Source of the DNA: Escherichia phage anhysbys
Direction: 5' to 3' (one strand)
DNA: 64,000 bases
Sequence record: NC_052656.1
Program-made: the position numbers and the translations under genes
In this document: positions 1 through 64,000 of the stretch, in pieces
Position numbering within the stretch: position 1 is the stretch's first letter
Layout of the letters: the number at the start of each line of letters is the position of its first letter
The notes under the pieces: model-generated
What the model was told of the DNA's origin: nothing
Databases searched by the model: none
What the model saw: the letters and a program-made list of their open reading frames with translations, nothing else

Positions 1-10
1 TTATTTAACG

Positions 11-943
11 GTGAATGCTGTTGCGGGAAAGGAGTTAGCTCCATCTCCGAGTAGTAGCTTAACGGTTCTAAACGGATATTTCAACCACTCGGCAGATGGG
101 GCAATTACGTTCCCAATTTTATCGGGTACTGTCACACCAGCTAACTTTGTAGTTAAGGTGGATGATGTTGTAATACCTTCAAATAAAGTAATATTTAGAA
201 ATAAAGCTTTCTCTACAGTGGATAGTTATCCAGCAGGAGAATATAGACTGGCTATTGAATTTGCAAGTGCTTCAGTAGTGAATAGTGTTGATGTGTCTAT
301 GGAAGCAAATCCAAATCTTTTAGAATTATGGGGCGGCAACAGAATTGGTTATTCTACAAGCCCAGCCTCACAATTCTTAAAAGGTTGTGCTAACTTAAGA
401 CGAATAACTTCTGATTGTTTTAGTAACACATCTTACACCGGAACATCTATAAGTGGTATCTTCTCTGGCTGTACAAGTTTGACAGCTATCCCTGAAGGAT
501 TATTCAGTGATGCTTTATTTCCTTCAATGACAACAATGTCAAGCACGTTTGAAGGTTGTACATCTTTAACATCTATTCCTTCAGATTTATTTAAGAATCT
601 ATCAAAAGTTACAAGATATTCTTACACCTTTAAAGATTGCACCTCTCTTGCAGAAGTTCCAGCAGGAATGTTTGATAATATTCCAACGAAAGTAACCTCC
701 TTAACAGCTACATTCCAAGGTTGTTTAGCACTTACAGATTTTAATAAAATCTTTAATGACAATCCAGGGTTAACTGTTTGTGGTAAACGTGGAGCATTAT
801 CTTCTTTCTTTAGTGGATGCACAAATCTTACAGGAACAGGAACAACATTAACAAATACATTAGGCGGAGTAGCTAATAGTTACCTATTCAGGTATTGCAC
901 AAAACTTTCTGATTATAATAATATTCCTTCGGGTTATAAATAA
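11..943 (+). CDS. BspA-type leucine-rich-repeat protein; frame is open to the window edge so the 5-prime end may lie upstream
   Basis: Repeated CTSLxxIPxxLF/CTSLAEVPAGMF units; ORF ends at TAA 941-943 followed by a hairpin terminator. Confidence 0.5.
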   Translation: MNAVAGKELAPSPSSSLTVLNGYFNHSADGAITFPILSGTVTPANFVVKVDDVVIPSNKVIFRNKAFSTVDSYPAGEYRLAIEFASASVVNSVDVSMEANPNLLELWGGNRIGYSTSPASQFLKGCANLRRITSDCFSNTSYTGTSISGIFSGCTSLTAIPEGLFSDALFPSMTTMSSTFEGCTSLTSIPSDLFKNLSKVTRYSYTFKDCTSLAEVPAGMFDNIPTKVTSLTATFQGCLALTDFNKIFNDNPGLTVCGKRGALSSFFSGCTNLTGTGTTLTNTLGGVANSYLFRYCTKLSDYNNIPSGYK

Positions 944-944
944 G

Positions 945-973
945 AAAAGGAGCCATTTGGCTCCTTTCTTTTA
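945..973. terminator. Bidirectional rho-independent terminator between convergent genes
   Basis: Hairpin ggagcc-attt-ggctcc flanked by A-run upstream and T-run downstream. Confidence 0.6.
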
Positions 974-999
974 TAAAAACTCTTTATAAATCAATAAGA

Positions 1000-1887
1000 T
1001 CAGAACGGAATATCATCATCGAAGTCCATTGGAGGTTCTTCTTGATTACTTGGAGTTGGTTCTGGTTGTGGTTCAGGCTTTTTAACTTCTTTCTTCTCTT
1101 CTTTCTTAGGTTGTTCTGCGGAACCACGAATGGCAGCAGCAACTTTATCAGACAGAGCTAGAACTTTACGAGCAGAGTCAATCAGATCTTCTACGGATAC
1201 AGTCTTAATGGTATGGTCTTTACAAGCATTGAGAATAGCGTGACCAACAGATGCCCCAAGATCATAATCATTAATATCAACGCCACGAGATTCAGCAATT
1301 TCTGATTTCAGCGTGACAGTTGCAGATTGAACAACCCCAGCGATATCGAAAGCATCGCCTTTAACACCATTACGAATCAGTTCCAGTGCACCATTTACTG
1401 CGTGACCAGTTTCCAGACCTACAGTATCACGTTTTTTATAGGATTGCTTAGGAGCAGCATCGTTGGAACCTTTATTGCCAGAAGATTTGTTAGACTTCTG
1501 AACACCATCGGTAGACAATACTGTAATACGAGATTTTTTAGTATTGTAGTAAGTTTTACCGCCTTTATTATCAACGCGATCAATATCAATACTTACTTCT
1601 ACGCCTTTTTCAATAGTGATCCAATTATCACCTTCTTTGACTTGCAGGTTTTCATAACCTTCTTTCAGTTCAATGTCACCAAGAGAAATCCAAACACCTT
1701 TCTCATCTGGTTTAGCACCTTTCTCTTTCAGAACAAGAGAAGCTCGGTGAGTTGAAACAATCGTTTTTCCTTCCCAATGGAAAGTTTTAGGTTCAGCGAA
1801 TTTATCCAGTTTAACGTAGTCTACGATACCAGTTGCATAAGTTACGGTTTTGCCTTTACGATCAGTTTCAGTATTAATTACGGACAT
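1000..1887 (-). CDS. ssb: Single-stranded DNA-binding protein-like, with host-SSB-type acidic C-terminal tail
   Basis: C-terminus PSNQEEPPMDFDDDIPF matches the E. coli SSB tail (MDFDDDIPF); basic/Pro-rich linker; N-terminal region not recognisable by eye. Confidence 0.55.
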   Translation of the reverse strand: MSVINTETDRKGKTVTYATGIVDYVKLDKFAEPKTFHWEGKTIVSTHRASLVLKEKGAKPDEKGVWISLGDIELKEGYENLQVKEGDNWITIEKGVEVSIDIDRVDNKGGKTYYNTKKSRITVLSTDGVQKSNKSSGNKGSNDAAPKQSYKKRDTVGLETGHAVNGALELIRNGVKGDAFDIAGVVQSATVTLKSEIAESRGVDINDYDLGASVGHAILNACKDHTIKTVSVEDLIDSARKVLALSDKVAAAIRGSAEQPKKEEKKEVKKPEPQPEPTPSNQEEPPMDFDDDIPF

Positions 1888-1903
1888 TATTATCTCCTCT
1901 ACA

Positions 1904-2296
1904 TTACATTAATTTTGCACAGAAAGAGCGGAGTCTTTCCATATCATCTTGCTCTAACAGGTATTTACCTTTACCTATTCCAACTCCAATTTCACCATTA
2001 GGAAAATGAACTATTTGCACTGGGAAACCTCCGAGTTTAATTGTGGCAGCTTTGCCTTCTTCGTCTATAACGTTTCGGATTGTATCTTGCAGTGAAATGA
2101 ATTCTTTGTTTGTAACAGTGGTTTCAATTATTTCAGATGTTTCGACACGAGCAGTTAGCTTCTTGTTTCCACCTTGAATAACCAAAATTTGAAAATAAAA
2201 AGAGTTGTCAAGACCTACAACATTTTTCTCAACTAGTGTCAAACTGGTATAGTTTCCATAAACAGTTTCAACAGCTATCTTAGAACGTTCAGTCAT
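1904..2296 (-). CDS. Hypothetical protein
   Basis: 130-aa ORF tightly packed in minus-strand operon. Confidence 0.4.
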   Translation of the reverse strand: MTERSKIAVETVYGNYTSLTLVEKNVVGLDNSFYFQILVIQGGNKKLTARVETSEIIETTVTNKEFISLQDTIRNVIDEEGKAATIKLGGFPVQIVHFPNGEIGVGIGKGKYLLEQDDMERLRSFCAKLM

Positions 2297-2341
2297 TGGA
2301 TGCTATCCTATCATAAAATGTTTAATATTGTCAAGCTTTAA

Positions 2342-2935
2342 TTACCAAGGAATATCATCTTCTTCCAATCTGGTATCTACTTGAGGTGGACGTGGAACCT
2401 TAACCTCTTTCACAAAACGAAGATATGGGAAACGTGTAGCAATTTTAATAACATGTTTGGCATCTTCTCTAACATCTTTGTGCAAGAAGCAGATCCCTGT
2501 TTCCAAGGTTGTTTCAAAATCTTTAGAATAATAACAGTCCTTCCCATCAAATGCAGCCTGGCAGATGGACAGATCGAACTCATTTAGAAAGGTTGTCATT
2601 ACGCTTGGTTCCATAATCATAAGGTTGCAAAGCTGACCATCACGTTCAAACTCAAAAACGTGTTTAAGACCAGTAACACCTTCATAATTGTCAGAAGCCT
2701 CTTTGTTCCCTAGTTTACGAATATTGGTTCCCATTAAAGCAGATGCAATTAATCCTTGTATTTGTTCTTCAGTCCGATGTGCAGGAAGGGATGTATAGAA
2801 ATCCAGATCACGTCCAGCAATATCAAGAATACGCCAATCACGAACAGCACCGCCAGCCAAGACAGAATTAGGATCAGCGATCTTTAATATGGTAAGAATT
2901 TCTTTGGCAATATTGATTTGTTTTGATTTAGTCAT
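2342..2935 (-). CDS. Minimal nucleotidyltransferase of the CCA-adding/poly(A) polymerase head-domain type
   Basis: Motif LAGGAVRDWRILDIAGRDLDFYT matches the GGxVRD...DxD signature of class II tRNA nucleotidyltransferases; only 197 aa. Confidence 0.5.
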   Translation of the reverse strand: MTKSKQINIAKEILTILKIADPNSVLAGGAVRDWRILDIAGRDLDFYTSLPAHRTEEQIQGLIASALMGTNIRKLGNKEASDNYEGVTGLKHVFEFERDGQLCNLMIMEPSVMTTFLNEFDLSICQAAFDGKDCYYSKDFETTLETGICFLHKDVREDAKHVIKIATRFPYLRFVKEVKVPRPPQVDTRLEEDDIPW

Positions 2936-3146
2936 TGATACGCTCCACAGTTACTTTTACAACATCGTCCATATTAATCTCATCCCCCAAGACCTCAATA
3001 ACACCTTCCTCATAAAGTCGAGCACATTCTTCCCACACTTCAGCTTCCGTCATTCCACCTGCAATCTTATTTGCAAGACCTTTAATAACATCTTCATTTT
3101 GTTCATCAACAAGAATTGAAACATTAAAGCTCACTAATTTACGCAT
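2928..3146 (-). CDS. Hypothetical small protein
   Basis: 72-aa ORF, start overlaps upstream gene end. Confidence 0.3.
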   Translation of the reverse strand: MRKLVSFNVSILVDEQNEDVIKGLANKIAGGMTEAEVWEECARLYEEGVIEVLGDEINMDDVVKVTVERIND

Positions 3147-3323
3147 TGTTTTCTCCTTATACTTCTAAACGGAAAGTTTCTTTAGATACAAAATCGTATC
3201 CACCTTTTTCAAGCCAATCATTGTAAACCTCATCGGCTTGAGACTCTATCATAAAATACCGAGTGGTAACTTCGTCTCCGACAATACGCACAATTTTATA
3301 GCAAATCATGATACCATTTCCCA

Positions 3324-3515
3324 TTAATCTTCCTCCAGATCAATTTCATTATAACAATGTATACAGAAACCATCATTGTGCATATGTTGTTCATAAGACA
3401 TATCTTTACCACAAGACCAACAACGGATATCCCCATCGTCCCATTCACGTTCTTCTTCACCTTCAAATTCATCTGGTAGGTAAGGCATACCAAAATAATC
3501 TAAATCGTAACTCAT
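3324..3515 (-). CDS. Small zinc-ribbon protein (start moved to internal ATG with AGGAG RBS)
   Basis: CWSCG...CIHC pairs of cysteines; RBS aggagaagat before ATG at 3515. Confidence 0.4.
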   Translation of the reverse strand: MSYDLDYFGMPYLPDEFEGEEEREWDDGDIRCWSCGKDMSYEQHMHNDGFCIHCYNEIDLEED

Positions 3516-3528
3516 ATCTTCTCCTATA

Positions 3529-3546
3529 AAGGGGCAGAAGCCCCTT
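3529..3546 (-). terminator. GC hairpin downstream of DNA polymerase stop
   Basis: aaggggcttctgcccctt on the minus strand; weak U-tract. Confidence 0.35.
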
Positions 3547-3564
3547 ATAAAACAATACGTTAGA

Positions 3565-6500
3565 TCAATGACAGGATGCCCAAGAATTACCCACATCATA
3601 TCCGGCAGTAAGCTGAACATTAAGATTGTAAAATTCTCCAGCCTTAGTAACAGCTAAGGCAGCAAGTTCACCTGCCCGACTATAGGCTGTAAACCATCCA
3701 CCTTTGGGAGATTCATGAATGTTAGCCCAAATTTGTCCCGTCTCTTTTTCCTTATTATGCTTCCATTCTTCAACTTTAGCAAGGCATTCTTTATCAATTT
3801 TCTTTTGTTCTTCAGGATCGTCTACTTTCTTCCAACCTAACGATTCAGGTGAAAACCATTTGAATTCTACAAGGTTACGAGAAACTTCAAGCTGGGCTTC
3901 ATCGTGATATGCGATCATTTGTTGCACGAAGTCTTTATTCTTCCAGTCATCTTTAAAGAAGTCAACACTTAGTCCTTCTTCTTCGATCATGTCGTCATAA
4001 ATAACCATTGCACGTTTAGCACAGATAACCCCACCACTTTGGAACAGAGAGTTAAGAATCGCGTGAGCAGAACGAGTAGGAACCTTACGACCGTCAATAC
4101 CCAAAACATATTGTTTACCAGTCTTAACCCAGAAATCGTTTAAACGTTCTTTAAGACGCGCCAATGGGAATGCAGCTTCCCAGAAAGCATCGAACACCAA
4201 TTGACCTGTAAACTTATCGCTACCAATTGTTTTAGCAACCTTGTCGGCTTGTGCACCATAGGTAATACCATACTTAACAGATTTAGCAGGACTACGTTCA
4301 AATTTACGTCCAATAGTTTCAGTGATACGTTTTGCCATCATTGTGTGAACATCATTAGGTTTCTCTAACAACAGAGCGTTACAATATTCGTGTGGCTCCG
4401 GCTCGTACCGCCAACAGTTTCCTGTGATGGTAATGCAGTCTTTCTGACGCATGACCCACGTACCAAGTTCTGTTTGTGGACACCAAACATCCTCTACACC
4501 CCACTCTTCAATAGTCAAACTTTGAACAGGAATGTGAGAGCGGTTAGTCAATGTTGCCACTTTTACTTTCTGCTCTTTTGTATTGAAAGCTACAGAGATA
4601 TTGCCTCCATGCACCAGGTACGAGGCAGTTAAAGCTGCTTCAAAAAGTTCACCTGGGTTCTGCGCCCAACGCCAAACAGGTTTTTGTTTATGTTCGTGCC
4701 AGTAACCATCTGCAATCAAGAAACCTTCCAAGAAAGCTACACGCTCGGCATGAGACATATTAACTACACGTTCTACCCACGGAACATCCCATTTACCTTG
4801 TTGAACAGAAGTTAAACTATTTACCTGATCTTGTTCCATGTTAAATGGAGCATTACAAATAATGTTATCTCCTGTGCAAAGCTCGGCAGTTGTTCTGACT
4901 TTAGGCACATAAGTATTCCCTTTACTACGGGTATTAACATACCAACGGTGATCTGCTGTTGCACGGTAAGTGTGTGATTTCCCTTTAATCTCAAACGTCT
5001 TACTATTTTTATAGAAGACCTTACCTTTTACTTTAGTCCATTCTTTCAGACCTGTTTCAGCATTGTACCCTAAAATCTCATCCCCTTCCTTCAGGTCGTG
5101 ATATCCTACCCAACCTTTACGAGTCAAAGCTTGAGCATCCATCGGCACACAGTAGTGTGATTCAATTTTTGCTTCCAAAGAGTCGAAGTCGTAGCCAATC
5201 TGGAAGTACTTAGGAACCTCTACACCAAACAAGTTACGCATCTCCCATCCAAACAAAGATGTGACACGAGGAATATTAGCTACAGACCTATGCTTCATAC
5301 GAGAGGTTGCAGCATCACATGTAGCTGCTGGGGTAGGAATACGACCATCCGCCCTTACTGCGGCTAAGAAACCTTTATCATATTCTTGATCTTCCTCATC
5401 TTCTTCCCAATCAGCACCACCGCCTAAAATAGAGTTCCTACGATGCTTATACGTTAAGTATTCTACAATCTGTGTAGCATAAGGGAATTTCTCACCTAAA
5501 GCTTGCAGGTTAGGACAGATTTCTTTTTCCTGACCTTTGGTAAAACATGGGTTAGTCAATACTTTAAGACCGCGACCCTTACCTTTTGCTATACGCTCTT
5601 GAATCTTCCTCTCCAAGGTTTCCGGTGTGCACTCCAGATGATCACAACGATCCTGACAAAAATTAGAAGACAGAGTTTGCTCAACGTAAGCTCGAATACC
5701 TTTCTGAAGTTCTTCCTCGCTCTTTTTAATCTTGGTGCCAGATTTAAGAGTCAAGTCTTTATCTTTATATTCAGACGGTACCCAACCTAATCCTACAAGC
5801 CAGTTTTTAATATGGGTAGTATCGTTCAATGTTGCAGGGATATTAGGATCACACAAAGGCTCATCTGCTGCAACTGGTAGTTTCCACTCTTTCCCCAACA
5901 TAACTAACCACCAATCGCCATCCCTCTCTTCCAAATGACCATCATGTTTCTTAGCAAAATTGATCATATGGTTAGTTGGCTCTAAGTTCTTTTTAATTTG
6001 CAACTTAGGTGGAATAAAAGCCTTAAGATAACCTTTTGTTGCTGGTTTAGGTGGCAAAATAGGCTCAACGAGTAAACGAAGACGCTCCATTTCTGCATCC
6101 AAAAAAGCAAGGTTCTCTTCTGCTTGCTTCATGTTAAAAGCAAACCCACGGTGTTCCTGGCGTGTAATAATGTCTGCTACACGTTGTTCAAGTTCAAATG
6201 GACCTTCCCATTTATCATAATCACCCCATTCTTCCATAAGGTAATTATATACGCTCGTATTGGCTTTGTTGTCATAGATACAGTAATAAAGCATATCCGC
6301 AGCAAAAGTCTTAAATCGATCTTCTTCTGGAATCTCTTTACGGAAATCTATTTTTACATCACCACCTGCTTTTCGAGAAAGTGCTGCCAAGCTATGTCCT
6401 GATTTGCCCTCAATCTTTCGATCTGGGTTTAACACTTTACTCAAAATCAAGGAGTCAATAAGTTTTACCTTATTTTTGCCCCACGTATTATATTTAACAC

Positions 6501-6897
6501 TGTAATCTAAACCATAAAACAGTTTTGTAGCCAACCAGTCATAGTTGATACCGTTGTGAGCCACAGCCATTTCAACCAGATATTCAGGCTTATCTTTAAA
6601 ATAACCTTCATGATTAATAAAGTCTGGGAAATCTTTTAGTTGAAAATGTGTGTAATCTTGCGCCACATACTCTTTAAGAACATATGTGTATTTACCATCT
6701 GACTCTTCATAAGGACGCCCATCAAAGATGTATTTAGGGCCATCGTGGAAAGCTACTATTTCTCCTGTTTCATGGTTCTCTAAGACAATACAGTGCATTT
6801 GAAATGTGTCTTTGAGACGATAAGGACTAGCTAAATAATCGATAGTGTCATTATTCAACAATCCGTTTGCTTCAATATCCCATGTAAACTTACTCAC
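3565..6897 (-). CDS. Family A DNA polymerase with 3-prime-5-prime exonuclease domain, interrupted in frame by an intein
   Basis: Exo motif DIEANGL; motif A GYDFDSLEAKIESHY (cf DYSQIELRIMAHL); motif B RSPAKSVKYGITYGAQ; motif C AYHDEAQLEV; 245-aa insertion between motifs A and B. Confidence 0.85.
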   Translation of the reverse strand: MSKFTWDIEANGLLNNDTIDYLASPYRLKDTFQMHCIVLENHETGEIVAFHDGPKYIFDGRPYEESDGKYTYVLKEYVAQDYTHFQLKDFPDFINHEGYFKDKPEYLVEMAVAHNGINYDWLATKLFYGLDYSVKYNTWGKNKVKLIDSLILSKVLNPDRKIEGKSGHSLAALSRKAGGDVKIDFRKEIPEEDRFKTFAADMLYYCIYDNKANTSVYNYLMEEWGDYDKWEGPFELEQRVADIITRQEHRGFAFNMKQAEENLAFLDAEMERLRLLVEPILPPKPATKGYLKAFIPPKLQIKKNLEPTNHMINFAKKHDGHLEERDGDWWLVMLGKEWKLPVAADEPLCDPNIPATLNDTTHIKNWLVGLGWVPSEYKDKDLTLKSGTKIKKSEEELQKGIRAYVEQTLSSNFCQDRCDHLECTPETLERKIQERIAKGKGRGLKVLTNPCFTKGQEKEICPNLQALGEKFPYATQIVEYLTYKHRRNSILGGGADWEEDEEDQEYDKGFLAAVRADGRIPTPAATCDAATSRMKHRSVANIPRVTSLFGWEMRNLFGVEVPKYFQIGYDFDSLEAKIESHYCVPMDAQALTRKGWVGYHDLKEGDEILGYNAETGLKEWTKVKGKVFYKNSKTFEIKGKSHTYRATADHRWYVNTRSKGNTYVPKVRTTAELCTGDNIICNAPFNMEQDQVNSLTSVQQGKWDVPWVERVVNMSHAERVAFLEGFLIADGYWHEHKQKPVWRWAQNPGELFEAALTASYLVHGGNISVAFNTKEQKVKVATLTNRSHIPVQSLTIEEWGVEDVWCPQTELGTWVMRQKDCITITGNCWRYEPEPHEYCNALLLEKPNDVHTMMAKRITETIGRKFERSPAKSVKYGITYGAQADKVAKTIGSDKFTGQLVFDAFWEAAFPLARLKERLNDFWVKTGKQYVLGIDGRKVPTRSAHAILNSLFQSGGVICAKRAMVIYDDMIEEEGLSVDFFKDDWKNKDFVQQMIAYHDEAQLEVSRNLVEFKWFSPESLGWKKVDDPEEQKKIDKECLAKVEEWKHNKEKETGQIWANIHESPKGGWFTAYSRAGELAALAVTKAGEFYNLNVQLTAGYDVGNSWASCH
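4417..5151 (-). mobile_element. Intein (Hint domain with LAGLIDADG-like homing-endonuclease motif) within the DNA polymerase
   Basis: Starts CVPMD (Cys codon at 5149-5151), block B TADHRWYV, LAGLIDADG-like AFLEGFLIADGYW, ends ITGN followed by Cys; extein resumes CWRYEP. Confidence 0.6.
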
Positions 6898-7691
6898 TAT
6901 TCCTCCTTTCTAATGTTCTCCAGAACCCACTGAAGTTCTTTTAAACTTAAACTTCTTACTCCCGCAGTTTTACTAGCTTCAGCTTTAAGTAACGGGTAAG
7001 CCTCAATGATACGCGTTTTAAGATCAGAAGTCAAGGCTTTTAAAAAATAGGTAGATGCTTCAGATAAAGAATCTTCTTCTGATAACACTTTACCTGCACT
7101 TGCTCCCGCTCTCCTAACGGCTATATCGTAGTCTTTACTGTTACCTAATACGAATAGTCGATTCTCTCCTAAAACAACGGGAGAACGCTTCTCGTTGCGT
7201 TTAATCCATATCTGGAATACACAAGGAACATCCCAAGGTTCTCCATGAAGAATAAAAGATCCTTTTGGACATTCTTCTTCGTAAAGAAGATGCATGTGGG
7301 GATTTAGTTTGTGTGCAAAAAAGATTTTTTGAAATGTGCGAGGCAAGATAAAACAAATACCACCTTCGTTATCCAGCATTTCAGCACAATGGTTAAAGAA
7401 TTTAATGGCAAGACTAGCATTTTTTCCAAATGGAGGATTACCGACAAAAGCAGTTACACTACCAACAGACTCAACAGATTGAGCTAAAAAATCTGCCTCA
7501 ATACAATCTTCAAACTTAGGGTCAATATCAAAAGAAGTTATGTTTTTAAAACAAGAAGAGAAAGCTCCTTCTCCCGCAGATGGTTCTACGTAGTTAGCTT
7601 CCTCTCCAAAAATTTCTTTGATCTTATCACATAAGAACCCCGCATAAGCGGGGTTAGTGTAATATTGATCAAGTGTGTTCAACTTGCTCAA
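6897..7691 (-). CDS. N6-adenine DNA methyltransferase
   Basis: SAM motif EPSAGEGAF and catalytic motif NPPFG. Confidence 0.7.
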   Translation of the reverse strand: MSKLNTLDQYYTNPAYAGFLCDKIKEIFGEEANYVEPSAGEGAFSSCFKNITSFDIDPKFEDCIEADFLAQSVESVGSVTAFVGNPPFGKNASLAIKFFNHCAEMLDNEGGICFILPRTFQKIFFAHKLNPHMHLLYEEECPKGSFILHGEPWDVPCVFQIWIKRNEKRSPVVLGENRLFVLGNSKDYDIAVRRAGASAGKVLSEEDSLSEASTYFLKALTSDLKTRIIEAYPLLKAEASKTAGVRSLSLKELQWVLENIRKEE

Positions 7692-7700
7692 TAGTCCTCC

Positions 7701-8132
7701 TTAGTTGTTAGCGAACTCAATAGTGAGGTCCACTTTACCATCATCAGAAATAACCATGTTTTTTGTATTTTTAAAGATGATATCTACTTTACCTTCACTT
7801 ACACGACAGAATGCAACACCATCTGCAACTTTATCAATATAATATTTGTAAGAAAGAATACCCACTTTACTACGACCAGCACCTTTTGTGAAAGAAGGGC
7901 TTACATCGAAACGGAAACCTTTAGAAGAAACAACACGGTAAGAACGTCCAGTTGGGATATGTTCAATAACAGAGACATTGTTCTCAACAACTTTTACAGC
8001 AAACTCTTCAGGATGATCCTCAACAATCATATGTGGGATGGCAAATGCCAACGCTTGTTTGTGTTTAATAACACCAGCACCCAGAGCACCAGCAGCTTTA
8101 ACTTTTGCATTCAGATCGATTGTCATACGCAT
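7701..8132 (-). CDS. Hypothetical protein
   Basis: 143-aa ORF. Confidence 0.4.
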   Translation of the reverse strand: MRMTIDLNAKVKAAGALGAGVIKHKQALAFAIPHMIVEDHPEEFAVKVVENNVSVIEHIPTGRSYRVVSSKGFRFDVSPSFTKGAGRSKVGILSYKYYIDKVADGVAFCRVSEGKVDIIFKNTKNMVISDDGKVDLTIEFANN

Positions 8133-8210
8133 TTTTACTTCTCCTCTTGTTTGGTTGATGAGACAAGTATAAGTCCCTTCCGCAAAGTTGTCAACAGGTA
8201 TTTTTAATAA

Positions 8211-8226
8211 AAGGGCCGAAGCCCTT
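8211..8226 (-). terminator. Hairpin at primase-helicase stop
   Basis: aagggcttcggccctt followed by uuauuaaaaa on minus strand. Confidence 0.4.
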
Positions 8227-10003
8227 AATAGTTGCTATCCGTAGGCAAATTAGCAGGATTGTTGAAATACTGCTCTTTGTCATGCAGAGTTGCAGTTCTA
8301 ATGTCATAGTAAAACTGCCCTGCTGGACCAGTCTCTGAGAACTCACGGTTTTTTAGGATAAAGCAATGAGTCGTATTTCGTTCTACAGGGTCTTCAGCGG
8401 CTTTATCTCGTTCCAAAGCCAAGGTAATACCAGCACCTTTAGCCAAGAAACTACTACCCATTGCATCGTCCTCTGTTAAGTGTTCATTGCCACCATTAGC
8501 CGATTTCTTAACGTGTGAGATGACGATAATAGTTATAGCATACTCTTTCATGATGCGCTTCAACCATGTTGCTAACTCTTCCTGGGCTTGAACATCCATA
8601 CCAGAAAGCAAATCAGAATAAGGGTCGATAACAAGAATTGTTACTCCAAAATAGATGATCATCTCCAAAACTTTTTCTTTGATAGACTCCACATCTGCTC
8701 CACGATCATCACACACATAAAAACGTGGTGATCCATCTTCTCTTTCGTAAAAATCTAGGATTTTTTCTTTATTCTCTTCCAGGATTTGAAATTTCTCTTC
8801 CGGTGTTTTCCTATGTAGAGGAATGTGCAGGAAAGAGGACAACAGGTTACGAGAATATTTCTTATAGGTTGCTTCCAATGACAGAATACCGAGGGTATGT
8901 TCTGGGTGTGCAACGATAATATGTTTGGTGATCTCGTTCACCATCAAAGTTTTACCGATACTGGTCTTTGCCAGGATAACTGTAATCTCTTCCTCTACTA
9001 AACCACCACCCAGCATATTTGCAGCAACACGCATAAAAGGAGGCAAGGTAATCATCTTGGATTCCAAGCATTCTAATGCAGCTTCATACAAGACATTAGA
9101 AGCATAAACACCTGCTGGGGTGTATAGACGAGCACTCCAAAAAGCTTTTACGAAATCCTTTGCACGACCTTCTTCCAGATACTGATTGGCATCCTTAAGA
9201 TCCATCTGCATACGGTAGACTTTGTTACGAGGCAGCACCTTAACAATATTTTCAAATGCCTCATTACCTGCTTTGTCATTATCCATGCAAACAATAATCT
9301 TCTTAAATTTTTCAAAAAAAGGATATTGTGCCTGAACTTGTTTATACATACTGGTTTCACCAGTTGTGCCACTAACTACTGCTGGAAGTTCATATTTGTT
9401 GTCCAAGTTTTCAGACAGCATTTGATAAGCTGCCAGAGCATCGTGTTCACCACCTGTAATTACCACAGTATGAGAACGGTCTGCAAAACGAATTTGTCCA
9501 AAAAGATCTACATCTTTACCTACTTGACCAATAGGTTTACTGAAATCTTTAGGATGAATACGACGCTTAAAACCAACCAATTCTTTACCGATAGTAGTTG
9601 GATATAAACAACTTTCTACTACCATCTGATCCCCTTCCTGACGGTATTCATAACGAACACCATAGAAAGATGAAACTTTTTCTTTAATGCCTCGATAACC
9701 ACGTGGGTTGGTTGATGTTTCTTGAACAATTTTACGATGAATCTGTTTATTAAATTCCGAACCCACAATCTCCTCCTCTTCTTCTAAAACTTCACCATTT
9801 TCTCGTAACCATTCTACGCTAGGAATAGTGTATTCACACGCAAAGCACTTAGCACCTTTATGCTCTCCATTAGAATCTAATCCATAAACCATCAGGTTAT
9901 TACGAGAGCGATCCTTGCCATTTTTCATGCAGCGCGGACAACCTGTATGCCCTTCCTTGCTAAGATCAACATCAAATCCATATTTAGTTATAATGTGCGA
10001 CAC
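8225..10003 (-). CDS. Bifunctional primase-helicase (T7 gp4-like)
   Basis: N-terminal zinc-binding CPRC...CFAC; TOPRIM-like VVITGGEHDALAAYQ; DnaB-type Walker A AKTSIGKT. Confidence 0.8.
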   Translation of the reverse strand: MSHIITKYGFDVDLSKEGHTGCPRCMKNGKDRSRNNLMVYGLDSNGEHKGAKCFACEYTIPSVEWLRENGEVLEEEEEIVGSEFNKQIHRKIVQETSTNPRGYRGIKEKVSSFYGVRYEYRQEGDQMVVESCLYPTTIGKELVGFKRRIHPKDFSKPIGQVGKDVDLFGQIRFADRSHTVVITGGEHDALAAYQMLSENLDNKYELPAVVSGTTGETSMYKQVQAQYPFFEKFKKIIVCMDNDKAGNEAFENIVKVLPRNKVYRMQMDLKDANQYLEEGRAKDFVKAFWSARLYTPAGVYASNVLYEAALECLESKMITLPPFMRVAANMLGGGLVEEEITVILAKTSIGKTLMVNEITKHIIVAHPEHTLGILSLEATYKKYSRNLLSSFLHIPLHRKTPEEKFQILEENKEKILDFYEREDGSPRFYVCDDRGADVESIKEKVLEMIIYFGVTILVIDPYSDLLSGMDVQAQEELATWLKRIMKEYAITIIVISHVKKSANGGNEHLTEDDAMGSSFLAKGAGITLALERDKAAEDPVERNTTHCFILKNREFSETGPAGQFYYDIRTATLHDKEQYFNNPANLPTDSNY

Positions 10004-10015
10004 TTTGTTCTCCTG

Positions 10016-10294
10016 TTAAAATGGTTCGTTAGTCTCCATCATATATTCTGCTTCTAGTTCTTCCATGTGCTTTCTAAATTGGAAAGCAATTTCTGCTACA
10101 GTTACATTTAAATCTTTTTCAAAAACTTCTGTAGAGCCTTCATAAAAACGAATACCGTCAATTAAAAGCCCTCCGTGGTAATCCCAATCACTTTCACGAG
10201 AAAGCGGGTTAGGCTCTTCATAATAGTAATCCACCTCCACGACTAAGGCTTTCCCGTTACGAGTGGTGTATTCAAAATCAAAAGTGTTAATCAT
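10016..10294 (-). CDS. Hypothetical protein
   Basis: 92-aa ORF. Confidence 0.35.
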   Translation of the reverse strand: MINTFDFEYTTRNGKALVVEVDYYYEEPNPLSRESDWDYHGGLLIDGIRFYEGSTEVFEKDLNVTVAEIAFQFRKHMEELEAEYMMETNEPF

Positions 10295-11238
10295 TATAGC
10301 TCCTCAAATAAAAGTCTACGACGCTCATTCAACACATCAATGTGATAATGAGTCCTGACATACTTAGCTAATGCTAATCCTTTCTCCATGCAAACATCGG
10401 GAGCACTTAATAAGTATTCCGTAATATCTTTCCACTCGGAAGGTGTTTCAGCAAAGAATAACAAATCTTTAAACTCTTGTGTATGATAATTCTCACGAGG
10501 AGAACAAATCAAAGGTAAACCCTTAGCACCTGCCTCAAGAATTTTAAGATTGCTTTTTGCATTATTAAACACGTTATCAATCAATGGCGCAAGACTGACT
10601 TGATGACCATCGTAAGATTCCATGTAGTTGGCATATGGTCTTACACCTTCATAAACACAAGTTGGTGCTACATTTTCTCTGATTACAGACCATTCACGAC
10701 TACTTAAAACTTCAGAATCCCTACGAAAACCACATATTGTAAGATCTTTACCAAAATCGGGCAAGATAGCCAAATCTTGTTTATGTGTTTCACTTCCAGC
10801 CCAGACTAATGGAGTTTTGGAGTAGCGATCACGGGTCAACACAAATTGACCTTCATCGTAAGGAAGTCCATTAGGGATTATGTGCACATTATCATTGTAT
10901 TGTGAAAGTTCAACTTGCAAAGCAGGTGTCGTAGTTGTAACAAGATCGCTATGCTCTAAAAACCATTTTAAATGTTCACGAATACCTGATTCAAAAATAC
11001 CTTCTAACATGTGTCCTTTTGGAATGACTAAAGAGTCATCCAAATCCATAACCATTTTAAAGCCTAGGTTTTTAAGGGCTAAAAAGCCCTCTTTACCTTT
11101 TGTTGGCACCCCGTTAAAAACGAAAACGTTGTGTTTAGGTTGTGAAGAGAACTGCCTTGAGTAAGGCAGCACTACCCTATGGAAATCGCAGACACTATAA
11201 TTGATTCCGTTACGATTGTCAAGAATTATTTGTCCCAT
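10294..11238 (-). CDS. Glycosyltransferase (GT-B, family 1/4-like), paralog A
   Basis: C-terminal NLKILEAGAKGLPLICS motif; paralogous to next gene. Confidence 0.5.
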   Translation of the reverse strand: MGQIILDNRNGINYSVCDFHRVVLPYSRQFSSQPKHNVFVFNGVPTKGKEGFLALKNLGFKMVMDLDDSLVIPKGHMLEGIFESGIREHLKWFLEHSDLVTTTTPALQVELSQYNDNVHIIPNGLPYDEGQFVLTRDRYSKTPLVWAGSETHKQDLAILPDFGKDLTICGFRRDSEVLSSREWSVIRENVAPTCVYEGVRPYANYMESYDGHQVSLAPLIDNVFNNAKSNLKILEAGAKGLPLICSPRENYHTQEFKDLLFFAETPSEWKDITEYLLSAPDVCMEKGLALAKYVRTHYHIDVLNERRRLLFEEL

Positions 11239-11245
11239 ACTTCAC

Positions 11246-12193
11246 CTACAAACTTTCAATAACCTGGCGTCGCAACTCGTTTGCATCTGCCAGATTGTAA
11301 TGTGTTCGAACATGTTCAGCCAAGAACAAGCCACGATCTTCCCGATAGTTTGGATTGCGAAGAAGCTTAACAATTTCGTAATGCCATTCTGCTTTATTCT
11401 CTGCGTAAGTAACAGCACGAGCATCTACAGGGTTAAAATAAGGTAATACCTTAGAACAAACAATTGGAATACCTTTTGCTCCAGCTTCCAGGATTTTGAG
11501 ATTACTTTTACAATTATTAAAATCATTATCTACCAAAGGAGCTATAGCAATAGCATGACTTTCGTAAACACTCATGTAATTATCTAAATCTTTTACAGCG
11601 GCTTTATATTTGGCATTTGGTAAATTTCTGCGAATCTTAATCCATTCTTGTCCCGTGATGCTCTGTGATGCTTCATATCCCGCAATAGTAAGAAGTTCAT
11701 CATCGAAAGTATTAGAGACTAGTCGTAAATCTGGCTCGTGACTAGCACCGCCAGCCCATACAACAGGGGTACCGGATGAACGATCATTTGACAAAGTGAA
11801 TTGTCCACTATCAAAAGGAAGTGCATTTCGGATCACAACAACATTCCTATTTAAGTGACGGATCTTATATGCCAAATATTCTGTAGTCACAATAACCACA
11901 TCAGCAAGCTTAACCATAGCTACAATAGCATGAGTGTTTGACTCGTATAGACTTGCTAAATAATGTTCTGGATTAAGTTGGTAGAAATCATCTAAATCTA
12001 CAACAATCTTAACACCTTGACGTTTCAAAGATAAAACGTATTCTGCACCTTTAGAGTGGATACGGTTAAACACAACAACATCTTTCTTAGGTTGAATATT
12101 ATTGTTGTTAAAAGGTATAACAATACGATGATAGTCACAACCGCTATGAGGTTTTGCATCAATTTTTAGTTTAGACCATTTTTTATTTGACAT
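11246..12193 (-). CDS. Glycosyltransferase (GT-B, family 1/4-like), paralog B (start moved to ATG 12193 with GGAGG RBS)
   Basis: VVWAGGASHEPDL and NLKILEAGAKGIPIVCS align with paralog A. Confidence 0.5.
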   Translation of the reverse strand: MSNKKWSKLKIDAKPHSGCDYHRIVIPFNNNNIQPKKDVVVFNRIHSKGAEYVLSLKRQGVKIVVDLDDFYQLNPEHYLASLYESNTHAIVAMVKLADVVIVTTEYLAYKIRHLNRNVVVIRNALPFDSGQFTLSNDRSSGTPVVWAGGASHEPDLRLVSNTFDDELLTIAGYEASQSITGQEWIKIRRNLPNAKYKAAVKDLDNYMSVYESHAIAIAPLVDNDFNNCKSNLKILEAGAKGIPIVCSKVLPYFNPVDARAVTYAENKAEWHYEIVKLLRNPNYREDRGLFLAEHVRTHYNLADANELRRQVIESL

Positions 12194-12866
12194 GTGCCAG
12201 TGCCTCCTCATAGGAAATTCGGATTTTCCCATTTTTAATATCCTCTAAAGATGCTTTATATTCTTCCCAGTTAATCCCGATAGCAGCTTCTTTCTCTTCT
12301 TTTGTCAGGTTAGCAAAAGGCATAGGATTGTTTCCAAAAACATCGTCTGGGTGGATATAAGCCATGATACGAAGTGGACAAGGTGTTGCCTGAATACCAT
12401 GATTCAAACCAGCAGCTTTCAAACGGTGTCCCCATTCAGCATCTTCAAAACCATAGCCGTGAGTGTAAGGGCGGAAATAACCCATCTTCTCAACAACGGC
12501 ACGAGAATACATTGCAAATTGACACATTGCAAGTTCCCAGAGAATAACTTCTCCTTTGCTTCCAACAACTTTATCTTTGAAGTACTCCGGCATACCAAAG
12601 AAATCCCATCTTCCAGAAACAGCTTGATCTACAAAGTATGTTTCCCATCCTTCCATGACTGGGTAGCAATCGTCGTCAAAAATAAACCAATAATCATAAC
12701 CTTCTTCATAAAACTGGTGCATAAGTTCATTCCTGGCATAAGCTACACCTTTACGGTCTGGATCGTTGAATACTCGAAAATCTGCACGTGGATCTGTTAC
12801 AAGGTAGTCTTTAAGTGGACGGACACCTACAGTGATAACACCCACTCCGATTTTAATATTTTCCAT
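12183..12866 (-). CDS. Glycosyltransferase-like (GT-A type, DxD motif)
   Basis: FIFDDDCYP acidic motif. Confidence 0.4.
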   Translation of the reverse strand: MENIKIGVGVITVGVRPLKDYLVTDPRADFRVFNDPDRKGVAYARNELMHQFYEEGYDYWFIFDDDCYPVMEGWETYFVDQAVSGRWDFFGMPEYFKDKVVGSKGEVILWELAMCQFAMYSRAVVEKMGYFRPYTHGYGFEDAEWGHRLKAAGLNHGIQATPCPLRIMAYIHPDDVFGNNPMPFANLTKEEKEAAIGINWEEYKASLEDIKNGKIRISYEEALAHVK

Positions 12867-12874
12867 TTTCTCTC

Positions 12875-13438
12875 CTAAATAGTTTTACTGTGATCGTGAC
12901 AGTGTAATAAATGATGTATAGACCGTTGAGGATTTGTTTGACCTAATCTGTAAATGTGAAATAGATACATTCCCCGCATCAATCCTAACCTCTTTCCTTT
13001 TTCATGTAAAGTGCGAGAGAAAATTAAGTCGAATTGGATAGATTTTTCTTCGAAAGGAATTTCATTCCACAAGGATTTTCTAAAAAGCAAAAAGAAACCT
13101 GCCAGAGGTGTTCCGAAAGGAACTTCTTCAACACTCACTTTATGATATTCTCTTGCAATCTTAGCATATTCTATATGGTTTAGAATATCTGGATCATCGT
13201 TAATTTGGTTAGAGAAAAGCTGATAACCACTGCCTAACCTGTTACAAGTTGCACCTATTACATCAAAAGGTGGGTTTGACATAACAAGCTCTTCAAGCAT
13301 AGATGGTTGATCAGGTAGGAGGAACATTGTATCGGTATCTCTTAAACACACCCAACTATCATCTGGAAGAACGGCAATGGCTTCATTGATAGCCTTGCCG
13401 ATATTTCCTGTCAGATAGGGAGTAATATAATAAATCAT
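12875..13438 (-). CDS. Putative glycosyltransferase-like protein
   Basis: CLRDTDTMF acidic motif; adjacency to three glycosyltransferases. Confidence 0.3.
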   Translation of the reverse strand: MIYYITPYLTGNIGKAINEAIAVLPDDSWVCLRDTDTMFLLPDQPSMLEELVMSNPPFDVIGATCNRLGSGYQLFSNQINDDPDILNHIEYAKIAREYHKVSVEEVPFGTPLAGFFLLFRKSLWNEIPFEEKSIQFDLIFSRTLHEKGKRLGLMRGMYLFHIYRLGQTNPQRSIHHLLHCHDHSKTI

Positions 13439-13454
13439 TCTCCCCTCCGTTATA

Positions 13455-13646
13455 TTAACTGTCGGCTACAATCCCGCGTTTAATCATTTCCTGTTGGATT
13501 TGGATGACACGATCTCGTGCTTCCATGTATTCTTTAAAAGATTCTTGAAGATGGTCACGAGCTACGTCTCGTAGCTTAATCAGTTTGTCGTTTGTCACTT
13601 CTTGAAGAGAGATTTCGCCAGTTTCATTGGTCCCAAGCGTTTTCAT
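13455..13646 (-). CDS. Hypothetical small protein
   Basis: 63-aa ORF. Confidence 0.3.
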   Translation of the reverse strand: MKTLGTNETGEISLQEVTNDKLIKLRDVARDHLQESFKEYMEARDRVIQIQQEMIKRGIVADS

Positions 13647-13902
13647 TTACAACCTCCTTAATAGCTACTGCACAGTTCTTACAAATACATTGACCTTTGT
13701 TCTTAGAAATTTCAATGTAAGGTTCATTTTCGTTTTCTCCGCGTCGTGAATCGTATATTACAGTATTGAAGCAGACAACGCAAATGTTTTTAATAACGAC
13801 ATATTTTTGCACTTTCTGTTTAGTGCGAAAATTGACTTCAATGACTTCTCCCATCAGTGAATCTCCCCTAAAATGTTGTTTTGAGACATTACTGCGGAGC
13901 AT
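13624..13902 (-). CDS. Small Cys-rich (zinc-binding) protein
   Basis: CVVCFN ... CICKNC. Confidence 0.35.
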   Translation of the reverse strand: MLRSNVSKQHFRGDSLMGEVIEVNFRTKQKVQKYVVIKNICVVCFNTVIYDSRRGENENEPYIEISKNKGQCICKNCAVAIKEVVNENAWDQ

Positions 13903-14201
13903 TCTACAGCATCATGAGTCCTTGCAAAACGCTCCCACAACACAGCATCTACTTTAAGAACCATACAAGGATAAATACTGTCGTTGATCATGTCAATGCT
14001 ATATTTATCTACATCCTTTTCATCTTCCATAAACAAAGTAGCGTATGCTTCTAAATGCTTACGGGTGTAGTATACATCCTCTTCAGTAAGACCGACAACC
14101 AGGTAACTTGCTACAACAACAGTATTATCTTCTTGCATTTTAACTCCCCTTTGGTAGATAGAAACCATGCACTTTATCTCGATAAACAAGACGCATATCA
14201 C
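13854..14201 (-). CDS. Hypothetical protein
   Basis: 115-aa ORF. Confidence 0.3.
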   Translation of the reverse strand: MICVLFIEIKCMVSIYQRGVKMQEDNTVVVASYLVVGLTEEDVYYTRKHLEAYATLFMEDEKDVDKYSIDMINDSIYPCMVLKVDAVLWERFARTHDAVECSAVMSQNNILGEIH

Positions 14202-14661
14202 GTTCCCAGTGTGTCCTTATATTCCGTTTCTTGAAGTATAGAGCACCTTTAGTAACATCTAAAACAGACCGCAATTCAGGAAAATGTTTCTCTAAATAAA
14301 GTAAACGCTCCGCTATTGCTTTTGCTTCCTGCCACTTATCTTTCTCTGTTACGTTAAAAGTTTTCGCATATGAGAATTGCCCTTTCTGGAACAAGACTCC
14401 TCTGACTGTGTTAGGGAAGTAGGTATCGTTTCTTCTGTTGATTACCACATTCCCAACGGCATTCATTCCTTTTTTACCCAGACCGCGACCTTCTGCGTAA
14501 ATTGCACAAGCTAATAGAATTTTATCATTATATTGCTTTGTACATTTGTGAACTACTTTAGCGGTTTTTACGTTTGCAGCTTCGGCTTTCGCCACAACAG
14601 GTGTAAATGTAAAAGCAGTTAAGGATAGTAACGCAACTGTTACAAAGTTTTTTATCAGCAA
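14140..14661 (-). CDS. Secreted cell-wall hydrolase (SleB-like), TTG start
   Basis: Signal peptide LIKNFVTVALLSLTAFTFTPVVAKA; motif CAIYAEGRG...NAVGNVVINR...FPNT...QFS; RBS AAGGAGG. Confidence 0.55.
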   Translation of the reverse strand: MLIKNFVTVALLSLTAFTFTPVVAKAEAANVKTAKVVHKCTKQYNDKILLACAIYAEGRGLGKKGMNAVGNVVINRRNDTYFPNTVRGVLFQKGQFSYAKTFNVTEKDKWQEAKAIAERLLYLEKHFPELRSVLDVTKGALYFKKRNIRTHWERDMRLVYRDKVHGFYLPKGS

Positions 14662-14693
14662 ATTTTGCCTCCTTTTTAAGTTAACGAATTTCT

Positions 14694-14722
14694 AGTATAA
14701 CACGATAGAGGCTTTATTGCAA
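14694..14722 (-). promoter_or_regulatory. Sigma70-like promoter TTGCAA-17-TATACT for the hydrolase gene
   Basis: Read on minus strand; -10 TATACT, -35 TTGCAA. Confidence 0.45.
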
Positions 14723-14742
14723 GAGGGGGATTTCTCCCCCTC
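14723..14742 (-). terminator. GC hairpin downstream of terD-like gene
   Basis: gagggggagaaatccccctc; no clear U-tract. Confidence 0.3.
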
Positions 14743-14760
14743 AAAATCATTTGTTAATTA

Positions 14761-15363
14761 TTATGGACATTCATACCATTCTTTTTTACCACCGAAGGCC
14801 ATCACCACATCACAAATATCCAGACCAGCTTTACCTACACCATATGCTTTCAGCTTCCATTCCCCATCTTCACGAACCAAGGAAGCCACGTGGCAGATTG
14901 TGTTGCCAGCCACTTCAGGAGCCAGGAAGTCAAAATCCAGAATTTCCACATTGCGCTCGGAGTCGAAGATTTTAAGCATACCTTCAGAAGCATGACCAAA
15001 ACGTTTCAGACCTGTATCATCATCAATGGTCAGAACAAAGGCAATCTCTTGTGCATCAGGGGAGATTTTAGCCAGAGTAATATCAATCTGCTCCATGCTG
15101 CCAGTTCCATCACGAACATCGTCACCAGCGAAGGTAGAACGTTCAGGATCAAACTTGTTAGCATAGCAAACCAGGTGACGTGCAGACAGCATTTCAGGAT
15201 TGCCAGCGGCATTATGACGACAAACCAGTGCACTTACATCCAGATCCAGTTTAGAATCAGATTTCCAAGAGAATTCCAGGCGCAGTTCTTTCAGAGCCGG
15301 AGCAACTTTCTTCAGGGAAATTTTTTCGCTAGAGCCTTTTTTCAGGGAAATTTTATCAGTCAT
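14761..15363 (-). CDS. terD: TerD-domain protein
   Basis: TerD-like core FAGDDVRDGTGSMEQIDITL; N-terminal duplicated EKISLKK. Confidence 0.65.
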   Translation of the reverse strand: MTDKISLKKGSSEKISLKKVAPALKELRLEFSWKSDSKLDLDVSALVCRHNAAGNPEMLSARHLVCYANKFDPERSTFAGDDVRDGTGSMEQIDITLAKISPDAQEIAFVLTIDDDTGLKRFGHASEGMLKIFDSERNVEILDFDFLAPEVAGNTICHVASLVREDGEWKLKAYGVGKAGLDICDVVMAFGGKKEWYECP

Positions 15364-15378
15364 CTTTTGTCTCCTCTA

Positions 15379-15648
15379 TTATTTAAGTGTAATACCAGTT
15401 ACAGTCAATTCTACTTCCAAAAGCTTAGATGTGTTTTGGATTGATACTAATTGTGCATGATGGTTTAGTTCTACAGCAGAACAATCATTTTCCCCATCAT
15501 CTACTTTTAAATAAACAATGATTTCACTAAGGTCTAAACCATTTTCGTCAAATGCATTTTCATAGACGAAAGTATCTCCTACATCCAAATCTTTAATGGT
15601 AAGGCATCGTTTATTTACTTTTTGCTCATCAATTTCGAAGTTTAACAC
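15379..15648 (-). CDS. Hypothetical protein, paralog of 16670-16948
   Basis: Shared KDLDVGxTF ... VTGITLK pattern. Confidence 0.4.
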   Translation of the reverse strand: MLNFEIDEQKVNKRCLTIKDLDVGDTFVYENAFDENGLDLSEIIVYLKVDDGENDCSAVELNHHAQLVSIQNTSKLLEVELTVTGITLK

Positions 15649-15877
15649 TTCTTCCTCCTAATGTTATCTCCGGTTTGTATATACGAAGAATTATAGCATT
15701 TTCATTTTCTTTGTCAACCCACTCTTCATAATCGGGCCATACATGAATCTCTACTCTACTTACAACATCTTCCATTCGCACAGTCCCAATGAAATACTCT
15801 TTGAGACTGCGCATAATGAAAGCTTCTCTCTCGCGCCAATAATTTTCTACGACTTGAGAGGCAAGCTCGTCGATCAT
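15629..15877 (-). CDS. Hypothetical protein
   Basis: 82-aa ORF. Confidence 0.35.
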   Translation of the reverse strand: MIDELASQVVENYWREREAFIMRSLKEYFIGTVRMEDVVSRVEIHVWPDYEEWVDKENENAIILRIYKPEITLGGRSVKLRN

Positions 15878-16668
15878 TTTTTAGCACCTACTTTAACAAC
15901 CCACTCTCCGAACTCTTCAGATAAGAGTTTGTCATAAAGCTCTGAATCTGTCAAGTCTAAATCTTTAATGCCAATAAAACCAACATTATCATAAGCATTT
16001 GCCAGTTCTTTCAGGAAGCCAAACTTCTCATTACCAACGCCAACCATGAACCAATAAATAGGTTTATTCTTATTCTCTTCAATAAGACGACGAACAGCAC
16101 TAGGATCACCATTCTCACCATCCGTCTGGAAGAATACAACACCAGGGGTAACGTCAGCACCTGGTTCAGACACAGCTACAATCTTTTCACGCTCTACAGA
16201 TACTGTTTCAGTTTTACCAAGCAGACGATTAAAGAAGCCTTTCTTTGGAGCCTCCTCTTGTACCACTTGTTTAGTGGTAATATATTTGGTAACAGTGCCA
16301 AAATACTCATCGTAGATATCTGCCATTACAGGGGCGTAATTTGTTCCACCTCCGATACGAACATTACGCATACATTTACCAACATAGTCATCGTAAACGT
16401 CTGCTGTTGCTGGAGTAAGCTCTTGAGAACTCGTATTGAAGGCCCACATGTCAATTTGTTCATTATCGTCGAACAGCATACCAAAAGGAAGCAGTTTACC
16501 TACAAAATCACTCACTACCCCACGAGCATATAAACCATGCATACTACCAGAAATATCTAGAGCACATGCTACACGAAGAACAATCTTACCTTCGTTCAGG
16601 TTCTTATTCTTTTTCAGAGAGAAAGCAAGGTTTTCTTGACGTTTTTTCAGGCTGATTTTCTCGGACAT
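15874..16668 (-). CDS. von Willebrand factor A domain protein (TerY-like)
   Basis: MIDAS motif LDISGSM; N-terminal SEKISLKK shared with TerD gene. Confidence 0.6.
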   Translation of the reverse strand: MSEKISLKKRQENLAFSLKKNKNLNEGKIVLRVACALDISGSMHGLYARGVVSDFVGKLLPFGMLFDDNEQIDMWAFNTSSQELTPATADVYDDYVGKCMRNVRIGGGTNYAPVMADIYDEYFGTVTKYITTKQVVQEEAPKKGFFNRLLGKTETVSVEREKIVAVSEPGADVTPGVVFFQTDGENGDPSAVRRLIEENKNKPIYWFMVGVGNEKFGFLKELANAYDNVGFIGIKDLDLTDSELYDKLLSEEFGEWVVKVGAKK

Positions 16669-16669
16669 A

Positions 16670-16948
16670 TTATTTCTCCTTCTTAAGTGTAATGTTGGTA
16701 ACTTCTAAATCTACTTCCACCATATTTGTATCTGGTGGGATGCAATGAGTATAGCCTCGTTGTGCTAGTGATCCATTAATACAAATCGCACTGTTTGTGG
16801 AATTTTTAATGAACACCAAGTTACGGTAGGTATCCAACCCTGCGTCTTCATAGGCATCATAATACATGAATGTGGCCCCTACGTCAAGATCTTCGAAAGC
16901 AATAGGTAAATCCTGACTTTTTTCTTCTTGAATATTGAATCTAAACAC
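16670..16948 (-). CDS. Hypothetical protein, paralog of 15379-15648 (GTG start with GAGGAGG RBS)
   Basis: EDLDVGATFMYY ... VTNITLK. Confidence 0.4.
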   Translation of the reverse strand: MFRFNIQEEKSQDLPIAFEDLDVGATFMYYDAYEDAGLDTYRNLVFIKNSTNSAICINGSLAQRGYTHCIPPDTNMVEVDLEVTNITLKKEK

Positions 16949-17504
16949 GCATACCTCCTCTACCAATTTTGAAGCCCAAATCGTAAGCTTCCTTAGTGAT
17001 CTTTTGTAACTCACTTATAGGAAGTGTTACAAGAGGATCATCTTCTTCAATTTCCATCTTGTCATCTTCTGTTTCAATGAGAGTATTATGCACTTTGTGA
17101 TAAGGGTTGTCAACACGTTTAAACTTATTCTTTTCTGTGCTGAAAAAACAATCTGGATCTTCTTCACCATCACCCCAACCTTGGTTAGGATCTCCGTCAG
17201 ATTGTTCTGTAGGGATTTCACCTGTAAAGTACTCTTCCAGCACCATAGCGATACCGTCCCTTGGATTTGAGGAATGCATCAAATCACAAACCTTACTCCA
17301 ATCCATAGCCCATTCAAATCGTTCACGAACACCATTTTCATCCTCCTTTCCAGAGAAAACACAACCATAACTATCATAGTTCCCATACATCTCTTCAATA
17401 ACAACACCGTCCTTCAAAAGAAAGAGGTAGCAAGGTGATCCGTCGAAAGAAGTAGAAAGGGCAGCTTTGCCCGATTCTTTGCACAAAAAGCTAAAACAAC
17501 CCAT
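16941..17504 (-). CDS. Hypothetical acidic protein
   Basis: 187-aa ORF. Confidence 0.4.
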   Translation of the reverse strand: MGCFSFLCKESGKAALSTSFDGSPCYLFLLKDGVVIEEMYGNYDSYGCVFSGKEDENGVRERFEWAMDWSKVCDLMHSSNPRDGIAMVLEEYFTGEIPTEQSDGDPNQGWGDGEEDPDCFFSTEKNKFKRVDNPYHKVHNTLIETEDDKMEIEEDDPLVTLPISELQKITKEAYDLGFKIGRGGMRV

Positions 17505-17902
17505 TACAAACCCTCCTTCAGATTATCAAGAGCTACAGTGGTTTCACAAAATTCTCCATAAGCTTTATGATGTTCCAGAAAAGCTTCGGGTCCACCCCAA
17601 TCATTATCTTGTGTATTCCAGCCATCAATAAAAGCATCTTCAATGATTGTGATCAGTTCCTGTCGAGTCAGCGTAATGGTATCAGGTTTCTGCGTAGTTT
17701 CCACACGGAACCCTGGTTCTTCATAAAAACCTTTAGTTACAATGGACTCTAACTCTTCTGCATCACAGAGGAAGTAGCCACAAAGATAACACCAACCGTC
17801 ATCATCTTTCATTACTTCATAAACTTCACCACTTGCCAAATTAGTGAAAAGAGTAGGGTCTGTTACTGTAAGTTTTAAAAGAATACCTGTTGGATTATAC
17901 AT
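17504..17902 (-). CDS. Hypothetical protein
   Basis: 132-aa ORF. Confidence 0.4.
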   Translation of the reverse strand: MYNPTGILLKLTVTDPTLFTNLASGEVYEVMKDDDGWCYLCGYFLCDAEELESIVTKGFYEEPGFRVETTQKPDTITLTRQELITIIEDAFIDGWNTQDNDWGGPEAFLEHHKAYGEFCETTVALDNLKEGL

Positions 17903-18067
17903 CTTCTTCCTCCTCTAAAATATGGAACCCGTAATTACAATAATCCTGAAAGGTTTCGTGTGCAAGATCTTCTATATCCTCTTGAGACATATCATCTTCA
18001 ATTTCGATATCCACAACCTCATTGCATCCACACCAAGCAGTTTCAATATTCACTCGTAATATTTTCA

Positions 18068-18265
18068 TTACTCCTCCTCCTCATTGAAGTCAATATCTGC
18101 AAGGAGTTCGAATTTACGGAAGTTACGACAACCTTCATAAATATAACAATCACGACAAACTGCTAGAACACTTGGGGGATATATACCTCCCATCGGTGCG
18201 AATCGTTTTTCGTCATCATAACGGACACCAATGTCTTCATCAATTATATAGATACGGATTCTCAT
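18068..18265 (-). CDS. Hypothetical small protein
   Basis: 65-aa ORF. Confidence 0.3.
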   Translation of the reverse strand: MRIRIYIIDEDIGVRYDDEKRFAPMGGIYPPSVLAVCRDCYIYEGCRNFRKFELLADIDFNEEEE

Positions 18266-19374
18266 TTACCAAGCCCTCGTTTCACAGCAGCTACCATCCC
18301 GTCTTCCAGAGATTGAACTTCATTAATATAATCAACACGAGCAGCACGGGCTTCCGTATTGATGCGGTTAGTTTCTTCCAGCATCTTAACCAAGTTTTCC
18401 TGATCGTGACGCAGAGTTTCAATATCCAACACTTGACGGTTAGCCAGTGCTGCTGCTTCGATCTGATTCTGTGTGGCAAGATCGCTACCCAGTTTAATTG
18501 CCAAGTTAAATTCATCAAGAACGTTATTCTGCGTCTCTGCTGCTTTCATTTGACGTAAGCTCTCGATATACATTGAGAAGTTAGCAGAGTAAGCAGGAAT
18601 AACATTATTTACTATGTTACGCGCAGATCGCATTAAGCTTGCAGAAACTTTTTGCATACCTTGTACACGCGGTCCCATTTGGACACACAGTAGGCGCAAT
18701 GCTTTTAAATCTGCAATACGAATCTCCAAGAGATCCAAAGTATCTCGGATCACTTGTCGCTGTTCTACTGCATCTTCTGGAAGAGCAGCCAAAGCTTGTT
18801 CTTCTTTTTCATAGGTTGCTGTTAGAAGCTGCATATCTCGGTTCAAACTTGCAGCATATTGTCCAATAGCTTGATGTAGCTTTTCAAGATATACCAAGGA
18901 ATCTTCTTCTTTGCGAATATCCATTTGAAGGTTCTTTACCAACTCTTCAATACGGTTATTAACATTATCAAACTCCCCGAACAGGTCTTCTTTCATACCC
19001 ATAACTTTTTTAATGAGTTTAGTAATACCTTTGCTTTGTTTAATAGAGTTTGGATCAAGTTGTTTTGCCTGTTTAATCAAAGCTGTGAGTCGTTCACTCA
19101 TCTGATCGCCTTGATTACTACGTTGATGTTTTAACACCTCGGCATTCAAGGAACGCAAGGTTGTTCCTGCCTCTGCCCCAATCTCTTCGATCTCTTGTCG
19201 GGTCATAGAAGGCAAAACTGGAACTTCTTGCGGTGCCGCTGGTGCATAAACAGGACTGGCATCTAACACGCTTGGAGCGAATACAGATTTACTTGCATCT
19301 GTTGTTGCAGCAAATACGCTCATTTCAGGCTTCTTCTGACCGCCAGTAGCTGCTTTTAAAAATGGACTTGTCAT
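18262..19374 (-). CDS. TelA-like (toxic anion resistance family) coiled-coil protein
   Basis: 370-aa alpha-helical protein; family assignment by overall resemblance only. Confidence 0.45.
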   Translation of the reverse strand: MTSPFLKAATGGQKKPEMSVFAATTDASKSVFAPSVLDASPVYAPAAPQEVPVLPSMTRQEIEEIGAEAGTTLRSLNAEVLKHQRSNQGDQMSERLTALIKQAKQLDPNSIKQSKGITKLIKKVMGMKEDLFGEFDNVNNRIEELVKNLQMDIRKEEDSLVYLEKLHQAIGQYAASLNRDMQLLTATYEKEEQALAALPEDAVEQRQVIRDTLDLLEIRIADLKALRLLCVQMGPRVQGMQKVSASLMRSARNIVNNVIPAYSANFSMYIESLRQMKAAETQNNVLDEFNLAIKLGSDLATQNQIEAAALANRQVLDIETLRHDQENLVKMLEETNRINTEARAARVDYINEVQSLEDGMVAAVKRGLGK

Positions 19375-19961
19375 TCTTCATTCTCCTCTTCTGCATCTCT
19401 TATATATGGTGAAACACCGTACTCTTTAGCTACTTTAACCCAATCGTCCCATTTATACAACCATAATTTTCCTTCGGTCCCTTCTTTATCTGATTTCAAC
19501 CACATATTAGGTTGCTTACCTGGGTACATGCGATTAGGTTTACGATTATAACCTCTAACACATCTTGTCGCAAACCTATCTACCAGAACAAGAACATATT
19601 TATACTCGTGGTTCAACGGCTCTTTGGAAGTGGCTTTAGGATTAGCCCCTAATTCTGCTGCCAGTTTTTGCCAATGAGCACCGTGCCTACTAAACTTACC
19701 CATACAACCATCAATAGCATGAGCAATTTCGTGCTTCATTGTATCCACGATCATATCTCTTGTGGAGTTCTTATGCAAGTGCCAATTTACAACAACAATT
19801 TTATCTCGGTAGTTGCACCAACCGAAAGAGTTATTCACTTTGTTTCTAACACAAGCTTTATATCCTGCTTCACGTAACATGCTGTAGTAAACAGGAAAAT
19901 CTTCTTTTATTTCCTGCATCACTTCCCACCACAAGAGTTGCAAGTCTCTCTCGGTATGCAT
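19371..19961 (-). CDS. SprT-like zinc metallopeptidase
   Basis: MKHEIAHAIDG ... HGAHW (HExxH ... HGxxW). Confidence 0.45.
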   Translation of the reverse strand: MHTERDLQLLWWEVMQEIKEDFPVYYSMLREAGYKACVRNKVNNSFGWCNYRDKIVVVNWHLHKNSTRDMIVDTMKHEIAHAIDGCMGKFSRHGAHWQKLAAELGANPKATSKEPLNHEYKYVLVLVDRFATRCVRGYNRKPNRMYPGKQPNMWLKSDKEGTEGKLWLYKWDDWVKVAKEYGVSPYIRDAEEENEE

Positions 19962-19964
19962 AAC

Positions 19965-20558
19965 TTACACCTTAAAAGCGAAATGCGTGGTCGTGGCTTC
20001 AAAATCAGGACCAGATAAACTTGCACTGAAATCTGAAATATTTGTAATTAAAAAGCTTTTATGCATACCTAACACAGCCACGCTTTCAATATCTTCTACT
20101 AACATTTCAATCATGTTAGAAACATGACTGAACGTATAGTTTTGTTTTTTGATGGTGTAGAAAGAAAGACTCCCACCTGCTGTATAAGATACCTCTTCAA
20201 AATCTTTAATCGTATATTGTGTGCCATCAGTAAAGAAAATGGTAGCTTTATTAGTAGCACGTTTCTTGTTTTTTGGTCCTTTTTTACGTTTACTGCGAGT
20301 AGGCAAACCATTTGGAAATACTGTAGCTACAAATTCTTCAGGAGAAACCTCCTTACCGAAATCATAACCGTAAGAAACAGCGTCTATAAACTCGTCGTCT
20401 TCATTTTTAAAATAATGAAAATAGGGCCAATTTGAGAGATTATCGAGCATCTTATGCTCATCCACAGCAGAGAACGTATCCCTCAAAGCACGTGTGATTT
20501 GCAAAGCATTAGGCAAACTTTTAACACCTGTAATGGAAGTACGAATAGAAATTGTCAT
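19965..20558 (-). CDS. Hypothetical protein
   Basis: 197-aa ORF with basic patch KRKKGPKNKKR. Confidence 0.4.
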   Translation of the reverse strand: MTISIRTSITGVKSLPNALQITRALRDTFSAVDEHKMLDNLSNWPYFHYFKNEDDEFIDAVSYGYDFGKEVSPEEFVATVFPNGLPTRSKRKKGPKNKKRATNKATIFFTDGTQYTIKDFEEVSYTAGGSLSFYTIKKQNYTFSHVSNMIEMLVEDIESVAVLGMHKSFLITNISDFSASLSGPDFEATTTHFAFKV

Positions 20559-20572
20559 TGTTTTTCTCCTTA

Positions 20573-21010
20573 TTAACGTCGCTTGCTACGAGATGAACTC
20601 TTTTTACTTAAAGGGCTATTGTAAGATTTACGAGTTGTATAGCTACTATTTGTTTTAAAAGTTTGTCTCGGCTTTTCATAAGTTTTTATCTCTTGCTTAG
20701 GCTTACCATAAAAATTAGTTTTCGGTTTAGGTGTATTATAATGCTTATTAATAATCGTTCTGTTATCGTTATAATCCCCACTGTTACGATTACTACCACC
20801 ACTCATCATATGCCCTAACAACATACCTGTAGCAAACTCACCGACACCGCTACTACTAGAACCGCCACCATTGTTGATAATAGTTGTATCTCCGTCAGAT
20901 CCTTGTTGAGCGTATTGTTGAGGAGGTTGTTGGTATTGTGCAGGATTTGTTTCATCCTCGCAAGCTGTTAAAAAGATACAACCAATTAAAATCAGGGCTA
21001 GTTTTTTCAT
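20573..21010 (-). CDS. Lipoprotein, Gly/Ser-rich (start moved to MKKLALI)
   Basis: Lipobox LTAC after hydrophobic leader; RBS GAGGAA. Confidence 0.5.
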   Translation of the reverse strand: MKKLALILIGCIFLTACEDETNPAQYQQPPQQYAQQGSDGDTTIINNGGGSSSSGVGEFATGMLLGHMMSGGSNRNSGDYNDNRTIINKHYNTPKPKTNFYGKPKQEIKTYEKPRQTFKTNSSYTTRKSYNSPLSKKSSSRSKRR

Positions 21011-21193
21011 ATTTGCTTTCCTCATTTTGACTATTAATACACCTGTGTTTGAAATCTCCAGAGAAGCAATAAAGTTGCTCTCCATCTCGGTATAAACTCA
21101 CTTTACTGCCGTTGATTACGCTTGTCAATACAAAAATTACAACAAACAACCCTATTGCAAAACAAATATTTTCAAACACAACCAACAAGTATT

Positions 21194-21544
21194 TCATTTT
21201 AAAAATACCTCATCATCAGTTTCATTATCCCAGAAGAACAAATCCCAACCATTCGGATCATTCCATTTGGCTGCTGGAGAAGTCCATATTTGTTCGATAT
21301 CAATATTCAAAACTTCACCGTTTCGTTTTGAAACAGCTTTAGTTAATTCCCAACGAGATACAGGCTCTACTTCTCCTGAACCACTTCCACAACAAGCTAC
21401 AACATTAGGAGGCAAATTAATTGGATCTTTGGTCACAATCATAACGCTTACCCCAGGGTAAACTTTTGAAAGATAATCTAAAACGTAATCCACATCACCA
21501 GATAAATCCCAAATAAGTTCTTGAATTTCATCAAAATTATTCAT
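21194..21544 (-). CDS. Hypothetical protein
   Basis: 116-aa ORF. Confidence 0.4.
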   Translation of the reverse strand: MNNFDEIQELIWDLSGDVDYVLDYLSKVYPGVSVMIVTKDPINLPPNVVACCGSGSGEVEPVSRWELTKAVSKRNGEVLNIDIEQIWTSPAAKWNDPNGWDLFFWDNETDDEVFLK

Positions 21545-21561
21545 AAGTCTCTCCTATAAAA

Positions 21562-21579
21562 TAGCCTCCCGAAGGAGGC
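21562..21579 (-). terminator. Hairpin downstream of terC
   Basis: agcctcc-ttcg-ggaggct then U-rich auuuuau. Confidence 0.45.
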
Positions 21580-21586
21580 TCATCTA

Positions 21587-22561
21587 TTAAACAGCAGCTT
21601 CTTCTTTTTCAGGGAAGATAAAGCTTGCAATAACACCAAGAGCTAATGTGCCTAGAACAATCATCAGACTTACGTTAGGGGAAATATCATGCGGGAGGAA
21701 TGACCATTTGGCATGAAGTGTTTCACCGAACGGGTGATACATAAGTTTAGCACCGACAAACACCAGAACCACAGCAACAGCTTTCTCTAAGTGAACCAGA
21801 TATTTCACAGCTACACTTAACACAAAGAAAAGTGCACGTAAACCAAGAACAGCCATCAGCATTGCAGAATAAACTAGCAGAGGTTCTTGTGTCACACCGA
21901 TCACAGCCGGAACTGAATCAAAAGAGAAGACAATATCTGTAAGCTCAATAACAAACACACAAAGAAGAGCAGGAGTTGCATATTTAATACCATTCTTAAT
22001 GGTGATGAACTTTTCACCATCCAGTGCATTGTGCACAGGCAGAACTTTACCTACTAAACGAACAGCCCAATGCTTAGAGTAATCAATATCCTCTTCTTCG
22101 TCACCACCTTTGATGATAGCCACGGCAGACCAAGCTACAATCAAACCGAACAACACTTGGACCGACCAATGAAGGTTAAACAAAGCGGTCCCTGCTGCAA
22201 CAAAAATACCTCGGAAGACAATGGCTCCTGCAATCCCCCAAAGTAAAATCTTATGTTGGAGATGTGTGCTCTTAATTCCAAAGCTTGCAAAAATTGCCAT
22301 GAACACCATCAGGTTATCTACAGAAAGACTCTTTTCCAACACATAGCCACTTAGGAAAAGCGCGGCAAACTCTTTACCATGTTCTACCCAAATGAATGCG
22401 TAATACCCTAAAGCTAAAGCAATCCAAAAAACAGACCAAAGCAAAGCAGATTTAATTCCAATTTCTTTATTCTCTTTATGACCAAAGAAATCGATACCAA
22501 TAGACAATGCCAAAATACCAACTAAAACAACTACATCAATAATTGGGAAACCGAGTTGCAT
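21587..22561 (-). CDS. terC: TerC-family integral membrane protein
   Basis: Multiple TM helices; EKSLSVDN motif. Confidence 0.65.
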   Translation of the reverse strand: MQLGFPIIDVVVLVGILALSIGIDFFGHKENKEIGIKSALLWSVFWIALALGYYAFIWVEHGKEFAALFLSGYVLEKSLSVDNLMVFMAIFASFGIKSTHLQHKILLWGIAGAIVFRGIFVAAGTALFNLHWSVQVLFGLIVAWSAVAIIKGGDEEEDIDYSKHWAVRLVGKVLPVHNALDGEKFITIKNGIKYATPALLCVFVIELTDIVFSFDSVPAVIGVTQEPLLVYSAMLMAVLGLRALFFVLSVAVKYLVHLEKAVAVVLVFVGAKLMYHPFGETLHAKWSFLPHDISPNVSLMIVLGTLALGVIASFIFPEKEEAAV

Positions 22562-22578
22562 TCTTTTCTCCTCTCTTT

Positions 22579-22637
22579 GCGGGGAACTATTCCCCGCTTC
22601 ATGTGATACATCTTACTCTTTTTAAGAACTGTGTCAA
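22579..22637 (-). promoter_or_regulatory. Promoter plus 5-prime stem-loop cassette (same type as in the 44-54 kb array) driving terC
   Basis: Minus strand reads TTGACA-16-TAAGAT-gtatcac...gcggggaatagttccccgc-aaagagaggagaaaaga-ATG. Confidence 0.55.
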
Positions 22638-22640
22638 CAC

Positions 22641-22862
22641 TTATTTTGTTGAATGAGAGGAAAAGATTCCTCGTAATACCGCCAGAATAAACGAAACACA
22701 AACCACGGTCCAGAAGGTTACTGGGACAGTGATATCTGCATGACCCATAACTTCAGCAACATAGTTGTAAGCCAGCAACAGTAACCAAGCTGGAATCAAA
22801 CTAAGCATAAAAGCAATAACAAAAAAGCTTACCACTGCAACAATACCTGCAAAAACACCCAT
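22641..22862 (-). CDS. Small membrane protein
   Basis: Two hydrophobic helices. Confidence 0.4.
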   Translation of the reverse strand: MGVFAGIVAVVSFFVIAFMLSLIPAWLLLLAYNYVAEVMGHADITVPVTFWTVVCVSFILAVLRGIFSSHSTK

Positions 22863-22874
22863 ACTAATCTCCTC

Positions 22875-23348
22875 TTAAAGTTTATAAATAGTCACATCGT
22901 GACCTGTTTTTACTAAAGTTTCTTCAATCATCACTTGGATGATAGCCCAATTACCTCCAGCATATCCAGCGCCAATCATAGGTAAGCCGATCTTACATTT
23001 TTGGTCACGGAGAAGCAAATCGTTAGCCATAGCTATTAGTGCATCGTAAAGTGCATCATAGTCCAACTGACGACCTTTAGCATTATATCCGTAACGGTAT
23101 TGCCCGTATAGATTATATACCAAAGGGTCTGATTGTTCGTCTGGCACCCCTAAACTAAAAGAACCTAACTTACTTTGATCACCAGCCATTGTGTCTAAAT
23201 CTGCCGCATATGCATAAGGGAATGCTCGTTTAATTTGCGGAGCAATTCCTGCTCCCATATTACACATACAATTGCAACAATGAGCAATAACAGTTACTTC
23301 ACCTGCTTTAGCGGCATCAATAAGATTACCTGTTTTCGTTTTAAGCAT
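22875..23348 (-). CDS. Macro-domain protein (start moved to ATG 23348 with AAGGAG RBS)
   Basis: VIAHCCNCMCNMGAGIA and GLPMIGAGYAGG resemble macro-domain ADP-ribose binding motifs. Confidence 0.5.
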   Translation of the reverse strand: MLKTKTGNLIDAAKAGEVTVIAHCCNCMCNMGAGIAPQIKRAFPYAYAADLDTMAGDQSKLGSFSLGVPDEQSDPLVYNLYGQYRYGYNAKGRQLDYDALYDALIAMANDLLLRDQKCKIGLPMIGAGYAGGNWAIIQVMIEETLVKTGHDVTIYKL

Positions 23349-23361
23349 TTTTAGCTCCTTA

Positions 23362-24189
23362 TTACAAGATGTGTTGTTTTGTGTAACGATCCAAGAATTC
23401 AAAGTTTTCAGCATACTTTGAAATTCGGTTGTAACCTTCTCCCAAACATCCGAAGAAAAGTTGCTCTACATAGTAGTGTGGCAATTGGCTAAGAATGATT
23501 TTGAAGTCTTCGTGATTTTGGCCCATAAGATACTTAATAGGACGAACAAGGCACTGTGCATCACGTTCTTCATTAATCATTTTAACAAACGCTTCTGGTG
23601 TATTAATGTAGTTAAAATTCAGTTTAGCTTCGGTATCTGCTTGATTACCTTCATATTTTGCAAAATACAAGAAGTAAACATCATTTTTAACTTGATTTTC
23701 ATCAAGGATCTCAATCAGTTTGTCTTCATGAGTTCCAGTGATATTTACATCATCAATAAACACAAGCTTCTTATCACCCCAGAATTCTTTGTTGCAGTAG
23801 AATGTATCCCCATCAATAAGTTTCTTACGACTAGCTTTATCCAAGAAACCATAATCGTTGATATAGCTAACTTTACGATGAATAATATCCAGTTCTGCTG
23901 AACGACCTTGATCATATTGTGATTGCAACATATTAAAGTAATTAATAAAATGATCTGTCATCATTGTTGCAGCATTATGCACATGGTTGTAAGGAGAAGG
24001 GATGATAACAAATTGTTCCCCAATATGTTTCATTGCCACTTGAGCAAAAAACTGAAGTGCCAATTCTTTACCCATACGACGCGCAGCCTGGTTACTACCA
24101 AATTTCAATTTTGAATAATCTTTAATATCAAAAGTAGCAGTTTCCAGGTCATCAAATTTATTTGCAAAAATTTGAGTTTGATTACGCAT
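23362..24189 (-). CDS. Type I phosphoribosyltransferase-like protein
   Basis: PRPP-binding loop KKLVFIDDVNITGTH. Confidence 0.5.
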   Translation of the reverse strand: MRNQTQIFANKFDDLETATFDIKDYSKLKFGSNQAARRMGKELALQFFAQVAMKHIGEQFVIIPSPYNHVHNAATMMTDHFINYFNMLQSQYDQGRSAELDIIHRKVSYINDYGFLDKASRKKLIDGDTFYCNKEFWGDKKLVFIDDVNITGTHEDKLIEILDENQVKNDVYFLYFAKYEGNQADTEAKLNFNYINTPEAFVKMINEERDAQCLVRPIKYLMGQNHEDFKIILSQLPHYYVEQLFFGCLGEGYNRISKYAENFEFLDRYTKQHIL

Positions 24190-24838
24190 TTACAATTTCT
24201 CCTCTTTTAAGTTTCTCTAGTAAGTCGTTAGGGTTCTTAATATGACAGAAGTTAAATCCTAAGTCAACACATTTTCCATCATATTCTTCACTATCGCCTA
24301 CGTGCAATACTTCGTGCCCTAACAGAGGGATCGGAGAATACGTGAGCGTGCGAGCAAAGAATCGCGGATCTGGTTTACAAAGTAAAGCTTCATCCGAGAA
24401 ATGGGTGAACTCAAAACAATTCCAACTATCAAACTTACAAGCACGACGCAGGATATCCCCTGATATGAAGTTGGTATTGCTCTTAATACTCAAATCATAA
24501 CGCCCCGAAAGATACAGCAAGTACATCGGCAGATACACGGCTACGTGTGGTGGAAACTTAAGGAACCACTGTTCACACTCGAAACGAAGCTTTGCAGACT
24601 TCCAAGGCGTTATCCCAAGTTCAGAACCAAGTTTTTCCCAGGCGTATGCTGCACACTCGGCTTTGCCTTGAAGTGCTGCATTATCCAGTTCCTTTTTGAT
24701 CTTCTTATAAGCTGCTCTTGCTTCCACTTCCGTAATATCTCCATATTTTGCGATAGTCCAGGCTCGCATATCTGCGTAATTGGAGTTTGCTGTGATCAGT
24801 GTGTTCCATACATCAAAAGAGATATGTTTAATAGTCAT
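24182..24838 (-). CDS. HAD-superfamily hydrolase-like protein
   Basis: N-terminal FDVWNTL (motif I variant) and HVGDSEEYD (motif IV-like). Confidence 0.4.
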   Translation of the reverse strand: MTIKHISFDVWNTLITANSNYADMRAWTIAKYGDITEVEARAAYKKIKKELDNAALQGKAECAAYAWEKLGSELGITPWKSAKLRFECEQWFLKFPPHVAVYLPMYLLYLSGRYDLSIKSNTNFISGDILRRACKFDSWNCFEFTHFSDEALLCKPDPRFFARTLTYSPIPLLGHEVLHVGDSEEYDGKCVDLGFNFCHIKNPNDLLEKLKRGEIVNA

Positions 24839-24839
24839 A

Positions 24840-25445
24840 TTAAGCCCACCATGCGTCTAAGTTAAGATTACTGTCCACTACCACTTGTTCTATGTGGTAG
24901 CCTTTTATCTGTATCCCACTGTTCAAGAGCATATCATACGCTTCATTGAAACGCAACTTATCTTCTGCGGAATATAAGCGAGCATTATAAAATCGGTAAT
25001 CAATTTCTTCAGCATTAGAAGAAATACGGAAGAAGTTTGTTTCTACTTCGGGATCACTTGCTGAAGTCTTAATGTGAACTTCTCCGTAATTTTCTTTACT
25101 TAGATCCATGAAAAGAACACAGGCAACATGTTTAAACATTCGTTCCAGTTTGTAACGAACAACATTGAAACCTGCATTCTCAAGTTTTTCTACACACTGC
25201 AACATTAAAGTAGTGTCGAGATCGCTTTGATACTTTGTTAACATACGATCACGTTGAGACTTTGTATCCCGATGTAAATCAATTGTTGTGCATTTGGCAC
25301 CAATAATCTTAGCTGCTTTCATCAACTCTTCAGAACTAACGTTAGATAAAGTAAGATGAAAATGGGCTTTCCACACTTTTTTAGCAGGGACACCAAAAGA
25401 TTTATCCCCACTATTCGGCATGTTGACTACTACACTATGTTGCAT
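24840..25445 (-). CDS. Putative 2H phosphoesterase (LigT-like)
   Basis: Two HxT/S motifs (HLTL near residue 30, HIKT near residue 125) at typical 2H spacing. Confidence 0.3.
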   Translation of the reverse strand: MQHSVVVNMPNSGDKSFGVPAKKVWKAHFHLTLSNVSSEELMKAAKIIGAKCTTIDLHRDTKSQRDRMLTKYQSDLDTTLMLQCVEKLENAGFNVVRYKLERMFKHVACVLFMDLSKENYGEVHIKTSASDPEVETNFFRISSNAEEIDYRFYNARLYSAEDKLRFNEAYDMLLNSGIQIKGYHIEQVVVDSNLNLDAWWA

Positions 25446-25460
25446 TACTTATCTCCTCAC

Positions 25461-25652
25461 TTAAAATGGAAGTCTTTGAAGTTCATCTCCTCCGATATCA
25501 AGTAATTTAGCAACATCTCGATCAGAAAGCAACTCTTTTCTTTGTAAAATATCCACAAGGGTTGCAAGAATGTCCTTAACGTCCCGATCACTGTTCTTCA
25601 AAAGTTCTCCTGCCGTCCCTACTCTATCTCCTACAGCAAAATATGTAACCAT
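25461..25652 (-). CDS. Hypothetical small protein (start moved to ATG 25652 with AGGAGG RBS)
   Basis: 63-aa ORF downstream of nrdG. Confidence 0.35.
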   Translation of the reverse strand: MVTYFAVGDRVGTAGELLKNSDRDVKDILATLVDILQRKELLSDRDVAKLLDIGGDELQRLPF

Positions 25653-25665
25653 GAAACCTCCTAAG

Positions 25666-26136
25666 TTAATCTGATTGCCAACCACTTGCCGTTTTGGTCC
25701 ATAATCTTTGATTATCTGACCCTCTGAAAGGTTTTGTAGTTGGATTGTTTATTTCATACTTTCCGTCTACAATGATGTCAACAAGATTTTTAATATACAA
25801 AGGCACTTCCTCAAAAGTATATCCTGTATACACCATTATATCTTTGCTTGACCCATAAACATCTCTAACCTTTTCTATAAGGTTTTTAACGTTGTAAATA
25901 TTCTGCGGATCTAATGGCTCTCCTCCTAAAATTGTTAAACCTTTTACAAACGGTCTTGACAAATCTTTTAAAACTTGCTCTACATTTTCGTGAGTGAACG
26001 GTTTCCCATAAGAATAAGACCAGGCTTTTTGGTTAAAACAGCCACGACAACCGTGGCTACAACCACTAACCCAGAGGGAGCACCTAACTCCCTCGCCATT
26101 AATAAGATCTACAGGTTCATATCCTGCAAAATTCAA
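25666..26136 (-). CDS. nrdG: Anaerobic ribonucleotide reductase activating protein (radical SAM)
   Basis: CSHGCRGC radical-SAM cysteine cluster; immediately downstream of nrdD. Confidence 0.8.
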   Translation of the reverse strand: MNFAGYEPVDLINGEGVRCSLWVSGCSHGCRGCFNQKAWSYSYGKPFTHENVEQVLKDLSRPFVKGLTILGGEPLDPQNIYNVKNLIEKVRDVYGSSKDIMVYTGYTFEEVPLYIKNLVDIIVDGKYEINNPTTKPFRGSDNQRLWTKTASGWQSD

Positions 26137-27947
26137 AGATGTTTCTCCCTTTGCAAAACTTCCTGCATTTTACCTTTGTTGTAAGGGCGTGAATTAGGGG
26201 CAGAAAGATACCCTGACACACGTCTAACTACAGAAATAGTTTCTTCTTCATGGTTGCCACAATCAGGACACTCAAACCCTTTAGCCGTTGCCTTAAATTC
26301 TCCATGAAAACCACACTTAAAGCATTGATCCACGGGCTGATTAATACCAAAATAGTGAATATGTTCATAAGCGTAGTCTACTAAAGTCTCCAAAGCTTCT
26401 AAGTTATTCTTTAAGTTTGGTGTTTCGACATAACTTATGTTACCACCATTACTAATCTGTGCAAAACCTGCTTCATAATCCCATTTTTCAAAAGGATTTG
26501 TTACCAACCACACAGGTTGATGAAAAGAGTTAGTAAGATAGTCTCTTTCTACCAAACCTGGGTATTTTTCATTTAAAGCTGTTGCAAACTTATAGCACAA
26601 AGATTCTGCTGGAGTTCCATAGAGACTAAACGCCAAATTAGATCGTTCTTTAAACACAGCACACACATCTTTCATATGTTGCAGAATGTTTTTACCAAGT
26701 TCCTTTTTATCTTTTTCTTCTGGATAAAGGATTTCCAAAGCTTCGGCAAGACCTACATAACCAATACTAATAGAAGCATAACCACCTTCAAACAAAACAC
26801 CAATTTCATCGTTGGCATTTAAACGCGCTAAAGCCCCTTCCATGAAAAGAATAGGGTTTTCAGATGCTTTGGTATGTCTGATACGGTTTACACGTAGCAT
26901 GTGAGCATCGTAGGCTATCTCCATATGTTTATTAAGAAGATCGGTGAAAGATTCTCCTTTACTTCTCGCTTCCGCAGCGATCAGAGGTAAGTTGATAGAA
27001 ACTACTCCAAGGTTGAATCGTCCATCGTATTTTTCTCCTTGTTCGGTGGCATAGTACGACAAAAAGGAACGACAACCCATACTCGTAACAGTGCCATCTG
27101 CTGATCCCGTAACTTCTTTGTTCAAAGGAACAGAAATAAAATCTGGATAAATACGATCAGCACAACATGCCAAAGCTTGTTGCTTAAGGTCATAGTTAGG
27201 ATCACTAGGTTTCATGTTAACACCTTCTTGTAAAAAGAAAATAACTTTAGGGAATACAGGCGTTACATGATCTTTGCCTAGACCATTACTATGCACTTTA
27301 AGATAGTTAGCTGTGATCATTCTGCCAAAAACAGAGGTATCCAGACCCATACTGATTGTAATAAAAGGAGATTGTCCATTAACACTCATTAAAGTATTAA
27401 CCTGATACAAGAGAGTTTGCATAGCATCATATACATCTTGTTCAGTCATTTCCAGGGCTTCTTTCCTTGCATAACAACCGTAGCGACGTTTGGTTATCTC
27501 CATGTTTTTAAGGAAACTAGCTTCAACATAAGGACTAAGACCTTTATCAATGTGCGCACACGTCTGACCTCCATACTGACTGGAGGCAACAGCTTGGATA
27601 ATTTGAGTTAGCACTGTGGTAGCTACTCCAATAGATTTTGGTTTTTCTATCTGTGCGGCTCCGATCTTAAAACCATTCTCTAACATATCTTGATAATTAA
27701 CAAGACAACAGTTTGTAAGAGGAGAGAGTAGATAATCCAAGTCGTGAATATGTCCAAAACCTTCTGTATGCCATTCTGACAAGTTTTTTGGCAGTATCTG
27801 TGTCATTGCCATATGTTTGCTTAAAATCCCCGCCAAGAGATCCCTGTGCGTGTTAACAAGGTGGGAAGGTTTGTTTGCATTCTCTCTAGTGTATGTTTCT
27901 GAAGTGCGATCTAAAAAAGAAAAAACATCTTGGTACAAATCTTTCAT
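26133..27947 (-). CDS. nrdD: Anaerobic ribonucleoside-triphosphate reductase (class III)
   Basis: 604 aa; C-terminal zinc ribbon CFKC...CPDC and glycyl-radical motif RVSGYL. Confidence 0.85.
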   Translation of the reverse strand: MKDLYQDVFSFLDRTSETYTRENANKPSHLVNTHRDLLAGILSKHMAMTQILPKNLSEWHTEGFGHIHDLDYLLSPLTNCCLVNYQDMLENGFKIGAAQIEKPKSIGVATTVLTQIIQAVASSQYGGQTCAHIDKGLSPYVEASFLKNMEITKRRYGCYARKEALEMTEQDVYDAMQTLLYQVNTLMSVNGQSPFITISMGLDTSVFGRMITANYLKVHSNGLGKDHVTPVFPKVIFFLQEGVNMKPSDPNYDLKQQALACCADRIYPDFISVPLNKEVTGSADGTVTSMGCRSFLSYYATEQGEKYDGRFNLGVVSINLPLIAAEARSKGESFTDLLNKHMEIAYDAHMLRVNRIRHTKASENPILFMEGALARLNANDEIGVLFEGGYASISIGYVGLAEALEILYPEEKDKKELGKNILQHMKDVCAVFKERSNLAFSLYGTPAESLCYKFATALNEKYPGLVERDYLTNSFHQPVWLVTNPFEKWDYEAGFAQISNGGNISYVETPNLKNNLEALETLVDYAYEHIHYFGINQPVDQCFKCGFHGEFKATAKGFECPDCGNHEEETISVVRRVSGYLSAPNSRPYNKGKMQEVLQREKHL

Positions 27948-28047
27948 TATTAATCCTTATTTTGTGAGTAGAACTATTATTCTACCTCTTCCAACCGAAA
28001 AAAGCTTTGAGGAAAATCAAAAAAGGCGCAAAGTGCGCCTTTAAGTT

Positions 28048-29394
28048 TTATCGTTTGGAGAGGAATTGTCTTCCCATGATCTTACCGTTCTTTACAGCGG
28101 TCCCATCGTGTCCATTATAATCCCAAGTTCCATCAATGTTACGCAAGAAGCTATCACGAACAGTGTAGGCTTTACCGTTCTCTACTTTACTTTCTTCAAC
28201 AATGATTGCCATAACAAGCTTATTTTCAATTTCGGTAGTAACCGATTCTTTAATACCCTCTGTAACTTCACGATCATATTGGATATAAACTCGCTCCTCG
28301 GTCACTTGCACGTCTACCACATTTTTAAATGTGTATGTCTGCTGTGTAGTGTAAAGGACACGAACGACACTCTTCTTACCTACTGGCGGCTTCTGACGAC
28401 GCTTGCGGTAACGGGGAGACGGGTTAAGTTTAATATAACCTACAATATCTGATCCATCTCCAGAGTGGCTCCAATAAAACGTCTCTGCCAAACCTTTTCC
28501 TTGGTCCCCATTTCGAAAAAGAACATTAACAGGACCATCACAAGGGCGTCTACCTCCGATGTGGGCTTGGTATTTTGCTGTTCTTGGGAGAACAAAATAT
28601 TCTTCAATCTGCCATTCACTGTCGTATTTCTCCCATTCGAAGTGGTTGGCTTTGCATACTTCTAAAACACCATTTTTGTAACGGACTTGAACAAAGTCCT
28701 CACAAGGTTGAATACCTGTATTAGGAATATAGGTAGGCTCTGTGTCTTCTGGTTCAAAAGTCTCTTTTTGTTGTTCCACATCTTCCACTTTTCTTACATG
28801 CTTAGTATAAAACATATCTTTAAACTCCTGTGCTTCAACCTCAACTGCAAATCCATGTTCTCTAACAGCCGGAGGCACAAGGCTTCCACACTCAAGATGG
28901 AGAGCATCCAGACCTGCCATTTTATCGTAAAAGATAACTTTTCGATACTTCTTACCGTCTTCTGGAATAGCAGGGTCTACTCGTTTAAGACGGGAAGCAT
29001 CGTTTTTAGTCCAAAAACTCTTCCCTGTTGTATTATTGAAAGTAGTAATCATTTCTCCAATTTCTTCTTCAGAAAGGTTACTAGTGTCTGTGTAAACATC
29101 TTCAATTTTTAGCATTTTAGTTTTCTTAAAAATTAAATCTAGCATTGCATCTCCTGTAAAACGTAGTTCATTATCTCCTACTGTCGGCTCTCCAGAAAAT
29201 TCATCGGTCCCGACTGTGTGACAGATGTATGGAAAATTTGTGCAACCGTGTAAAAGAGCATATTGTCCTGTAAGTTTAGGATCTGTCTCTTTAGTCCAAC
29301 CATATGCAATCTCAATAGCTTTGCAAAGCCTATCGAACAAGCCCCGATTGTTTGCCGCTGTTACCAAATCTTGCTTATGTGCATATACATTCAT
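28048..29394 (-). CDS. Hypothetical protein (448 aa)
   Basis: Long ORF, no motif recognised. Confidence 0.45.
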   Translation of the reverse strand: MNVYAHKQDLVTAANNRGLFDRLCKAIEIAYGWTKETDPKLTGQYALLHGCTNFPYICHTVGTDEFSGEPTVGDNELRFTGDAMLDLIFKKTKMLKIEDVYTDTSNLSEEEIGEMITTFNNTTGKSFWTKNDASRLKRVDPAIPEDGKKYRKVIFYDKMAGLDALHLECGSLVPPAVREHGFAVEVEAQEFKDMFYTKHVRKVEDVEQQKETFEPEDTEPTYIPNTGIQPCEDFVQVRYKNGVLEVCKANHFEWEKYDSEWQIEEYFVLPRTAKYQAHIGGRRPCDGPVNVLFRNGDQGKGLAETFYWSHSGDGSDIVGYIKLNPSPRYRKRRQKPPVGKKSVVRVLYTTQQTYTFKNVVDVQVTEERVYIQYDREVTEGIKESVTTEIENKLVMAIIVEESKVENGKAYTVRDSFLRNIDGTWDYNGHDGTAVKNGKIMGRQFLSKR

Positions 29395-29945
29395 AATAAC
29401 CCTCCTCGTTTTATTGCAATAGATGCCCTAGGCTCTGCGATACCAGTGGCGTATAAATATGGATGACCTTGTGGAGAAGTTCTCATCCCAAACGAACCTA
29501 ATTCTAACCCATACATATCTTCCACGTCAAGACCAATATCTGTCTCTATGATTTGAGTTTGAACTTTGTAATACGTCCAAAAGAAATAGCGCATAGTTTC
29601 GGCATATTCTTTGACGGACGCTCCTGGATAAAACTCAATAATTTCCAACTTTAAGAAAATGTTAAAATGAGCATCATCCAACTCTTCTTCTGTTCGGTAG
29701 CAAGGTGTTAGAGCCATATAAGGATGATCTGTTGAAAATTCAAACCCATCTTTCTCCATCTGGAGGAAAGACTGCTCTGCACTGGCTACGTAGAACTTAC
29801 CATTAGGATGCCCCAAGGGGCAATCCTCTTTACCTTCTGGTAATGTATATGCAAGGATATCCGCATCTACAAGATAAGGGACTTCCAACATCTCCGCAAA
29901 TCGCCCATAGTAATCAATAGCTTGAGCAATAACAGCTACGTTCAT
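29391..29945 (-). CDS. Hypothetical protein
   Basis: 184-aa ORF. Confidence 0.4.
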   Translation of the reverse strand: MNVAVIAQAIDYYGRFAEMLEVPYLVDADILAYTLPEGKEDCPLGHPNGKFYVASAEQSFLQMEKDGFEFSTDHPYMALTPCYRTEEELDDAHFNIFLKLEIIEFYPGASVKEYAETMRYFFWTYYKVQTQIIETDIGLDVEDMYGLELGSFGMRTSPQGHPYLYATGIAEPRASIAIKRGGLL

Positions 29946-30193
29946 GATCTTCCTCCTGTGCGGAAAGCGCGTTTAGTAATGTTGGACATAACGATTAAAT
30001 CTTGTAAAGTCATGTCTGGGAACTGTTGTTCTAAAACTCCCTCAACAGCACCTATAATATCTGACAATTCAACAAGTTGCATTATTTTGCAATCCTGCTC
30101 AACAGCATCAAAAAGTTCTTCTACTTCCTCTTTAATCTTTTCTATGCTGCCATAAGGTTGTTTCTTAATGTCTGTTATGTGATACCCTGCCAT
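29942..30193 (-). CDS. Putative MazG-like nucleotide pyrophosphohydrolase
   Basis: All-alpha EE-x-E pattern IKEEVEELFDAVEQ ... ELSDIIGAVEGVL. Confidence 0.35.
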   Translation of the reverse strand: MAGYHITDIKKQPYGSIEKIKEEVEELFDAVEQDCKIMQLVELSDIIGAVEGVLEQQFPDMTLQDLIVMSNITKRAFRTGGRS

Positions 30194-31786
30194 TTAACGA
30201 TCCTCTCTGATTTGATTAATCTTACGAGCAAGGGCAGCTATAAGCTTATCTTCTTCAGATACAGGAGCCGTGCTCTTACCTAAACGATGCATGTCTAGAA
30301 TCTCTTGAACAGTCCGGTTCCATTGTAGACATTTAATACAACGTGTATGTGCAACATACAGAAGATTTCGTTCTGATTCTTCAAGACCTACCCACTCACC
30401 CTTCTTATCATAATTAGAAGGAAAGTCATTTGCAACAATAACCTGATCCCATTCCAAACCTTTTGATTTGTGGGCTGTAGTTAAAGTAACTTTAGCCGTT
30501 GGAGAGTTACGGTGCATACGTAAAGTGTATGCAATATTATTAGCTTTACCAGAAACAACAATGTTTAAAAGTCGTTTTGCATCAGGATCTGATTCTGCAC
30601 ACTCTACAAATTCTTCCCAAGAAGTGTAAGGTAGAACTGTCTCATGCTTAACTTTGTCCAAATCACCTCTACGTAAAGCATTAACACTATCAACCATAGA
30701 AATGAAATCTTTGGTATCTACGTTAATAATAATCTCTTCTCCGTTAGCGATTCGGTCCATAGCTTCGAGCAACAAAGTCAAATTCTTACGGAAAATAATG
30801 GTGTAAGGTTTACTATAATCTACCACATCAGAATGAAAACTTCCAGTGACAGTATCATAACCTTTGCCTACCAGCGGATGCTTCAGAGGTGAACGATCAG
30901 AAAGGATCGCATTGGCAATGTCCGCAACTTTAGGACCAAAGCGAAAACAAGCTGTCAGAGGCAACTCAACCCCATATGTAGCCGTTTGCTTCATCATGTT
31001 CTGGCTTCCACGGAACTGATAAATACTCTGAAATTCATCACCCACAACAACAATACGTTTAGCCGATTTAGCATTGCGAAGGATAGACAGGAATGCAGGG
31101 TTAACATCCTGGAATTCATCTCCAAAAATAATATCGTATCCTAAGTCTTCTTTGCTCAATTCAAAGAGTTTCACATAGGTGTCATGAGTCATAATGGTTT
31201 CTGATTTAGGATCAATACGCTCACGCCAAAGTTGCTTCGCATATTTAACAACTTCGTTAATAAGTTTTTGTTCGTTGATGTTTTTACGTTTAAGATCTGA
31301 CATATGCACTTTAGGAAAATGTTTATGTCCAATATGTTCATCGTCAGAAAACTCATATTTAGCTAAAGTTTGTTTTACCATTAACCCGATCATTGCACGA
31401 GTCAGTAGCACTTTACCATTCTTATCAATCAAATTCTGAATCTTGAATTTTTTGGCAATCTCACTACCAGTTCCAGCTACGTTAACATATTGACCTTCTG
31501 GACGAGACAATTTGTGTCGAAGGTTTTGTGGAAGACGTTGGTAACAGATTGAATGTAGCGTTCGGCACATAACGTTAGGCGGCATTTTACGTCGAGCTTC
31601 CTCTGCCATACTTTTGTTAAACGCCAAGTATAGAATACTATCATTTGTGCCATTAGCCAACATATACAGTGTTGACGTTTTACCTGATCCAGATTTAGCT
31701 TGAATTGTAACGAAACGATTTTCTTTATACCCGCTTTCAATAGCGTATTGTTCCTCGGTAGGTGTAAAACTCAATTGTGTAGACAC
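30194..31786 (-). CDS. SF1 DNA helicase (UvrD-like)
   Basis: Walker A AKSGSGKTST; DExx IFGDEFQD; QSIYQFRG; TAHKSKGLEWDQV; VAHTRC. Confidence 0.75.
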   Translation of the reverse strand: MSTQLSFTPTEEQYAIESGYKENRFVTIQAKSGSGKTSTLYMLANGTNDSILYLAFNKSMAEEARRKMPPNVMCRTLHSICYQRLPQNLRHKLSRPEGQYVNVAGTGSEIAKKFKIQNLIDKNGKVLLTRAMIGLMVKQTLAKYEFSDDEHIGHKHFPKVHMSDLKRKNINEQKLINEVVKYAKQLWRERIDPKSETIMTHDTYVKLFELSKEDLGYDIIFGDEFQDVNPAFLSILRNAKSAKRIVVVGDEFQSIYQFRGSQNMMKQTATYGVELPLTACFRFGPKVADIANAILSDRSPLKHPLVGKGYDTVTGSFHSDVVDYSKPYTIIFRKNLTLLLEAMDRIANGEEIIINVDTKDFISMVDSVNALRRGDLDKVKHETVLPYTSWEEFVECAESDPDAKRLLNIVVSGKANNIAYTLRMHRNSPTAKVTLTTAHKSKGLEWDQVIVANDFPSNYDKKGEWVGLEESERNLLYVAHTRCIKCLQWNRTVQEILDMHRLGKSTAPVSEEDKLIAALARKINQIREDR

Positions 31787-31800
31787 GTATTTCTCCTCTC

Positions 31801-32316
31801 TTAATAAAAACTCTTGACAATCCTCATCATTTCCTTAGCTCTGCTGGCATAAGGTTCTTTTAGATTAGGTGGCAAATGTGCATTAATGTACCCCATTTGT
31901 TTTTCCCATGTCCATTTATCTTTAAATCTTGGCATGGTGTCTCCTGCTAAACTGTTTTCTTTTCGTGTTTGAATAATCCAATTGCATGGAAAATGCACAC
32001 CACCTTTACGGAAGGGAATATAATGTCCCAATGTGAATGCCTTATTGTTCTTTAAACGTCCAGCTAAATTAAGATTAACAATAAGACTACGAAACACGTA
32101 GTATTGATAAAGATTGTCAACAGTATATACAGAGTAGTATGCTCTAAGTGCATTATCTCTACTAAGATTACCAACATCCAAACTGCACCAGTTTAAATTA
32201 CTTGGATCGTAGTTGTGATTATCAATCCATTCTTCTCTTTCCTCAAATTCTGCATTAACAGCAGACTGCCCTGCTGTAGATACAAAAAGAGAATTTGCAT
32301 CAAAGAACATACTCAC
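31801..32316 (-). CDS. Hypothetical protein, weak HNH-nuclease-like motif
   Basis: GHYIPFRKGGVHFPCNW. Confidence 0.3.
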   Translation of the reverse strand: MSMFFDANSLFVSTAGQSAVNAEFEEREEWIDNHNYDPSNLNWCSLDVGNLSRDNALRAYYSVYTVDNLYQYYVFRSLIVNLNLAGRLKNNKAFTLGHYIPFRKGGVHFPCNWIIQTRKENSLAGDTMPRFKDKWTWEKQMGYINAHLPPNLKEPYASRAKEMMRIVKSFY

Positions 32317-32325
32317 TCCCCCTTT

Positions 32326-32736
32326 TTAGTTTACATCGTTTAGAGCATTACCAATCTTTAAGATAATAACATCATTAAGAGCTTCTTCTCCATTAAGACC
32401 AGAGAAAGCAGGAGTAACGAAAGTTACCATATAATAATGGTCTTCTTGTAGGATTGCGATAACGCCGTCTAGTTTAACATCTCCTGTGAAACGAAAAACT
32501 TTCAACTTTTGTTCTAAAGGAAGATCTCCTTCAACATTTAAAACCATATCTCCGACACCAAACTTTTCTGCCCCGATGTAGATGTAAGCTTGGTCCTCTT
32601 TTTTATGATAATACAATGTTGCTTGTTTGTCTTGTAGTGTTGTGATACCAAACACATCTACATCAATAATATTTTTCAAAAATTCTCCTCCCAAATCCAA
32701 TAATTGTCTACATAAGTGGGATGCCTTTTGTCCCAC
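32326..32736 (-). CDS. Hypothetical protein
   Basis: 136-aa ORF. Confidence 0.4.
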   Translation of the reverse strand: MGQKASHLCRQLLDLGGEFLKNIIDVDVFGITTLQDKQATLYYHKKEDQAYIYIGAEKFGVGDMVLNVEGDLPLEQKLKVFRFTGDVKLDGVIAILQEDHYYMVTFVTPAFSGLNGEEALNDVIILKIGNALNDVN

Positions 32737-33044
32737 TCTTTTCTAGCCCAAGCTACGGCTGCTACCAATACATCTCCATGACAAGGTTGAGGTGAGCAGA
32801 AGCAAACTAAATCTTTCCCTTCTAACTCTAATAAATCTTCAAGAGTGATCTTACCACAACGAATTTGCTCCCACAACCACTCTTTATACCTTTGTATGGT
32901 TGATCCTCGTGGTTCATCATCTTTTAACTTAAAAGGATTTGCAAACTTAGAGGCTTTTAGTCCCATATGTGGCATTGCTCTACCAATATAAACAGCACTC
33001 TCTGGGATTGTTTTGCCTAAATGGTAAAAGTTTAATACCTTCAT
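32676..33044 (-). CDS. DUF4326-like small protein
   Basis: YIGRAMPHMGLKASKFANPF and LVCFCSPQPCHGDVL signature. Confidence 0.4.
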   Translation of the reverse strand: MKVLNFYHLGKTIPESAVYIGRAMPHMGLKASKFANPFKLKDDEPRGSTIQRYKEWLWEQIRCGKITLEDLLELEGKDLVCFCSPQPCHGDVLVAAVAWARKEWDKRHPTYVDNYWIWEENF

Positions 33045-33045
33045 A

Positions 33046-33408
33046 TTAACCTAAACACATACGTGCGATCAGACCCTGGATAAGTTTATCTGCTTCTTCG
33101 CGATCATAGTCGGTATCTTCTATACCACCATCTTCGTCACGATAAACTTTACCTTCCAGGTACCCAGCATCGATCAAACCAATAATCAAATCGAACTGCC
33201 AGCAAGAGTTACCGAAAGGGCGTTTTCCACTGAAATTATCTTCTTCTTCCCAAAGCGTAGAGAGCAGTCGTCTGAAATATTCACGCACAGTAACAGTGCC
33301 AAGATCATCGTCTTCAAAAACAACATCTAAAGCATCTGGTTCAGCTTTCTCTACAACAGGCACATAACGTTGACCATTAATAACAACATCTACGATTGTT
33401 TCTCTCAT
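33046..33408 (-). CDS. Hypothetical acidic protein
   Basis: 120-aa ORF. Confidence 0.4.
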   Translation of the reverse strand: MRETIVDVVINGQRYVPVVEKAEPDALDVVFEDDDLGTVTVREYFRRLLSTLWEEEDNFSGKRPFGNSCWQFDLIIGLIDAGYLEGKVYRDEDGGIEDTDYDREEADKLIQGLIARMCLG

Positions 33409-33767
33409 TTTTCCTCCTTTTTGTATTCAATGAACATATCTGCATAGTAAGCTTTACGTTCTTCAAATTTAGCAGGGTTTACCACAATGAACAAAACCTT
33501 TCTGTTGTCTTGTGGTTCTTTGACTGTAATATATAAATCTTTTGTGCAATAGAAACCTGTGGCTTTGTAAGCGTCACCCCAATTATCCACTCCACGATCT
33601 ATACGATCAAACTTGCAGTTATACTTTTTATCATCCACCTGGTAGACAGCTTCACCACCATACCAAGTGAAGAATTGGCTACCTTCCACCCCAATCTTGA
33701 AACCATCACGGGCGGCTGTAGCATTGGTGGCAATCATCAACATCAGGACACAAAGTAGCCTTTTCAT
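33405..33767 (-). CDS. Secreted protein
   Basis: Signal peptide MKRLLCVLMLMIATNATAA. Confidence 0.45.
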   Translation of the reverse strand: MKRLLCVLMLMIATNATAARDGFKIGVEGSQFFTWYGGEAVYQVDDKKYNCKFDRIDRGVDNWGDAYKATGFYCTKDLYITVKEPQDNRKVLFIVVNPAKFEERKAYYADMFIEYKKEEK

Positions 33768-34073
33768 TTAGAATTCCTCTTCAGTCTTCTGTCGGTTTTT
33801 GAAGAATACTACGTCATACACCTCTCCGTAACCATCATTTACACAGAACATAATAAAACGATCATCTTCTGCTGTTGGTGCGCGATGTTCAAGTTCAAAA
33901 CTTTCAATAAAACCGCGTGAATTTACGTAGTAGATTTCATCCTCACCAGAGAACATCCAATCCCTGTCTATCAGATAGAAAGCTAAACTCACAGGCGACA
34001 ACTCATCCTTCACAGAATCATTGTACAGCATGTGGGCTGCAACTGCCAAACTTAAAGTCGTATTGTGCTGCAT
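33768..34073 (-). CDS. Hypothetical protein, tandem paralog 1
   Basis: TLSLAVAAHMLYNDSVKDE ... EHRAPTAEDD aligns with next gene. Confidence 0.4.
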   Translation of the reverse strand: MQHNTTLSLAVAAHMLYNDSVKDELSPVSLAFYLIDRDWMFSGEDEIYYVNSRGFIESFELEHRAPTAEDDRFIMFCVNDGYGEVYDVVFFKNRQKTEEEF

Positions 34074-34384
34074 TACATCTCCTCGTCGGACTTCAAGGCT
34101 TTAGAGAATACTACATTAAACGTTTCACCGCAACCATTATTAACATAATACATGATGTGATTGTCATCTTCGTCTACAGGCGCACGATACTCCAGTTCAT
34201 AACTGTATAAATTAGAGTCACTTGTGCAACCCTGTGGATACCAAAAGTAAAGTTCACCACAAGATTCTACCCACTTAAGACCAGTTCTATCTTCAAACAC
34301 CAATGTAGAAGGATTTTCTGAATCTTTCACAGCTTCTTCATACTGTTGATGTACCATGACTGCTAATGATAATGTACTCATCAC
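34073..34384 (-). CDS. Hypothetical protein, tandem paralog 2
   Basis: TLSLAVMVHQQYEEAVKDSE ... EYRAPVDEDD. Confidence 0.4.
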   Translation of the reverse strand: MMSTLSLAVMVHQQYEEAVKDSENPSTLVFEDRTGLKWVESCGELYFWYPQGCTSDSNLYSYELEYRAPVDEDDNHIMYYVNNGCGETFNVVFSKALKSDEEM

Positions 34385-34584
34385 GCCTCCAAATAGTGTT
34401 TACAAATGACAAAACGCCATGTTTGTTTATAATAGTCTCTTTTTTCAAGAGCCTCTTTGTAAGAGGGTATACGTTGCGACAGAAGCATCCATTCACAATC
34501 TGCACCCATTCTTCCATAAAGCGCGTAACGGATGTTACTTTGTTTATCTCCCATAAATGCCTCCTTAATCTTGTTTACAAGCAT
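34381..34584 (-). CDS. Hypothetical small protein
   Basis: 67-aa ORF. Confidence 0.3.
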   Translation of the reverse strand: MLVNKIKEAFMGDKQSNIRYALYGRMGADCEWMLLSQRIPSYKEALEKRDYYKQTWRFVICKHYLEA

Positions 34585-34597
34585 ACCCTCTAATTAG

Positions 34598-34795
34598 TTA
34601 CACTTTTTCCCAAGTACCAAAAGCACAGGAAGGGTAGATTCCAACTTGAGGGTTTCCGTTATCATCTTTGAAAGTAAAACTGTTGTTGTCTTTATCAAGA
34701 ACTGTAGAATAAATCTTACCAACAGTAACGCAGTTGGAAGCTTGACCCAGTTCAGTGAGAGTAAGACATTTCATTTTCTGTTTCTTTGTAGCCAT
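34598..34795 (-). CDS. Hypothetical small protein
   Basis: 65-aa ORF. Confidence 0.3.
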   Translation of the reverse strand: MATKKQKMKCLTLTELGQASNCVTVGKIYSTVLDKDNNSFTFKDDNGNPQVGIYPSCAFGTWEKV

Positions 34796-34877
34796 TTATA
34801 AAATCTCCTTAGTAAGTGAATCTTTATTCTACACAAAGAGCTTTGCACATGTCAAGTAACTCTTTGTCAGATTAGTC

Positions 34878-35147
34878 TTAATGATTAGTGATGTTGATGA
34901 CAATCTTAGTTTCAACCTTAGCCCAACAGTAATCTGCTTCATTAAAACGACTAGTCACAATGTATTCTCCTGCACGAGAACCTGTTAAGCACACTGCACC
35001 TGTATCTGTAGCTAAGTAGTAGTCCCGTTCTTGTTCACTTACTTCTGAATCGTAGTAGTAGAAAACAGACATAGGTTCAATTTCAGATAAACGGTATAAC
35101 TTTGGAACAGGGGATTTCTCGATAAACTCAACAGAAGTTTTACTCAT
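34878..35147 (-). CDS. Hypothetical protein
   Basis: 89-aa ORF. Confidence 0.35.
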   Translation of the reverse strand: MSKTSVEFIEKSPVPKLYRLSEIEPMSVFYYYDSEVSEQERDYYLATDTGAVCLTGSRAGEYIVTSRFNEADYCWAKVETKIVINITNH

Positions 35148-35341
35148 TTGTTTTCTCCTAGATCTAAACTAATTAAGAAGTCACGAAGGATGATCATTTG
35201 TTCTGTAGACAATGATAGTACACCTTCTCCATAAATATCACCAGACCATTCAGCAGTTAGATCTAGTGTACCAGTACCAGGAAACCAATCAACAGTGATC
35301 TGATTACCATTAGAGTCAGGTAATATTTCACTGACTAACAT
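35144..35341 (-). CDS. Hypothetical small protein (start moved to ATG 35341 with AGGAG RBS)
   Basis: RBS aataggagagtgtgtt ATG. Confidence 0.35.
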   Translation of the reverse strand: MLVSEILPDSNGNQITVDWFPGTGTLDLTAEWSGDIYGEGVLSLSTEQMIILRDFLISLDLGENK

Positions 35342-35517
35342 AACACACTCTCCTATTATTGTTCTTGATCTTACGATCATCTACCGATAAGAACAAGTAC
35401 TTAAATCTCTGTTCTTCGAACATCTAACGATAGAGATTAATCTATTACATAATCTATACTCGCTATCGCTCGACCCTTCGGGGTTAGGGTAGCATATTTT
35501 TTGAAAAAAGTCAACAC

Positions 35518-35868
35518 TTATTTTTTGGTAAGTAGATAAATCAATTGTTCACCTGCTTCTGGTGCATATAGTGCTTTAGTATCGAAGTCAAAGAAGTGAG
35601 TGACTCCTGTTACTTTGGATGCATGAATAGATAATCGTGCAAGCTTAAGCAGATTATCCATTTCCGCAATCTTTGCACGAAATACTGCACGTGTAGCGTC
35701 AAAAGCTGCATGTGGCATGTATTTACGATTTAGACTACTACGCTTAAATTTACGATAATCTGCAATGATCCTGTTACGTTCTTTGTTCAAATGTTTTACC
35801 AGTGCAGTATATACATGTGGTTCTTTGTTAGCCATTGTTAATCTCCTCTTCATATGTTGGTAGTGCAT
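35518..35868 (-). CDS. Hypothetical basic protein
   Basis: 116-aa ORF. Confidence 0.4.
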   Translation of the reverse strand: MHYQHMKRRLTMANKEPHVYTALVKHLNKERNRIIADYRKFKRSSLNRKYMPHAAFDATRAVFRAKIAEMDNLLKLARLSIHASKVTGVTHFFDFDTKALYAPEAGEQLIYLLTKK

Positions 35869-36040
35869 GGTATGCGATCACAGGTGCCAAGTCAAAATAA
35901 AAATGACCATTGATAACAGCTATCGTGCCATTGCGTGTTTTGTTAACTTCACAGAATCCCTTCTTGCCGTTTGCCATGATTACAAGCCACTCTCCGATAG
36001 GAACATCCTCGGTACCAGATACTTTAATCCATCCACTCAC
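35828..36040 (-). CDS. Hypothetical small protein
   Basis: 70-aa ORF. Confidence 0.3.
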   Translation of the reverse strand: MSGWIKVSGTEDVPIGEWLVIMANGKKGFCEVNKTRNGTIAVINGHFYFDLAPVIAYHALPTYEEEINNG

Positions 36041-36297
36041 TTTACTTCCCCTTTGTAATCGGACACTATACCAGGTCTTACTTTTGCCTTAAGATGTTTC
36101 AACTCTGCCATAGGAGTTGCCACTTGTATAAGGTTAATAATTTCAACCTCGTAGATAGTATACTCATAACCCGCATACTTCCCGATGGAATGTAGGTATT
36201 TGATAGCATGTTCAGGCGAATCTGCTTCAACATACCCCAAATCTTTTGTAGTGCGGCCTTCACAGTCGCCTTCTGTAGTTACGTGATAAAGTGTCAT
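36037..36297 (-). CDS. Hypothetical protein
   Basis: 86-aa ORF. Confidence 0.35.
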   Translation of the reverse strand: MTLYHVTTEGDCEGRTTKDLGYVEADSPEHAIKYLHSIGKYAGYEYTIYEVEIINLIQVATPMAELKHLKAKVRPGIVSDYKGEVK

Positions 36298-36439
36298 AAA
36301 ACCTCCTCATAGTAAGGTAAAGCCTTGATCAGTTGTTCTGAAGTGCCATTTTGCACCCACGTAACACCCTTGTCAAGAGAAACATACCCTTTCTTATTGA
36401 TAAATTTACGGAGACAACCAGTGAACTTGTTTTTGTAGA

Positions 36440-36883
36440 TCATTTCTTCTTTCCTTTCTTTAATTTGTTGTGACCTTTACCCTTATAAAGCTTGTGATTA
36501 CGAGTAGACGGGTTATTTTGGTTCTCCAGTCGGCTAACAGGTGTATTCCAAAGGTTTCCTGCTACAAAAGATGCTGCCACAAGTTCTTCCAGGTATACAA
36601 AATCCAAAGCAGGTATCTTTGTTTCCCTCATCTCGCGTTCTACATTAGACAACACGCCTTCTTCCTTACTGTCTTCTTTTTCAATTACAGACCAACCCTC
36701 TTCCTGCCAAGCTTCCCCTCTGAACCAAGTTTCCATGTTATAACCTTGTTCGTCGAGAATAACACCATCTCGCATCTCAAACCATTCACCACCACAAAAA
36801 TGGTGGTGCTCAACACGTCTACCTTCCTTCATTGCTTCTTTAGCTTCGGGCCAAGTCAGTTTGATGTTTTGGATGTTTTGCAT
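36440..36883 (-). CDS. Hypothetical protein, first gene of the minus-strand block
   Basis: 147-aa ORF with RBS aaaggagaaaacaa. Confidence 0.45.
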   Translation of the reverse strand: MQNIQNIKLTWPEAKEAMKEGRRVEHHHFCGGEWFEMRDGVILDEQGYNMETWFRGEAWQEEGWSVIEKEDSKEEGVLSNVEREMRETKIPALDFVYLEELVAASFVAGNLWNTPVSRLENQNNPSTRNHKLYKGKGHNKLKKGKKK

Positions 36884-36913
36884 TTGTTTTCTCCTTTTGT
36901 TTGGTAGGAGTTG

Positions 36914-36941
36914 ATCTTAACAAGATTAAAAAGTATGTCAA
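36914..36941 (-). promoter_or_regulatory. Sigma70-like promoter TTGACA-16-TAAGAT for the minus-strand block
   Basis: Minus strand reads TTGACAtactttttaatcttgtTAAGAT with TGn extension. Confidence 0.5.
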
Positions 36942-36997
36942 TACTTGATCTGAAATTATTTTCAGGTATCATGTATGAACATTAACAAGAGAGGTAG

Positions 36998-37291
36998 ATG
37001 ATGAACATTACTTTAGCAACTAAGAATATTTCTGAAACAATTAACGGTTTTGGTGTGATTGTAGCCTTGCACGGTAACAATGAGAAATGGTTGGCTTCTT
37101 TTGAAGAGGATCGTCAACACAACATTATTTTAGATGCCCCTATAAAAGTTATGCATATCGTTGGTGAAAGCAAAGTGCTCACTTCCTCCCGTTCAAAAGA
37201 ACAAATTACAAATGAATTAGTAAAACTGCTTGACAATGTTCTTAACATGTTTGATAATGCACCCATCGATACAAAACGTGTCTTAATGTGA
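36998..37291 (+). CDS. Hypothetical protein
   Basis: 97-aa ORF, first plus-strand gene. Confidence 0.4.
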   Translation: MMNITLATKNISETINGFGVIVALHGNNEKWLASFEEDRQHNIILDAPIKVMHIVGESKVLTSSRSKEQITNELVKLLDNVLNMFDNAPIDTKRVLM

Positions 37292-37303
37292 GAGGAGAAC
37301 AAA

Positions 37304-37591
37304 ATGTACTATTCACAAGACGAAGTAGCAAACATTAAACTGGCAGTGGGCGATCTTATTGTGTCACCTAACTACTATTGGGATAACACAGATTTGGTTG
37401 AAGTAGTAACCTATGTTGGAGTTGAAGGTATTGTGCTCTACACATTAGGTGGAGGTGTTGTTGGGGAAATGGAACGTTATACGACAACGAAGAAACTGGT
37501 AAGCTCTTATCACATGTTTTTACACCAAGGTTCGGAAGAGTATACAGCTTTCTTGTTGAAATTAGATGCAGATCGGGAGAAGGCACGATGA
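37304..37591 (+). CDS. Hypothetical protein
   Basis: 95-aa ORF with RBS. Confidence 0.4.
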   Translation: MYYSQDEVANIKLAVGDLIVSPNYYWDNTDLVEVVTYVGVEGIVLYTLGGGVVGEMERYTTTKKLVSSYHMFLHQGSEEYTAFLLKLDADREKAR

Positions 37592-37944
37592 AAATTGTAC
37601 ACGATGAAATTCAAATAGAAGAAAGTGACCTGATGGATTTGGATGCAGCTTTGGGGAAGGTAATCTATGCAGGAATTAAAGCCTTCCGTGAGAAGGCAAA
37701 CAATAGCACGTTTGTCATGATCCCCACTAAACTGATGCGTGTTTTGTATCCAAATAGAAGTGCGCCGTATACAGATGAAGAAGAGGAGACAGGTAGAAGA
37801 GAGTGGTTAAATATTTTAGAAAAGATGGAGAATGCTTTTATTGATAGTGGTAATCCAGAAATCGTGTATGCTGAAGATCAAAGGAAGGCACGATTAGAAG
37901 GCCGTCTTTTATTCGCTAGTTATTTTGATAATCTTTGGAGCTAA
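37588..37944 (+). CDS. Hypothetical protein
   Basis: 118-aa ORF, ATGA overlap. Confidence 0.4.
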   Translation: MKIVHDEIQIEESDLMDLDAALGKVIYAGIKAFREKANNSTFVMIPTKLMRVLYPNRSAPYTDEEEETGRREWLNILEKMENAFIDSGNPEIVYAEDQRKARLEGRLLFASYFDNLWS

Positions 37945-38123
37945 ATATGTCTGAATTCTTCACAATGGCTTTCTTAGGGATCTATTTGATTATTAGTGCT
38001 GTTGGCTTAATCATGTCTCTAATAGAGGAAATGGGAATTAAGTGGAATTGTGTATTCGGTATAGCTCTTATGCTCACTCCAGTTTGGATTTACATTTGCA
38101 AATCGGTTGAACTAATTGGTTAA
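37935..38123 (+). CDS. Small membrane protein
   Basis: Two hydrophobic helices. Confidence 0.35.
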   Translation: MELNMSEFFTMAFLGIYLIISAVGLIMSLIEEMGIKWNCVFGIALMLTPVWIYICKSVELIG

Positions 38124-38472
38124 TGGAGGTAATATGTTTAGTAAAGAAATGAGAGAGGTGATCGCTACTCTGGTAGTTGATCATGGTGTTGAAGTTGAGC
38201 GTCACGTTTGGAAAGATGAGCCTCCTTTCTTTGATTTGGCATCACGGGCTAAAAGTCACATGTATCTCCTTGAAGATGATAAGGATTTTATTCTGCGTAT
38301 GCGTTATGATCGAGAGTTTAGAATTCCTCTTGACACAGATCCTGATGATGTAGTATTGTGGTTGGCAGAGCATTTCGCATTTAACGCTCTACATGGAAGA
38401 AGTTTTGGTAATGAACGTTGGGATACCATTTGTCGTAAACATAATATTGAACCAGAATACGGGAGTATGTAA
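38116..38472 (+). CDS. Hypothetical protein
   Basis: 118-aa ORF. Confidence 0.4.
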   Translation: MVNGGNMFSKEMREVIATLVVDHGVEVERHVWKDEPPFFDLASRAKSHMYLLEDDKDFILRMRYDREFRIPLDTDPDDVVLWLAEHFAFNALHGRSFGNERWDTICRKHNIEPEYGSM

Positions 38473-38723
38473 TGTTAAGCGTTAAGCCTAAGATGATCAG
38501 TGAAGACCAGAAAGATTTCATTTACAAGTGTGGACGAATCTGGAGAGAGTATACCAAGGGTAACGAGGTCGTGGTGGTTACTGAACACCAGATTGAAATC
38601 TCTGATCTTTTCGGTGATTATTTGCAAGTGATCAAATTAGGCATTGACAGAGGTTTGGTGCAGGTGTTAACATTATCCCAAGTTGAAGCAGAACACTTAG
38701 ACAAAATCATTGTCGAGTTCTAA
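38472..38723 (+). CDS. Hypothetical protein
   Basis: 83-aa ORF. Confidence 0.35.
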   Translation: MLSVKPKMISEDQKDFIYKCGRIWREYTKGNEVVVVTEHQIEISDLFGDYLQVIKLGIDRGLVQVLTLSQVEAEHLDKIIVEF

Positions 38724-38736
38724 GAGGAGAAAGAAT

Positions 38737-38901
38737 ATGATCTCTTTAGAATCAATAGCTTTTAAGAAAGGGTATACCGCAGGGTTCAAGTTTGGTATGT
38801 TTAATAAAGTAAATCCATATTGTCCAAAGACACACAAAAAGGAATTCGAAGAATGGGAAGATGGATTTTCTAAAGGCTATCAGGCAAAAGGTTGGTTGTA
38901 A
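38737..38901 (+). CDS. Hypothetical small protein
   Basis: RBS gaggagaaagaat ATG. Confidence 0.3.
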   Translation: MISLESIAFKKGYTAGFKFGMFNKVNPYCPKTHKKEFEEWEDGFSKGYQAKGWL

Positions 38902-38910
38902 GGAGAGAAT

Positions 38911-39075
38911 ATGATTTTAAACTTCATCATCAACTTGTGTTTGACATTGGGATTACTCTGTGCAATAGTATCCCCTCTGGTTGGTGAATATTGTTCTGAA
39001 CTGGCGATGTTTATAGTTCTTGGTGCGGCTATTGCTAATATGTTTGTCGCTGCGATTTGTATGTTGTGGGAATAG
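38911..39075 (+). CDS. Small membrane protein (54 aa, below ORF-track cutoff)
   Basis: RBS aaggagagaat ATG; hydrophobic. Confidence 0.3.
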   Translation: MILNFIINLCLTLGLLCAIVSPLVGEYCSELAMFIVLGAAIANMFVAAICMLWE

Positions 39076-39086
39076 GAGGGAAGTTT

Positions 39087-39443
39087 ATGAAAAAACTAAT
39101 CTTAGCCACATTGCTGGCTACCGTAAGCTTCACCACTTACGCTCAAAAATTTGTAGCAGTTAAAACGGATATTGGTAAAGATGTTGTGATCACAGGCAAC
39201 AAATTTTACTATACACCTGGAAATGGTGTTCTGGAAGAGTGCCAAGATGTTGAGGCATATACAGGAAAAGAAGATAACACGGAACGTCCTTTTTATTCGA
39301 TTATAGCTACTTGCAAAAATGAAATAGTAGCTATTAAACAATACAAAGATGCCCCTGGAGGAGAATACTTGTTAGTCAAGAATATTAAGAGTGAAAAAAC
39401 TGCAAAGTTTACAGTAATTATTTTAAAAGGAGAAACGTTCTAA
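39087..39443 (+). CDS. Secreted protein
   Basis: Signal peptide MKKLILATLLATVSFTTYA. Confidence 0.45.
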   Translation: MKKLILATLLATVSFTTYAQKFVAVKTDIGKDVVITGNKFYYTPGNGVLEECQDVEAYTGKEDNTERPFYSIIATCKNEIVAIKQYKDAPGGEYLLVKNIKSEKTAKFTVIILKGETF

Positions 39444-40582
39444 TGAAATACACTATTTTTGGAGATGTAGCTGTTGTAAATAAGGAATATGGCGTTGAAG
39501 CTAATAAACTTCCTGCTGGAGTTTGGGTTGTCAACTGCGATCCGCACGGTAACTACTCTTTAGTGCGTGGCGAAAGTTTCTCTCTTCCGAACACTCTTTA
39601 TGGGGAAACTAAAGATCGCGCCGCACATGTTATTAAAACATTTGCTCGTCGTAGTAAAGAAGGTAAAAATACTGGGGTGTTACTGACAGGGACAAAGGGC
39701 AGTGGTAAGACGATGTTAGCTAAACTGATTAGCATGTCCCTAATGTCCACAGAAGGTTTAGGTATTCCAACCATTTTGGTGACACAGCCTTACACAGATG
39801 CTGGATTCTTAGAATTTATGAGTAAAATTACAGATCGTGCTGTTGTTTTATTTGACGAATTTGATAAAGTGTACGCTAAGAAAGAAGATCAGGAAGCACT
39901 GTTGACCTTGTTGGATGGAACAGGAAGTGGGAATAAACTTTACATCCTAACTAAAAATAGTGGTTATATCTCGGAATATTTTGTAAACCGTCCTAGTCGT
40001 ATCTATTATAGTTTCAATTACGATAAACTGTCTAGTGAAACTATGTTAGATTACTTGGATAAGAACTTGGTAAATAAAAAACACGTAGATAACTTCCAAC
40101 GTTTATGGGATGTTAGCACAGAGTTGTCTTTCGATGTTATTCAAGGTATTGTAGAAGAATTGAATTTCTATCCAAAAATGACTTTTAAAGAATGTCTTGA
40201 AATGATGGGTATTTCTTTAGGCAACGATGCTAAATGGAATGTGGCTTCTATCGTAGCTAATGGCAAAACCTTGAAGGTGAATTGGATCAATAACTGGCAC
40301 GACTTCACCCCTACTAAGTTTTTGTCGGGTGCTTGTTCCCTGAACATATATCTGCAAAGCTTGAAAGATGATGAAGTGGAAGCAATGGAAACCAACAGTT
40401 ATGTTATCCTGGATGAAGATGGTGATCCACATATTGATCTATGTGCAACTGCTGATGGTCTAACTTGTGATCTGATTGAAGGTGGTAAGATTCTGGTGAT
40501 GAGCACCACACCAGGAAACACTCTGCGAGTGGTACTGGAGCCTGTAACACAACGTTCCACCACACTGGGTAGCGTGTTCTAA
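39443..40582 (+). CDS. AAA+/P-loop ATPase
   Basis: Walker A GTKGSGKTMLAKLI, Walker B VVLFDEFDKV. Confidence 0.55.
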   Translation: MKYTIFGDVAVVNKEYGVEANKLPAGVWVVNCDPHGNYSLVRGESFSLPNTLYGETKDRAAHVIKTFARRSKEGKNTGVLLTGTKGSGKTMLAKLISMSLMSTEGLGIPTILVTQPYTDAGFLEFMSKITDRAVVLFDEFDKVYAKKEDQEALLTLLDGTGSGNKLYILTKNSGYISEYFVNRPSRIYYSFNYDKLSSETMLDYLDKNLVNKKHVDNFQRLWDVSTELSFDVIQGIVEELNFYPKMTFKECLEMMGISLGNDAKWNVASIVANGKTLKVNWINNWHDFTPTKFLSGACSLNIYLQSLKDDEVEAMETNSYVILDEDGDPHIDLCATADGLTCDLIEGGKILVMSTTPGNTLRVVLEPVTQRSTTLGSVF

Positions 40583-40587
40583 TAAAG

Positions 40588-40610
40588 ATGCCCCACAAGG
40601 GGCATTTCTT
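40588..40610 (+). terminator. Rho-independent terminator
   Basis: atgcccc-acaa-ggggcat then ttctt. Confidence 0.5.
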
Positions 40611-40623
40611 ATAGGATGAAATC

Positions 40624-41832
40624 ATGAGTAAAGCTAAAAGTTGGGAAGAATATAAAGCAGAATGCGAGATCATAGCTCTCTCTAAAGGATATAAAATTTT
40701 AGGCCATAAAGAATGGAAAGGGTGTGAGACTAAACTCCTGATAGAATGTCCTGTGCACGGTGTATGGGATACTTGTAAAATAGCTAACTTTAAAAGTGGG
40801 AAGTCTTGCCCTTCTTGTGGTGAATTAACAAAAAGGGAGAAGAGAACGAAGAGCAGGGAGGACCAAGAGAAAGAGTGTGAAGAAGAAGCGTTAAAAAGAG
40901 GTTGGCGCTTCTTGGGTATCTACGGAGAATGGCTCAAAGCTAAAAAGACACGAGTAATCTTACGTTGTGACAGGGGTCACGAGTTTAACACATCTACCAT
41001 AGACAACTTTAAGAATAATAAACAAGGTTGTCCAGTTTGTCGTTTAGAGGATATAGGTAAACACCATAAGCTTTCAGACGATCAGCACATACAAGATTTC
41101 ATGCGTACGGGTGTGTTTCCCGAAGGCACTACCTTCACTAATACAGGGGAAAGAGCTGGGAGGAGCGAAATACTTTGGAGTGTATTTTGCCCTATCTGTG
41201 CTATAGATGAGTTTTCCAAAGCTGGGGTAGGAACGGGATATTTTATCGGTAGAGGTAGTTCATTAAAACAGGGTATGCGCCCTTGTCGTTGTTCTGCCAG
41301 TTACAAATATTCTGAAGAAGAGATGACATTTAGAGCAAAAAGTGACGTAGAACGTAGAGGGTACGTGTGGTTGGGGTGGATCGGGAAAGCTTCTATACTT
41401 GGGGATTTTGAATATGGTTGCAAGGATCATGGGAAACATGTGTGTAGTGCTAATAATTGGTTAAATAAGGGGTGTGGTTGCCCTGGTTGTGCAGGTATGA
41501 ATCAACAACAAGCCTACATTAATTATATTTACGATGAGCAAGATATTATCTGTGCACTGAAGTTTGGTATTGCTAATAATAGTGATCGCCGTATCAAAGA
41601 ACAAAATAGTCGTAATGTGTTTACTATGAAACAGAACCAAGTGTGGCACTTCCCTACTGTGAAGCAATGCAAAGATGCAGAGAAGCGTTGTAAACGTGTC
41701 CTTAACACGGAAGCGGTGAGCAAATATGCTATGCCAGATGGCTACACAGAAACAGTAGAGTTATCTTGCATGGCCTCAATACAAAACATTTATAAACTTT
41801 ATGGTGGAATATTACAGGAGGAAACATGTTAG
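40624..41832 (+). CDS. Multi-zinc-ribbon protein with C-terminal T5orf172/GIY-YIG-like domain
   Basis: Four C..H/C ... CPxC modules; C-terminal YINYIYDE...KFGIANNSDRRIKEQ. Confidence 0.4.
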   Translation: MSKAKSWEEYKAECEIIALSKGYKILGHKEWKGCETKLLIECPVHGVWDTCKIANFKSGKSCPSCGELTKREKRTKSREDQEKECEEEALKRGWRFLGIYGEWLKAKKTRVILRCDRGHEFNTSTIDNFKNNKQGCPVCRLEDIGKHHKLSDDQHIQDFMRTGVFPEGTTFTNTGERAGRSEILWSVFCPICAIDEFSKAGVGTGYFIGRGSSLKQGMRPCRCSASYKYSEEEMTFRAKSDVERRGYVWLGWIGKASILGDFEYGCKDHGKHVCSANNWLNKGCGCPGCAGMNQQQAYINYIYDEQDIICALKFGIANNSDRRIKEQNSRNVFTMKQNQVWHFPTVKQCKDAEKRCKRVLNTEAVSKYAMPDGYTETVELSCMASIQNIYKLYGGILQEETC

Positions 41833-42191
41833 TTGACGTTCAAATTATGCGCAACGAAAGAATGGACTTCTTTGAAGCAGTAGAGAAACATCTGATTCGA
41901 TGGGACTATGAATTTGTTCCTGCTGGATGTGGACCAGTAGAGCATTTAGCGGAAGACGATGATGTATACATGATCATTCGTCAAGTGTACCAGACAGACC
42001 AGTGTGAAGAAACTCCTGAACTAATTTTGTTTGAGTGCAAAGATCTTGCAAAATATTTTGACTATGGCGGAAAAGAGGGTCATAATCTCTCCAGATACAA
42101 TAAACGTCTACTTATCTTAGACTACATGCGGAACAACAAACACAAACTCATCGACGCAGACGCAGTTTATGGCTACTGGTGGATGGATTAA
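41826..42191 (+). CDS. Hypothetical protein
   Basis: 121-aa ORF. Confidence 0.4.
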   Translation: MLVDVQIMRNERMDFFEAVEKHLIRWDYEFVPAGCGPVEHLAEDDDVYMIIRQVYQTDQCEETPELILFECKDLAKYFDYGGKEGHNLSRYNKRLLILDYMRNNKHKLIDADAVYGYWWMD

Positions 42192-42204
42192 CAAAGGAGA
42201 AACT

Positions 42205-42393
42205 ATGGCACGTTTAGCAGATAACCCTGTATTCTACCCCGTTCTTGATCTTTATGATGAATTGACATATGTTGTGGAGCGGTATAATTACAATGAAGAC
42301 CTCTTGGAGACAAACCTTAAAGTAGTTCTGATGAAAGCCTATCAGCAAGGGCAACGTGAAATTTTGGAGAGTATGAAAAATGCGAATAACTGA
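42205..42393 (+). CDS. Hypothetical small protein
   Basis: RBS aaaggagaaact ATG. Confidence 0.35.
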   Translation: MARLADNPVFYPVLDLYDELTYVVERYNYNEDLLETNLKVVLMKAYQQGQREILESMKNANN

Positions 42394-42922
42394 TGAATAT
42401 GTATTCTTCTTTTCACATAAAGATGTGTTTAGTAATTGGTATATTGCACCCTTTACAGAAACCGAACCAGGTTACAATCAGACATTTAATTGTGTCGAAC
42501 AATACATGATGTGGCGTAAAGCTTTGCTTTTTAATGATCACAACACTGCACAGGCTATTCTGACTCATAGTTTGATACGGAAAGATGAGAAGATCCAAGC
42601 TTATTACAAACGTATGGGTAGGGCAGTGTCAGATTTTGATAACAACGTATGGGAAGAGAACCGTGAGCGTATTGTTATGCGAGGTTTATGCTTGAAATAT
42701 GTACAGAATCCAGATTTGTATGCAGACTTACACCTTTACCAATACAAAACGTTTGTTGAAGCAAGTCCTTACGATAAGGTTTACGGTATTGGAATGGGAA
42801 TGTATGAACCAGGGGTGCTAAATCCGGTCAACTGGAAAGGGCAAAATCTTTTAGGTAAATATCATAACAAACTGATCGAAATACTTTTCCCAGACAAAAT
42901 ACCGCAGAGACGATATTTGTGA
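42380..42922 (+). CDS. NADAR-domain protein (YbiA-like)
   Basis: VFFFSHKDVFSNW, CVEQYMMWRKA, DKVYGIGMG, GQNLLG align with the E. coli YbiA pattern. Confidence 0.6.
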   Translation: MRITDEYVFFFSHKDVFSNWYIAPFTETEPGYNQTFNCVEQYMMWRKALLFNDHNTAQAILTHSLIRKDEKIQAYYKRMGRAVSDFDNNVWEENRERIVMRGLCLKYVQNPDLYADLHLYQYKTFVEASPYDKVYGIGMGMYEPGVLNPVNWKGQNLLGKYHNKLIEILFPDKIPQRRYL

Positions 42923-42976
42923 TATTTTAACTTTTTTCATTTTTAGAACAAAGGCGTCACTTTGTAGCACAGAAAT

Positions 42977-43011
42977 AAGGCTCCTACAGCACCGTAGAGA
43001 GCCTATTATTT
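42977..43011 (+). terminator. Terminator after the NADAR gene
   Basis: aggctcctac...gtagagagcct stem then attattttg. Confidence 0.45.
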
Positions 43012-43162
43012 TGTCCTATACAAACCCTTGTCTTTTTCAGTTTGCATCACTAGGATTCGATCTGAGTGGGTTCCTGAAGGTCTGCCAATAAGATTAAAGG
43101 TTATCTCAAATTCCCATTACCTATTATCTCAAAAATCCCTCAAATTATTTAAACTTTTTAAG

Positions 43163-43350
43163 AATTTACAAAAGTGAAAGTTGAAAACCAAAATTTAAAG
43201 TTTAGGAAAATTATCTTAAAATGTTAGATACAAAACAAAACTCAAAAGTCAAGGAAAATTTTAAAAATTTTGCGCGCCCACAGTATTTAAAGTTTTTTTG
43301 CTTTTACAAAAATGAAAGTACAAAAGCAAAATTTAAAGTTTACAAAAATT
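43163..43350. repeat. AT-rich direct repeats (about 45 bp, two full copies plus one partial)
   Basis: ttacaaaagtgaaagttgaaaaccaaaatttaaagtttaggaaaatt vs ttacaaaaatgaaagtacaaaagcaaaatttaaagtttacaaaaatt. Confidence 0.6.
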
Positions 43351-43390
43351 TATGCAGATGGGGATGAGAAGAGTTCTCATGTGGAAATGC

Positions 43391-43469
43391 AAATGATAAT
43401 GATTCGCATTTAGGTTTATAAATGAGAATGATTCTTATTTAATAAAGTAAATGATAATCATTCTCATTT
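43391..43469. promoter_or_regulatory. Three Fur-box-like palindromes at 29-bp spacing
   Basis: aaatgataatgattcgcattt / aaatgagaatgattcttattt / aaatgataatcattctcattt; core AATGATAATCATT identical to the Fur box consensus GATAATGATAATCATTATC. Confidence 0.45.
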
Positions 43470-43727
43470 AGAGAATGACGCGCAGGGGCGGTGTTTGTCT
43501 CGCGCTCCCGTGTCCCCTCGCCATGTAATAAGAATAACAGATCCAACCAGGAAAGCAAGCGATTATTTTATCTTTACATTTCTTTACGAATATATAGCGC
43601 CCAGCCTACCGGCGATCAACCTTCCAACCAGTGCCCCTGGTATGTTAGCCCCGCCTTTACGCCGTGGGGTGGCGCTTCCTCTTCTGTATGTAAAACAGTA
43701 TAAGCCCTATCCCTGGGCTTGTCAAGA

Positions 43728-43994
43728 TTATTTTTTGTTTTCTTGCCAGGTCAGGACACCTAGCCAAAAATGAATATCACCTTTTCCCCAATGTGGTATA
43801 TTGCTTTCTTTCCCACCTTCACGCGCCCAGGTAAAACCGCCCGTGTAACTTTGTAATTGATAACTATCCTCGACCTTATAATCTGATAGGTTGAGAACGG
43901 TTTCAACCTTTAAGCCCGTTGCGCTTGCTACCTGGTGTACCGTGCCGCCTTGCCAGCCCAATGAGTGCATAAGGTGTAATGTAGTAGTTGTCAT
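43728..43994 (-). CDS. Hypothetical protein, isolated minus-strand gene in GC-richer segment
   Basis: 88-aa ORF. Confidence 0.35.
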   Translation of the reverse strand: MTTTTLHLMHSLGWQGGTVHQVASATGLKVETVLNLSDYKVEDSYQLQSYTGGFTWAREGGKESNIPHWGKGDIHFWLGVLTWQENKK

Positions 43995-44103
43995 GGTATC
44001 GCCCTTTCTTTGTTGTGCGCCCTGGTTGGCGCGGTAGAAAGATGATAGCCTTTTCCTTTATATATAGCAAGCAAAAAGAAAATAAAAAAGATTGAAAAAG
44101 TGG

Positions 44104-44132
44104 TTGACGTTCCTCACCTGGTAGCGTAGTAT
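44104..44132 (+). promoter_or_regulatory. Sigma70-like promoter TTGACG-17-TAGTAT
   Basis: Upstream of 44268 gene. Confidence 0.4.
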
Positions 44133-44267
44133 TCATCTTGTCGAGGGGGGCGCGGCACAACGACAATAAACAACAGGAGGGCGCAATGTAGGACGGGCAA
44201 AGGTGAGGATCTCCATAATCCACCGTCAACCAACAAAAAACATCATTCATCACCTGGAGTTAAAATC

Positions 44268-44465
44268 ATGGCAACATTGCACATAGTAGCGAAAGCAGGA
44301 CAAATCAGCGTCGTGGTAAACGGTTTTACTGAGTTCAGTCATCCCCAGGATGATCATGAAACGGTTTTATCTTTCATTGATTCCCTGTTAGAAATGGGAG
44401 TCATTACAGAAGACCAGCACGCTACAAAGTGCAAGCGCGTTAATCAAATTGCAGGGATAGAATAA
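44268..44465 (+). CDS. Hypothetical small protein (array gene)
   Basis: 65-aa ORF. Confidence 0.45.
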   Translation: MATLHIVAKAGQISVVVNGFTEFSHPQDDHETVLSFIDSLLEMGVITEDQHATKCKRVNQIAGIE

Positions 44466-44471
44466 AAAGTA

Positions 44472-44530
44472 TTGACAACAAACAACAACCTGATAAGATG
44501 TATCACATAGGGCGGGAAGTGGTTTCCCGC
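44472..44530 (+). promoter_or_regulatory. Promoter-stem-loop cassette
   Basis: TTGACA, TGaTAAGAT extended -10, hairpin gcgggaa-gtggt-ttcccgc. Confidence 0.6.
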
Positions 44531-44555
44531 TCGTAACAGAAGAGAGATTATCATC

Positions 44556-44828
44556 ATGGCATCATATAGCGCAACAATGATCGTAGCTGGCACAACTGGT
44601 AAACCTATGAGCGGTGGCGGATCTTTCGCTAATATCAACATTGACGGGCGTTTATCCCTGGACGCAGCGATCACCGTGGCGCGGGAAACATTTAAGAAAG
44701 AATGTAAATTCAATAAACAAGATTATCTCGGTTTCGCTATTGAAAAAACCGCGCGTTTTGTTGATTATAAAAGCCCAAAAATGGTTGATACTACACTAAA
44801 AGCGCAAGATGTAGCGTTTTTGCTTTAA
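44556..44828 (+). CDS. Hypothetical small protein (array gene)
   Basis: 90-aa ORF after cassette and RBS. Confidence 0.5.
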   Translation: MASYSATMIVAGTTGKPMSGGGSFANINIDGRLSLDAAITVARETFKKECKFNKQDYLGFAIEKTARFVDYKSPKMVDTTLKAQDVAFLL

Positions 44829-44831
44829 GGC

Positions 44832-44886
44832 TTGACATTAACGAATAATTTGTTAATATGTTACATAAAGCGGGAATAGTTCCCGC
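44832..44886 (+). promoter_or_regulatory. Promoter-stem-loop cassette
   Basis: TTGACA, TAATAT, hairpin gcgggaa-tag-ttcccgc. Confidence 0.55.
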
Positions 44887-44904
44887 TATTTGTAAGGTGG
44901 TAGA

Positions 44905-45162
44905 ATGTTTTACATCAAATTAAAAGGTCACGTGATCGCGTTCAAAGATAACGCTTTTTACAGATTAGCAAAATATGCGTTAATACATCCCCACTATGTT
45001 TATATAAGGGGGCGTGATGAAATAAATATCTTTGATCAAACAACATGCGAGAACATCGAGATCCGCAAGGTTGGCGTACGTGATTATCGTACATCTTTCT
45101 ACCCTTGCAAGGATTCAGCAAGTCTTTTTAAAGTATGCCAATTGTTGAAAAAAGGTGGTTAA
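44905..45162 (+). CDS. Hypothetical small protein (array gene)
   Basis: 85-aa ORF. Confidence 0.5.
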   Translation: MFYIKLKGHVIAFKDNAFYRLAKYALIHPHYVYIRGRDEINIFDQTTCENIEIRKVGVRDYRTSFYPCKDSASLFKVCQLLKKGG

Positions 45163-45163
45163 T

Positions 45164-45721
45164 ATGGGCCGCGAATATGTGATCCAGTCTTGGGTAAAAC
45201 ATGAAGCAGATGATCCGCGCATCGTTCCCGATCATCTTATCGATGAATCCACGGGATATAGCGGTGAGCAAATAGGTAACAGATTAGCACGTAGTAACGG
45301 CAACGTAAAAGCGCGTTATGTGCGCCCTGGTTGGCTGGCAAATGGTAACGCTGATTTATCCAGTGCGGAAGATGCGAGCGACGGCGCGAAAGATAATCCT
45401 TTGTACAAAATTGATCCGGCTTTTCGTGTCCTGGATGAATACCCCAGCAAGATAGCGGCGCTTGATGAAGCTCTGGAAAGTAAGCGCATCACCTGGACCG
45501 CTTACAACATGGCAAAAAACGTACTTGATGGTAAATTGATTCAAGCCGAAAGAAAATTAGCCAAAATTGCAGCCATAGCCCAGGAGGAAGACGAGGAGAC
45601 AACGGAAGAGGAAGAGTACGAAGAGATCCCGCCGTTGTTGTGTGTTGATGCTTTTCCTGATTATCAGCCGACAGAGGAAGAAAAAAGGATCGCACTAGAA
45701 AACTTTGAAAATAGTCTTTGA
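45164..45721 (+). CDS. Hypothetical protein with highly acidic C-terminal region
   Basis: EEDEETTEEEEYEEIPPLL ... EEEK. Confidence 0.5.
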   Translation: MGREYVIQSWVKHEADDPRIVPDHLIDESTGYSGEQIGNRLARSNGNVKARYVRPGWLANGNADLSSAEDASDGAKDNPLYKIDPAFRVLDEYPSKIAALDEALESKRITWTAYNMAKNVLDGKLIQAERKLAKIAAIAQEEDEETTEEEEYEEIPPLLCVDAFPDYQPTEEEKRIALENFENSL

Positions 45722-45774
45722 CATATCGCCGCCACTGGCATAATATTTACCACGTAGGGCGGCAATGGTGCCGC
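45718..45774 (+). promoter_or_regulatory. Promoter-stem-loop cassette
   Basis: TTGACA-17-TAATAT, hairpin gcggca-atgg-tgccgc. Confidence 0.6.
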
Positions 45775-45803
45775 TCATAGTGAAATTATGCAAGAGGTTT
45801 ACA

Positions 45804-45899
45804 ATGATTAATAAAGAAAATAGCTTGACGGTTGGAACGATTAACGCTATCATTTTCGCCGTTCCATTTTGGGTTGTAGTAGCGGCTATTATTTTCTAA
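45804..45899 (+). CDS. Small hydrophobic peptide (31 aa)
   Basis: RBS caagaggtttaca ATG; own cassette. Confidence 0.35.
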   Translation: MINKENSLTVGTINAIIFAVPFWVVVAAIIF

Positions 45900-45908
45900 A
45901 AAATATTC

Positions 45909-45969
45909 TTGACAACGTTTTTTAATCTGATAAGATGTATCACATAGGGCGGCGGAATACTTCCCCGCC
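45909..45969 (+). promoter_or_regulatory. Promoter-stem-loop cassette
   Basis: TTGACA-16-TAAGAT, hairpin ggcggcggaa-tac-ttccccgcc. Confidence 0.55.
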
Positions 45970-45989
45970 AAAACAAAAAGGGTAACACA

Positions 45990-46352
45990 ATGAGCAAGCA
46001 AATTAATACTATCATGTTTAATCTGGTATCTTTCCGCGACGATATGAAAAATTTACCACGTGAAACGGTTGATATTCATGTTTCAGCTTATCGCGCCCTT
46101 ATTGACATGTTACCGCTAAAACGTGATCAATATGCCGCTAACACGATGCTTAATGCTATGCTTAAAAAGATGATTCAAACGGATCTCACCCTAGCGTATG
46201 AGTATCAAGGGCGCTTATATGCAACTTATAACAAGGCGGTACCTGGTCTGGGAAGTACCGAAGAGTTGCACGGCTTAAACCTGGATCAAAACACTTGGGA
46301 TAGTATGCGCCGCGTTATGGTATGGGCCGAAAGCGGTAAAATTTACGAATAA
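45990..46352 (+). CDS. Hypothetical protein (array gene)
   Basis: 120-aa ORF. Confidence 0.5.
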   Translation: MSKQINTIMFNLVSFRDDMKNLPRETVDIHVSAYRALIDMLPLKRDQYAANTMLNAMLKKMIQTDLTLAYEYQGRLYATYNKAVPGLGSTEELHGLNLDQNTWDSMRRVMVWAESGKIYE

Positions 46353-46358
46353 AAACGG

Positions 46359-46417
46359 TTGACACTGTTTAAACTTCTGGTATAGTTTACCACATAGGGC
46401 GGGAAGTGGTTTCCCGC
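46359..46417 (+). promoter_or_regulatory. Promoter-stem-loop cassette
   Basis: TTGACA-16-TATAGT (TGg extension), hairpin gcgggaa-gtggt-ttcccgc. Confidence 0.6.
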
Positions 46418-46440
46418 CAACAATGAAAAAGGTTATCATC

Positions 46441-46806
46441 ATGGCTATTAATATTAATGTTTCCGCTTATGCTACCCTGGCTGCCACGGCTAAAATTGAA
46501 TTGTCCAGCATTGAGGCGGTGCACATTAGCGCCCGTCGCTGGTTTCAACAGTCTTACGGTAACACATATTTTTCTTTAATGGTTGACGTTGAGATCGGCG
46601 GTAAACTGATCGAGGTGGTTAACGTTCCGTTTCAATATGGCTATGGTGATCATTTTGATACCGTCGCCCTGGAAGAATTTAGCAAGGTTATTAATATGGA
46701 AGGTAAAGAGTTTTCACGCGGCGCGTATCTTTCCCGTTTTTGCCGTGACAATGGGATCACTGTATACAGTCATGCGAGCGATGTTAAACGTAAAAAAGAT
46801 TTATAA
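46441..46806 (+). CDS. Hypothetical protein (array gene)
   Basis: 121-aa ORF. Confidence 0.5.
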   Translation: MAININVSAYATLAATAKIELSSIEAVHISARRWFQQSYGNTYFSLMVDVEIGGKLIEVVNVPFQYGYGDHFDTVALEEFSKVINMEGKEFSRGAYLSRFCRDNGITVYSHASDVKRKKDL

Positions 46807-46812
46807 AAAGCA

Positions 46813-46871
46813 TTGACAGCACGAATAAAAAGAGTAAACTGTATTACATAGAGAGCGGGAACACTTCCCGC
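46813..46871 (+). promoter_or_regulatory. Promoter-stem-loop cassette
   Basis: TTGACA-16-TAAACT, hairpin gcgggaa-cac-ttcccgc. Confidence 0.55.
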
Positions 46872-46895
46872 CTCACTGAAAAAGAGAGAAAAATC

Positions 46896-47135
46896 ATGGC
46901 TAAATCTAAAATGTACAACGGTCACAAAAACAAAACTCATTGGAATGTAAACCTTTGGATTAATAACGATGAATCGTTATACCGGTTGGCCCAAGATTTT
47001 ATTAACGCTAATGCTAATCGTAATGATGCGGCGCGGGATATGATGCTTTTTCTGGAACAAACTGGACAAGATAAAACGCCAGACGGTTTCAAATATAGCA
47101 CTACTGCGATCCGTGCCGCGATGGTTGGAATGTAA
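46896..47135 (+). CDS. Hypothetical small protein (array gene)
   Basis: 79-aa ORF. Confidence 0.5.
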   Translation: MAKSKMYNGHKNKTHWNVNLWINNDESLYRLAQDFINANANRNDAARDMMLFLEQTGQDKTPDGFKYSTTAIRAAMVGM

Positions 47136-47144
47136 TAAAAACAG

Positions 47145-47203
47145 TTGACAACGTTTAAAATTAGTGTAAGATGTATCACATAGGGCGGGAAGTGGTTTCC
47201 CGC
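47145..47203 (+). promoter_or_regulatory. Promoter-stem-loop cassette
   Basis: TTGACA-16-TAAGAT, hairpin gcgggaa-gtggt-ttcccgc. Confidence 0.6.
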
Positions 47204-47225
47204 CAAAACAGAGAGATTAAAGATT

Positions 47226-47453
47226 ATGGCTATCAATATTGTTCGCGTATCTGGCACCGTTGGCACTTCCCAGGTCATTGCCGTTGTAACAAACAAAAAG
47301 ATTAATGATGTATGTGAGATCTTGAATAAGTGGGCTGTTGCTAATTTTGGGGAATATGCAAGCGTTGAGTACATCGAATCCTACCAGGTGCCAACCATCA
47401 GCCTAACCGATCTCAACGTTGATCGCCTGTTATGCCTGGACGAATTAATCTGA
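47226..47453 (+). CDS. Hypothetical small protein (array gene)
   Basis: 75-aa ORF. Confidence 0.5.
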   Translation: MAINIVRVSGTVGTSQVIAVVTNKKINDVCEILNKWAVANFGEYASVEYIESYQVPTISLTDLNVDRLLCLDELI

Positions 47454-47463
47454 AAAAGATTGT

Positions 47464-47520
47464 TGACACCGGAAAGAAAAAGAGTAAACTGTATTACGTA
47501 GGGCGGCAATGGTGCCGCTC
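47464..47520 (+). promoter_or_regulatory. Promoter-stem-loop cassette
   Basis: TTGACA-16-TAAACT, hairpin gcggca-atgg-tgccgc. Confidence 0.6.
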
Positions 47521-47543
47521 ACAACAGAAGAGAGATTATTACG

Positions 47544-47759
47544 ATGGCCAATATCCGCACACTGTTAAAAAATGCAAGTCAAGTTTTATTTTCAGATGAC
47601 GAGTATTTCAATAAAGACATTACAGGCGTAAAAAATCTTAAAGATGTAAAGGATGTGATAGGTATTCGCGGATCTTTACGTAAAGGTGACTACTACGGCA
47701 ATAAAGTACAATATAAATTAAATCAGTCTTATGATTTTACTTTGACAATTATTTCATAA
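47544..47759 (+). CDS. Hypothetical small protein (array gene)
   Basis: 71-aa ORF. Confidence 0.5.
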   Translation: MANIRTLLKNASQVLFSDDEYFNKDITGVKNLKDVKDVIGIRGSLRKGDYYGNKVQYKLNQSYDFTLTIIS

Positions 47760-47764
47760 AACCG

Positions 47765-47827
47765 CTTGCAATCTTAATAAAATAAAGTAAACTGTATTAC
47801 ATCAAGGCGGCGGAATGGTCCACCGCC
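47765..47827 (+). promoter_or_regulatory. Promoter-stem-loop cassette (TTGCAA -35 variant)
   Basis: TTGCAA-17-TAAACT, hairpin ggcggcgga-atgg-tccaccgcc. Confidence 0.5.
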
Positions 47828-47851
47828 TAACAAAGAGAAGAGGAAAACACC

Positions 47852-48019
47852 ATGATCACTTTCGCTACCCGTGAAGCCGCTCGCAACGTTGCCCGTAAAG
47901 TTAACGCCGCCAACCTGGGCGCTACGTTTAAAGCACCTGTAAAAGATGAATCAGGAAAATGGATCTTCCCTGGTCTGCGTCACGCTGATAAGCTAGGCAC
48001 TTTAAGCCTTAAAAAATAA
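47852..48019 (+). CDS. Hypothetical small basic protein (55 aa)
   Basis: RBS agaggaaaacacc ATG. Confidence 0.4.
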   Translation: MITFATREAARNVARKVNAANLGATFKAPVKDESGKWIFPGLRHADKLGTLSLKK

Positions 48020-48022
48020 TCG

Positions 48023-48060
48023 TTGACTTTTCGTTATAGCGCCTTATAATGGGCGCTATA
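48023..48060 (+). promoter_or_regulatory. Consensus promoter TTGACT-16-TATAAT embedded in a DNA palindrome (operator-like)
   Basis: tatagcgcc TTATAAT gggcgctata inverted repeat brackets the -10. Confidence 0.5.
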
Positions 48061-48093
48061 GAGAAGAGAAACCACTACTGACAAGGAAACACC

Positions 48094-48315
48094 ATGATCA
48101 CTTTCGCTATTGTCGCCGTTGTTGCTGGTCAAGTTTACGTAAACGATACATTCACCACAGAAGACAAGGCCGCAGGAGATATAACCGCCGTTTACAACGA
48201 GTGCAAGGCAGTAGAAAGGATGTTAGCGCCTTGTATGTTAATGAGTGAACGCCAGGACGGGATAACAGTGTTTACTAACATTGAGACAGGGTACCAAATG
48301 GTAGTAACAAAATAA
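48094..48315 (+). CDS. Hypothetical small protein (array gene)
   Basis: 73-aa ORF. Confidence 0.45.
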   Translation: MITFAIVAVVAGQVYVNDTFTTEDKAAGDITAVYNECKAVERMLAPCMLMSERQDGITVFTNIETGYQMVVTK

Positions 48316-48318
48316 AGC

Positions 48319-48375
48319 TTGACACGGATTTAATTTTCAGTAAACTGTTACACGTAGGGCGGGAATAGTTCCCGC
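48319..48375 (+). promoter_or_regulatory. Promoter-stem-loop cassette
   Basis: TTGACA-16-TAAACT, hairpin gcgggaa-tag-ttcccgc. Confidence 0.6.
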
Positions 48376-48393
48376 TAAAAAGAGAGAAAAACC

Positions 48394-48747
48394 ATGAAAG
48401 CACAAAATGCAATTAAAGAGTACATCCTTGCCGCTATCGATTTTAATGATTACGGTATTACAACCGAAAAAGAGAAGATCGCGGAATTGATGCGCCGTTT
48501 TAATTCCGAGTACTGGTACCCTGATAACCAATCACGTTTTAATTATAGTATTGTTAAAGCACTTGCATCATGGTTACAAGGTTTGCCATCAGATATTAAT
48601 ATCGCTTTCGAATATTGGGAAATTGATCGCTTGTTAACATCCTGGGGATACATTAAAGAGAATAGCAGCGATGATAAAATCCAACGAGAAAGGGAAAATT
48701 ATTGGCTTTATATTGCAGGCGTGATCCTTGCTTGCTCTTATGAATGA
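48394..48747 (+). CDS. Hypothetical protein (array gene)
   Basis: 117-aa ORF. Confidence 0.5.
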   Translation: MKAQNAIKEYILAAIDFNDYGITTEKEKIAELMRRFNSEYWYPDNQSRFNYSIVKALASWLQGLPSDINIAFEYWEIDRLLTSWGYIKENSSDDKIQRERENYWLYIAGVILACSYE

Positions 48748-48753
48748 TAAACC

Positions 48754-48806
48754 TTGACAATTTTACAAAACAGTTTAAATTAATAATATAGCGGCAATGG
48801 TGCCGC
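48754..48806 (+). promoter_or_regulatory. Promoter-stem-loop cassette
   Basis: TTGACA, AT-rich -10, hairpin gcggca-atgg-tgccgc. Confidence 0.5.
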
Positions 48807-48826
48807 TCATATAAAGAGGAAACAAA

Positions 48827-48973
48827 ATGAATACATCTAATCGCGCAGAAAAAATCCAATCTTCCAAGATCCGCAAGGCCTGGAACGAGGAAGTGATCCG
48901 CAAAGGCGACAAGCGCAATAAAACAAAGCGCGGGAAGAGTGACAAATATAATTGGATGGATTTAGAGGATTAA
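48827..48973 (+). CDS. Small basic protein (48 aa)
   Basis: RBS aaagaggaaacaaa ATG; followed by terminator. Confidence 0.4.
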   Translation: MNTSNRAEKIQSSKIRKAWNEEVIRKGDKRNKTKRGKSDKYNWMDLED

Positions 48974-48980
48974 CATAACA

Positions 48981-49007
48981 AGGGCGCACCAAGCGCCCTT
49001 TCTTTTT
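48981..49007 (+). terminator. Rho-independent terminator (same sequence as 53865-53890)
   Basis: agggcgc-accaa-gcgccct then tttcttttt. Confidence 0.7.
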
Positions 49008-49028
49008 ACATGTAGAGGATAAACAAAG

Positions 49029-49214
49029 ATGACTTTAAGCGAGCTTAAAACAGCCTACAACGCAACGTTAAAAATAGCCGTGCGTTACCGTGATGCGTAC
49101 GGTTTTATCGCGCAGGGCGTGATCCTGGGCTTTTCTGACGATGGTTTGATCTATGTTGATGCACATTATAACAAGGTAAAACCTGAAAACGTCATTAGCA
49201 TAAAATATCTTTAA
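49029..49214 (+). CDS. Hypothetical small protein (array gene)
   Basis: 61-aa ORF. Confidence 0.45.
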   Translation: MTLSELKTAYNATLKIAVRYRDAYGFIAQGVILGFSDDGLIYVDAHYNKVKPENVISIKYL

Positions 49215-49220
49215 AAGTGG

Positions 49221-49280
49221 TTGACACCATAACCGGACCTGTTAAACTGTATTACATCAGGCGGGGAATAGTTCCCCACC
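49221..49280 (+). promoter_or_regulatory. Promoter-stem-loop cassette
   Basis: TTGACA-16-TAAACT, hairpin ggcggggaa-tag-ttccccacc. Confidence 0.55.
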
Positions 49281-49299
49281 ATACAAAAAGGTAAATATT

Positions 49300-49506
49300 A
49301 TGATCACCGCAAAACAAGAGAAAATCATTATCGACGTTGCAGCCGTTGCCGCTATTGCTATTATTGGATCTTATTATGATACCCGTTTCCCGTCGGCTAT
49401 GCATGAGATCGCCGCCGTTGCATCAGTTGGCGTACTGTTTTACGTTGGTAAACGCTATTTATCACCAATGATTAACAAGCTGACACCGTGGAAAAATAAA
49501 GGTTGA
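49300..49506 (+). CDS. Small membrane protein (array gene)
   Basis: Hydrophobic IIIDVAAVAAIAIIG. Confidence 0.45.
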   Translation: MITAKQEKIIIDVAAVAAIAIIGSYYDTRFPSAMHEIAAVASVGVLFYVGKRYLSPMINKLTPWKNKG

Positions 49507-49558
49507 TCCTGTTTTATATTGTGTTATAGTTATCGTGTAGGGCGGCAATGGTGCCGCG
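49503..49558 (+). promoter_or_regulatory. Promoter-stem-loop cassette (TTGATC -35 variant)
   Basis: TTGATC-16-TGtTATAGT, hairpin gcggca-atgg-tgccgc. Confidence 0.5.
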
Positions 49559-49577
49559 CCCCTTTGAGGATGCAATC

Positions 49578-49862
49578 ATGAGTAAAGCTAACACCGTGCT
49601 AATGTTTTCCCTGATTAATGATCCCGCTTACTTGTCCAACATGACGCAGGAGGGTAACACATTAACGGCAACATTCACCAATAAGCTTGACCGGGTGATC
49701 ATCATCTCACTGAAAACAGTTAGTAAAGGCTTTTACTCGTTAGCTTATCATTGGATCACCGATACCGATGAGACAAGCCAGGACTATAGCGCCCCTTTCC
49801 CTGAATCAATGGCACGGGAGATCATCGCCGCCGTTGTAAATGATGGTTTGTTTACTGCATAA
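49578..49862 (+). CDS. Hypothetical protein (array gene)
   Basis: 94-aa ORF. Confidence 0.5.
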   Translation: MSKANTVLMFSLINDPAYLSNMTQEGNTLTATFTNKLDRVIIISLKTVSKGFYSLAYHWITDTDETSQDYSAPFPESMAREIIAAVVNDGLFTA

Positions 49863-49880
49863 AATAATTTAGAAAAAGGC

Positions 49881-49937
49881 TTGCAATCATTTTGAGATAG
49901 TGTATATTTAATTCATAGGGCGGCGGGAATAGTTCCC
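49881..49937 (+). promoter_or_regulatory. Promoter-stem-loop cassette (degenerate)
   Basis: TTGCAA-16-TATATT, hairpin gggaa-tag-ttccc. Confidence 0.4.
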
Positions 49938-49960
49938 AAAGCAAACGAGAGGATTACACG

Positions 49961-50080
49961 ATGAGCAAGTACACAGTAGAATACACGGTAGAAAATCCGG
50001 CAGTATCCGAAGGTAAAAAGATGACATTTGCCATCAGTATAATCGCTTTCGTTGTCACTATCTTATCAATCATCTTATAA
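49961..50080 (+). CDS. Small membrane peptide (39 aa)
   Basis: RBS gagaggattacacg ATG; hydrophobic C-terminus. Confidence 0.35.
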   Translation: MSKYTVEYTVENPAVSEGKKMTFAISIIAFVVTILSIIL

Positions 50081-50090
50081 GGTGCACACC

Positions 50091-50252
50091 ATGAAAACAA
50101 CAGATATTATCAAAGAGATCGCCCATGCCGCTGGCGTTGAGATCGAGGAAGTGATCGCGCTCAATCTTACAGAAAACGATCTGCGCAACTATGAAGCGGA
50201 AAGCGTGAAAGCAAGCGGCGCGGTCCTGGTATATGATCCGGCTAACAAGTAA
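50091..50252 (+). CDS. Hypothetical small protein
   Basis: 53-aa ORF. Confidence 0.35.
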   Translation: MKTTDIIKEIAHAAGVEIEEVIALNLTENDLRNYEAESVKASGAVLVYDPANK

Positions 50253-50261
50253 GGGGATAAC

Positions 50262-50372
50262 ATGAATCCGAAAGATATGCAAGCATGGAAAGGGTACGAC
50301 GATCTAAGCGCCTTGCGCAATAAGTCAAGCCGTAACCTTAGACGGTTGGAAGCAAAGAAAAAGAAAAAATAG
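50262..50372 (+). CDS. Small basic peptide (36 aa)
   Basis: RBS aaggggataac ATG. Confidence 0.3.
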   Translation: MNPKDMQAWKGYDDLSALRNKSSRNLRRLEAKKKKK

Positions 50373-50373
50373 T

Positions 50374-50430
50374 TTGACAAGTCCGCCTAGTCTGATAATA
50401 TGTATCTTGTAGGGCGGCAATGGTGCCGCT
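50374..50430 (+). promoter_or_regulatory. Promoter-stem-loop cassette
   Basis: TTGACA-16-TGaTAATAT, hairpin gcggca-atgg-tgccgc. Confidence 0.6.
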
Positions 50431-50450
50431 CACAAGAAGAGAGAAAAATC

Positions 50451-50735
50451 ATGAAAATCACAAAAAGCCTAACTAATTATGCAGCACGTCGCGGATTATG
50501 TTTAACCGTTGAAAACTTAGGGAAAGAAGACTTTTTGTGTTTTTGGGAGCTTGAAAATGATTGCGAGTGGATGTTTTCTTATTCTATCTGCGAAGATCAA
50601 AACGGTTGTTTGTTAACCTGGCGCGGTAATATCTATTTACCGGAAGAAATTAAAGAAGAGTTACCAGGTACGATCATGACAGAGAGACAGCTTAAGGAAA
50701 TGATTAATTTTGTAGGGCAAAACATTAAAAAATAA
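50451..50735 (+). CDS. Hypothetical protein (array gene)
   Basis: 94-aa ORF. Confidence 0.5.
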   Translation: MKITKSLTNYAARRGLCLTVENLGKEDFLCFWELENDCEWMFSYSICEDQNGCLLTWRGNIYLPEEIKEELPGTIMTERQLKEMINFVGQNIKK

Positions 50736-50736
50736 T

Positions 50737-50797
50737 TTGACAGCACGCAAACAACGTAGTAAAGTTTACCACATAGGGCGGCGGAATGGTCCACCGC
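50737..50797 (+). promoter_or_regulatory. Promoter-stem-loop cassette
   Basis: TTGACA-17-TAAAGT, hairpin ggcggcgga-atgg-tccaccgc. Confidence 0.55.
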
Positions 50798-50820
50798 TCA
50801 CAACAGAAGAGAAACAAATC

Positions 50821-50991
50821 ATGATCCCGACTATGTTTTATGTATCGCGCAAAGGTCACAATATTTTTTGGTCTGAAGATTTAAATGAAGCTATGACGTT
50901 TGCCCGTGATCGTGTTGCTATCGGTGGCGTTAACATCACCGTAACCGATGAAAATGGCATTGAATACTATAACGGCGACGATGAAGAATAA
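50821..50991 (+). CDS. Hypothetical small protein (array gene)
   Basis: 56-aa ORF. Confidence 0.45.
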   Translation: MIPTMFYVSRKGHNIFWSEDLNEAMTFARDRVAIGGVNITVTDENGIEYYNGDDEE

Positions 50992-50999
50992 TTAATGAG

Positions 51000-51020
51000 G
51001 CGGGGGAGTATTCCCCGCCG
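51000..51020 (+). promoter_or_regulatory. Promoterless intergenic stem-loop of the cassette type
   Basis: ggcggggga-gta-ttccccgcc, no -35/-10 upstream, no U-tract. Confidence 0.4.
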
Positions 51021-51038
51021 TCAATAAAGAGGTAAATC

Positions 51039-51308
51039 ATGAAAATATCATTGGACGTTGCAATCAAGGCCATCGAATCCGGTTACATCCTGGTAAAAGA
51101 TGATAAGGCTAAAATAGTGCATCATGTTAACAAGGAAACAGGCGAAAGCATGATCACATATAAAGCCGCCTACTTTCTCCAATCAGTAGCAGATCCGCGC
51201 GTACAACGCCAGGTTATGGCGGCTATTGCTAAAAAATTATGTGCTTTACAGGGTACAAGTTTTAACGAGATCGCCCCGTGTTTTGAGTGGTCAAGCTTGA
51301 AAAAATAA
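51039..51308 (+). CDS. Hypothetical protein (array gene)
   Basis: 89-aa ORF. Confidence 0.5.
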   Translation: MKISLDVAIKAIESGYILVKDDKAKIVHHVNKETGESMITYKAAYFLQSVADPRVQRQVMAAIAKKLCALQGTSFNEIAPCFEWSSLKK

Positions 51309-51309
51309 T

Positions 51310-51371
51310 TTGACAACAATTATAAATCGGGTAGAATGTATTTCGTAGGGCGGGGCAATAAAGCAACGCCC
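51310..51371 (+). promoter_or_regulatory. Promoter-stem-loop cassette
   Basis: TTGACA-16-TAGAAT, hairpin gggcg...cgccc. Confidence 0.5.
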
Positions 51372-51389
51372 ATTAATGAGGGTAGAATC

Positions 51390-51494
51390 ATGTTAGAGAA
51401 AATTTTCACGGTTGTAATAGTGGGCCTGGCGTTATCGGTTGGAGTGGTTGCAACTATGGCTAACATGATCCTATCTTCCCACGGTATCGGTTAA
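51390..51494 (+). CDS. Small membrane peptide (34 aa)
   Basis: MLEKIFTVVIVGLALSVGVVATMANMILSSHGIG. Confidence 0.35.
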   Translation: MLEKIFTVVIVGLALSVGVVATMANMILSSHGIG

Positions 51495-51504
51495 GGTGAA
51501 ACAA

Positions 51505-51720
51505 ATGATCACGAACAAAACAGGCAAAACGGAATTTTTACGCGGCTTACAAGTTGGTAAGCCTGAGATCTGGCATTGCACGAAGTCCGCGCATAATGAA
51601 ATGAAAGATTTTACCGCTACTTTACAACGTGTTAAAATATCTATCACACAGAAAAAAGCCTTGTTAGTAGTAGAAAACGAGATCCCGCAAACTATTATTA
51701 TTGTCGAGCGTACAGCATGA
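51505..51720 (+). CDS. Hypothetical small protein
   Basis: 71-aa ORF with RBS aaggtgaaacaa. Confidence 0.45.
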   Translation: MITNKTGKTEFLRGLQVGKPEIWHCTKSAHNEMKDFTATLQRVKISITQKKALLVVENEIPQTIIIVERTA

Positions 51721-52103
51721 AAACAGAAATCATTATTGAAATCATCAACGGCTATAAAGAAGCCTTTATTTTTGCTGAATCAGCAAGGGATCATGAAGGT
51801 AATTTTATTGATAACTTAGACGATTATGATTTTTCTCCTAGCGCGGATCAACGGATCGCACAGGATGTAACAGCCTTTATTAATGCTAATCTTGCCGCTA
51901 TCTCTGAGGCAATGAGCGACGGCGCAACAGCCAACCAGATCGGGAATGATTTACATTTTACCCGTAACGGTCACGGCGTAGGCTTTTGGGATCGCCCTGA
52001 AATATACACCACTAACACGGCGAACCGCCTAACCAATGCAGCTAAGTTTATGCCGAACGTGTCGGCTTACGTTGGTGAAGATAATTTTATTTATATTGAA
52101 TAA
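51717..52103 (+). CDS. Hypothetical protein
   Basis: 128-aa ORF, ATGA overlap. Confidence 0.5.
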   Translation: MKTEIIIEIINGYKEAFIFAESARDHEGNFIDNLDDYDFSPSADQRIAQDVTAFINANLAAISEAMSDGATANQIGNDLHFTRNGHGVGFWDRPEIYTTNTANRLTNAAKFMPNVSAYVGEDNFIYIE

Positions 52104-52109
52104 AAAGTA

Positions 52110-52166
52110 TTGACACAGATCGCCAGTGTGCTAATATTTACCACGTAGGGCGGCAATGGTGCCGCT
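52110..52166 (+). promoter_or_regulatory. Promoter-stem-loop cassette
   Basis: TTGACA-16-TGcTAATAT, hairpin gcggca-atgg-tgccgc. Confidence 0.6.
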
Positions 52167-52187
52167 CCCCGAAAAAGGTAAAACATT

Positions 52188-52379
52188 ATGAAAACTATCA
52201 GCTACCTGGAATCGAATAACATGTTTTTTGCGCCCGTTGATGAAATCATCGAAGCATTAAACAACGAGGAAGGGATCAATGGTTTATCTTATAGCCAGCT
52301 TTTAGGAATGGTTGCAGCAAATGAGGAGCTTGCTTACTATGTTGAAAATTTTGATGAAGCTGTAATCTTTACAAAATAA
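52188..52379 (+). CDS. Hypothetical small protein (array gene)
   Basis: 63-aa ORF. Confidence 0.45.
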   Translation: MKTISYLESNNMFFAPVDEIIEALNNEEGINGLSYSQLLGMVAANEELAYYVENFDEAVIFTK

Positions 52380-52382
52380 TCC

Positions 52383-52439
52383 TTGATCTAATCTCTCAGA
52401 TAACTTATATTTAATGCGTAGGGCGGCAATGGTGCCGCC
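52383..52439 (+). promoter_or_regulatory. Promoter-stem-loop cassette (TTGATC -35 variant)
   Basis: TTGATC, TTATAT, hairpin ggcggca-atgg-tgccgcc. Confidence 0.5.
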
Positions 52440-52457
52440 GATAATGAGGAAAACAAA

Positions 52458-52757
52458 ATGGAAACTATCGCTATTGTTACCGTAGAAAAACTGGTTGTTG
52501 GTGATGTATTCGCGTTAATGGTGCCTAACAGCAGCAAGCTGGGCGCTTATGAAGTAATGGATCATAAAAATGAATCATTTGGCGACGGTTGCACAATGGC
52601 GGTAAAATCTTTAAAGGATGGAATCATCCGCCAGGCTAACTGGCACAAAGGGAATCAAGTCGGTTTAATATCAGCTAATTTCTTGCCAGAAGAGCAAACA
52701 TTAGATCAACTATCAGGCGGTAAGACGTTAGCCGAACTACTGGAAACAGCGATCTAA
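52458..52757 (+). CDS. Hypothetical protein (array gene)
   Basis: 99-aa ORF. Confidence 0.5.
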   Translation: METIAIVTVEKLVVGDVFALMVPNSSKLGAYEVMDHKNESFGDGCTMAVKSLKDGIIRQANWHKGNQVGLISANFLPEEQTLDQLSGGKTLAELLETAI

Positions 52758-52765
52758 TCGACAAG

Positions 52766-52781
52766 GGGCGGCAACGCCCCC
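52766..52781 (+). promoter_or_regulatory. Promoterless intergenic stem-loop
   Basis: ggggcg-gcaa-cgcccc. Confidence 0.4.
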
Positions 52782-52810
52782 ATTAAACGCAATAGGAAGA
52801 GGATAGACAC

Positions 52811-53095
52811 ATGAAAAAGATGATCGCAGTAGTTGCCCTGGTTGTTGGTATTAACGCGCCTGTAATGGCGAAAGAGTTGCCAGAATCCATCACGTTAACC
52901 GATATTAACGCAGTGAATCGGATCGGTGTTAATTATCGCCTATGCCTTGCCGCTAAAACTTTCCAGGACGGCACAACAGAGTACTACGGATTCGAGGGTA
53001 TCCGCTGCGGTGAGCTTTCACGCGACCTTAAGGAAGATCCAGACCTTGAGGCCATACCGATGACCGTAAACGGTAAAGCCCACGTAAACCGCTAA
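52811..53095 (+). CDS. Secreted small protein
   Basis: Signal peptide MKKMIAVVALVVGINAPVMA. Confidence 0.5.
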   Translation: MKKMIAVVALVVGINAPVMAKELPESITLTDINAVNRIGVNYRLCLAAKTFQDGTTEYYGFEGIRCGELSRDLKEDPDLEAIPMTVNGKAHVNR

Positions 53096-53097
53096 CC

Positions 53098-53232
53098 ATG
53101 AGAAAGGTAATCATCACAATGGGGATCGTAGTAGCAACGCTGGCGCTTATCCCTTTCATGGTTGAATATGTGCTGATTAATGTTGTCCTGGTAGTCAGTG
53201 ACCTATTGGAAACGGTTGGCACCTGGTTTTAA
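53098..53232 (+). CDS. Small membrane peptide (44 aa)
   Basis: Hydrophobic; followed by weak terminator. Confidence 0.35.
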   Translation: MRKVIITMGIVVATLALIPFMVEYVLINVVLVVSDLLETVGTWF

Positions 53233-53406
53233 GATAATAAATAGGGCTTGCAATAGTCCTATTTTTTGTTATACTTATTGAACGGGCGGCACCTGGGAGC
53301 AGGGGAAGATAATCACCGGAAGACCCCGCTATATATTGATAACTAACGCCTATCAAACAACAAAACATCAAAGGAACAAACTATCAAATCTTTACAATTC
53401 TACCTA

Positions 53407-53467
53407 TTGACACCGGATCACGCTTACATTATTATTTATCACGTAGGGCGAGCAATACAGCAAGCCC
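53407..53467 (+). promoter_or_regulatory. Promoter-stem-loop cassette (degenerate hairpin)
   Basis: TTGACA-17-TATTAT, then gtagggcgagcaatacagcaagccc. Confidence 0.45.
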
Positions 53468-53484
53468 ACAAAGAGGAAAAGAAG

Positions 53485-53853
53485 ATGAGCAAATCAGCAA
53501 TTAAAGCAGTTGAAAAAGCGCAAGAAGTGATCGCAACGTCTACCACTGGCGCAAAGGTTAATCTGATCGGTTATCTGACAGATGAAACTATCCGTAAAAA
53601 TTGGCGTAATGCTGATTTACTGGCTTGCTTATTGATTAATAGTGTCGCTAATGCTTTCCAGTGTGAAACAGCCGAGAGCCTGGAGGAAAACTTGTTTGAT
53701 AATATGGATCAAGCCATTGAAACCTATATACAATCAAACCTGGATAGCTGGAACAGTAAAACATGGCCAGACAGTTTACGCGATACAACTGATCAACTGA
53801 TCCGCCTTGCCGTGATGGTTGAACGCGATAACGTTTACAACAGCACAAAGTAA
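53485..53853 (+). CDS. Hypothetical protein (last array gene)
   Basis: 122-aa ORF with RBS aagaggaaaagaag. Confidence 0.5.
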   Translation: MSKSAIKAVEKAQEVIATSTTGAKVNLIGYLTDETIRKNWRNADLLACLLINSVANAFQCETAESLEENLFDNMDQAIETYIQSNLDSWNSKTWPDSLRDTTDQLIRLAVMVERDNVYNSTK

Positions 53854-53864
53854 GATTATACAAG

Positions 53865-53890
53865 GGGCGCACCAAGCGCCCTTTCTTTTT
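53865..53890 (+). terminator. Rho-independent terminator closing the array
   Basis: gggcgc-accaa-gcgccc then tttcttttt. Confidence 0.7.
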
Positions 53891-54923
53891 GCCCGAACAA
53901 TGTTGATAGCTTTCGCCTATGAAAAACCGACACAGAACAAAATTGAATAAATCGCGGTATCGAGCTAATCAACCATTAAACGAATAACCATACCTCCCAG
54001 GGTAACAGGCTGTTAGAGAGCCATTTATAGCGGTTAAAATCGATCAACAACCAACAACAAACCATCAAAAACACCCTTTTACCTCCTTTCTAGTGCAATG
54101 ATAACCATTATCATCTACCCATGATTATCTATGCAATATAAGCGCATAATTATAATGTTGATAATAGTTCGCAACAACTAACCAACAAACAACATAAAAC
54201 AAGAAGCAAACTAATCATAATCAAAGGAATAATAGCAAGATGATTGATAACGACAAACAATCAAACCATGATGAATACTAAGCAAGATAACGATAACACG
54301 ACAAAACAACCAACTAACGAACAATAACAAACGAAACCATTAAAATAATAACTATTGCCATAATAGTGACTGAATGAAATCATTACAAAACGAATCATTC
54401 CCAGGATCATCATTAGCACGCTATGCCGGACACATAGCGAGCTAATAATAAGCCAACTACACCCCAACAATCATAACCATCGGTGATGGTTATTTCTTGT
54501 TACTGCGTAGCTTGCAATAATTGCAAGCGTAATTACGCTTACACTTATTGCGCTGGCTTATTATTAGCATTATATGTAATTACCAAGATCATAACATTAA
54601 CGCAATAACAATAATCATTGTAATGGTTACAATATGAAATCATTGGCAAGATGAATAATTGCACGTAGCAACATGAGCGAATAGCGACAGGTTGCATAGT
54701 GTGCACATAATAGAATAAAAGTCAATAATTTTGGGGGCGAAATGTTACCGCCACAGGCGGGAATGTTGAGCACTAAGAAAAGAGATAAACCTTAATCATG
54801 GGGGCGTAAATATCCGCAGGATTGCCAACGGCGATCCGGTAGGATGTTGAGCATCTTCTCTTAAACGTAAATAAAATCAGAAAATTCTTGATTTATTTTA
54901 GTTTTTATGTTAATAAACGTTTA

Positions 54924-54943
54924 AATAATAATCATTCTCATAT
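54924..54943. promoter_or_regulatory. Fur-box-like palindrome
   Basis: aataataatcattctcatat. Confidence 0.35.
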
Positions 54944-55101
54944 GAATAATAGTCTGCTTGTCATGAGCGGGATTAGTTGACATTGTTCCGTCATATGATG
55001 AGGTTGCCAACCTATTGATAAATAAGTGTTTGTGTGATTTATAATCAAGTGGCCCACCTTGTCGCTATGTTGGCATGAGCCTTGCATAAGTCATTGAATA
55101 C

Positions 55102-55122
55102 GAATGATAATTATTCTCATTC
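55102..55122. promoter_or_regulatory. Fur-box-like near-perfect palindrome
   Basis: gaatgataattattctcattc. Confidence 0.4.
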
Positions 55123-55462
55123 GCATGATATTTGGGAATTGTCGCTGCGTGGACCTGACGGCCCGAAAATTCGCGTTAAGCACTTCTTACGTATGCGCCA
55201 TGATTTTTGCCATATGATATTGATTCTATTAGATATTCTTGCCATGATTGCCATGAAACAGGGTGTCCCGAAATAATCTCTCCCCGTAGATATTTTGGGT
55301 TACTTTTTATACAAGAGTGGGGTGTCAAAAATAATCGATATATATGGGATAATTGATAGGAATCCCCTATGGTAATTCGATTGTAATTGCCGAAGATTGA
55401 TCGTATGATGTTGGTGATTGATGATTGCCATGAAAGATGGCTAACGATGAGAGGAGATTGTC

Positions 55463-55807
55463 ATGCAAGAGAGTAAAAATGTTCCGTTAAGTAGTTTACG
55501 TCTAATGAAGTTTTACAAAGCTTGGCTTGCTGGTGAGGTAGAAGGTCACACAACGAGTGGTTTGTGCATATGTTTGATTAAGTATGTGGAGGGAACATAT
55601 CCTGATGAACTGTTACCTCGTCTACAACAAGAGATGAAATCCCAGTTTATTGGTGCAGGACTAGATTACAATTTTCCGTTTAATGAAGGTGGTTATGAGG
55701 AATACACCTTCGAACATAAAAAACATATTTGCCATAAAAACAAACATCGTATACAATGGGTGTTAGATAGAATTCAGGATTATGAAGGAGAGAAAAATGA
55801 CAAATAA
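55463..55807 (+). CDS. Hypothetical protein, paralog family A member 1
   Basis: FYKAWL...TSGLCICL...QF..AGLDYNFPFNE...RIQWVLDRI. Confidence 0.5.
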   Translation: MQESKNVPLSSLRLMKFYKAWLAGEVEGHTTSGLCICLIKYVEGTYPDELLPRLQQEMKSQFIGAGLDYNFPFNEGGYEEYTFEHKKHICHKNKHRIQWVLDRIQDYEGEKNDK

Positions 55808-56165
55808 TATTCCGTTGAGCAGTGCAGCATTGCTTCGCTTCTACAAAGCATGGATTGCCAACTATCCTGCAATGAATCGCACAACGAGTGGCTTATGTGG
55901 TTGTCTGGTAGATTATGTAGATGATTTTGTTGGTGAGACAACTAGAGAAGAAGATAGAAGATGGCGGGATAGTTTGTTAGACCGTTTGAAATATGAAATG
56001 AGGAAACAATTTACATGTGCAGGGCTGGACTACAATCTTCCGTTCAATGCAGATTGCATGGATTACCTTTCAGAGTGTATAAACTTGGCGTGTCATACCA
56101 ACACGTTACGTCTTCAATGGGTGAAAGATCGCATTGAAGATGCAAATAATGCTTGCATTGAATAA
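55797..56165 (+). CDS. Hypothetical protein, paralog family A member 2
   Basis: FYKAWI...TSGLCGCL...QFTCAGLDYNLPFN...RLQWVKDRI. Confidence 0.5.
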   Translation: MTNNIPLSSAALLRFYKAWIANYPAMNRTTSGLCGCLVDYVDDFVGETTREEDRRWRDSLLDRLKYEMRKQFTCAGLDYNLPFNADCMDYLSECINLACHTNTLRLQWVKDRIEDANNACIE

Positions 56166-56223
56166 AAATGTCTGTATAGTGGTTTGCATACCGCGCATAA
56201 CAAATAGCCAATGAGGAGATGAA

Positions 56224-56445
56224 ATGAAGAATTTGAAAACTGTCACAATGTTCTTGACTGATCCTACACGTGTGCAAGCACTGGCTAAAGCCAGCCGTGT
56301 AGCTGTAGAATTCCAAAACTTTAAGCCGTCCGTTGTGACAGGCAGTGAAACGTGTGTTATCGATTTCATTAACGAATACTTCCGAGGGAATCCGGTTAGT
56401 CGTTACTTCATTAAAAACTTGAAGGATGTGGAGCAGGTACAATGA
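56224..56445 (+). CDS. Hypothetical small protein
   Basis: 73-aa ORF with RBS. Confidence 0.4.
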   Translation: MKNLKTVTMFLTDPTRVQALAKASRVAVEFQNFKPSVVTGSETCVIDFINEYFRGNPVSRYFIKNLKDVEQVQ

Positions 56446-56681
56446 TCCTTCCAGTAGATAATGAGATAGCTATGAATGTTCTGGATACAGAATACTTCTA
56501 CAATCACTACTCTGAGACAGAGTGGATGAACACGCAAACTCTAAAAGAGAAGACGCAAGCTTTGATTAAGTGTGATCGCTACTTGCAACGTGCCGAGGAA
56601 GATAATATAACATTAGCATCTCGCGCACGACGCGTTTCCATTTTCAATAAAATGTTAGCATTATGGGGAGGTAGAAAATGA
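56442..56681 (+). CDS. Hypothetical small protein
   Basis: 79-aa ORF. Confidence 0.4.
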   Translation: MILPVDNEIAMNVLDTEYFYNHYSETEWMNTQTLKEKTQALIKCDRYLQRAEEDNITLASRARRVSIFNKMLALWGGRK

Positions 56682-57139
56682 GACAATTCACTATACTGGC
56701 AGCTTATGTGCAATGTGTTCACGATTATGTTAGTGCTCATACAGGTGTGCTGGAAGTTACCAGTAAAATTGAAGGTAATATGGGTACTGTCTGTGTGCAA
56801 CATACTTTATCCAATGTGCCGTTTAAAGTGTTCACTGTTGTAGCTGCCGATTACAATCGCGTAGATGTGCGTTTCTTGGATCGTAATTTTCGTAACGCAC
56901 TAGATAATATCGAAGATTATCTTCCCGTGAAACCTTTGTCATTTCCACCGAGTCGTGCAAATAATGTAGTGACAAATCTTAATGAAAGAAATGTGGCTAT
57001 GCACAAAAAAGTCCGTCAATTGAAAATGCTGATGGAAATGCAAGAAGAGATTGAAAAAGAACTAAAAGAAGATTTTGGTATGCTTCCAAAAGACGCTTTG
57101 AAATGGTATGATGAACTAGGAGGAGAAAGCTATGAATAA
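56678..57139 (+). CDS. Hypothetical protein
   Basis: 153-aa ORF. Confidence 0.45.
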   Translation: MRQFTILAAYVQCVHDYVSAHTGVLEVTSKIEGNMGTVCVQHTLSNVPFKVFTVVAADYNRVDVRFLDRNFRNALDNIEDYLPVKPLSFPPSRANNVVTNLNERNVAMHKKVRQLKMLMEMQEEIEKELKEDFGMLPKDALKWYDELGGESYE

Positions 57140-57326
57140 AGGAACTACTGTATATTTAGTGACTAAGAATACCCCAGGTTGGAGCCAATGCAGCACTGTT
57201 CCTTACAAGATCTGTGCAACATTAGAACTAGCACAACGTGCAGAAGCAGAAGTTGATGCTATGCGATACAGCTACGGTGAAATCATTCCTTTTACTCTTG
57301 AACAAGAAGGAGCACATCATGTTTAA
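57132..57326 (+). CDS. Hypothetical small protein
   Basis: 64-aa ORF. Confidence 0.4.
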   Translation: MNKGTTVYLVTKNTPGWSQCSTVPYKICATLELAQRAEAEVDAMRYSYGEIIPFTLEQEGAHHV

Positions 57327-57774
57327 AGTAGGGTTTACTTATAAATTCAAAAGTGTTGTTGACCAAGGAGCTATGGCAACACAGGACAAAGCAAATATTG
57401 CTGTTTGCCAAGCAATTGGAAACGAAGTTTTCAAAGTTATGAATACAGATGATAAGTATGGTCATGTTCTTGAGTTTTATATCAATGGTACCCTCTATAC
57501 AGCAGGTGTTACCCCAGGGTTTAATTCGTATACTTATTTGATTGATAACGAAGAATTTAAATATTTTGAAGAAGTAAAGGAGGAAACAATGGGTAAAGCA
57601 GAACCACAATGGCATGTTGTGATCGTAGGATCAGAGTGTGTAGATGTTTGTTCTAGTTTTGAAAAAGCTTCTGAAGTCGCTACAAAAGCTAAGAAGGATT
57701 ATCCGTCGAAGACGGTTGAGATTTACGCTCGTGTTGCAGTAGCAAACGCCACAATCACTATTGATAAGGAGTAA
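57319..57774 (+). CDS. Hypothetical protein, paralog family B member 1
   Basis: Starts MFKVGFTYKF; C-terminal WHVVIVGSEC... Confidence 0.45.
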   Translation: MFKVGFTYKFKSVVDQGAMATQDKANIAVCQAIGNEVFKVMNTDDKYGHVLEFYINGTLYTAGVTPGFNSYTYLIDNEEFKYFEEVKEETMGKAEPQWHVVIVGSECVDVCSSFEKASEVATKAKKDYPSKTVEIYARVAVANATITIDKE

Positions 57775-57779
57775 AGCCA

Positions 57780-58235
57780 ATGTTCAAAGAAGGTCATGTC
57801 TACCGTTTCCAGGATGAAGATTATATGCGATTATATTCTACCTTTGATAACAGTATGGCTGCTATCATTGGAGAGAATTTTTTCGAGGTGTTGAGCACTG
57901 ATGCAAATGGTAATATCTTGTCAATTGTTGTGATAGGGAGAGACGGTATTATCACTGCTAGTGATGGGGATCGTTACATAATCAATTCTGCTCATATAGA
58001 TTATTTTGTTGACGGTGGTATTCGTGGTAGTCGTGGAAAACCCCAAGAAGAACCTGTTGATACAACAAAAGAAGAGTGGTATGTTGTAATGACTGATGAC
58101 ACCTGTATTTCTGGATTTGAAAGTTATGAAGAAGCTTTGAAAGAAGCAGCAGAGCATAAAATGGCTAATCCTACAGAAGAGGTTGAAGTTTATAAACGTT
58201 TGGTTGTTGCTACCATCGGCGTATCTTTTGTTTAA
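57780..58235 (+). CDS. Hypothetical protein, paralog family B member 2
   Basis: Starts MFKEGHVYRF; C-terminal WYVVMTDDTC... Confidence 0.45.
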   Translation: MFKEGHVYRFQDEDYMRLYSTFDNSMAAIIGENFFEVLSTDANGNILSIVVIGRDGIITASDGDRYIINSAHIDYFVDGGIRGSRGKPQEEPVDTTKEEWYVVMTDDTCISGFESYEEALKEAAEHKMANPTEEVEVYKRLVVATIGVSFV

Positions 58236-58247
58236 AAGGGGAATGTT

Positions 58248-58685
58248 ATGTTTAAAGTTAATGCTGTTTACTGTTTCAAAAGTAAAGCTGCCTGTGAAGC
58301 TTTCTCTATGATCTCTGATGAAAATTTCAAAATGGCAGCTTTGATTGAAGGGTCTTGTTTCCGCGTCGAAGATGTTAGTGAATCAGGTTCTGTTTGCTCA
58401 TTGACTTTATTGGACAGCGGGGATATTATTGAAGCTGGACAGTATCCGTTCAGAAGTTGGGAGATATTGTTAGCTCGCGGAGAGCGTAACTTTTTTATGT
58501 GCGTGTCTGCGGGGGAAGTTGTGAAAGAAACTAAGGATGTTTCTGTTTACAATTCTGAATTTATAAGTTATAGTGAGTATCAACATCTGGAAGGCATTGT
58601 TGGTCACTTGTTATCTCTGATTGACATTGAATGTGACTTGCCTGAATCATTGAAAGAAGAGTTGAAAGCATTAGATCTGCTGTAA
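58248..58685 (+). CDS. Hypothetical protein, paralog family B member 3
   Basis: Starts MFKVNAVYCF. Confidence 0.45.
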   Translation: MFKVNAVYCFKSKAACEAFSMISDENFKMAALIEGSCFRVEDVSESGSVCSLTLLDSGDIIEAGQYPFRSWEILLARGERNFFMCVSAGEVVKETKDVSVYNSEFISYSEYQHLEGIVGHLLSLIDIECDLPESLKEELKALDLL

Positions 58686-58712
58686 TGTTTGACACAACGA
58701 AAGGAGAATAAG

Positions 58713-59012
58713 ATGAATCTGACTGAACAGTTACGCCGTATTGCAAAAGAAGCTTCCTTCAACTTCCCTGTTGAAGAAGTGATCGAGACATGTTTTGCTG
58801 AAGCACGAGCGGGAAACTCTTCAAGAAATTTCACACCATCTGATTTTGGTTTGGATAATTCTCCTACTCATCCAGGGGAAATCTACAATCAGGTGAAGTG
58901 GATGGATGAAGCAGTAGCAATTCTTCGTGAGCGTGGGCTTATTGTTTATAAAGAAATGGATCTGAACGGGGCATACGAGTGGATCACTATTGATTGGTCC
59001 GAGGTGAAATGA
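58713..59012 (+). CDS. Hypothetical protein
   Basis: RBS aaaggagaataag ATG. Confidence 0.45.
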   Translation: MNLTEQLRRIAKEASFNFPVEEVIETCFAEARAGNSSRNFTPSDFGLDNSPTHPGEIYNQVKWMDEAVAILRERGLIVYKEMDLNGAYEWITIDWSEVK

Positions 59013-59245
59013 TGAAAGGTAACAAGATGAAAGTTAATCAAGTGCCGAGCGCATACACTTTGTGGCTTGCGCGAGCGTTACACCAGACGATCAAAAACCC
59101 TAAGAAGCCAATGAAGAGCGGGAAGAAGTTTATGTCTAAGGGCAAAACAACCTTTGGCTTCACTCGTATGTCTGTTAAGATGAAAAGACTGGGGTACAAG
59201 CCAAACTACGCTCGTTACCCTTCTGAATACAACTGGTTTGACTAA
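59009..59245 (+). CDS. Hypothetical basic small protein
   Basis: Lys-rich 78-aa ORF. Confidence 0.4.
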   Translation: MMKGNKMKVNQVPSAYTLWLARALHQTIKNPKKPMKSGKKFMSKGKTTFGFTRMSVKMKRLGYKPNYARYPSEYNWFD

Positions 59246-59257
59246 AAGGAGAAAGCA

Positions 59258-59731
59258 ATGGCAGGTTTGAAACTGGAGATGTTGACAAAGCAAGAATTTG
59301 TTCCCGAACACGGTGAAACTTACATTGCTTTCTTGATTAGTGATTTTTATGGGGATTTAGAGTATGTTGAACTGGAATGTGAGTTTCACTACCAAATGAT
59401 TGACGCAGAAACTGGTCATTGTCTGGGTACGTCTGCGGTGTATAATGGTGATAATGGCATTCCTTTTCATACCCCAATGAGGTACGAAGCGAAAAACCGA
59501 TTCAAACTTCTCACAGAAGAAGAAAAAGAGACATATAAATATCACGAAGAGGAGGATCAACGCTTCTGGTGGGAGAAAACTTGGTTCCTGTCTGATCGCC
59601 GTAATCTTCAGATTCACCCAGAAGAACTGGATGAAATGTCTATTGGCATTATGAAGAAGAAAGACTTCATGTTCCAGGTGAGAGAAGCTAATAAGCTCCG
59701 TATTGCAATTAAAGAGGAGAACAAAACATGA
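59258..59731 (+). CDS. Hypothetical protein
   Basis: 157-aa ORF with RBS aaaggagaaagca. Confidence 0.45.
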   Translation: MAGLKLEMLTKQEFVPEHGETYIAFLISDFYGDLEYVELECEFHYQMIDAETGHCLGTSAVYNGDNGIPFHTPMRYEAKNRFKLLTEEEKETYKYHEEEDQRFWWEKTWFLSDRRNLQIHPEELDEMSIGIMKKKDFMFQVREANKLRIAIKEENKT

Positions 59732-60012
59732 AAACATCTATTCGCGTAAAACATGATCCAAACAGCAGTTACCCATACGCGGATGTTGAACGTCATGAAG
59801 GAGACTATTACACCATAAAACGTAAAGTCCCAACTGATACAGGGTTTAACTTTGATGTTATTGCGCTGGATGATCAAGGTGTTGATAATCTGGTGAACGC
59901 ATTACTCGCATTGAAGGAAGTACGACATGAAAATCAGACTAAAGGTAAAGTGGCTTTCGATTCTTGTGATCGTTTAGCCGAAGAGATTGCCGAATGGCGT
60001 GACACTAACTAA
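59728..60012 (+). CDS. Hypothetical protein
   Basis: 94-aa ORF. Confidence 0.4.
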   Translation: MKTSIRVKHDPNSSYPYADVERHEGDYYTIKRKVPTDTGFNFDVIALDDQGVDNLVNALLALKEVRHENQTKGKVAFDSCDRLAEEIAEWRDTN

Positions 60013-60027
60013 AACAGGAGAAAGATT

Positions 60028-60204
60028 ATGGCTACTTTTCAACAACTGAAAGATGTTTCACGTTTAGTAAGAAAAATCCGAGAAGCAGACGCTGCTGTGC
60101 GGAATGCACTAACGCCAGCAGAGCGTGAAGATCTTGAAGAGGAGGTGAAAACAGCCGAGAATGCTTTTGCTGTGTATCTTGCAACACTGCATACAGGAGG
60201 TTAA
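60028..60204 (+). CDS. Hypothetical small protein (58 aa)
   Basis: RBS aaacaggagaaagatt ATG. Confidence 0.35.
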   Translation: MATFQQLKDVSRLVRKIREADAAVRNALTPAEREDLEEEVKTAENAFAVYLATLHTGG

Positions 60205-60519
60205 ATGTCAGAGGAACTTAAAGAATTTTATCAGGCATATCATAACTGGCTATTAGCTGGTGCTCCAGATAATAATCCTTTCTGGCATGATAAAGGATTA
60301 TGTAGTTGTCTCTACCTTTGGACTGGTGGTTACGATGATCTAAATTATGAAATGCAAATGCAATTTCGAGAAGCAGGGTTGTCTGAAGAATACCCGTTTG
60401 ATGACGGAGACTGGTTTAAATATGATTTTGCACAAAGAAACGGGCTATTGCATTTGAATGCTGCCCGTATAAAATGGGTAAAAGATCATGCTACACAGGA
60501 GGATGTGCAATGCCAATAG
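60205..60519 (+). CDS. Hypothetical protein, paralog family A member 3
   Basis: FYQAYHNWL...GLCSCL...QFREAGLSEEYPFDD...RIKWVKDH. Confidence 0.5.
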   Translation: MSEELKEFYQAYHNWLLAGAPDNNPFWHDKGLCSCLYLWTGGYDDLNYEMQMQFREAGLSEEYPFDDGDWFKYDFAQRNGLLHLNAARIKWVKDHATQEDVQCQ

Positions 60520-60710
60520 TGTTTAGTTTCTTGGTAATTGTTATGGTTGTTCTTTTCGCAGCATGGCTTTGGGATTTTGACCCAGGAGCAGCGCAGCAAA
60601 GAGCTACAGACTGGAAAGAACAATGTATTGTGCTCAAACATGAACGAAATGCGGAGAAATTTCTTGACCTGGAGTGTGATCGCCTTGTAAGATACAAGCA
60701 AGATAAATAA
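60510..60710 (+). CDS. Small membrane protein
   Basis: MPIVFSFLVIVMVVLFAAWLW. Confidence 0.4.
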   Translation: MPIVFSFLVIVMVVLFAAWLWDFDPGAAQQRATDWKEQCIVLKHERNAEKFLDLECDRLVRYKQDK

Positions 60711-60724
60711 CTTTGAGGTGCAAA

Positions 60725-60913
60725 ATGGTAATTGAGATTAAACTTGAATATGCTGGCGCTGTTGCTCTGATCGCACAAATGCTTGGAGCAAAGATTGAAG
60801 AAGTGTATATCAATGCCTGGAGCGTAGAGATTGATGTTCCTATGGACAACATTGCTAATCGCTTGCTGGTGGCAGAGTGTGAACGCACCAACATAATCTA
60901 CAAAGGAGCATAA
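60725..60913 (+). CDS. Hypothetical small protein
   Basis: RBS gaggtgcaaa ATG. Confidence 0.35.
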   Translation: MVIEIKLEYAGAVALIAQMLGAKIEEVYINAWSVEIDVPMDNIANRLLVAECERTNIIYKGA

Positions 60914-60914
60914 T

Positions 60915-61136
60915 ATGAAAATTAGAGTTTGTGATGTATTGGGTTATGTTGGTTTTGAGAATGTTCAGATTCCTTTTGTTGTTGAAGCACATCTTGTTAG
61001 CGATGACATGACAACATTCTTTGTTACGATAGAAGAAATGTCCAAAGTTGAGGGATGGGAGTGGTTTGAAGAAGATGTTTGGGAAGGTTGTGATTACGTA
61101 TTTTTCTCTGATGAAGTGAATGTTCTTTCGGAGTAG
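60915..61136 (+). CDS. Hypothetical small protein
   Basis: 73-aa ORF. Confidence 0.4.
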   Translation: MKIRVCDVLGYVGFENVQIPFVVEAHLVSDDMTTFFVTIEEMSKVEGWEWFEEDVWEGCDYVFFSDEVNVLSE

Positions 61137-61138
61137 GT

Positions 61139-61345
61139 ATGTCTTGTTTTACAAAAGCAGTATCCATATGTAAGAAACAGTATGAAAGTGACTACGGAAT
61201 ATTTAATATTCCAGTGGATCATACGGAGTATTGTTCATGTGGTGGCAGAATGAAGAAAACAGTGATTTATGCGGATAATGGAGATGAACTTGTTCCGGTT
61301 ATGGTTTGCAAAGCTTGTCATTCTGTTAAAACATTAAAAGCGTAA
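61139..61345 (+). CDS. Small zinc-ribbon protein
   Basis: C..C...H..CSCGG ... CKAC. Confidence 0.35.
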   Translation: MSCFTKAVSICKKQYESDYGIFNIPVDHTEYCSCGGRMKKTVIYADNGDELVPVMVCKACHSVKTLKA

Positions 61346-61440
61346 GGAGTCGGGACACCCGACGATTGGAGCTAAAAATTTTGCGTACAACCCTTTCCGC
61401 CCAACAGGGGCGCGTCGGGTAAATAAAGAGGAGAGTTTAT

Positions 61441-61839
61441 ATGAAAAAGATCATCGTAGGTTTATTGTTACTCATTGCGTCACTTGGAACAGCAAATGCG
61501 TCTCAAGTTTATGAGTGTGTGTCAGATGTGGTTGTTAAAAATCTGAAAGGTGAAGTGATTTCTGGTCCTAAGAAAATGGCTTCTGTTGTCATTAATAAAG
61601 ATAACTCCTTTATCCTTAAAAATTCAGGTGGTGCTTTGATGAGTGGCATTCTGCAATACACAGGAGAAAAAAGTAAAGATGGTAGTGCTATGTACGGTTC
61701 GCAACAGTTTATTGGCACTACTGAAGTTGTGATGATGCGCACAGAGTATCGAGACACTTTAGCTTGGTTTGCATTTCTAAAAAATGATAAAACAATAACG
61801 AATGTTCTTACTCTAGAAGCTGATTGTACGCAACGATAA
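61441..61839 (+). CDS. Secreted protein
   Basis: Signal peptide MKKIIVGLLLLIASLGTANA. Confidence 0.5.
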   Translation: MKKIIVGLLLLIASLGTANASQVYECVSDVVVKNLKGEVISGPKKMASVVINKDNSFILKNSGGALMSGILQYTGEKSKDGSAMYGSQQFIGTTEVVMMRTEYRDTLAWFAFLKNDKTITNVLTLEADCTQR

Positions 61840-61849
61840 GGGGGTATTT

Positions 61850-62296
61850 ATGACTAAAGTGCGACATTATGCTGTAAACTGCAATGATGTTTGGCGTTTG
61901 TGTCCTGATGATCCGACAGAAGGCACATTTGTAAAATATGAGGATTATAAAGAGTTATCGGATGCTGTGATCGCATTGTTAACTGATATCCGTTCACGTT
62001 ATCCAGGACAAGATTTCACTTGCCCTCACATCAAACTTCTTGCTTGTCTGGTAGAAGATGAGAAAGAAGTGGAAGATGGCTTCAAGCGTGTAGAGTATCA
62101 AGGTGAAACTTTAGATGTTCCTGAATTTGTTAATTATATTGCAACAGACTCGGATGGTGATCGTTATGGTTACAGCCATAAGCCAGAGATTCCTGATTGG
62201 ATTCCCGCTTGGCGTATTTCCGTTAGTACCGGAGACTATATCTTCCTTGGCGTAGGTAGTAGTAAGGATTGGCGTTTCTCTTTGACAGAGGTTTAA
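61850..62296 (+). CDS. Hypothetical protein
   Basis: 148-aa ORF. Confidence 0.45.
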   Translation: MTKVRHYAVNCNDVWRLCPDDPTEGTFVKYEDYKELSDAVIALLTDIRSRYPGQDFTCPHIKLLACLVEDEKEVEDGFKRVEYQGETLDVPEFVNYIATDSDGDRYGYSHKPEIPDWIPAWRISVSTGDYIFLGVGSSKDWRFSLTEV

Positions 62297-62300
62297 TAAT

Positions 62301-62564
62301 ATGAAAGAGACATTGCCAGCAGCATACCGTTTGAATGATGAGCGTATTTGGGAGTGGACCGACGTTTCTTGTTTTTACCCTGAGATAGTTCAATATTGGC
62401 GAGCGAAAGGGTGTGTTGTAGTTATCAACCCTTGTGGACCAGTAGATGAAGATTGCTTGTATCTCGATGGAAAGTGGCACAGTTATTGTCGCTGGCCTTT
62501 TGAGTGGATGTGTAAAGAAGATCTCCCAGAGGGTTGGGAGTATCCAAAAGCAAATAGGAGATAA
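62301..62564 (+). CDS. Hypothetical protein
   Basis: 87-aa ORF. Confidence 0.4.
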   Translation: MKETLPAAYRLNDERIWEWTDVSCFYPEIVQYWRAKGCVVVINPCGPVDEDCLYLDGKWHSYCRWPFEWMCKEDLPEGWEYPKANRR

Positions 62565-62565
62565 T

Positions 62566-62928
62566 ATGTCTAAAGATTTTGTTGAAGTATTTGTCAAAGA
62601 TGAAGAAACTGGTTTAGGCACGGGTTTCATTTGTGAAGAAACTTTTAAGCGTGAACAAGAAAAAGCCATTCTTATGCACCGCTATGATCATGCATTAGAA
62701 CAATGGAAAAATGCAGAACAAAAATGCAAAAACCTTTACGCAGAAAATAGAAAACTACAAGATCAAATGGAGTTGTTAGCTATCAGTTTACGATCTCTCA
62801 TTTTGGCTGTAGAAGATGGTTTTAAAAATCCAGATGGTTTTCCTGTGAGCGATATTGAACATGATTTGTATCTTGCTCGTGGTGCTTACTTTTATGTTAA
62901 ACAGAAGCCTGTAGAAGGAGAGAAATGA
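62566..62928 (+). CDS. Hypothetical protein
   Basis: RBS aataggagataat ATG. Confidence 0.4.
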   Translation: MSKDFVEVFVKDEETGLGTGFICEETFKREQEKAILMHRYDHALEQWKNAEQKCKNLYAENRKLQDQMELLAISLRSLILAVEDGFKNPDGFPVSDIEHDLYLARGAYFYVKQKPVEGEK

Positions 62929-63125
62929 TGGAAGAAAAACTGGAACGTATTATCGAGTTAGCCATGTCTATTGGCTACGACGATTGTTTTCTCCAAACTA
63001 TTGGAGAAACACAGAACGATTACGACTCTTGGGTGAAAGAGTTGGAAGAACTCAAAACTTCCTTGATTGCTGACTTTGCTTACGCAGAGAATAAAGCAGA
63101 TCGTTACAACTATCTGTGTCGATAA
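62925..63125 (+). CDS. Hypothetical small protein
   Basis: 66-aa ORF. Confidence 0.4.
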   Translation: MMEEKLERIIELAMSIGYDDCFLQTIGETQNDYDSWVKELEELKTSLIADFAYAENKADRYNYLCR

Positions 63126-63127
63126 GC

Positions 63128-63160
63128 CTTGACATTTATTTTATGTATGGTATACATACA
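63128..63160 (+). promoter_or_regulatory. Promoter-like TTGACA-17-ATACAT overlapping a palindrome
   Basis: atgtat-ggtatac-atacat. Confidence 0.35.
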
Positions 63161-63187
63161 TTATCAACGTGAGAAAGGTGGTGTAAT

Positions 63188-63460
63188 ATGAATAAAGATC
63201 GGTTTCTTTCTTTAGTCGCGGAAGCGCCTTTTGATGTTCTTGGGGTGAGATTATGGAAAGACAGAAACTATGGGTTAGATGTTCAAACATATTCTCTTTG
63301 GTTGGTTGGGGAGCACAGCTTAGATGAAAGCTTGTGCATGGGTAGGGATTCTCGTTCCCTTTGTTTAAAGTTTAGAAGCTTAGAACGCGCAAACAAAGAG
63401 CAAGAAAAACTAACGAGGTGGCTAAATGAAAACAAGCGCAGGGTTGATGGAGTTTTATAA
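63188..63460 (+). CDS. Hypothetical protein
   Basis: 90-aa ORF with RBS. Confidence 0.4.
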   Translation: MNKDRFLSLVAEAPFDVLGVRLWKDRNYGLDVQTYSLWLVGEHSLDESLCMGRDSRSLCLKFRSLERANKEQEKLTRWLNENKRRVDGVL

Positions 63461-63752
63461 AATTTATCTAGCATGGATTGATGTTGGTGCTCCTGATGGT
63501 AAACCTTTTCGGCGAGATTGCGGTTTGTGTGCCAACTTGTTCGATTATGTGCACGCAGATGGCTACAATCTCCTTATAACAACCTTGTCAGACGAAATGC
63601 ACTCACAGTTCTACTACAAAGGGTTGAGTCAACAACTCCCTTTCAATGAGAACTACGATGCATATGTCTTAGAATCAGATGCAGAGGTATGTCACCTGAA
63701 CGTGGACAGGATTAATTGGGTAAGAGATCGTATTGCAGAGGAGGATGAATAA
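63426..63752 (+). CDS. Hypothetical protein, paralog family A member 4
   Basis: FYKIYLAWI...CGLCANL...QFYYKGLSQQLPFNEN...RINWVRDRI. Confidence 0.5.
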   Translation: MKTSAGLMEFYKIYLAWIDVGAPDGKPFRRDCGLCANLFDYVHADGYNLLITTLSDEMHSQFYYKGLSQQLPFNENYDAYVLESDAEVCHLNVDRINWVRDRIAEEDE

Positions 63753-63979
63753 TGTCGGATTATAACTGGTATGAACTTGAGGCTGTTTGTCAGTTTTATG
63801 ACTCAATAGTTCTGCGTGATCCAATCTGTCAAGAATTGAGTCGCCGTGCAAGTGCATTGGCAATCAATGTTAAAGTGCACGATTGGAACGCAGATCTGGA
63901 AAAAGAATTGGAATTCCTTTTGGAAACAACCTGTGTCTTCCATAAAGTGTTCCCTGAATGGTTTGAGATGGAGGAATAA
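63752..63979 (+). CDS. Hypothetical small protein
   Basis: 75-aa ORF. Confidence 0.4.
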   Translation: MSDYNWYELEAVCQFYDSIVLRDPICQELSRRASALAINVKVHDWNADLEKELEFLLETTCVFHKVFPEWFEMEE

Positions 63980-64000
63980 GCATGTGGATTGTCCGTCTTA

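Follow-up and report, generated by a model that had tools for sequence, protein, structure and literature searches.

Predicted Fur-box arrays in gene-free DNA at the genome ends and early-region border of phAPEC8-like phages

Why a virulent phage should carry, in DNA free of genes, a regularly spaced set of palindromes resembling operators of the host regulator Fur is the question raised by this locus. To our knowledge, Fur boxes are the textbook operators of iron genes, and the few phage-borne cases lie on iron-related or toxin cargo genes of prophages. The window, by which is meant the whole 64-kb stretch of DNA analysed here, belongs to a Phapecoctavirus (phAPEC8-like, Stephanstirmvirinae) and shows 92-98% identity to many records by megablast. 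Phapecoctaviruses are virulent E. coli myoviruses with genomes of ~150 kb. No tRNA or tmRNA was found in the 64-kb window.

An earlier note on this DNA had described three 21-bp palindromes at an exact spacing of 29 bp, accompanied by further copies elsewhere. Both statements are confirmed: the three units follow one another at 29 + 29 bp from start to start, and the three copies outside the array lie at the positions given here, which for two of them differ slightly from the earlier ones. The six sites are listed together with a degenerate fourth unit of the array, and all scores in bits refer to a 19-bp palindromic Fur matrix learnt from E. coli K-12 promoters.

43362-43382, unstranded: degenerate fourth unit, GGATGAGAAGAGTTCTCATGT, which keeps the 29-bp period; its homologue in phAPEC8_ev052 scores 16.6 bits
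43391-43411, unstranded: predicted Fur box 1, AAATGATAATGATTCGCATTT, 25.5 bits, with a 6-bp-offset secondary site at 43386 (17.6 bits)
43420-43440, unstranded: predicted Fur box 2, AAATGAGAATGATTCTTATTT, 24.1 bits
43449-43469, unstranded: predicted Fur box 3, AAATGATAATCATTCTCATTT, 27.4 bits, the top score in the window, with a 6-bp-offset secondary site at 43444 (14.0 bits)
54096-54116, unstranded: predicted Fur box 4, 21.4 bits, ~210 bp past the terminator of the small-gene array and identical in the divergent relative L041
54923-54943, unstranded: predicted Fur box 5, 23.1 bits, inside the inferred terminal repeat, 75 bp from its left boundary
55102-55122, unstranded: predicted Fur box 6, 27.0 bits, also inside the inferred terminal repeat, whose right boundary is 57 bp away; a secondary site offset by 6 bp lies at 55097 (19.6 bits)

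Each of the six sites has 1-3 mismatches to TGATAATnATTATCA. The core AATGATAATCATT, previously said to be shared by the units, is exact in the third, and the first and second units differ from it by 1 and 2 bases, respectively. With up to 2 mismatches allowed, this core has 24 matches against 5.6 expected, and none of 100 shuffles reached 24.

The sites fall, as had also been proposed, in the non-coding regions that flank an array of small genes on both sides. The features that define this layout are the following.

44268-53853, + strand: small-gene array, lying between the two box-bearing non-coding regions and forming the right-terminal block of the packaged genome
53862-53884, + strand: intrinsic terminator closing the small-gene array
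54850-55178, unstranded: inferred direct terminal repeat of 329 bp, representing the physical genome ends, mapped from relatives that are ~97% identical

Boxes 1-3 and the degenerate fourth unit lie at the inner edge of the 11.8-kb right-terminal block, the distance from the 29-bp box array to the right genome end being 11.7-11.8 kb, or 7.8% of 151 kb. The first promoter of the small-gene array is at 44104, ~650 bp from the box array, and the gene for an 88-aa protein (43994 to 43728, minus strand) lies between the two. The complete genome of phAPEC8_ev052 shows how confined such sites are, since all of its matches of at least 16 bits fall within the same two non-coding regions, there at 6185-7728 and 143810-145073, which together amount to 1.9% of the genome. 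As a separate observation, Pfam assigns a NADAR domain (E = 2e-35) to the product of the gene at 42380-42922, which several records annotate as 'GTP cyclohydrolase II'.

The resemblance to Fur boxes was assessed with a position weight matrix that we built ourselves from 12 regions and that is not a curated one. Its training set comprised the K-12 Fur-regulated promoter regions of fepA-fes, fepD-entS, fepB-entC, fhuA, fecI, cirA, tonB, exbB, fur, ryhB, fiu and fhuE; the matrix, 19 bp long and palindromic, was derived de novo by exhaustive seeding with no phage input, and it yields the familiar AATGATAATnATTATCATT motif. Scored in this way, the six sites are the six top matches in the 64 kb, at 21.4-27.4 bits, in agreement with the Fur-box likeness claimed from the letters alone. 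Genuine E. coli sites score 11.6-24.4 bits with the same matrix (leave-one-out, 12 K-12 sites). Sites of at least 21 bits, of which the window has these six, are expected 0.027 times in whole-window shuffles and 0.0045 times when the non-coding regions alone are shuffled, and 242 kb of E. coli DNA holds only five of them even with the twelve training sites included. A test in the reverse direction, with a matrix made from the six phage sites, found its best matches in 242 kb of K-12 DNA at ryhB (28.6 bits), fecI, entC/fepB, fhuA, exbB and fecA, and about 12 of the 15 top K-12 matches fall at Fur-controlled promoters. More specifically, box 5 differs from the Fur box of E. coli ryhB at just one of its 19 positions (18 of 19 match), and the weaker overlapping sites offset by 6 bp beside three of the boxes are a trait of natural Fur operators. 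A Zur box was considered and rejected, the best match to GAAATGTTATAWTATAACATTTC having mismatches at 9 of 23 positions. By sequence, the palindromes are thus equivalent to Fur operators and would serve as high-affinity operators for host Fur; that Fur does occupy the sites on phage DNA is, judged on the same grounds, highly probable.

Boxes of this kind are conserved among relatives and recur elsewhere. In IMG/VR relatives whose neighbouring protein is 42-70% identical, one to five boxes are kept at the same place amid diverged flanks, and the 29-bp spacing recurs in several lineages of these relatives. Box 3 is the best-conserved copy among them and holds a constant distance to the RNA module described below; in L041, boxes 4, 5 and 6 form conserved islands in DNA that has otherwise diverged. 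A scan for AATGAKAATNATTMTCATT in IMG/VR, a collection whose contigs may include prophage or host DNA, found among the matches listed many unrelated contigs with clusters of two to nine high-scoring boxes. Among the matches listed, the spacing of unique pairs of adjacent boxes has a sharp mode at 29 bp, with 17 of 94 pairs; ten of these 29-bp pairs are from the window's subfamily, and the other seven were found outside it, on contigs that include a T5-like one and one of 346 kb. On two contigs of ~120 kb the boxes stand beside DnaA boxes. A synthetic four-box array used as a query retrieved 622 phage records (235 from Escherichia, 227 from Salmonella and 64 from Klebsiella, with others from Pectobacterium, Cronobacter and Vibrio), and boxes also occur in T5-like phages, in Vequintavirinae and their relatives, in a jumbo phage and in Vibrio phages.

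On the inner side of the small-gene array, boxes 1-3 adjoin a set of predicted promoters and RNAs and, on their other side, AT-rich repeats.

43470-43725, - strand: module of two tandem sigma-70 promoters and predicted structured non-coding RNAs running into box 3, from a promoter scan, conservation and consensus folds
43725-43697, - strand: promoter P1, TTGACA-17-TATACT, strong, with a predicted structured RNA-1 of ~110-130 nt
43558-43531, - strand: promoter P2, TTGCTT-16-TATTCT, with a predicted second short RNA of ~55 nt that ends at box 3
43141-43350, unstranded: AT-rich direct repeats of 72 nt, 138 bp apart, with 29-nt sub-repeats containing AAAATTTAAAGTTT and a GC content of 0.30, just beyond the box array

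P2 is weak in the window, with 8 of 12 consensus positions, and is stronger in relatives. The hexamers of both promoters are conserved in 16 IMG/VR contigs of 83-153 kb (most of them 142-153 kb), in which the spacers have diverged, and relatives of the module show frame-breaking indels, a variable hairpin and consensus folds. Because the hexamers are kept where the spacers differ, and because of the frame-breaking indels and the variable hairpin, the region of the module is judged to be non-coding; the annotated phAPEC8_00257 ORF over 43495-43773 was rejected as a coding sequence on account of those indels. One covarying base pair was found in RNA-1 and two were found in RNA-2, covariation support that is thin because the RNAs are so conserved. 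A search of both non-coding regions with the covariance models of Rfam 15 gave only sub-threshold chance matches. In several relatives a third promoter occurs 18 nt past the last box, and beyond the AT-rich repeats lies the terminator of the upstream + strand genes.

Several further details of this region may be recorded. RNA-1 contains CGCCACCCCACGGCG-AAAGGCGGGGCUAAC, a possible pseudoknot and the variable hairpin, and RNA-2 has a conserved GAGACAAACACC loop. Directly upstream of the -35 hexamer of P2, at 43575-43592 on the minus strand, a tandem TGTAAAGA-N3-TGTAAAGA is kept in all relatives; it is a direct repeat with a period of 11 bp that resembles response-regulator-type sites. In the relative L028 (IMGVR_UViG_2974574029_000001), an ORF that by eye resembles an HNH-type homing endonuclease is inserted in RNA-1 at GATCGCTGGTA; this spot is without the usual boxes, and there are boxes ~1 kb away. 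At the position of the AT-rich repeats, relatives have repeated motifs of the TTTCGAAAATGAAA type; such repeats may serve as an unwinding element or be bound by a phage protein. The 88-aa protein belongs to PHROG 19316 and has an N-terminal HTH-like stretch, GGTVHQVASATGLKVETVLNL; only its N-terminal 40 residues are conserved in distant phages.

These neighbours bear on a reading in which the likeness to Fur sites is coincidental and the palindromes are operators of some phage protein, or else RNA hairpins or terminators in the P1/P2 transcripts. We consider this very unlikely. Read-through from P1/P2 would transcribe the array, which as RNA folds far better than shuffled sequence (z = -6.8), and a terminator-like hairpin includes half of box 3; however, any palindrome folds well as RNA, and any set of palindromes behaves in this way. 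The phage boxes favour G/C at +/-4 (TGAGAAT) more than the textbook consensus does, but the TGAGAAT/ATTCTCA half-sites are also present in the ryhB, fhuA, fecI and exbB operators. Against coincidence also stands the fact that an independent E. coli matrix scores the sites above most true Fur sites and that the reverse test recovers the Fur regulon.

The earlier note had likewise allowed for operators or iterons of a phage protein that merely resemble Fur sites, and the present evidence disfavours this. The adjoining 88-aa protein, with its HTH-like motif, would be a candidate binder, but its gene is missing from many box-bearing loci and present at loci without boxes. In the lineage L006 the module and boxes are inverted relative to this gene, so that, taken together with its absence from many box loci, the boxes belong with the RNA module and not with the 88-aa protein. 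As a cognate binder the protein was rejected: it has no Pfam match, matches only PHROGs of unknown function, shows no similarity to T5 A2, and its presence does not track the boxes. Compared with iterons of a replication origin, the array has AT-rich repeats adjoining it and promoters pointing towards it; yet its units are palindromes, no initiator gene was identified, and the boxes occur in unrelated phages. A phage-encoded Fur was sought with the E. coli protein as tblastn query; the window, the whole genome of ev052 and T5 1-12 kb all gave noise only. The same boxes are found in T5-like phages, as in Vequintavirinae and relatives, jumbo and Vibrio phages, and no protein shared by the first 12 kb of T5 and the window was detected. 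Thus, with no such shared protein and no Fur homologue in the phage, the common binder is most simply host Fur.

If host Fur is the binder, the arrangement of its sites is not that of an ordinary repressor. No convincing -35/-10 pair overlapping any box was found on either strand or in the conserved alignments, so the classical geometry of Fur repression is absent. Two candidate promoters, TTGATT-17-TAATAA upstream of box 5 and TTCCCA-17-AATAAT over box 6, were rejected as not conserved or without a proper -10. Boxes 1-3 are placed at about +55 to +135 downstream of P2; for boxes 5 and 6, the closest promoter on the + strand is 150-330 bp further downstream. The suggestion that the boxes place the flanking transcripts under iron control was therefore not borne out, given that no box lies on the promoter of the small-gene array, two boxes lie in the terminal repeat, and the 29-bp array lies downstream of the opposite-strand promoters P1 and P2.

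The best explanation, and one that in our judgement stands about evenly balanced between right and wrong, is that a block of Fur gates transcription at the borders of the terminal early region. A Fur footprint, made by two overlapping dimers at each box, spans about 29 bp. When iron is plentiful, dimers of Fe2+-Fur would occupy every 29-bp unit, and the occupied units would join into a continuous protein block. Such a block would stop or gate RNA polymerase, acting both on the P1/P2 transcripts at 43470 and, in concatemers, on transcripts that read through the repeat junction. Under iron starvation no block would form, and transcription over the borders of the early region would thereby follow the iron state of the host. 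Since no gene lies downstream of P1/P2 on the minus strand, a roadblock that vanished in low iron would bring no obvious benefit.

The boxes on the far side of the small-gene array have a different setting. In the Schickermooser record, the two ends are an exact repeat of 329 bp, which maps to window 54850-55178 (its authors give a 328-bp terminal repeat), and many Phapecoctavirus records start at window 54850. A repeat of 342 bp reported for BME3, a Justusliebigvirus, corresponds to the same stretch and likewise has two boxes inside. These mappings place boxes 5 and 6 within the direct terminal repeat, and because the ends map to 54850-55178 the window spans the junction of two genome ends. 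The WPEC1 record (161 kb), examined for a long terminal repeat, was left out of this comparison because its gene order appears rearranged. The BME3 record (PP239276.1, 146096-147371 and 1-342) has an 861-bp tandem duplication that includes the terminal-repeat region, together with a 342-bp overlap of the record ends; duplication and overlap are probably an assembly effect of the terminal repeat. The two boundaries of the repeat carry a similar motif, GTTR^AGCAYYTCT, in the form GGATGTTG^AGCATCTTCT at the left boundary and CGCGTTA^AGCACTTCTT at the right one; it may be a terminase recognition or cut site.

Other observations were made in this region. The boundary motif occupies 54841-54860 and 55171-55190, and a third copy, ATGTTGAGCACTAAG, is found at 54763-54777, 87 bp upstream; both left-hand copies are preceded by a GGGGGCG...hairpin element. 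A 49-aa ORF between boxes 5 and 6 was rejected as it is not conserved in L041. A large nested inverted repeat at 54432-54577 has 24-nt outer arms 98 nt apart; its inner hairpin occupies 54473-54493, a palindrome covers 54514-54551, and the hairpin shows a compensatory change in L041, ATAACCATC/GATGGTTAT versus ATAACTATC/GATAGTTAT. Positions 54120-54420 are strongly strand-asymmetric and A/C-rich (GC skew -0.26, AT skew +0.32), with words of the AAC/CAA type, many Fur-like hexamer fragments and no ORF.

A parallel to this arrangement is offered by T5. In that phage (AY587007.1, locus L164, 9473-9636), the annotated palindromes E, G and I and the direct repeat C are Fur boxes by matrix score, with 23.5, 27.4 and 23.7 bits at positions 9473, 9577 and 9612 under the same Fur matrix. 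They are situated in the injection-stop (iss) region, Repeat Region 3 within the left terminal repeat, just left of the 7.9% nick. In T5-like records, the features annotated where the four-box array matches are often 'terminal repeat' or 'injection stop signal'. Davison's analysis of the T5 iss makes no mention of Fur, and nothing on Fur boxes in phAPEC8-like or T5 DNA was found in the literature searched.

The two systems are alike in that a terminal block of small early genes is bordered on its inner side by a large untranslated region, 29-bp units are also seen in T5-like contigs, the terminal block takes up 7.9% of the genome in T5 (the first-step-transfer segment) and 7.8% here, and the boxes lie in or adjoin terminal repeats in both phages. 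They differ in that there is no sequence homology between them: BLASTP of T5 1-12 kb against the window revealed no shared protein, and no A1/A2/dmp genes were found. T5 has DnaA boxes and nine TGTGCAAATCCGACA repeats, whereas neither non-coding region of the window contains a DnaA box (TTWTNCACA), its five being scattered elsewhere. The T5 repeat is 10 kb long and holds the whole early block, in contrast to the 329-bp repeat of the window phage with only boxes 5 and 6, and phAPEC8-like phages are not known to inject their DNA in two steps. The equivalent array in T5 follows terminators, and no promoter is annotated in its repeat region, a context no less suited to DNA handling than to transcriptional control.

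The strongest rival to a transcriptional gate is that Fur on the arrays is an accessory factor in handling DNA at the genome ends, serving in the generation or recognition of the terminal repeat during packaging, much as IHF serves at lambda cosB, in pairing or protecting repeat copies after entry, or in pausing DNA entry where the terminal early block has its inner edge, in the manner of the T5 injection-stop signal. We regard it as rather unlikely, and the evidence falls on both sides. The distances of boxes 5 and 6 from boundaries that carry a cut-site-like motif, the two boxes in the BME3 repeat, the T5 palindromes beside the nick, the annotations of T5-like records and the near-equal position of the array at 43362-43469 (7.8% from the right end) and of the T5 first-step-transfer boundary (7.9%) are all consistent with it. 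So is the enrichment of boxes near contig ends, where among the matches listed 23 of 42 boxes on short whole contigs lie within 1 kb of an end against 12.7 expected (p = 0.004); this enrichment, however, could stem from genuine termini or simply from assemblies breaking at repeated arrays. Against the proposal, an essential step of the phage would hang on host iron status. T5 infects iron-starved, FhuA-induced cells well, and no report of T5 needing Fur was found in the literature searched. Further points against it are the lack of DnaA boxes in the non-coding regions and of A1/A2 homologues.

Titration of Fur, also raised in the earlier note, was weighed as well. As a decoy, hundreds of replicated genomes with six or seven strong boxes each would soak up Fur, derepress iron uptake and RyhB-type sparing, and so feed iron-dependent ribonucleotide reductases. 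The phage family does encode class Ia and class III ribonucleotide reductases, and the near-consensus boxes are clustered without attached promoters. Derepression of the Fur regulon by multicopy Fur boxes is, moreover, the principle of the Fur titration assay. A decoy has no need, however, of a fixed position, a 29-bp phase or placement in a terminal repeat. One infecting genome would offer about a dozen dimer sites to the thousands of Fur molecules in a cell, and derepressing host genes would be pointless in T5 because T5 degrades host DNA early. On balance, a decoy function seems quite unlikely.

The preferred reading, a Fur block at the borders of the terminal early region, may be set beside known systems. 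The chromosomal Fur operators of E. coli (ryhB, fhuA, fecI, entC/fepB, exbB and cirA, and aerobactin iucA) share with the phage sites the 19-bp palindrome AATGATAATnATTATCATT and the 6-bp overlaps, and the phage sites score as high or higher. Those operators overlap the -35/-10 of an iron-related gene, whereas the phage sites belong to a virulent phage and stand in phase, 29 bp from one to the next, where there are no genes. Fur boxes are also borne on temperate-phage cargo, as at the sitABCD operon of lambdoid phages and at the stx1 promoter. There, as here by predicted sites, phage-borne DNA is wired to the host Fur regulon; unlike the boxes in the window, however, they are single operators at the promoters of iron-related prophage cargo genes, and the window phage is virulent with no iron gene attached. 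The IHF site in lambda cosB and the chromosomal cluster datA, which binds and titrates DnaA, are cases of site clusters for host proteins in non-coding DNA that serve DNA handling or titration, and they resemble the present arrays as candidate clustered sites for an abundant host DNA-binding protein in non-coding DNA, although the protein differs.

A broader proposal joins these strands, and we hold it to be improbable as a whole: large virulent enterobacterial phages would have in common, probably by convergence, Fur-site arrays as part of the machinery of their terminal repeats and early regions, Fur, and with it the iron state of the cell, would be the missing trans-acting factor at the T5 injection stop, and phAPEC8-like phages would deliver or express their 7.8% block first, with the 29-bp array marking the stop.

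What is new here is that virulent phages have near-perfect predicted Fur sites, arranged as phased arrays where there are no genes, both at the ends of the genome and where the early region is bordered. These predicted arrays are conserved across a subfamily and recur in T5-like and other phages. The T5 injection-stop region, which has been without an explanation for decades, thereby gains a named candidate host factor in Fur. If Fur loads at the arrays, the iron status of the host would feed into the first steps of infection, and this would be relevant to phage therapy in the iron-starved environment of a host.

Follow-up and report, generated by a model that had tools for sequence, protein, structure and literature searches.

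The small-gene array of this Phapecoctavirus (phAPEC8-like) coliphage appears to be made of portable early-gene expression cassettes which carry a hairpin in their leader and are functionally similar to the PeSLs of T4-type phages; we give this reading of a hyperplastic early-gene region a probability of about one half. Cassettes of this kind were previously described in T4-like phages, and those of the array are a new form of them. The phage itself is not T4-type, as the original prediction held; sequence comparison gives 95–97% identity to Phapecoctavirus genomes. In the window (the whole stretch of 64,000 nucleotides that was analysed), the array occupies 44.1–53.9 kb (~10 kb) and holds 31 small ORFs, all on the plus strand, and 23 sigma70-like promoters spanning 44104–53435, inventoried manually and by script. 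The sequence repeat is already known: the phAPEC8 GenBank record labels the motif 'host dependent promoter (MEME)' and 'putative promoter determined with PHIRE', so that the repeat itself is no new sighting.

Cassette anatomy and distribution

Read from the sequence, the cassette has a clear order and a fixed geometry. Over ~90 bp, an A-rich tract containing the preceding gene's stop codon is followed by a near-consensus sigma70 promoter, a purine-rich, predicted initial transcribed motif, (A/G)UAGGGCGG, a GC hairpin of 7–10 bp, a spacer that is unstructured, rich in A/G and carries a Shine-Dalgarno sequence, and the ATG. The promoters are mostly TTGACA-16/17-TAnnnT (TGn in 7 of 23), the hairpin core starts 10–12 nt past the −10 in 20 of the 23, and 15–27 nt separate the end of the hairpin from the ATG. 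At these 20 promoters, (A/G)TAGGGCGG usually precedes the hairpin, whose dG is between −11 and −17 kcal/mol in 19 cases (the exception, −7.8, belongs to the promoter at 49881). The window contains 14 copies of TAGGGCGG, every one on the plus strand between 44508 and 52426, for a chance expectation of 0.43. Three promoters have no leader hairpin (44104, 48023 and 53248).

In the rest of the window, a hairpin is found at the same position in one of about 48 promoter-like sites, namely the minus-strand copy, which is thereby confirmed (22637–22562; TTGACA-16-TAAGAT, leader CACATGAA, hairpin GCGGGGAATAGTTCCCCGC), which precedes a TerC-family gene (22561–21587). Searched with filters off over the whole window, the covariance model matches only 44.5–53.5 kb (plus) and 22573–22605 (minus), and it has no match in the remaining 93 kb of the relative Mt1B1_P17: the element is confined to the array and the single terC copy. 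The shared architecture proposed for about 30 small genes is real, and a modular unit of promoter, leader hairpin and ribosome-binding site is supported. That each gene stands behind its own promoter was overstated, because 9 of the 31 ORFs lack one, while 22 have one.

A conserved Y-R step (CAC|A/G) 7–8 nt after the −10 is the predicted start site. In the folds of the predicted transcripts (z from −1.7 to −3.0), ~3 unpaired nucleotides precede the hairpin (about +4 to +25), and the purine-rich Shine-Dalgarno region behind it stays open, which agrees with the proposed location at the mRNA 5' end.

Elements and genes along the array

All features below are on the plus strand. The first promoter (44104–44267, TTGACG-17-TAGTAT) has a ~135-nt leader devoid of the standard hairpin (leader fold z=+0.98); at the gene that follows (44268–44465), phAPEC8 and ukendt have a standard GGCGGCAATGGTGCCGC leader in its place. 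The cassette at 44472–44555 (−35 at 44472–77, −10 with TGn at 44494–99, leader CACATAGG, hairpin 44510–44532, dG −15.5) serves a gene whose orthologues have different hairpins, of three types: one in Mt1B1_P17/ukendt, one in phAPEC8 and one in phi92. Then come the cassettes at 44832–44904 (hairpin 44869–44887, AGCGGGAATAGTTCCCGCT, by covariance model and fold; variant leader CATAAAG), 45718–45803 (hairpin 45757–45776, GGGCGGCAATGGTGCCGCTC; the −35 overlaps the upstream stop codon), 45909–45989 (bulged hairpin 45948–45969), 46359–46440 (hairpin 46398–46418; recombination junction versus Mt1B1_P17 at 46411–46448), 46813–46895 (hairpin 46851–46874, GAGAGCGGGAACACTTCCCGCCTC, a stem type also present in jumbo phage E9.1), 47145–47225 (hairpin 47184–47204; the left edge is a phAPEC8 replacement junction), 47463–47543 (core hairpin 47501–47520, MFE fold 47498–47522; this 93-bp unit matches 152 phage records) and 47766–47851 (−35 TTGCAA; hairpin 47805–47828 with a C.A mismatch, T-A in phi92). 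The promoter at 48023–48093 (TTGACT-16-TATAAT; junction 48074/48089 versus Mt1B1_P17) lacks a leader hairpin; an 8-bp stem (48036–48060) holds its −10 within the loop, which is the T4-PeSL geometry. Two further cassettes (48319–48393, hairpin 48358–48376; 48754–48826, hairpin 48790–48807, short leader ATATAG) precede an intrinsic terminator (48980–49010, 8-bp GC stem and T-run) that divides the array in two.

The second half starts with cassettes at 49221–49299 (hairpin 49260–49280), 49503–49577 (−35 TTGATC, core 49541–49558), 49881–49960 (−35 TTGCAA, the weak hairpin, 49920–49942), 50374–50450 (core 50413–50431, MFE fold 50407–50435) and 50737–50820 (hairpin 50776–50799). The two promoterless copies that had been noticed are real: GGCGGGGGAGTATTCCCCGCC at 51000–51021 (MFE fold 50992–51027), with a Shine-Dalgarno sequence before ORF 51039, forms a unit (51000–51038) that bounds a replacement versus Mt1B1_P17; GGGGCGGCAACGCCCC at 52765–52780, likewise followed by a Shine-Dalgarno sequence before ORF 52811 (unit 52765–52810), has a 16-bp junction overlap versus Mt1B1_P17, and the orthologous FV3 site reads GGCGG/CCGCC. 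Between them lie the cassettes at 51310–51389 (hairpin 51348–51371, register GGGCG/CGCCC), 52110–52187 (core 52149–52166) and 52383–52457 (−35 TTGATC, hairpin 52422–52439). Further on, a terminator-like hairpin (53239–53264) overlaps the promoter at 53248 (TTGCAA-16-TATACT) and is followed by ~130 non-coding nucleotides without significant fold (whole element 53239–53406). The last cassette (53407–53484, hairpin 53446–53467, register GGGC/GCCC; junction versus Mt1B1_P17 and ukendt at 53433–53450) precedes the intrinsic terminator that closes the array (53862–53894, junction 53860–53884), a near-duplicate of that at 48980.

The encoded proteins do not form novel families, contrary to the original prediction: 28 of the 30 scanned belong to PHROGs already on record, whose function is unknown, and the comparison with Pfam and PDB sequences gave no match. 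For ORFs 44268–44465 (65 aa), 44556–44828 (90), 44905–45162 (85), 45164–45721 (185, acidic C-terminal part, without its own promoter) and 45804–45899 (31), the PHROG matches are phrog_23268, 8099, 17947 and 16605, all of unknown function, and there is no Pfam or PDB match. Also of unknown function are phrog_7352, 6246, 871, 13850, 12266 and 13689, matched by ORFs 45990–46352 (120 aa), 46441–46806 (121; 78–83% identical to jumbo coliphage proteins), 46896–47135 (79), 47226–47453 (75), 47544–47759 (71) and 47852–48019 (55). Every ORF of the next group has a PHROG match, phrog_10979 ('membrane protein') being the sole annotated one: 48094–48315 (73 aa), 48394–48747 (117), 48827–48973 (48), 49029–49214 (61), 49300–49506 (68), 49578–49862 (94), 49961–50080 (39, membrane), 50091–50252 (53) and 50262–50372 (36). 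The remaining ORFs are 50451–50735 (94 aa), 50821–50991 (56), 51039–51308 (89), 51390–51494 (34), 51505–51720 (71), 51717–52103 (128), 52188–52379 (63), 52458–52757 (99), 52811–53095 (94, signal-peptide-like N-terminus), 53098–53232 (44) and 53485–53853 (122). Those at 51039 and 52188 have no PHROG and belong to the genes that vary between close relatives.

Conservation and possible role of the hairpin

Comparison of the sequences shows differing hairpins between orthologous sites and also in two further phage lineages, and supports the view that structure is kept rather than sequence. The 33 distinct hairpin cores all fold; 99.2% of cells are paired, and the sense strand has far more G.U pairs (27) than A.C pairs (3). 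The GCGG/CCGC stem base is invariant in the modelled hairpins, with a GCGG-to-CCGC spacing of 16–20 nt and variable loops. Many alternative stems occur: one gene has three to four hairpin types across phages, the C.A mismatch becomes U-A in phi92, GGGGCG/CGCCCC becomes GGCGG/CCGCC in FV3, and the promoterless hairpin and Shine-Dalgarno units are conserved. The claim that compensatory changes keep the stem is partly supported: true covariation is limited, with both partners changing in only 3 of the 8 modelled pairs, and independent events are few; the covariation score is 0.22 versus 0.107 in shuffles (0 of 500 reach 0.22), for an alignment fitted to the model. The stem base and the AUAGG leader are conserved beyond the needs of a generic hairpin, which could reflect recognition by a protein or simply concerted evolution of paralogous cassettes.

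The hairpin probably protects or insulates the mRNA. If transcription by the host RNA polymerase begins, as predicted, with the conserved purine 7–8 nt past the −10, early mRNAs would open with ~3 unpaired nucleotides and then the hairpin, a 5'-terminal structure that would hinder 5'-end-dependent attack by RNase E/RppH and keep the ribosome site open regardless of the downstream ORF. Early timing, 5' ends and the effect on mRNA stability are deduced from sequence. Three unpaired nucleotides is close to the upper limit for protection by a 5' hairpin, and RppH can act on 2–3 unpaired nucleotides. Cleavage by RNase E is much slower when the 5' end is base-paired (PMC3997798). We rejected the reading of these hairpins as ordinary terminators of the upstream gene, since no U-tract follows them; a plus-strand scan flags only the elements at 48980, 53239 and 53862. 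In its favour, T4 PeSL stem-loops without obvious U-tracts are reported to be efficient terminators (PMC2839356).

Cassettes as seams of gene exchange

Genome alignments show genes gained, lost or replaced between relatives with junctions inside cassettes: 8 events versus Mt1B1_P17, 3 versus ukendt and 2 versus phAPEC8. By our own count, ~21 of ~24 junction endpoints lie inside cassettes, promoterless hairpins or terminators, with overlaps of 16–70 bp and chimeric elements. ORF 52188–52379, for instance, is deleted in Mt1B1_P17 and ukendt between the cassettes at 52110 (left partner) and 52383 (right partner), and the relatives with the deletion carry a chimeric element of the two. Selection against gene disruption would also favour intergenic junctions. 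Since otherwise unrelated small genes have no longer sequence in common than the cassette, we propose, as was proposed for T4-type PeSLs, that homologous recombination between cassettes may shuffle, delete and import genes already equipped for expression. Like T4-type PeSLs, whose crossovers map between −10 and ATG (PMC2839356), the cassettes are seams along which genes are gained, lost and replaced; unlike in these PeSLs, the stem-loop is shifted into the 5' leader.

The suggestion of a transferable system fits with the sharing of cassettes across lineages, which extends to Justusliebigvirus, to Vequintavirus FV3 and to a jumbo coliphage of 368 kb. FV3 shares only cassette-bounded segments (83–88% identity; 88% for 51346–51718). 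The unrelated jumbo phage E9.1 (368 kb) has the same layout, with stems GGGGAGAA/UUCUCCCC, at 9 of 13 strong promoters. Some orthologous genes have no cassette at all, in phi92 and in E9.1 (gene 4980–5324), and the cassette is therefore dispensable for individual genes.

Anatomy of the cassette and predicted start of its transcripts

The array holds 31 open reading frames (ORFs) of 31–185 aa within 9.8 kb of the plus strand and is preceded by a strand switch; the large ORFs of the window encode a family-A DNA polymerase, a primase-helicase, NrdD, a UvrD-like helicase, TelA and TerC. The 10-kb array region shares 95–97% identity with the Phapecoctavirus (Stephanstirmvirinae) phages vB_EcoM-P3322, Mt1B1_P17, tuntematon and ukendt. 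Scripted and manual inventories give 23 sigma70-like promoters (44104–53435), mostly of the form TTGACA-16/17-TAnnnT with A-rich 5′ flanks, and the upstream stop codons overlap the −35 boxes or precede them by 0–10 nt. A GC-rich hairpin follows 20 of these 23 promoters, against 1 of about 48 promoter-like sites elsewhere in the window, namely the minus-strand copy before the TerC gene. The hairpin core starts 10–12 nt after the −10 box and ends 15–27 nt before the ATG, and its ΔG is −11 to −17 kcal/mol in 19 of the 20 cases. The minus-strand promoters at 36941, 35895, 34855, 15717 and 8194, which belong to replication and metabolism genes, have short leaders without a hairpin.

The repeated element is the entire intergenic unit of about 90 bp. 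Its 5′ half consists, in order, of an A-rich tract with the upstream stop, the −35 and −10 boxes (the latter TGn-extended in 7 units), GTATCAC or TTACCAC, and a purine; then come TAGGGCGG, the hairpin, a CUCACAACAGAAGAGAGA-like spacer with the Shine–Dalgarno sequence, and the ATG. The motif TAGGGCGG is found 14 times where 0.43 occurrences would be expected, all of them in plus-strand orientation and within 44.5–52.4 kb, and this count, together with the distribution of the hairpins, shows that the array is real. Two promoterless copies, made of a hairpin and a Shine–Dalgarno sequence (51000 and 52765), and the minus-strand copy before terC, all announced in the original prediction, are confirmed. 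The same prediction placed each gene behind its own promoter and stem-loop, which holds for most genes, but 9 of the 31 ORFs have no promoter of their own and three promoters (44104, 48023 and 53248) have no leader hairpin.

Established promoter geometry leads one to expect that E. coli RNA polymerase starts at a pyrimidine–purine step 7–8 nt past the −10 box, and the conserved purine found 7–8 nt after the −10 box is the expected start site in the cassettes. With this start, the mRNAs would begin with about 3 unpaired nucleotides, followed by the hairpin. Folds computed from the predicted start have 3–4 unpaired nucleotides, then the hairpin, then an unpaired ribosome-binding region, with z-scores of −1.7 to −3.0 for the leaders of individual units.

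The leader hairpins are predicted not to be ordinary terminators of the upstream genes, since no U-tract follows them (what comes after the stems is CUCACAACAG, CCAACAAUG and CUAAAAAGAG) and the scan of the plus strand for intrinsic terminators flags 48980–49000, 53239–53264 and 53862–53884, and none of the leader hairpins. The intrinsic terminators at 48980 and 53862 (+ strand) divide and close the array, respectively.

The unit u48023 (units are named by the start of their −35 box) has an 8-bp stem, ATAGCGCC/GGCGCTAT, at 48036–48060, whose loop is its own −10 box, TATAAT; it is kept in phAPEC8 and ukendt. This is the geometry of the classical promoter-early stem-loops (PeSLs) of T4-type phages, from which the other 20 units differ. 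Stretches of about 130 nt without the standard hairpin follow the two other exceptional promoters, at 44140–44267 (a long leader) and 53276–53406 (no ORF), and have GGGCG(C)GGCAC in common. A non-coding RNA in these long leaders of u44104 and u53248 was considered and rejected: they fold no better than shuffles and have no Rfam match.

Predicted RNA structure and exchange of genes at the cassettes

A covariance model of the leader and hairpin was seeded from a single stem class, because the MAFFT alignment of the two stem classes failed structurally, and was run without filters. Its hits in the window are confined to the array and the terC copy, and there are none in the remaining 93 kb of Mt1B1_P17; a weak match at 32709–32742 (+ strand, 13.9 bits, E about 0.15) has the opposite orientation to the genes around it. 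In nine loci (seven phages plus the window), the model detects 102 instances on the plus strand; their hairpin cores are of 33 distinct kinds, and every one of these folds.

It had been proposed that the stem is kept by compensatory changes. In the stored alignment, 99.2% of the cells are paired, and both sides change in 3 of the 8 pairs; the covariation score of 0.22 is attained by 0 of 500 shuffles, for which the value is 0.107. In the plus-strand instances, the fifth pair alternates between G–C (37) and C–G (21), and the closing pair is G–C, G–U or A–U. The stem base GCGG/CCGC never varies, and is therefore uninformative. Covariation gives modest support to the proposal and to an RNA structure, because the alignment is fitted to the model, is made of paralogues and retains reverse-strand palindrome hits (the counts of 102 and 33 exclude such hits).

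The RNA structure is backed more strongly by spacing and loops, by an excess of G·U pairs, by shifts of register and by stem swaps at orthologous sites. The spacing between the conserved half-sites is 16–20 nt, the arms are 6–10 bp long, and the loops (AUGG, GUGGU, UAG, UAC, CAC, UGU) are unconserved. There are 27 G·U pairs on the sense strand, against 3 A·C pairs. The conserved leader is paired in other registers in u51310 (GGGCG/CGCCC) and u53407 (GGGC/GCCC), and u44832 and u48754 also use other leaders or registers. At orthologous positions the hairpins differ and all fold: that of gene 44556 is GCGGGAAGUGGUUUCCCGC here, GGCGGCGGAAUGGUCCAGCCGC in Mt1B1_P17 and ukendt, GGCGGCGGAAUGGUCCACCGC in phAPEC8 and GGCGGCAAUAGUGCCGC in phi92; the C·A mismatch of u47766 is a U–A pair in phi92; and the promoterless stem GGGGCG/CGCCCC is GGCGG/CCGC in FV3. 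A scan of 42–57 kb against Rfam (E ≤ 1) returned a chance snoRNA hit only.

Comparison with Mt1B1_P17, ukendt and phAPEC8 gives 13 insertions, deletions or replacements in 10 kb: 8 with respect to Mt1B1_P17 (about 96% identical), 3 to ukendt and 2 to phAPEC8. Junctions fall within the leader, hairpin and ribosome-binding part of cassettes (46411–46448, 48074/48089, 52165/52404 and 53433–53450), in the promoterless hairpins (51045, 52765–52780) and in the terminator (53860–53884), with overlaps of 16–70 bp; the event at 50251/50253 is an exception, which is not between two cassettes. The relatives that do not have the ORF 52188–52379 have instead a chimeric element, in which the 5′ part comes from u52110 and the 3′ part from u52383, and the type of hairpin before the same gene is swapped between relatives. 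The ORFs without PHROGs match (51039–51308 and 52188–52379) are among the variable ones. Judging from these alignments, the proposal that the cassettes act as recombination seams, as PeSLs do, is well supported.

The exchange also appears to extend to other lineages. FV3, a Vequintavirus and a member of another subfamily, matches the window over 51346–51718 (88% identity) and 52761–53335 (83%), whereas in the rest of its early region a single shared gene, with identity of only about 70%, is seen; among the DNA matches listed for the polymerase gene (30 of 305), there is no Vequintavirus. ORF161/162 of FV3 bear Phapecoctavirus-type cassettes, and a subset of its early promoters has unrelated stems at the same offset, for example GGGGCAA/UUGCCCC and GGGCC/GGCCC. 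The modular, transferable nature suggested for the cassette fits the junctions within cassettes, the chimeric element and the FV3 segments.

The 368-kb jumbo coliphage vB_EcoM_E9.1 (E9.1) has an array of about 35 small genes near its left end (record 2446–12766), with the same promoter, leader-hairpin and Shine–Dalgarno layout but its own leader, GUUUUACAU, and its own stems, GGGGAGAA/UUCUCCCC, GGGGAAA/UUUCCCC or GAGAGCGGGAA/UUCCCGCCUC. A hairpin lies at +4 to +6 behind 9 of its 13 strong promoters; the ΔG values are −12 to −15, and the z-scores range from −1.7 to −4.2. The 121-aa protein of the array encoded at 46441–46806 is 78–83% identical to proteins of jumbo coliphages. The layout is common to Phapecoctavirus, Justusliebigvirus, Vequintavirus and a 368-kb jumbo phage, and what is constant across lineages, as far as can be predicted, is the hairpin at the start of the message, not its sequence.

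The search of phage genomes that had been suggested was carried out in IMG/VR with the promoter and motif pattern: multiple copies are found only in relatives of 97–153 kb, and the single matches inspected (L029 and L044) are due to chance. A host origin of the element was rejected, based on 0 matches in 5,426 E. coli genomes. The cassette is a real, non-random regulatory element that spans lineages.

Known systems and the proposed function of the hairpin

In T4-type phages (RB49/phi1, PST, nt-1), PeSLs are early-promoter/stem-loop cassettes of hyperplastic regions, which mediate modular shuffling, with crossovers mapped between the −10 box and the ATG (Arbiol et al. 2010, PMC2839356; Comeau et al. 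2014, PMC4122927). Like them, the cassettes studied here are conserved composite intergenic units of about 70–100 bp, in which a stop codon in an AT-rich tract is directly followed by a strong sigma70-like early promoter, a GC-rich stem-loop, a Shine–Dalgarno sequence and an ATG. Both are concentrated in hyperplastic regions rich in small ORFans, and in both the crossovers of indels and replacements between close relatives fall between the −10 box and the ATG. The position of the stem-loop differs. In all five PeSL subclasses, it is upstream of the start site (upstream of the −35 box, over it, between the boxes, over the −10 box or just before +1) and is read as a terminator (PMC2839356). In 20 of the 23 units of the array it is not upstream of the predicted +1, only u48023 being of the PeSL kind; it occupies roughly positions +4 to +25 in the unit's own predicted transcript, behind a conserved leader, and has no U-tract. 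The phages differ too: Stephanstirmvirinae, Vequintavirinae and a jumbo phage here, Tevenvirinae in the case of PeSLs.

The position in the leader is reminiscent of ompA and papA, E. coli mRNAs with stabilising stem-loops at their 5′ end; RNase E is much slower on RNAs whose 5′ end is base-paired (reviewed in PMC3997798). These mRNAs have a stable hairpin a few nucleotides from their 5′ end and an accessible ribosome-binding region after it, as is predicted for the array, and the expected effect is protection from 5′-end-dependent attack by RNase E. Work by Emory et al. in 1992 reportedly put the limit of this protection at about 2–4 nucleotides that are unpaired at the 5′ end. However, ompA and papA are single, experimentally tested leaders of cellular genes, whereas the array has about 21 copies in front of phage genes, with a predicted start site.

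We favor, with a probability of about one half, an explanation which combines these two likenesses: the array would be a set of portable early-gene expression cassettes, PeSL-like as recombination seams, in which the stem-loop has shifted to the 5′ leader and, in this position, most probably serves to protect and insulate the mRNA.

For rV5 (PMC3606486) and the Certrevirus phages CB7, CR3, CR8 and CR9 (PMC7344957), the accessible text of these papers describes sigma70-type early promoters that cluster in regions of short ORFs. They and phAPEC8 resemble the array in their sigma70-consensus promoters, A-rich upstream tracts and short hypothetical ORFs, but the descriptions of the rV5 and Certrevirus promoters end, in the same text, at the −35 and −10 boxes. 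There, the words "stem-loop" and "hairpin" are absent from PMC7344957, and "stem-loop" refers to terminators only in PMC3606486. In the accessible parts of the literature and in the phAPEC8 record, we found no description of the hairpin, of its position in the transcript or of a role as recombination seam. Neither did we find in the literature a transcriptome or a map of transcription start sites for Stephanstirmvirinae or Vequintavirinae.

The morons of lambdoid phages are small accessory genes with their own promoter (and terminator), added between resident genes; they have no flanking cassette in common, and their insertion is ascribed to illegitimate recombination. Most genes of the array likewise bring their own promoter, but their common cassette supplies homology. 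The nut (boxA–boxB) sites of lambda and the put sites of HK022 act on the processivity of RNA polymerase, and there are one or two of them per genome. Like the hairpins of the array, they are promoter-proximal RNA hairpins of phage early transcripts, but they need conserved features of loop or structure, whereas here the loops are variable, a boxA-like partner is missing and the copies number about 21. A lambda-type nut/boxB site was rejected on the grounds that the loops differ among the 33 cores and that 42–57 kb has no Rfam match.

Rather than giving passive protection to the 5′ end, the leader and hairpin may be an RNA tag bound by a phage or host protein for the joint control of transcripts, for instance by shutting them off in a coordinated way, repressing their translation, targeting them for cleavage or antitermination. 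Hardly any variation is seen in the leader (A/G)UAGGGCGG and in the stem base GCGG/CCGC among the 102 instances from nine loci, the conservation of AUAGGGCGG and of the stem base exceeds what pairing needs, and the element is confined to one class of genes. We nonetheless regard this as unlikely, considering that the loops are unconserved and the stem length variable, that u44832, u48754, u51310 and u53407 have other leaders or registers, that unrelated stems stand at the same position in FV3 and E9.1, and that neither a boxA-like partner motif nor a candidate binder among the neighbouring ORFs scanned was seen; recent gene conversion among cassettes can also give invariance. Such homogenisation is part of another proposal, according to which the hairpin has no function as RNA and the repeats are substrates or scars of recombination (palindromic DNA that promotes exchange). 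The indel junctions inside the elements, the chimeric elements and the frequent identity of paralogous copies within one genome fit this idea, yet it is improbable, given the excess of G·U over A·C on the sense strand, the pairing restored by different stems at orthologous sites, the fixed offset from the −10 box and distance to the ATG, the hairpin and Shine–Dalgarno units kept without a promoter, and the same geometry with unrelated sequence in a jumbo phage. It is equally doubtful that the hairpins are attenuators or terminators shielding the cassettes from upstream transcription, the function claimed for PeSL stem-loops. The stem-loop of an RB49/phi1 PeSL did cut downstream lacZ about as much as rrnB T1 (PMC2839356), the promoters carried by most genes fit a blocked read-through, and u48023 has the genuine PeSL geometry; but the hairpins lack the U-tract of the bona fide terminators at 48980 and 53862, nine genes rely on read-through from the upstream unit, and the promoterless hairpins precede genes that need it. 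Being downstream of its own promoter, such an attenuator would also halt the unit's own transcripts.

Two explanations concern the DNA itself. A position of +4 to +25 is classical for an inverted repeat acting as operator, and the invariant half-sites GCGG/CCGC could be bound by a dimeric repressor which shuts off the early promoters; this is very unlikely, since the spacing of 16–20 nt and the arms of 6–10 bp are variable, G·T "pairs" are mismatched half-sites on DNA, there are promoterless copies, and other lineages use other arms. In the phAPEC8 record (JX561091), the −35/−10 boxes are annotated as host promoter, and a second promoter, derived with PHIRE, is placed at the 20-mer (A/G)TAGGGCGGCAATGGTGCCG. 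A phage-specific promoter of this kind might be used by an RNA polymerase that is T7-like or modified. By our own comparison, TAAGATGTATCAC-ATAGGG resembles TAATACGACTCACTATAGGG, and the sequence at 44494–44515 and its equivalents (TAAGATGTATCAC-ATAGGGCGG) matches the T7-group TAATACGACTCACTATAGGGAGA at about 16 of 23 positions, with one gap. However, PHIRE outputs any over-represented 20-mer, the motif is always 7–8 nt past a near-consensus sigma70 −10 box, within the predicted transcript, and the critical CACTATA core is short by one base. No RNA polymerase gene is seen among the 10 largest ORFs of the window or in the annotation of Mt1B1_P17, so that the resemblance to T7 promoters is probably a coincidence. 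As for relatives, Certrevirus CB7 is stated to have no RNA polymerase gene (PMC7344957), rV5 is treated as a user of the host holoenzyme (PMC3606486), and the wider rV5-like group is described as dependent on modified or unmodified host RNA polymerase (PMC7344957, PMC3606486). We therefore rejected the T7-like promoter, whose probability we consider close to nil, and the "PHIRE promoter" annotation of the phAPEC8 type needs correcting.

If the proposed portable cassette with a protective leader hairpin is the right explanation, the array would be a second, independent answer to the problem that PeSLs solve in T4-like phages, that is, keeping small accessory genes with a fast turnover expressible wherever they land. 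The leader position predicts that these phages build early mRNAs against 5′-end-dependent decay. The layout shared across these phage groups and the cassette-bounded segments of 83–88% identity point to a common currency for the exchange of early genes, probably devoted to host takeover or anti-defence, among therapeutic coliphages. In practice, the module of about 90 bp would be a compact, strong expression element insulated from its context. It is more speculative, and on the whole unlikely, that at least three unrelated coliphage lineages (Stephanstirmvirinae, Vequintavirinae and PBECO4-sized jumbo phages) share an exchangeable, immediate-early "plug-and-play" standard with the hairpin as RNA tag; a host or phage factor would read the tag, resulting in exemption from phage-stimulated RNase E decay or in joint shut-off, and cassette-flanked genes would travel between lineages.

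Small proteins and surroundings of the array

The original prediction called the encoded proteins novel. Of 30 array proteins, 28 match PHROGs, so that novelty does not hold at this level; all the matched families are of unknown function except one "membrane protein". The 10 largest have no match in Pfam, and four searched by sequence against the PDB have none either. These proteins thus appear to be conserved families of unknown function, and their role in anti-defence or takeover is a conjecture. An Srd-like or RNA-acting factor was sought with PHROGs in 10 flanking ORFs, all of which are of unknown function; gp11 of rV5 is reported as Srd-like in PMC3606486. The 71-aa ORF 47544–47759 (phrog_12266) is called "phosphoribosylpyrophosphate synthetase" in GenBank records (tuntematon, ukendt, REC and others), a name which is almost certainly a propagated mis-annotation.

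The gene terC, the only one outside the array to bear the promoter–hairpin cassette, belongs to a tellurite-resistance-like cluster (18262–22561, minus strand) with TelA (18262–19374), TerC (21587–22561) and three ORFs of about 170–197 aa between them.

The array ends about 1 kb short of a homologue of phi92's right direct terminal repeat, which suggests that it adjoins a genome end: 54874–55134 is about 76% identical to this annotated 343-bp repeat and is probably a genome terminus. In the jumbo phage vB_Ec-M-J, the annotated feature "Direct Terminal Repeats" covers the counterpart of one of the array genes. The flanks (37000–43000 and 55400–64000) consist of small plus-strand genes that are tightly packed or overlapping and, unlike the array, have no individual promoters or hairpins.

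Clusters of Fur-box-like palindromes, in AT-rich non-coding DNA, bracket the array (43392–43468, 54097–54115, 54924–54939 and 55103–55121). With at most 3 mismatches, the core AATGATAATCATTATC has 15 hits where 1.8 would be expected; repeats spaced by 29 nt include the upstream cluster, and a perfect core is found in the terminal repeat of phi92. These palindromes could be sites of the host Fur or operators of a phage protein.

In the polymerase gene (4000–6800, minus strand), many close relatives match only 74% of the stretch, in 2–3 pieces, and an intein is annotated in the polymerase of one record, which suggests a variable insertion in this gene among relatives. Last, we note that records labelled "Campylobacter phage" (MG065650, MG065645, MG065689 and others, about 140–150 kb) are 96% identical to this coliphage array, and that these host labels look doubtful.

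Follow-up and report, generated by a model that had tools for sequence, protein, structure and literature searches.

A long gene-free gap in a Phapecoctavirus genome as the probable junction of its chromosome ends

What does a virulent myovirus keep in a stretch of about 1.6 kb that holds no credible gene? The window that we analysed, 64,000 nucleotides of DNA from a Phapecoctavirus (a phAPEC8-like myovirus), raises this question because 53876-55462 (1,587 bp) is its longest stretch without an open reading frame (ORF) of at least 70 amino acids on either strand, as a preliminary description had claimed; the runner-up, with the same cut-off on both strands, is 800 bp. This gap is also unannotated in phAPEC8, Schickermooser, DE16 and the phiWec phages, and 76 phage records, nearly all of them Phapecoctavirus, match 53800-55500 at 81–98% identity. 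From comparison of these sequences we conclude, with a probability of about 0.87, that the gap corresponds to the ends of a linear Phapecoctavirus genome, seen in junction form, either circularised or concatemeric.

The description had listed a packaging site or genome ends among several candidates, and that candidate appears correct because the ends of related records match it and because the terminal repeat of phi92 shares its boundary motif. Judged from these relatives, the genome is linear with short direct terminal repeats (DTRs), and the gap is a collapsed concatemer junction in three parts: a non-coding right arm (53891-54849), one copy of a 329-bp DTR (54850-55178) and a left-end leader (55179-55462). 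In the Schickermooser record (MK373788), both ends carry the same 329 bp exactly, and this repeat maps to 54850-55178 (the Schickermooser paper gives 328 bp); more than ten further records from several laboratories start or stop exactly at the 54850/55178 boundaries, several of them with the repeat at both ends. The recurrence of the same two nucleotides as record starts or ends points to fixed, non-permuted ends in these relatives. In the sister genus Justusliebigvirus, phi92 has an annotated right terminal repeat (PHI92_DTR-R, 343 bp) that runs from GTTG^AGCC to CGCGTTA, and the repeat lengths obtained with PhageTerm for other relatives agree (342 bp in BME3 and 317 bp in FKP3). The boundaries in the window phage are carried over from relatives that are 95–99% identical; probes from the start, middle and end of the DTR were each found once in the window, which therefore holds a single copy. 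At least 95% identity to this DTR is seen in 63 of 69 records, and the interior of the repeat is only about 60–70% identical between lineages. Some records, such as ESCO13, ESCO5 and DE16, are opened elsewhere in the gap. Agreement between records on their ends could also partly reflect re-orientation to a reference rather than independent mapping.

Both boundaries carry the same motif, GTTR^AGCA(C/T)(C/T)TyCT, in direct orientation. The left cut site, GTTG^AGCATCTTCTCTT (54846-54862, plus strand), is placed between 54849 and 54850, and the right cut site, CGCGTTA^AGCACTTCTTACG (55175-55190, plus strand), between 55178 and 55179; each is kept in all lineages, and 7 of the 9 bases around the two cuts are identical (chance P ~1e-3, a binomial estimate). 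Ends at the left cut are found in the records of Schickermooser, BI-EHEC, WPEC1/2/4/6, Mt1B1_P17, Ro121lw and 3A1/10C3/118_SA_NWU, and the terminus of the PHB05 record, ..TTGTTG, matches the left-cut motif. Record ends likewise mark the right cut, which is matched by the phi92 record where it terminates in ..AAAATCGCGTTA. Both sites are conserved islands amid divergent sequence, five lineages aligning gap-free from −70 to +30 of the right cut, and the motif-to-motif spacing is about 330–353 bp in 10 of the 11 loci measured; in the remaining one, L015, it is 412 bp, possibly through use of a different left copy. In every lineage compared, an A/T-rich-TTTGGGG box precedes the right cut by roughly 45–50 nt, and we infer that the terminase would recognise the cut motif together with this upstream box. 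We also considered a universal hairpin directly upstream of the left cut and rejected it: such a hairpin occurs in Phapecoctavirus, with z-scores that are mostly insignificant, and is missing from phi92-like phages, so it is no general part of the mechanism.

Taken together, the terminase would cut replicating concatemers at two related, directly oriented sites, 54849/54850 and 55178/55179. These cuts flank 329 bp, and therefore each packaged chromosome would have that sequence at both ends, which implies that processing would have to duplicate the repeat, as it does in T7-type phages. The DNA on either side would then be the non-coding tail of the right arm (53891-54849) and the leader of the first left-end early genes (55179-55462). 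On the right-arm side, an intrinsic terminator of the last gene (53485-53853) lies at 53862-53884 on the plus strand (a 9-bp stem with six GC pairs, then a T run); it is kept in all lineages and in the sister genera and is annotated in phAPEC8 and Schickermooser. The non-coding block at 53891-54093 has patches conserved across genera, ATGATAGCTTT..CCTAT and, at 53941-53960, GTGAATArATCGCGgTAT. Before the left cut comes a hypervariable spacer with indels (54576-54849), which contains a decoy GTTGAGCA at 54765 and a 67-bp tandem duplication with units from 54726 and 54793, each with a GGGGGCG box, a GC hairpin and ATGTTGAGCA; among seven aligned sequences, only the window has this duplication. 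The leader, on the plus strand, includes a promoter-like site (TTGCCA-18-AATAAT, 55248-55277), a conserved block (GGGGTGTCAAAAATAAT..TATATATGGGATAATTGATAGG, about 55319-55361), direct repeats of ATGATTGCCATGAAA at 55244 and 55421, and a ribosome-binding site, GAGAGGAG, followed by the ATG of the first early gene at 55463. A terminus directly explains only about 350 bp and the cut sites, and leaves unexplained the conserved patches across some 700 bp of the right arm.

This arrangement can be set beside several known systems. The repeats of phi92, Schickermooser, BME3 and FKP3 occupy a homologous locus with the same order of small right-arm genes, terminator, gap of 1.5–2 kb and small early genes, and they measure 317–343 bp against 329 bp here. 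Published accounts of these relatives' repeats go no further than their length, and in those that we consulted we found no mention of a cut motif, a multi-hairpin element or Fur-like boxes. At their boundaries, these repeats carry the motif found here, with GTTG^AGC. at the left cut and CGCGTTA^AGCAC at the right one. In phage T5, the injection-stop-signal region lies inside a terminal repeat of roughly 10 kb, has DnaA boxes and is tied to two-step DNA injection. The gap resembles it as a kilobase-scale ORF-free terminus with direct repeats, inverted repeats and palindromes, and differs in that the repeat is 329 bp and DnaA boxes are not enriched. With T7 and T3 (a repeat of 160–230 bp, pac sites and a hairpin intermediate), it shares a short exact repeat that needs duplication in concatemer processing, non-coding flanks rich in repeats and palindromes, and a T7-type polymerase and primase-helicase, the T7-style replication genes of the window being those for a family-A DNA polymerase and a gp4-like primase-helicase. 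However, the phage, a myovirus of 150 kb, shows no similarity to T7 in sequence, and unlike in T7 no phage RNA polymerase was found in the 64-kb window. To our knowledge, two cut sites that are direct repeats of one motif have not been described for T7. A related Vequintavirinae phage has been classed as 'T7 type' by PhageTerm, and a DNA hairpin containing the repeat was reported in T7 infection (Chung and Hinkle 1990, as cited elsewhere).

The gap could instead be chiefly a switch operated by the host's iron regulator, Fur, with Fur-Fe on its palindromes gating right-arm and repeat promoters and linking early transcription or packaging to iron. We consider this possible but doubtful. Fur-box-like sites had been pointed out from the start, and they are indeed in excess: 1.57 kb holds eight matches of at least 13/19 to the published consensus GATAATGATAATCATTATC, where shuffles give 0.97. 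Top scores fall at 54094 (15/19), 54921 (14/19) and 55100/55106 (14–15/19), the 7-1-7 dyad TGATAATnATTATCA is matched at 12–13 of 14 positions at 54099, 54926 and 55105, and the same positions score 16–17/19 in relatives. Compared with the enterobacterial Fur box, the best sites thus match 14–15/19 and are palindromic, clustered and conserved, forming islands in three genera and recurring in a Certrevirus-like contig.

Three of these places deserve description. At 54094-54168, an operator-like cluster combines the Fur-like palindrome TGATAACCATTATCA (54099-54113), a TATGC..GCATA dyad at 54130-54148 and, at 54145-54163, a weaker box; its layout is conserved in Justusliebigvirus (arall) and in KP13-26. 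Boxes flank a leftward sigma-70-like promoter, TTATCA-18-TATATT (54164..54135, 9/12), in lineages A to C. A second palindrome, TAATAATCATTCTCA at 54921-54940, was picked out within the DTR by consensus match and conservation; it is an island in the divergent repeat interior that is conserved in the phiWec/PsgM04F lineage and in arall, the KP13-26 equivalent not being conserved. The third, TGATAATTATTCTCA joined to TGATATTTGGG, occupies 55100-55136, ~45–50 nt upstream of the right cut. Against a Fur switch, the phage consensus, TGAkAATnATTCTCA, is consistently off the Fur dyad in its right half-site, which reads ATTCTCA in most copies, and the binder could instead be a phage-encoded regulator or the small terminase subunit. 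A box placed roughly 45–50 nt before the right cut in all lineages is a better fit to a packaging role, no good promoter coincides with the boxes inside the repeat, none of the Fur-like boxes clearly overlaps a strong −35/−10 pair, and three extra copies lie in another non-coding region, at 43390-43470. They also differ from known Fur boxes in their setting, in the terminal repeat of a virulent phage and beside a terminase cut site, and we treat them as candidate sites, which may be operators for host Fur or for a phage regulator.

The region between the operator-like cluster and the spacer contains a conserved multi-hairpin element of roughly 165 nt (54405-54575), recognised by covariation, folding z-scores and conservation. 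It comprises hairpin H1 (54419-54425/54433-54439, loop CCGGACA), H2 (54473-54481/54485-54493, followed by a T-rich tail), H3 (54510-54517/54521-54528), H4 (GCGTAAT paired with ATTGCGC) and a 15-bp long-range stem (54441-54455/54554-54568). The perfect palindromes noted in the preliminary description are real and were placed about 5 nt off: cttgcaataattgcaag lies at 54511-54527 and gcgtaattacgc at 54527-54538. Over 39 pairs, 98.9% of cells are paired and 13 pairs change on both sides, against 7.1 ± 1.1 in shuffles (0/500) and 1–3 in slid controls; the covariation score is 0.229, compared with 0.075 when shuffled (0/500) and at most 0.042 with partners slid. Folding z-scores are −7.5 on the plus strand, −9.8 on the minus strand and −8.3 as DNA. 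The unpaired segment CAACTACAC is identical in all 16 sequences, and the element is the only portion of the gap that is matched in all 131 related records.

Searches outside this phage group returned little. Nothing in the window reached the gathering score of an Rfam 15 covariance model, with only chance-level snoRNA matches (E > 0.07) in 53000-56500, and the element had no hit in the plasmids and Escherichia coli genomes searched. A scan of IMG/VR and metagenomes for the H3 pattern yielded only 4 and 12 loci; of the 12 from metagenomes, 5 have none of the flanking motifs of the element, and we took them for chance matches. The pseudo-ToxI RNA locus of phage phiTE was considered as a relative and set aside, being unrelated and elsewhere in that genome (106.7 kb).

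Covariation backs a single-stranded DNA fold and a structured RNA equally. Given its position 210–450 bp inside the right end, the element might well be a cis-acting single-strand fold for end replication or repeat regeneration, at somewhat short of even odds; a small RNA is the alternative, and a less probable one. Hairpins act as signals on single-stranded DNA in the minus-strand origins of filamentous phages, in primosome assembly sites and in the hairpin promoters of N4. Like those signals, the element has long, perfect, Watson–Crick-only stems with 3–4-nt loops that would form only on an unpaired strand, whereas it shows no sequence similarity to them, has no plasmid match and belongs to a double-stranded DNA myovirus.

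A non-coding RNA may be encoded at 54390-54575 rather than in the AAN-rich part of the gap, a reading suggested by covariation rather than by AAN tracts. In its fullest form, this alternative, which would be compatible with a terminus, makes the plus strand from near 54390 onward a structured small or medium RNA gene at the core of the region, and we regard it as rather unlikely. H1 would be its 5' stem-loop, the invariant unpaired CAACUACAC its seed, and H2 with the U-rich tail its terminator, with a longer read-through form closed by the 15-bp long-range stem. Strong covariation, very low folding z-scores and the invariance of CAACTACAC in 16/16 sequences are all in keeping with such a gene. 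In each of the five lineages, a sigma-70-like site would have transcription begin 36–51 nt upstream of the long stem's 5' arm, and three of these sites have an extended −10 TG, but the promoter matches are only 8–9/12, which is commonplace in AT-rich DNA. H2 is flagged as terminator-like, yet it has only three GC pairs, and in lineage E its tail is not U-rich; moreover, because the long stem covaries, the folded molecule must reach past this putative terminator. The long, perfect stems with 3–4-nt loops are more like DNA hairpins, and an Rfam match is lacking. The literature search found no transcriptome study for these phages.

The pattern of wobble pairs is also unusual for an RNA read from the plus strand: there are no G–U pairs in 624 cells, and the seven non-standard cells are all A.C or C.A, which become G.U if read on the minus strand. 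In lineage A, H4 has a T.G pair on the plus strand. We tried to call the strand from such pairs and abandoned the attempt as not decisive, with about four independent events for the minus strand and one for the plus strand.

Returning to a chromosome terminus as the preferred reading, we can tentatively join its parts into one proposal, which we rate as rather unlikely. The element, with its hairpin of conserved CCGGA tip and long-range stem around two to three hairpins, would be an undescribed cis-acting fold (single-stranded DNA or junction RNA) that rV5-like myoviruses of two subfamilies need for regeneration or processing of the short terminal repeat. In addition, the repeat would recruit host Fur, or else a phage protein that imitates the binding preference of Fur, and packaging or early transcription would thereby be coupled to iron.

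We think it unlikely that the right arm is a replication origin, in which the AT-rich, G-poor stretch 54170-54400 would serve as unwinding element, and initiator binding or single-strand priming would fall to the palindromes and ATTAGC repeats. G-poverty on one strand is kept there across genera (6–14% G) where the sequence itself is not conserved, the neighbouring fold requires single-strandedness, and in KP13-26 the long stem's 3' arm is present as three iteron-like direct copies. Secondary origins of T7 lie near its genome ends, which also counts for an origin here. Yet the iteron-like copies are confined to the KP13-26 lineage, and the region has only one DnaA-like box (8/9, one mismatch) and one IHF core, without enrichment. 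An apparent 128-bp periodicity of CAAC-rich 19-mers is not significant and was discarded: its three units are only 34–40% identical (z 0.8–1.6) and give no autocorrelation peak. Cumulative GC skew, which the preliminary description had suggested as a check, does not switch at 54–55 kb; the sole switch is near 37 kb, where gene orientation changes.

Base composition also bears on a long A/C-rich non-coding RNA that would present (AAN)n tracts to the distal face of Hfq as a sponge, the lead idea of the preliminary description and one to which we give very little credence. The A+C skew noted there holds for the left third of the region (53891-54414: A 0.44, C 0.22, G 0.12, T 0.22) and not for 53891-55462 as a whole (A 0.35, C 0.18, G 0.18, T 0.28). 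It is here, at 54131-54400, that 200-nt windows reach the highest A content of the 64 kb (54% A), the tract at 54170-54400 has 54% A and 10.5% G on the plus strand, and the AAN string that had been quoted is present at 54172-54211. Runs of (ARN)n, however, are at the level expected from composition: there are six of at least three triplets, against 5.85 in shuffles, and the longest has five triplets (P = 0.29). The tract cannot be aligned with its A+T-rich counterparts in arall and KP13-26, where no ARN tracts are kept, and neither the phi92-like nor the KP13-26-like tracts show AAN periodicity. The strong terminator ends the upstream gene, and no convincing promoter follows it. The AAN runs are therefore explained by base composition, and an Hfq sponge is not supported. 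Nor is the A+C block under extreme constraint, an idea that we rejected: its 92–98% identity to the phiWec phages extends over two upstream genes, and the block is therefore a shared mosaic module.

Hidden small protein genes are similarly improbable, although the 32-amino-acid minus-strand ORF at 53976-54074 has a perfect Shine–Dalgarno sequence, AAGGAGGT, upstream of a GTG start in both the window and phAPEC8, and the gap has 3 to 11 tiny ORFs in some automatic annotations: a stop codon cuts this frame in five of seven relatives, its start is missing in the phiWec phages, and the largest ORFs of the gap (69 amino acids on the minus strand, 64 on the plus strand and 53 on the minus strand) are all likewise stop-interrupted or start-less in relatives, so we rejected all four as genes.

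If the gap is a chromosome end, records of these widely used therapeutic coliphages can be oriented at GTTR^AGCA, and annotators should refrain from calling tiny ORFs in the gap, as was done in several of them. Two features are new here, the multi-hairpin element with its strong covariation and the conserved Fur-box-like palindromes, two of which lie within the DTR. For a large group of myoviruses in which neither packaging nor early regulation has been studied, the region offers a testable set of cis elements: a pair of directly repeated cut sites, a box before the right cut, a covarying hairpin element that surpasses all other non-coding sequence of the subfamily in conservation, and putative Fur-like operators in the repeat. 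A demonstrated role for the fold or the Fur-like sites would be relevant to the duplication of short terminal repeats beyond the T7 group and to the question of whether virulent phages sense the iron status of their host.

The gene-free interval at 53891-55462 of the Escherichia phage anhysbys window contains the genome ends, as a right arm (53891-54849), one copy of a direct terminal repeat (54850-55178) and a left-end leader (55179-55462). The preliminary description, whose observation was largely real, had offered a packaging site as one of three candidate functions, and this one was correct: record ends of relatives fall in the gap, and phi92 has an annotated terminal repeat of its own. 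Numerous GenBank records of relatives start or stop within it. The Schickermooser record carries at both ends an exact 329-bp repeat (328 bp in the literature) that maps to 54850-55178. As a query, this segment matched 69 records (63 of them with an identity of 95% or more), and more than ten, submitted by different laboratories, begin at its first base or stop at its last, several with copies at both ends (BI-EHEC, Schickermooser, WPEC1/2/4/6, Mt1B1_P17, Ro121lw and 3A1/10C3/118_SA_NWU). Because the repeat ends these relatives and is present as a single copy in the window, the window represents the junction form, with right arm, one repeat and left arm running consecutively. One genus away, the phi92 record has an annotated right terminal repeat of 343 bp, which starts directly after GTTG (AGCC...) and finishes ...CGCGTTA, and the PHB05 record terminates ...TTGTTG. 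PhageTerm repeat lengths of 342 bp (BME3) and 317 bp (FKP3) have been published, and a 2025 paper describes direct terminal repeats as terminating Stephanstirmvirinae genomes.

The claim that the interval lacks genes was borne out. At 1587 bp, 53876-55462 is the window's longest stretch with no ORF of 70 aa or more on either strand (the runner-up is 800 bp), and careful annotations (phAPEC8, Schickermooser, DE16 and phiWec) leave the gap unannotated. Its ORFs of 69, 64, 53 and 32 aa are each interrupted or start-less in close relatives. The 32-aa hydrophobic ORF (53976-54074, minus strand), with a perfect AAGGAGGT ahead of it and a promoter-like site between Fur-like boxes upstream, was rejected as a gene: it is intact in the window and phAPEC8 only, and in five relatives it is truncated to 17 aa or its start codon is gone.

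Around the finding, about 1.7 kb match 76 phage records at 81-98% identity, nearly all Phapecoctavirus, phAPEC8-like myoviruses of about 150 kb in the subfamily Stephanstirmvirinae. Near relatives of these coliphages, 82-97% identical to the window here, are recorded under the names Campylobacter phage B15, A110a and C3, Acinetobacter phage ABPW7 and Pseudomonas phage PsgM04F; their host labels look doubtful. No tRNA or Rfam family was found across the window. Its minus strand encodes a family-A DNA polymerase, a T7 gp4-like primase-helicase, NrdD and a UvrD-type helicase, and the plus strand around the finding has numerous small genes with no assigned function. The first two genes past the terminal repeat (55463-55807 and 55797-56165) are paralogues that overlap by 11 nt and both match phrog_2510. 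Between the last gene and the terminator (53854-53861), the window lacks the 420-bp phAPEC8_0017 (an rV5-like hypothetical protein) common in relatives, so that the right end is polymorphic for the presence of this gene. Early promoters (53407-53455; 1300-1356 in the compared locus L001) share the extended pattern TTGACA-N17-TAtTAT-ttayCACGTAGGGCG, annotated in phAPEC8 as host-type and 'PHIRE' promoters, and a conserved CACGTAGGGCG directly downstream of the -10 is without explanation.

In the window, the left boundary (54849/54850) reads ATGTTG^AGCATCTTCTCTTAAACG and the right boundary (55178/55179) reads TTCGCGTTA^AGCACTTCTTACG. Both are conserved islands over five lineages (Phapecoctavirus, phiWec/PsgM04F, Justusliebigvirus, KP13-26-like and one metagenomic), in surroundings about 60-70% identical or unalignable. 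The sites are alike in direct orientation, GTTR^AGCA(C/T)(C/T)TyCT, with 7/9 bases around the cut in common (P ~1e-3 by our binomial estimate), and lie about 330-353 bp apart in 10 of the 11 loci measured; at the remaining locus, L015, the distance is 412 bp, possibly to a different left copy. Around the right cut, the five lineages align without gaps from -70 to +30, and a palindrome joined to TGATATTTGrG lies about 45-50 nt upstream of it. Upstream of the left cut are a TTTGsGGGG box at variable distance and additional 'decoy' TGTTGAGCA copies. A 67-bp tandem duplication at 54726/54793 (54726-54859), just left of the terminal repeat, holds decoy copies; each unit comprises a GGGGGCG box, a GC hairpin and ATGTTGAGCA, and through the duplication a further site resembling the cut, apparently not used, arises at 54765. 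Six aligned relatives have one unit only, and KP13-26 and the loci L028 and L018 have extra copies of their own. The GC hairpin ahead of the left cut was not counted in the mechanism, because Phapecoctavirus has it and phi92-like phages do not.

T7-type packaging of concatemers is the best-supported reading of these ends. Comparison with relatives shows where the ends lie, that the two sites share a conserved motif and that the junction has a single copy of the repeat. A terminase would cut concatemers site-specifically at the two related sites, where some protein presumably reads the motif together with the upstream box. The sequence between the sites would be duplicated so that both ends of every virion DNA carry a copy. 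T7-style replication genes occur in the window, a related Vequintavirinae phage falls in the PhageTerm class 'T7 type', and for T7 itself a repeat-containing DNA hairpin is reported as a processing intermediate.

The right arm contains more than a terminus requires. Cross-genus comparison revealed a conserved terminator (53862-53884), short patches such as GTGAATArATCGCGgTAT, an operator-like cluster (54094-54168) and, foremost, a folded element at 54405-54575. Special constraint on the left block, which is 92-98% identical to phiWec phages throughout, was rejected, since the same identity spans the two upstream genes and thus marks a shared mosaic module. For the folded element, we built an alignment of sixteen distinct sequences, drawn from five lineages, and predicted the fold with RNAalifold. 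H1 is a 7-bp hairpin whose loop, CCGGACA, is conserved; immediately after it comes a long-range stem of 15 bp (54441-54455 with 54554-54568) enclosing two further hairpins (H2 and H3), and an additional pairing (H4) was recognised by eye. Both partners have changed in 13 of the 39 predicted pairs, and pairing holds in 98.9% of cells. Covariation scores 0.229, versus 0.075 in shuffles (0/500 reach 0.229) and at most 0.042 with slid partners, and folding against shuffles gives z = -7.5 and -9.8 for the two strands as RNA and -8.3 as DNA. With KP13-26 as query, the element is the sole part of the gap found in all 131 related records; no counterpart was found in Rfam, plasmids or E. coli genomes. 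In that Klebsiella phage (L012, 2770-2900), the element is followed by GGTATTATTAGC, the long stem's 3' arm, in three direct copies, which resemble iterons or alternative pairing partners.

Duplex DNA cannot extrude a long stem whose arms are about 100 nt apart, so that folding implies RNA or a single strand of DNA. Between these we give a slight edge, at a probability of about 0.4, to a cis-acting single-strand DNA fold serving end replication or repeat regeneration. Action as RNA, which we regard as somewhat less likely, would fit a weak sigma-70-like site upstream whose position is conserved in all five lineages, a T-rich tail on H2 and an invariant unpaired CAACTACAC, but the plus strand lacks any G-U pair, the stems are long and perfect with loops of 3-4 nt, and the covarying long stem extends past the putative terminator; the few non-standard cells would be G.U on the minus strand only, and H4 in lineage A is biased the other way. 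What likelihood is left goes to palindromes bound by protein.

A Certrevirus-like contig (IMG/VR; L037, 4150-5560), to which a homologue of the last right-arm gene led, shows a comparable layout in different sequence: a CCGGA-tipped GC hairpin, then a long-range stem of 17 bp around a hairpin that has a T run, with the 3' arm of the stem adjoining TTTGTTG^AGGC. This layout, from one lineage, points to a fold linked to the terminus. An equivalent gap of 1.2-1.4 kb occurs in Certrevirus phages (CR3, CR8, CR9, phiTE and others); it contains numerous Fur-like palindromes, a comparable fold of hairpin plus long stem, and the palindrome TTGATATTTGGG, at whose exact centre the PBES 02 record (L040/L041) is linearised.

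Fur-box-like sites, also proposed for the anhysbys gap, are present and enriched there, with 8 matches of at least 13/19 versus about 1 in shuffles; the two perfect palindromes described are likewise present, about 5 nt from the positions assigned to them. A 7-1-7 Fur dyad is matched at 12-13/14 at 54099, 54926 and 55105, and relatives score 16-17/19 against the classical Fur consensus at corresponding places, the sites remaining conserved amid diverging surroundings. One half-site of the phage consensus, TGAkAATnATTCTCA, is consistently unlike the Fur dyad, and in all lineages compared one copy sits upstream of the right cut at much the same spacing. Host Fur, a phage regulator and the small terminase subunit are therefore all candidates for the binding protein. 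A second ORF-poor region (42923-43730), behind a gene annotated as GTP cyclohydrolase II in relatives, has three tandem Fur-like copies in 43390-43470 (AAATGAtAATsATTCkCATTTAG at 43390, 43423 and 43449), preceded by repeats of about 60 nt (43100-43340) and followed by a GC-rich, probably structured stretch (43470-43690); it is 98% conserved and present in 142 records, with no Rfam match.

The A+C skew described for the whole interval holds for 53891-54414 only (A 0.44, C 0.22, G 0.12, T 0.22), where the A-richest 200-nt windows of the entire 64 kb fall; across genera, the A-rich tract keeps its G-poverty and not its sequence. A replication origin may lie here but lacks positive evidence beyond the AT-rich, G-poor tract: DnaA and IHF sites are not enriched, and the window's sole turn in GC skew lies near 37 kb, at the change of gene orientation. 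An Hfq sponge found no support, as AAN runs are at chance level for the composition (6 ARN runs of at least three triplets versus 5.85 in shuffles; longest 5, P=0.29) and the tract's sequence is not conserved across genera.

The phi92 annotation already includes the homologous repeat, and one has been reported for Schickermooser, so the locus is an already known kind of feature with an ordinary core, whose use lies chiefly in orienting and annotating genomes correctly. Three of its features, as far as we could find undescribed in the literature, lend it moderate interest: the conserved cut motif, the covarying multi-hairpin element and the Fur-like candidate operators.
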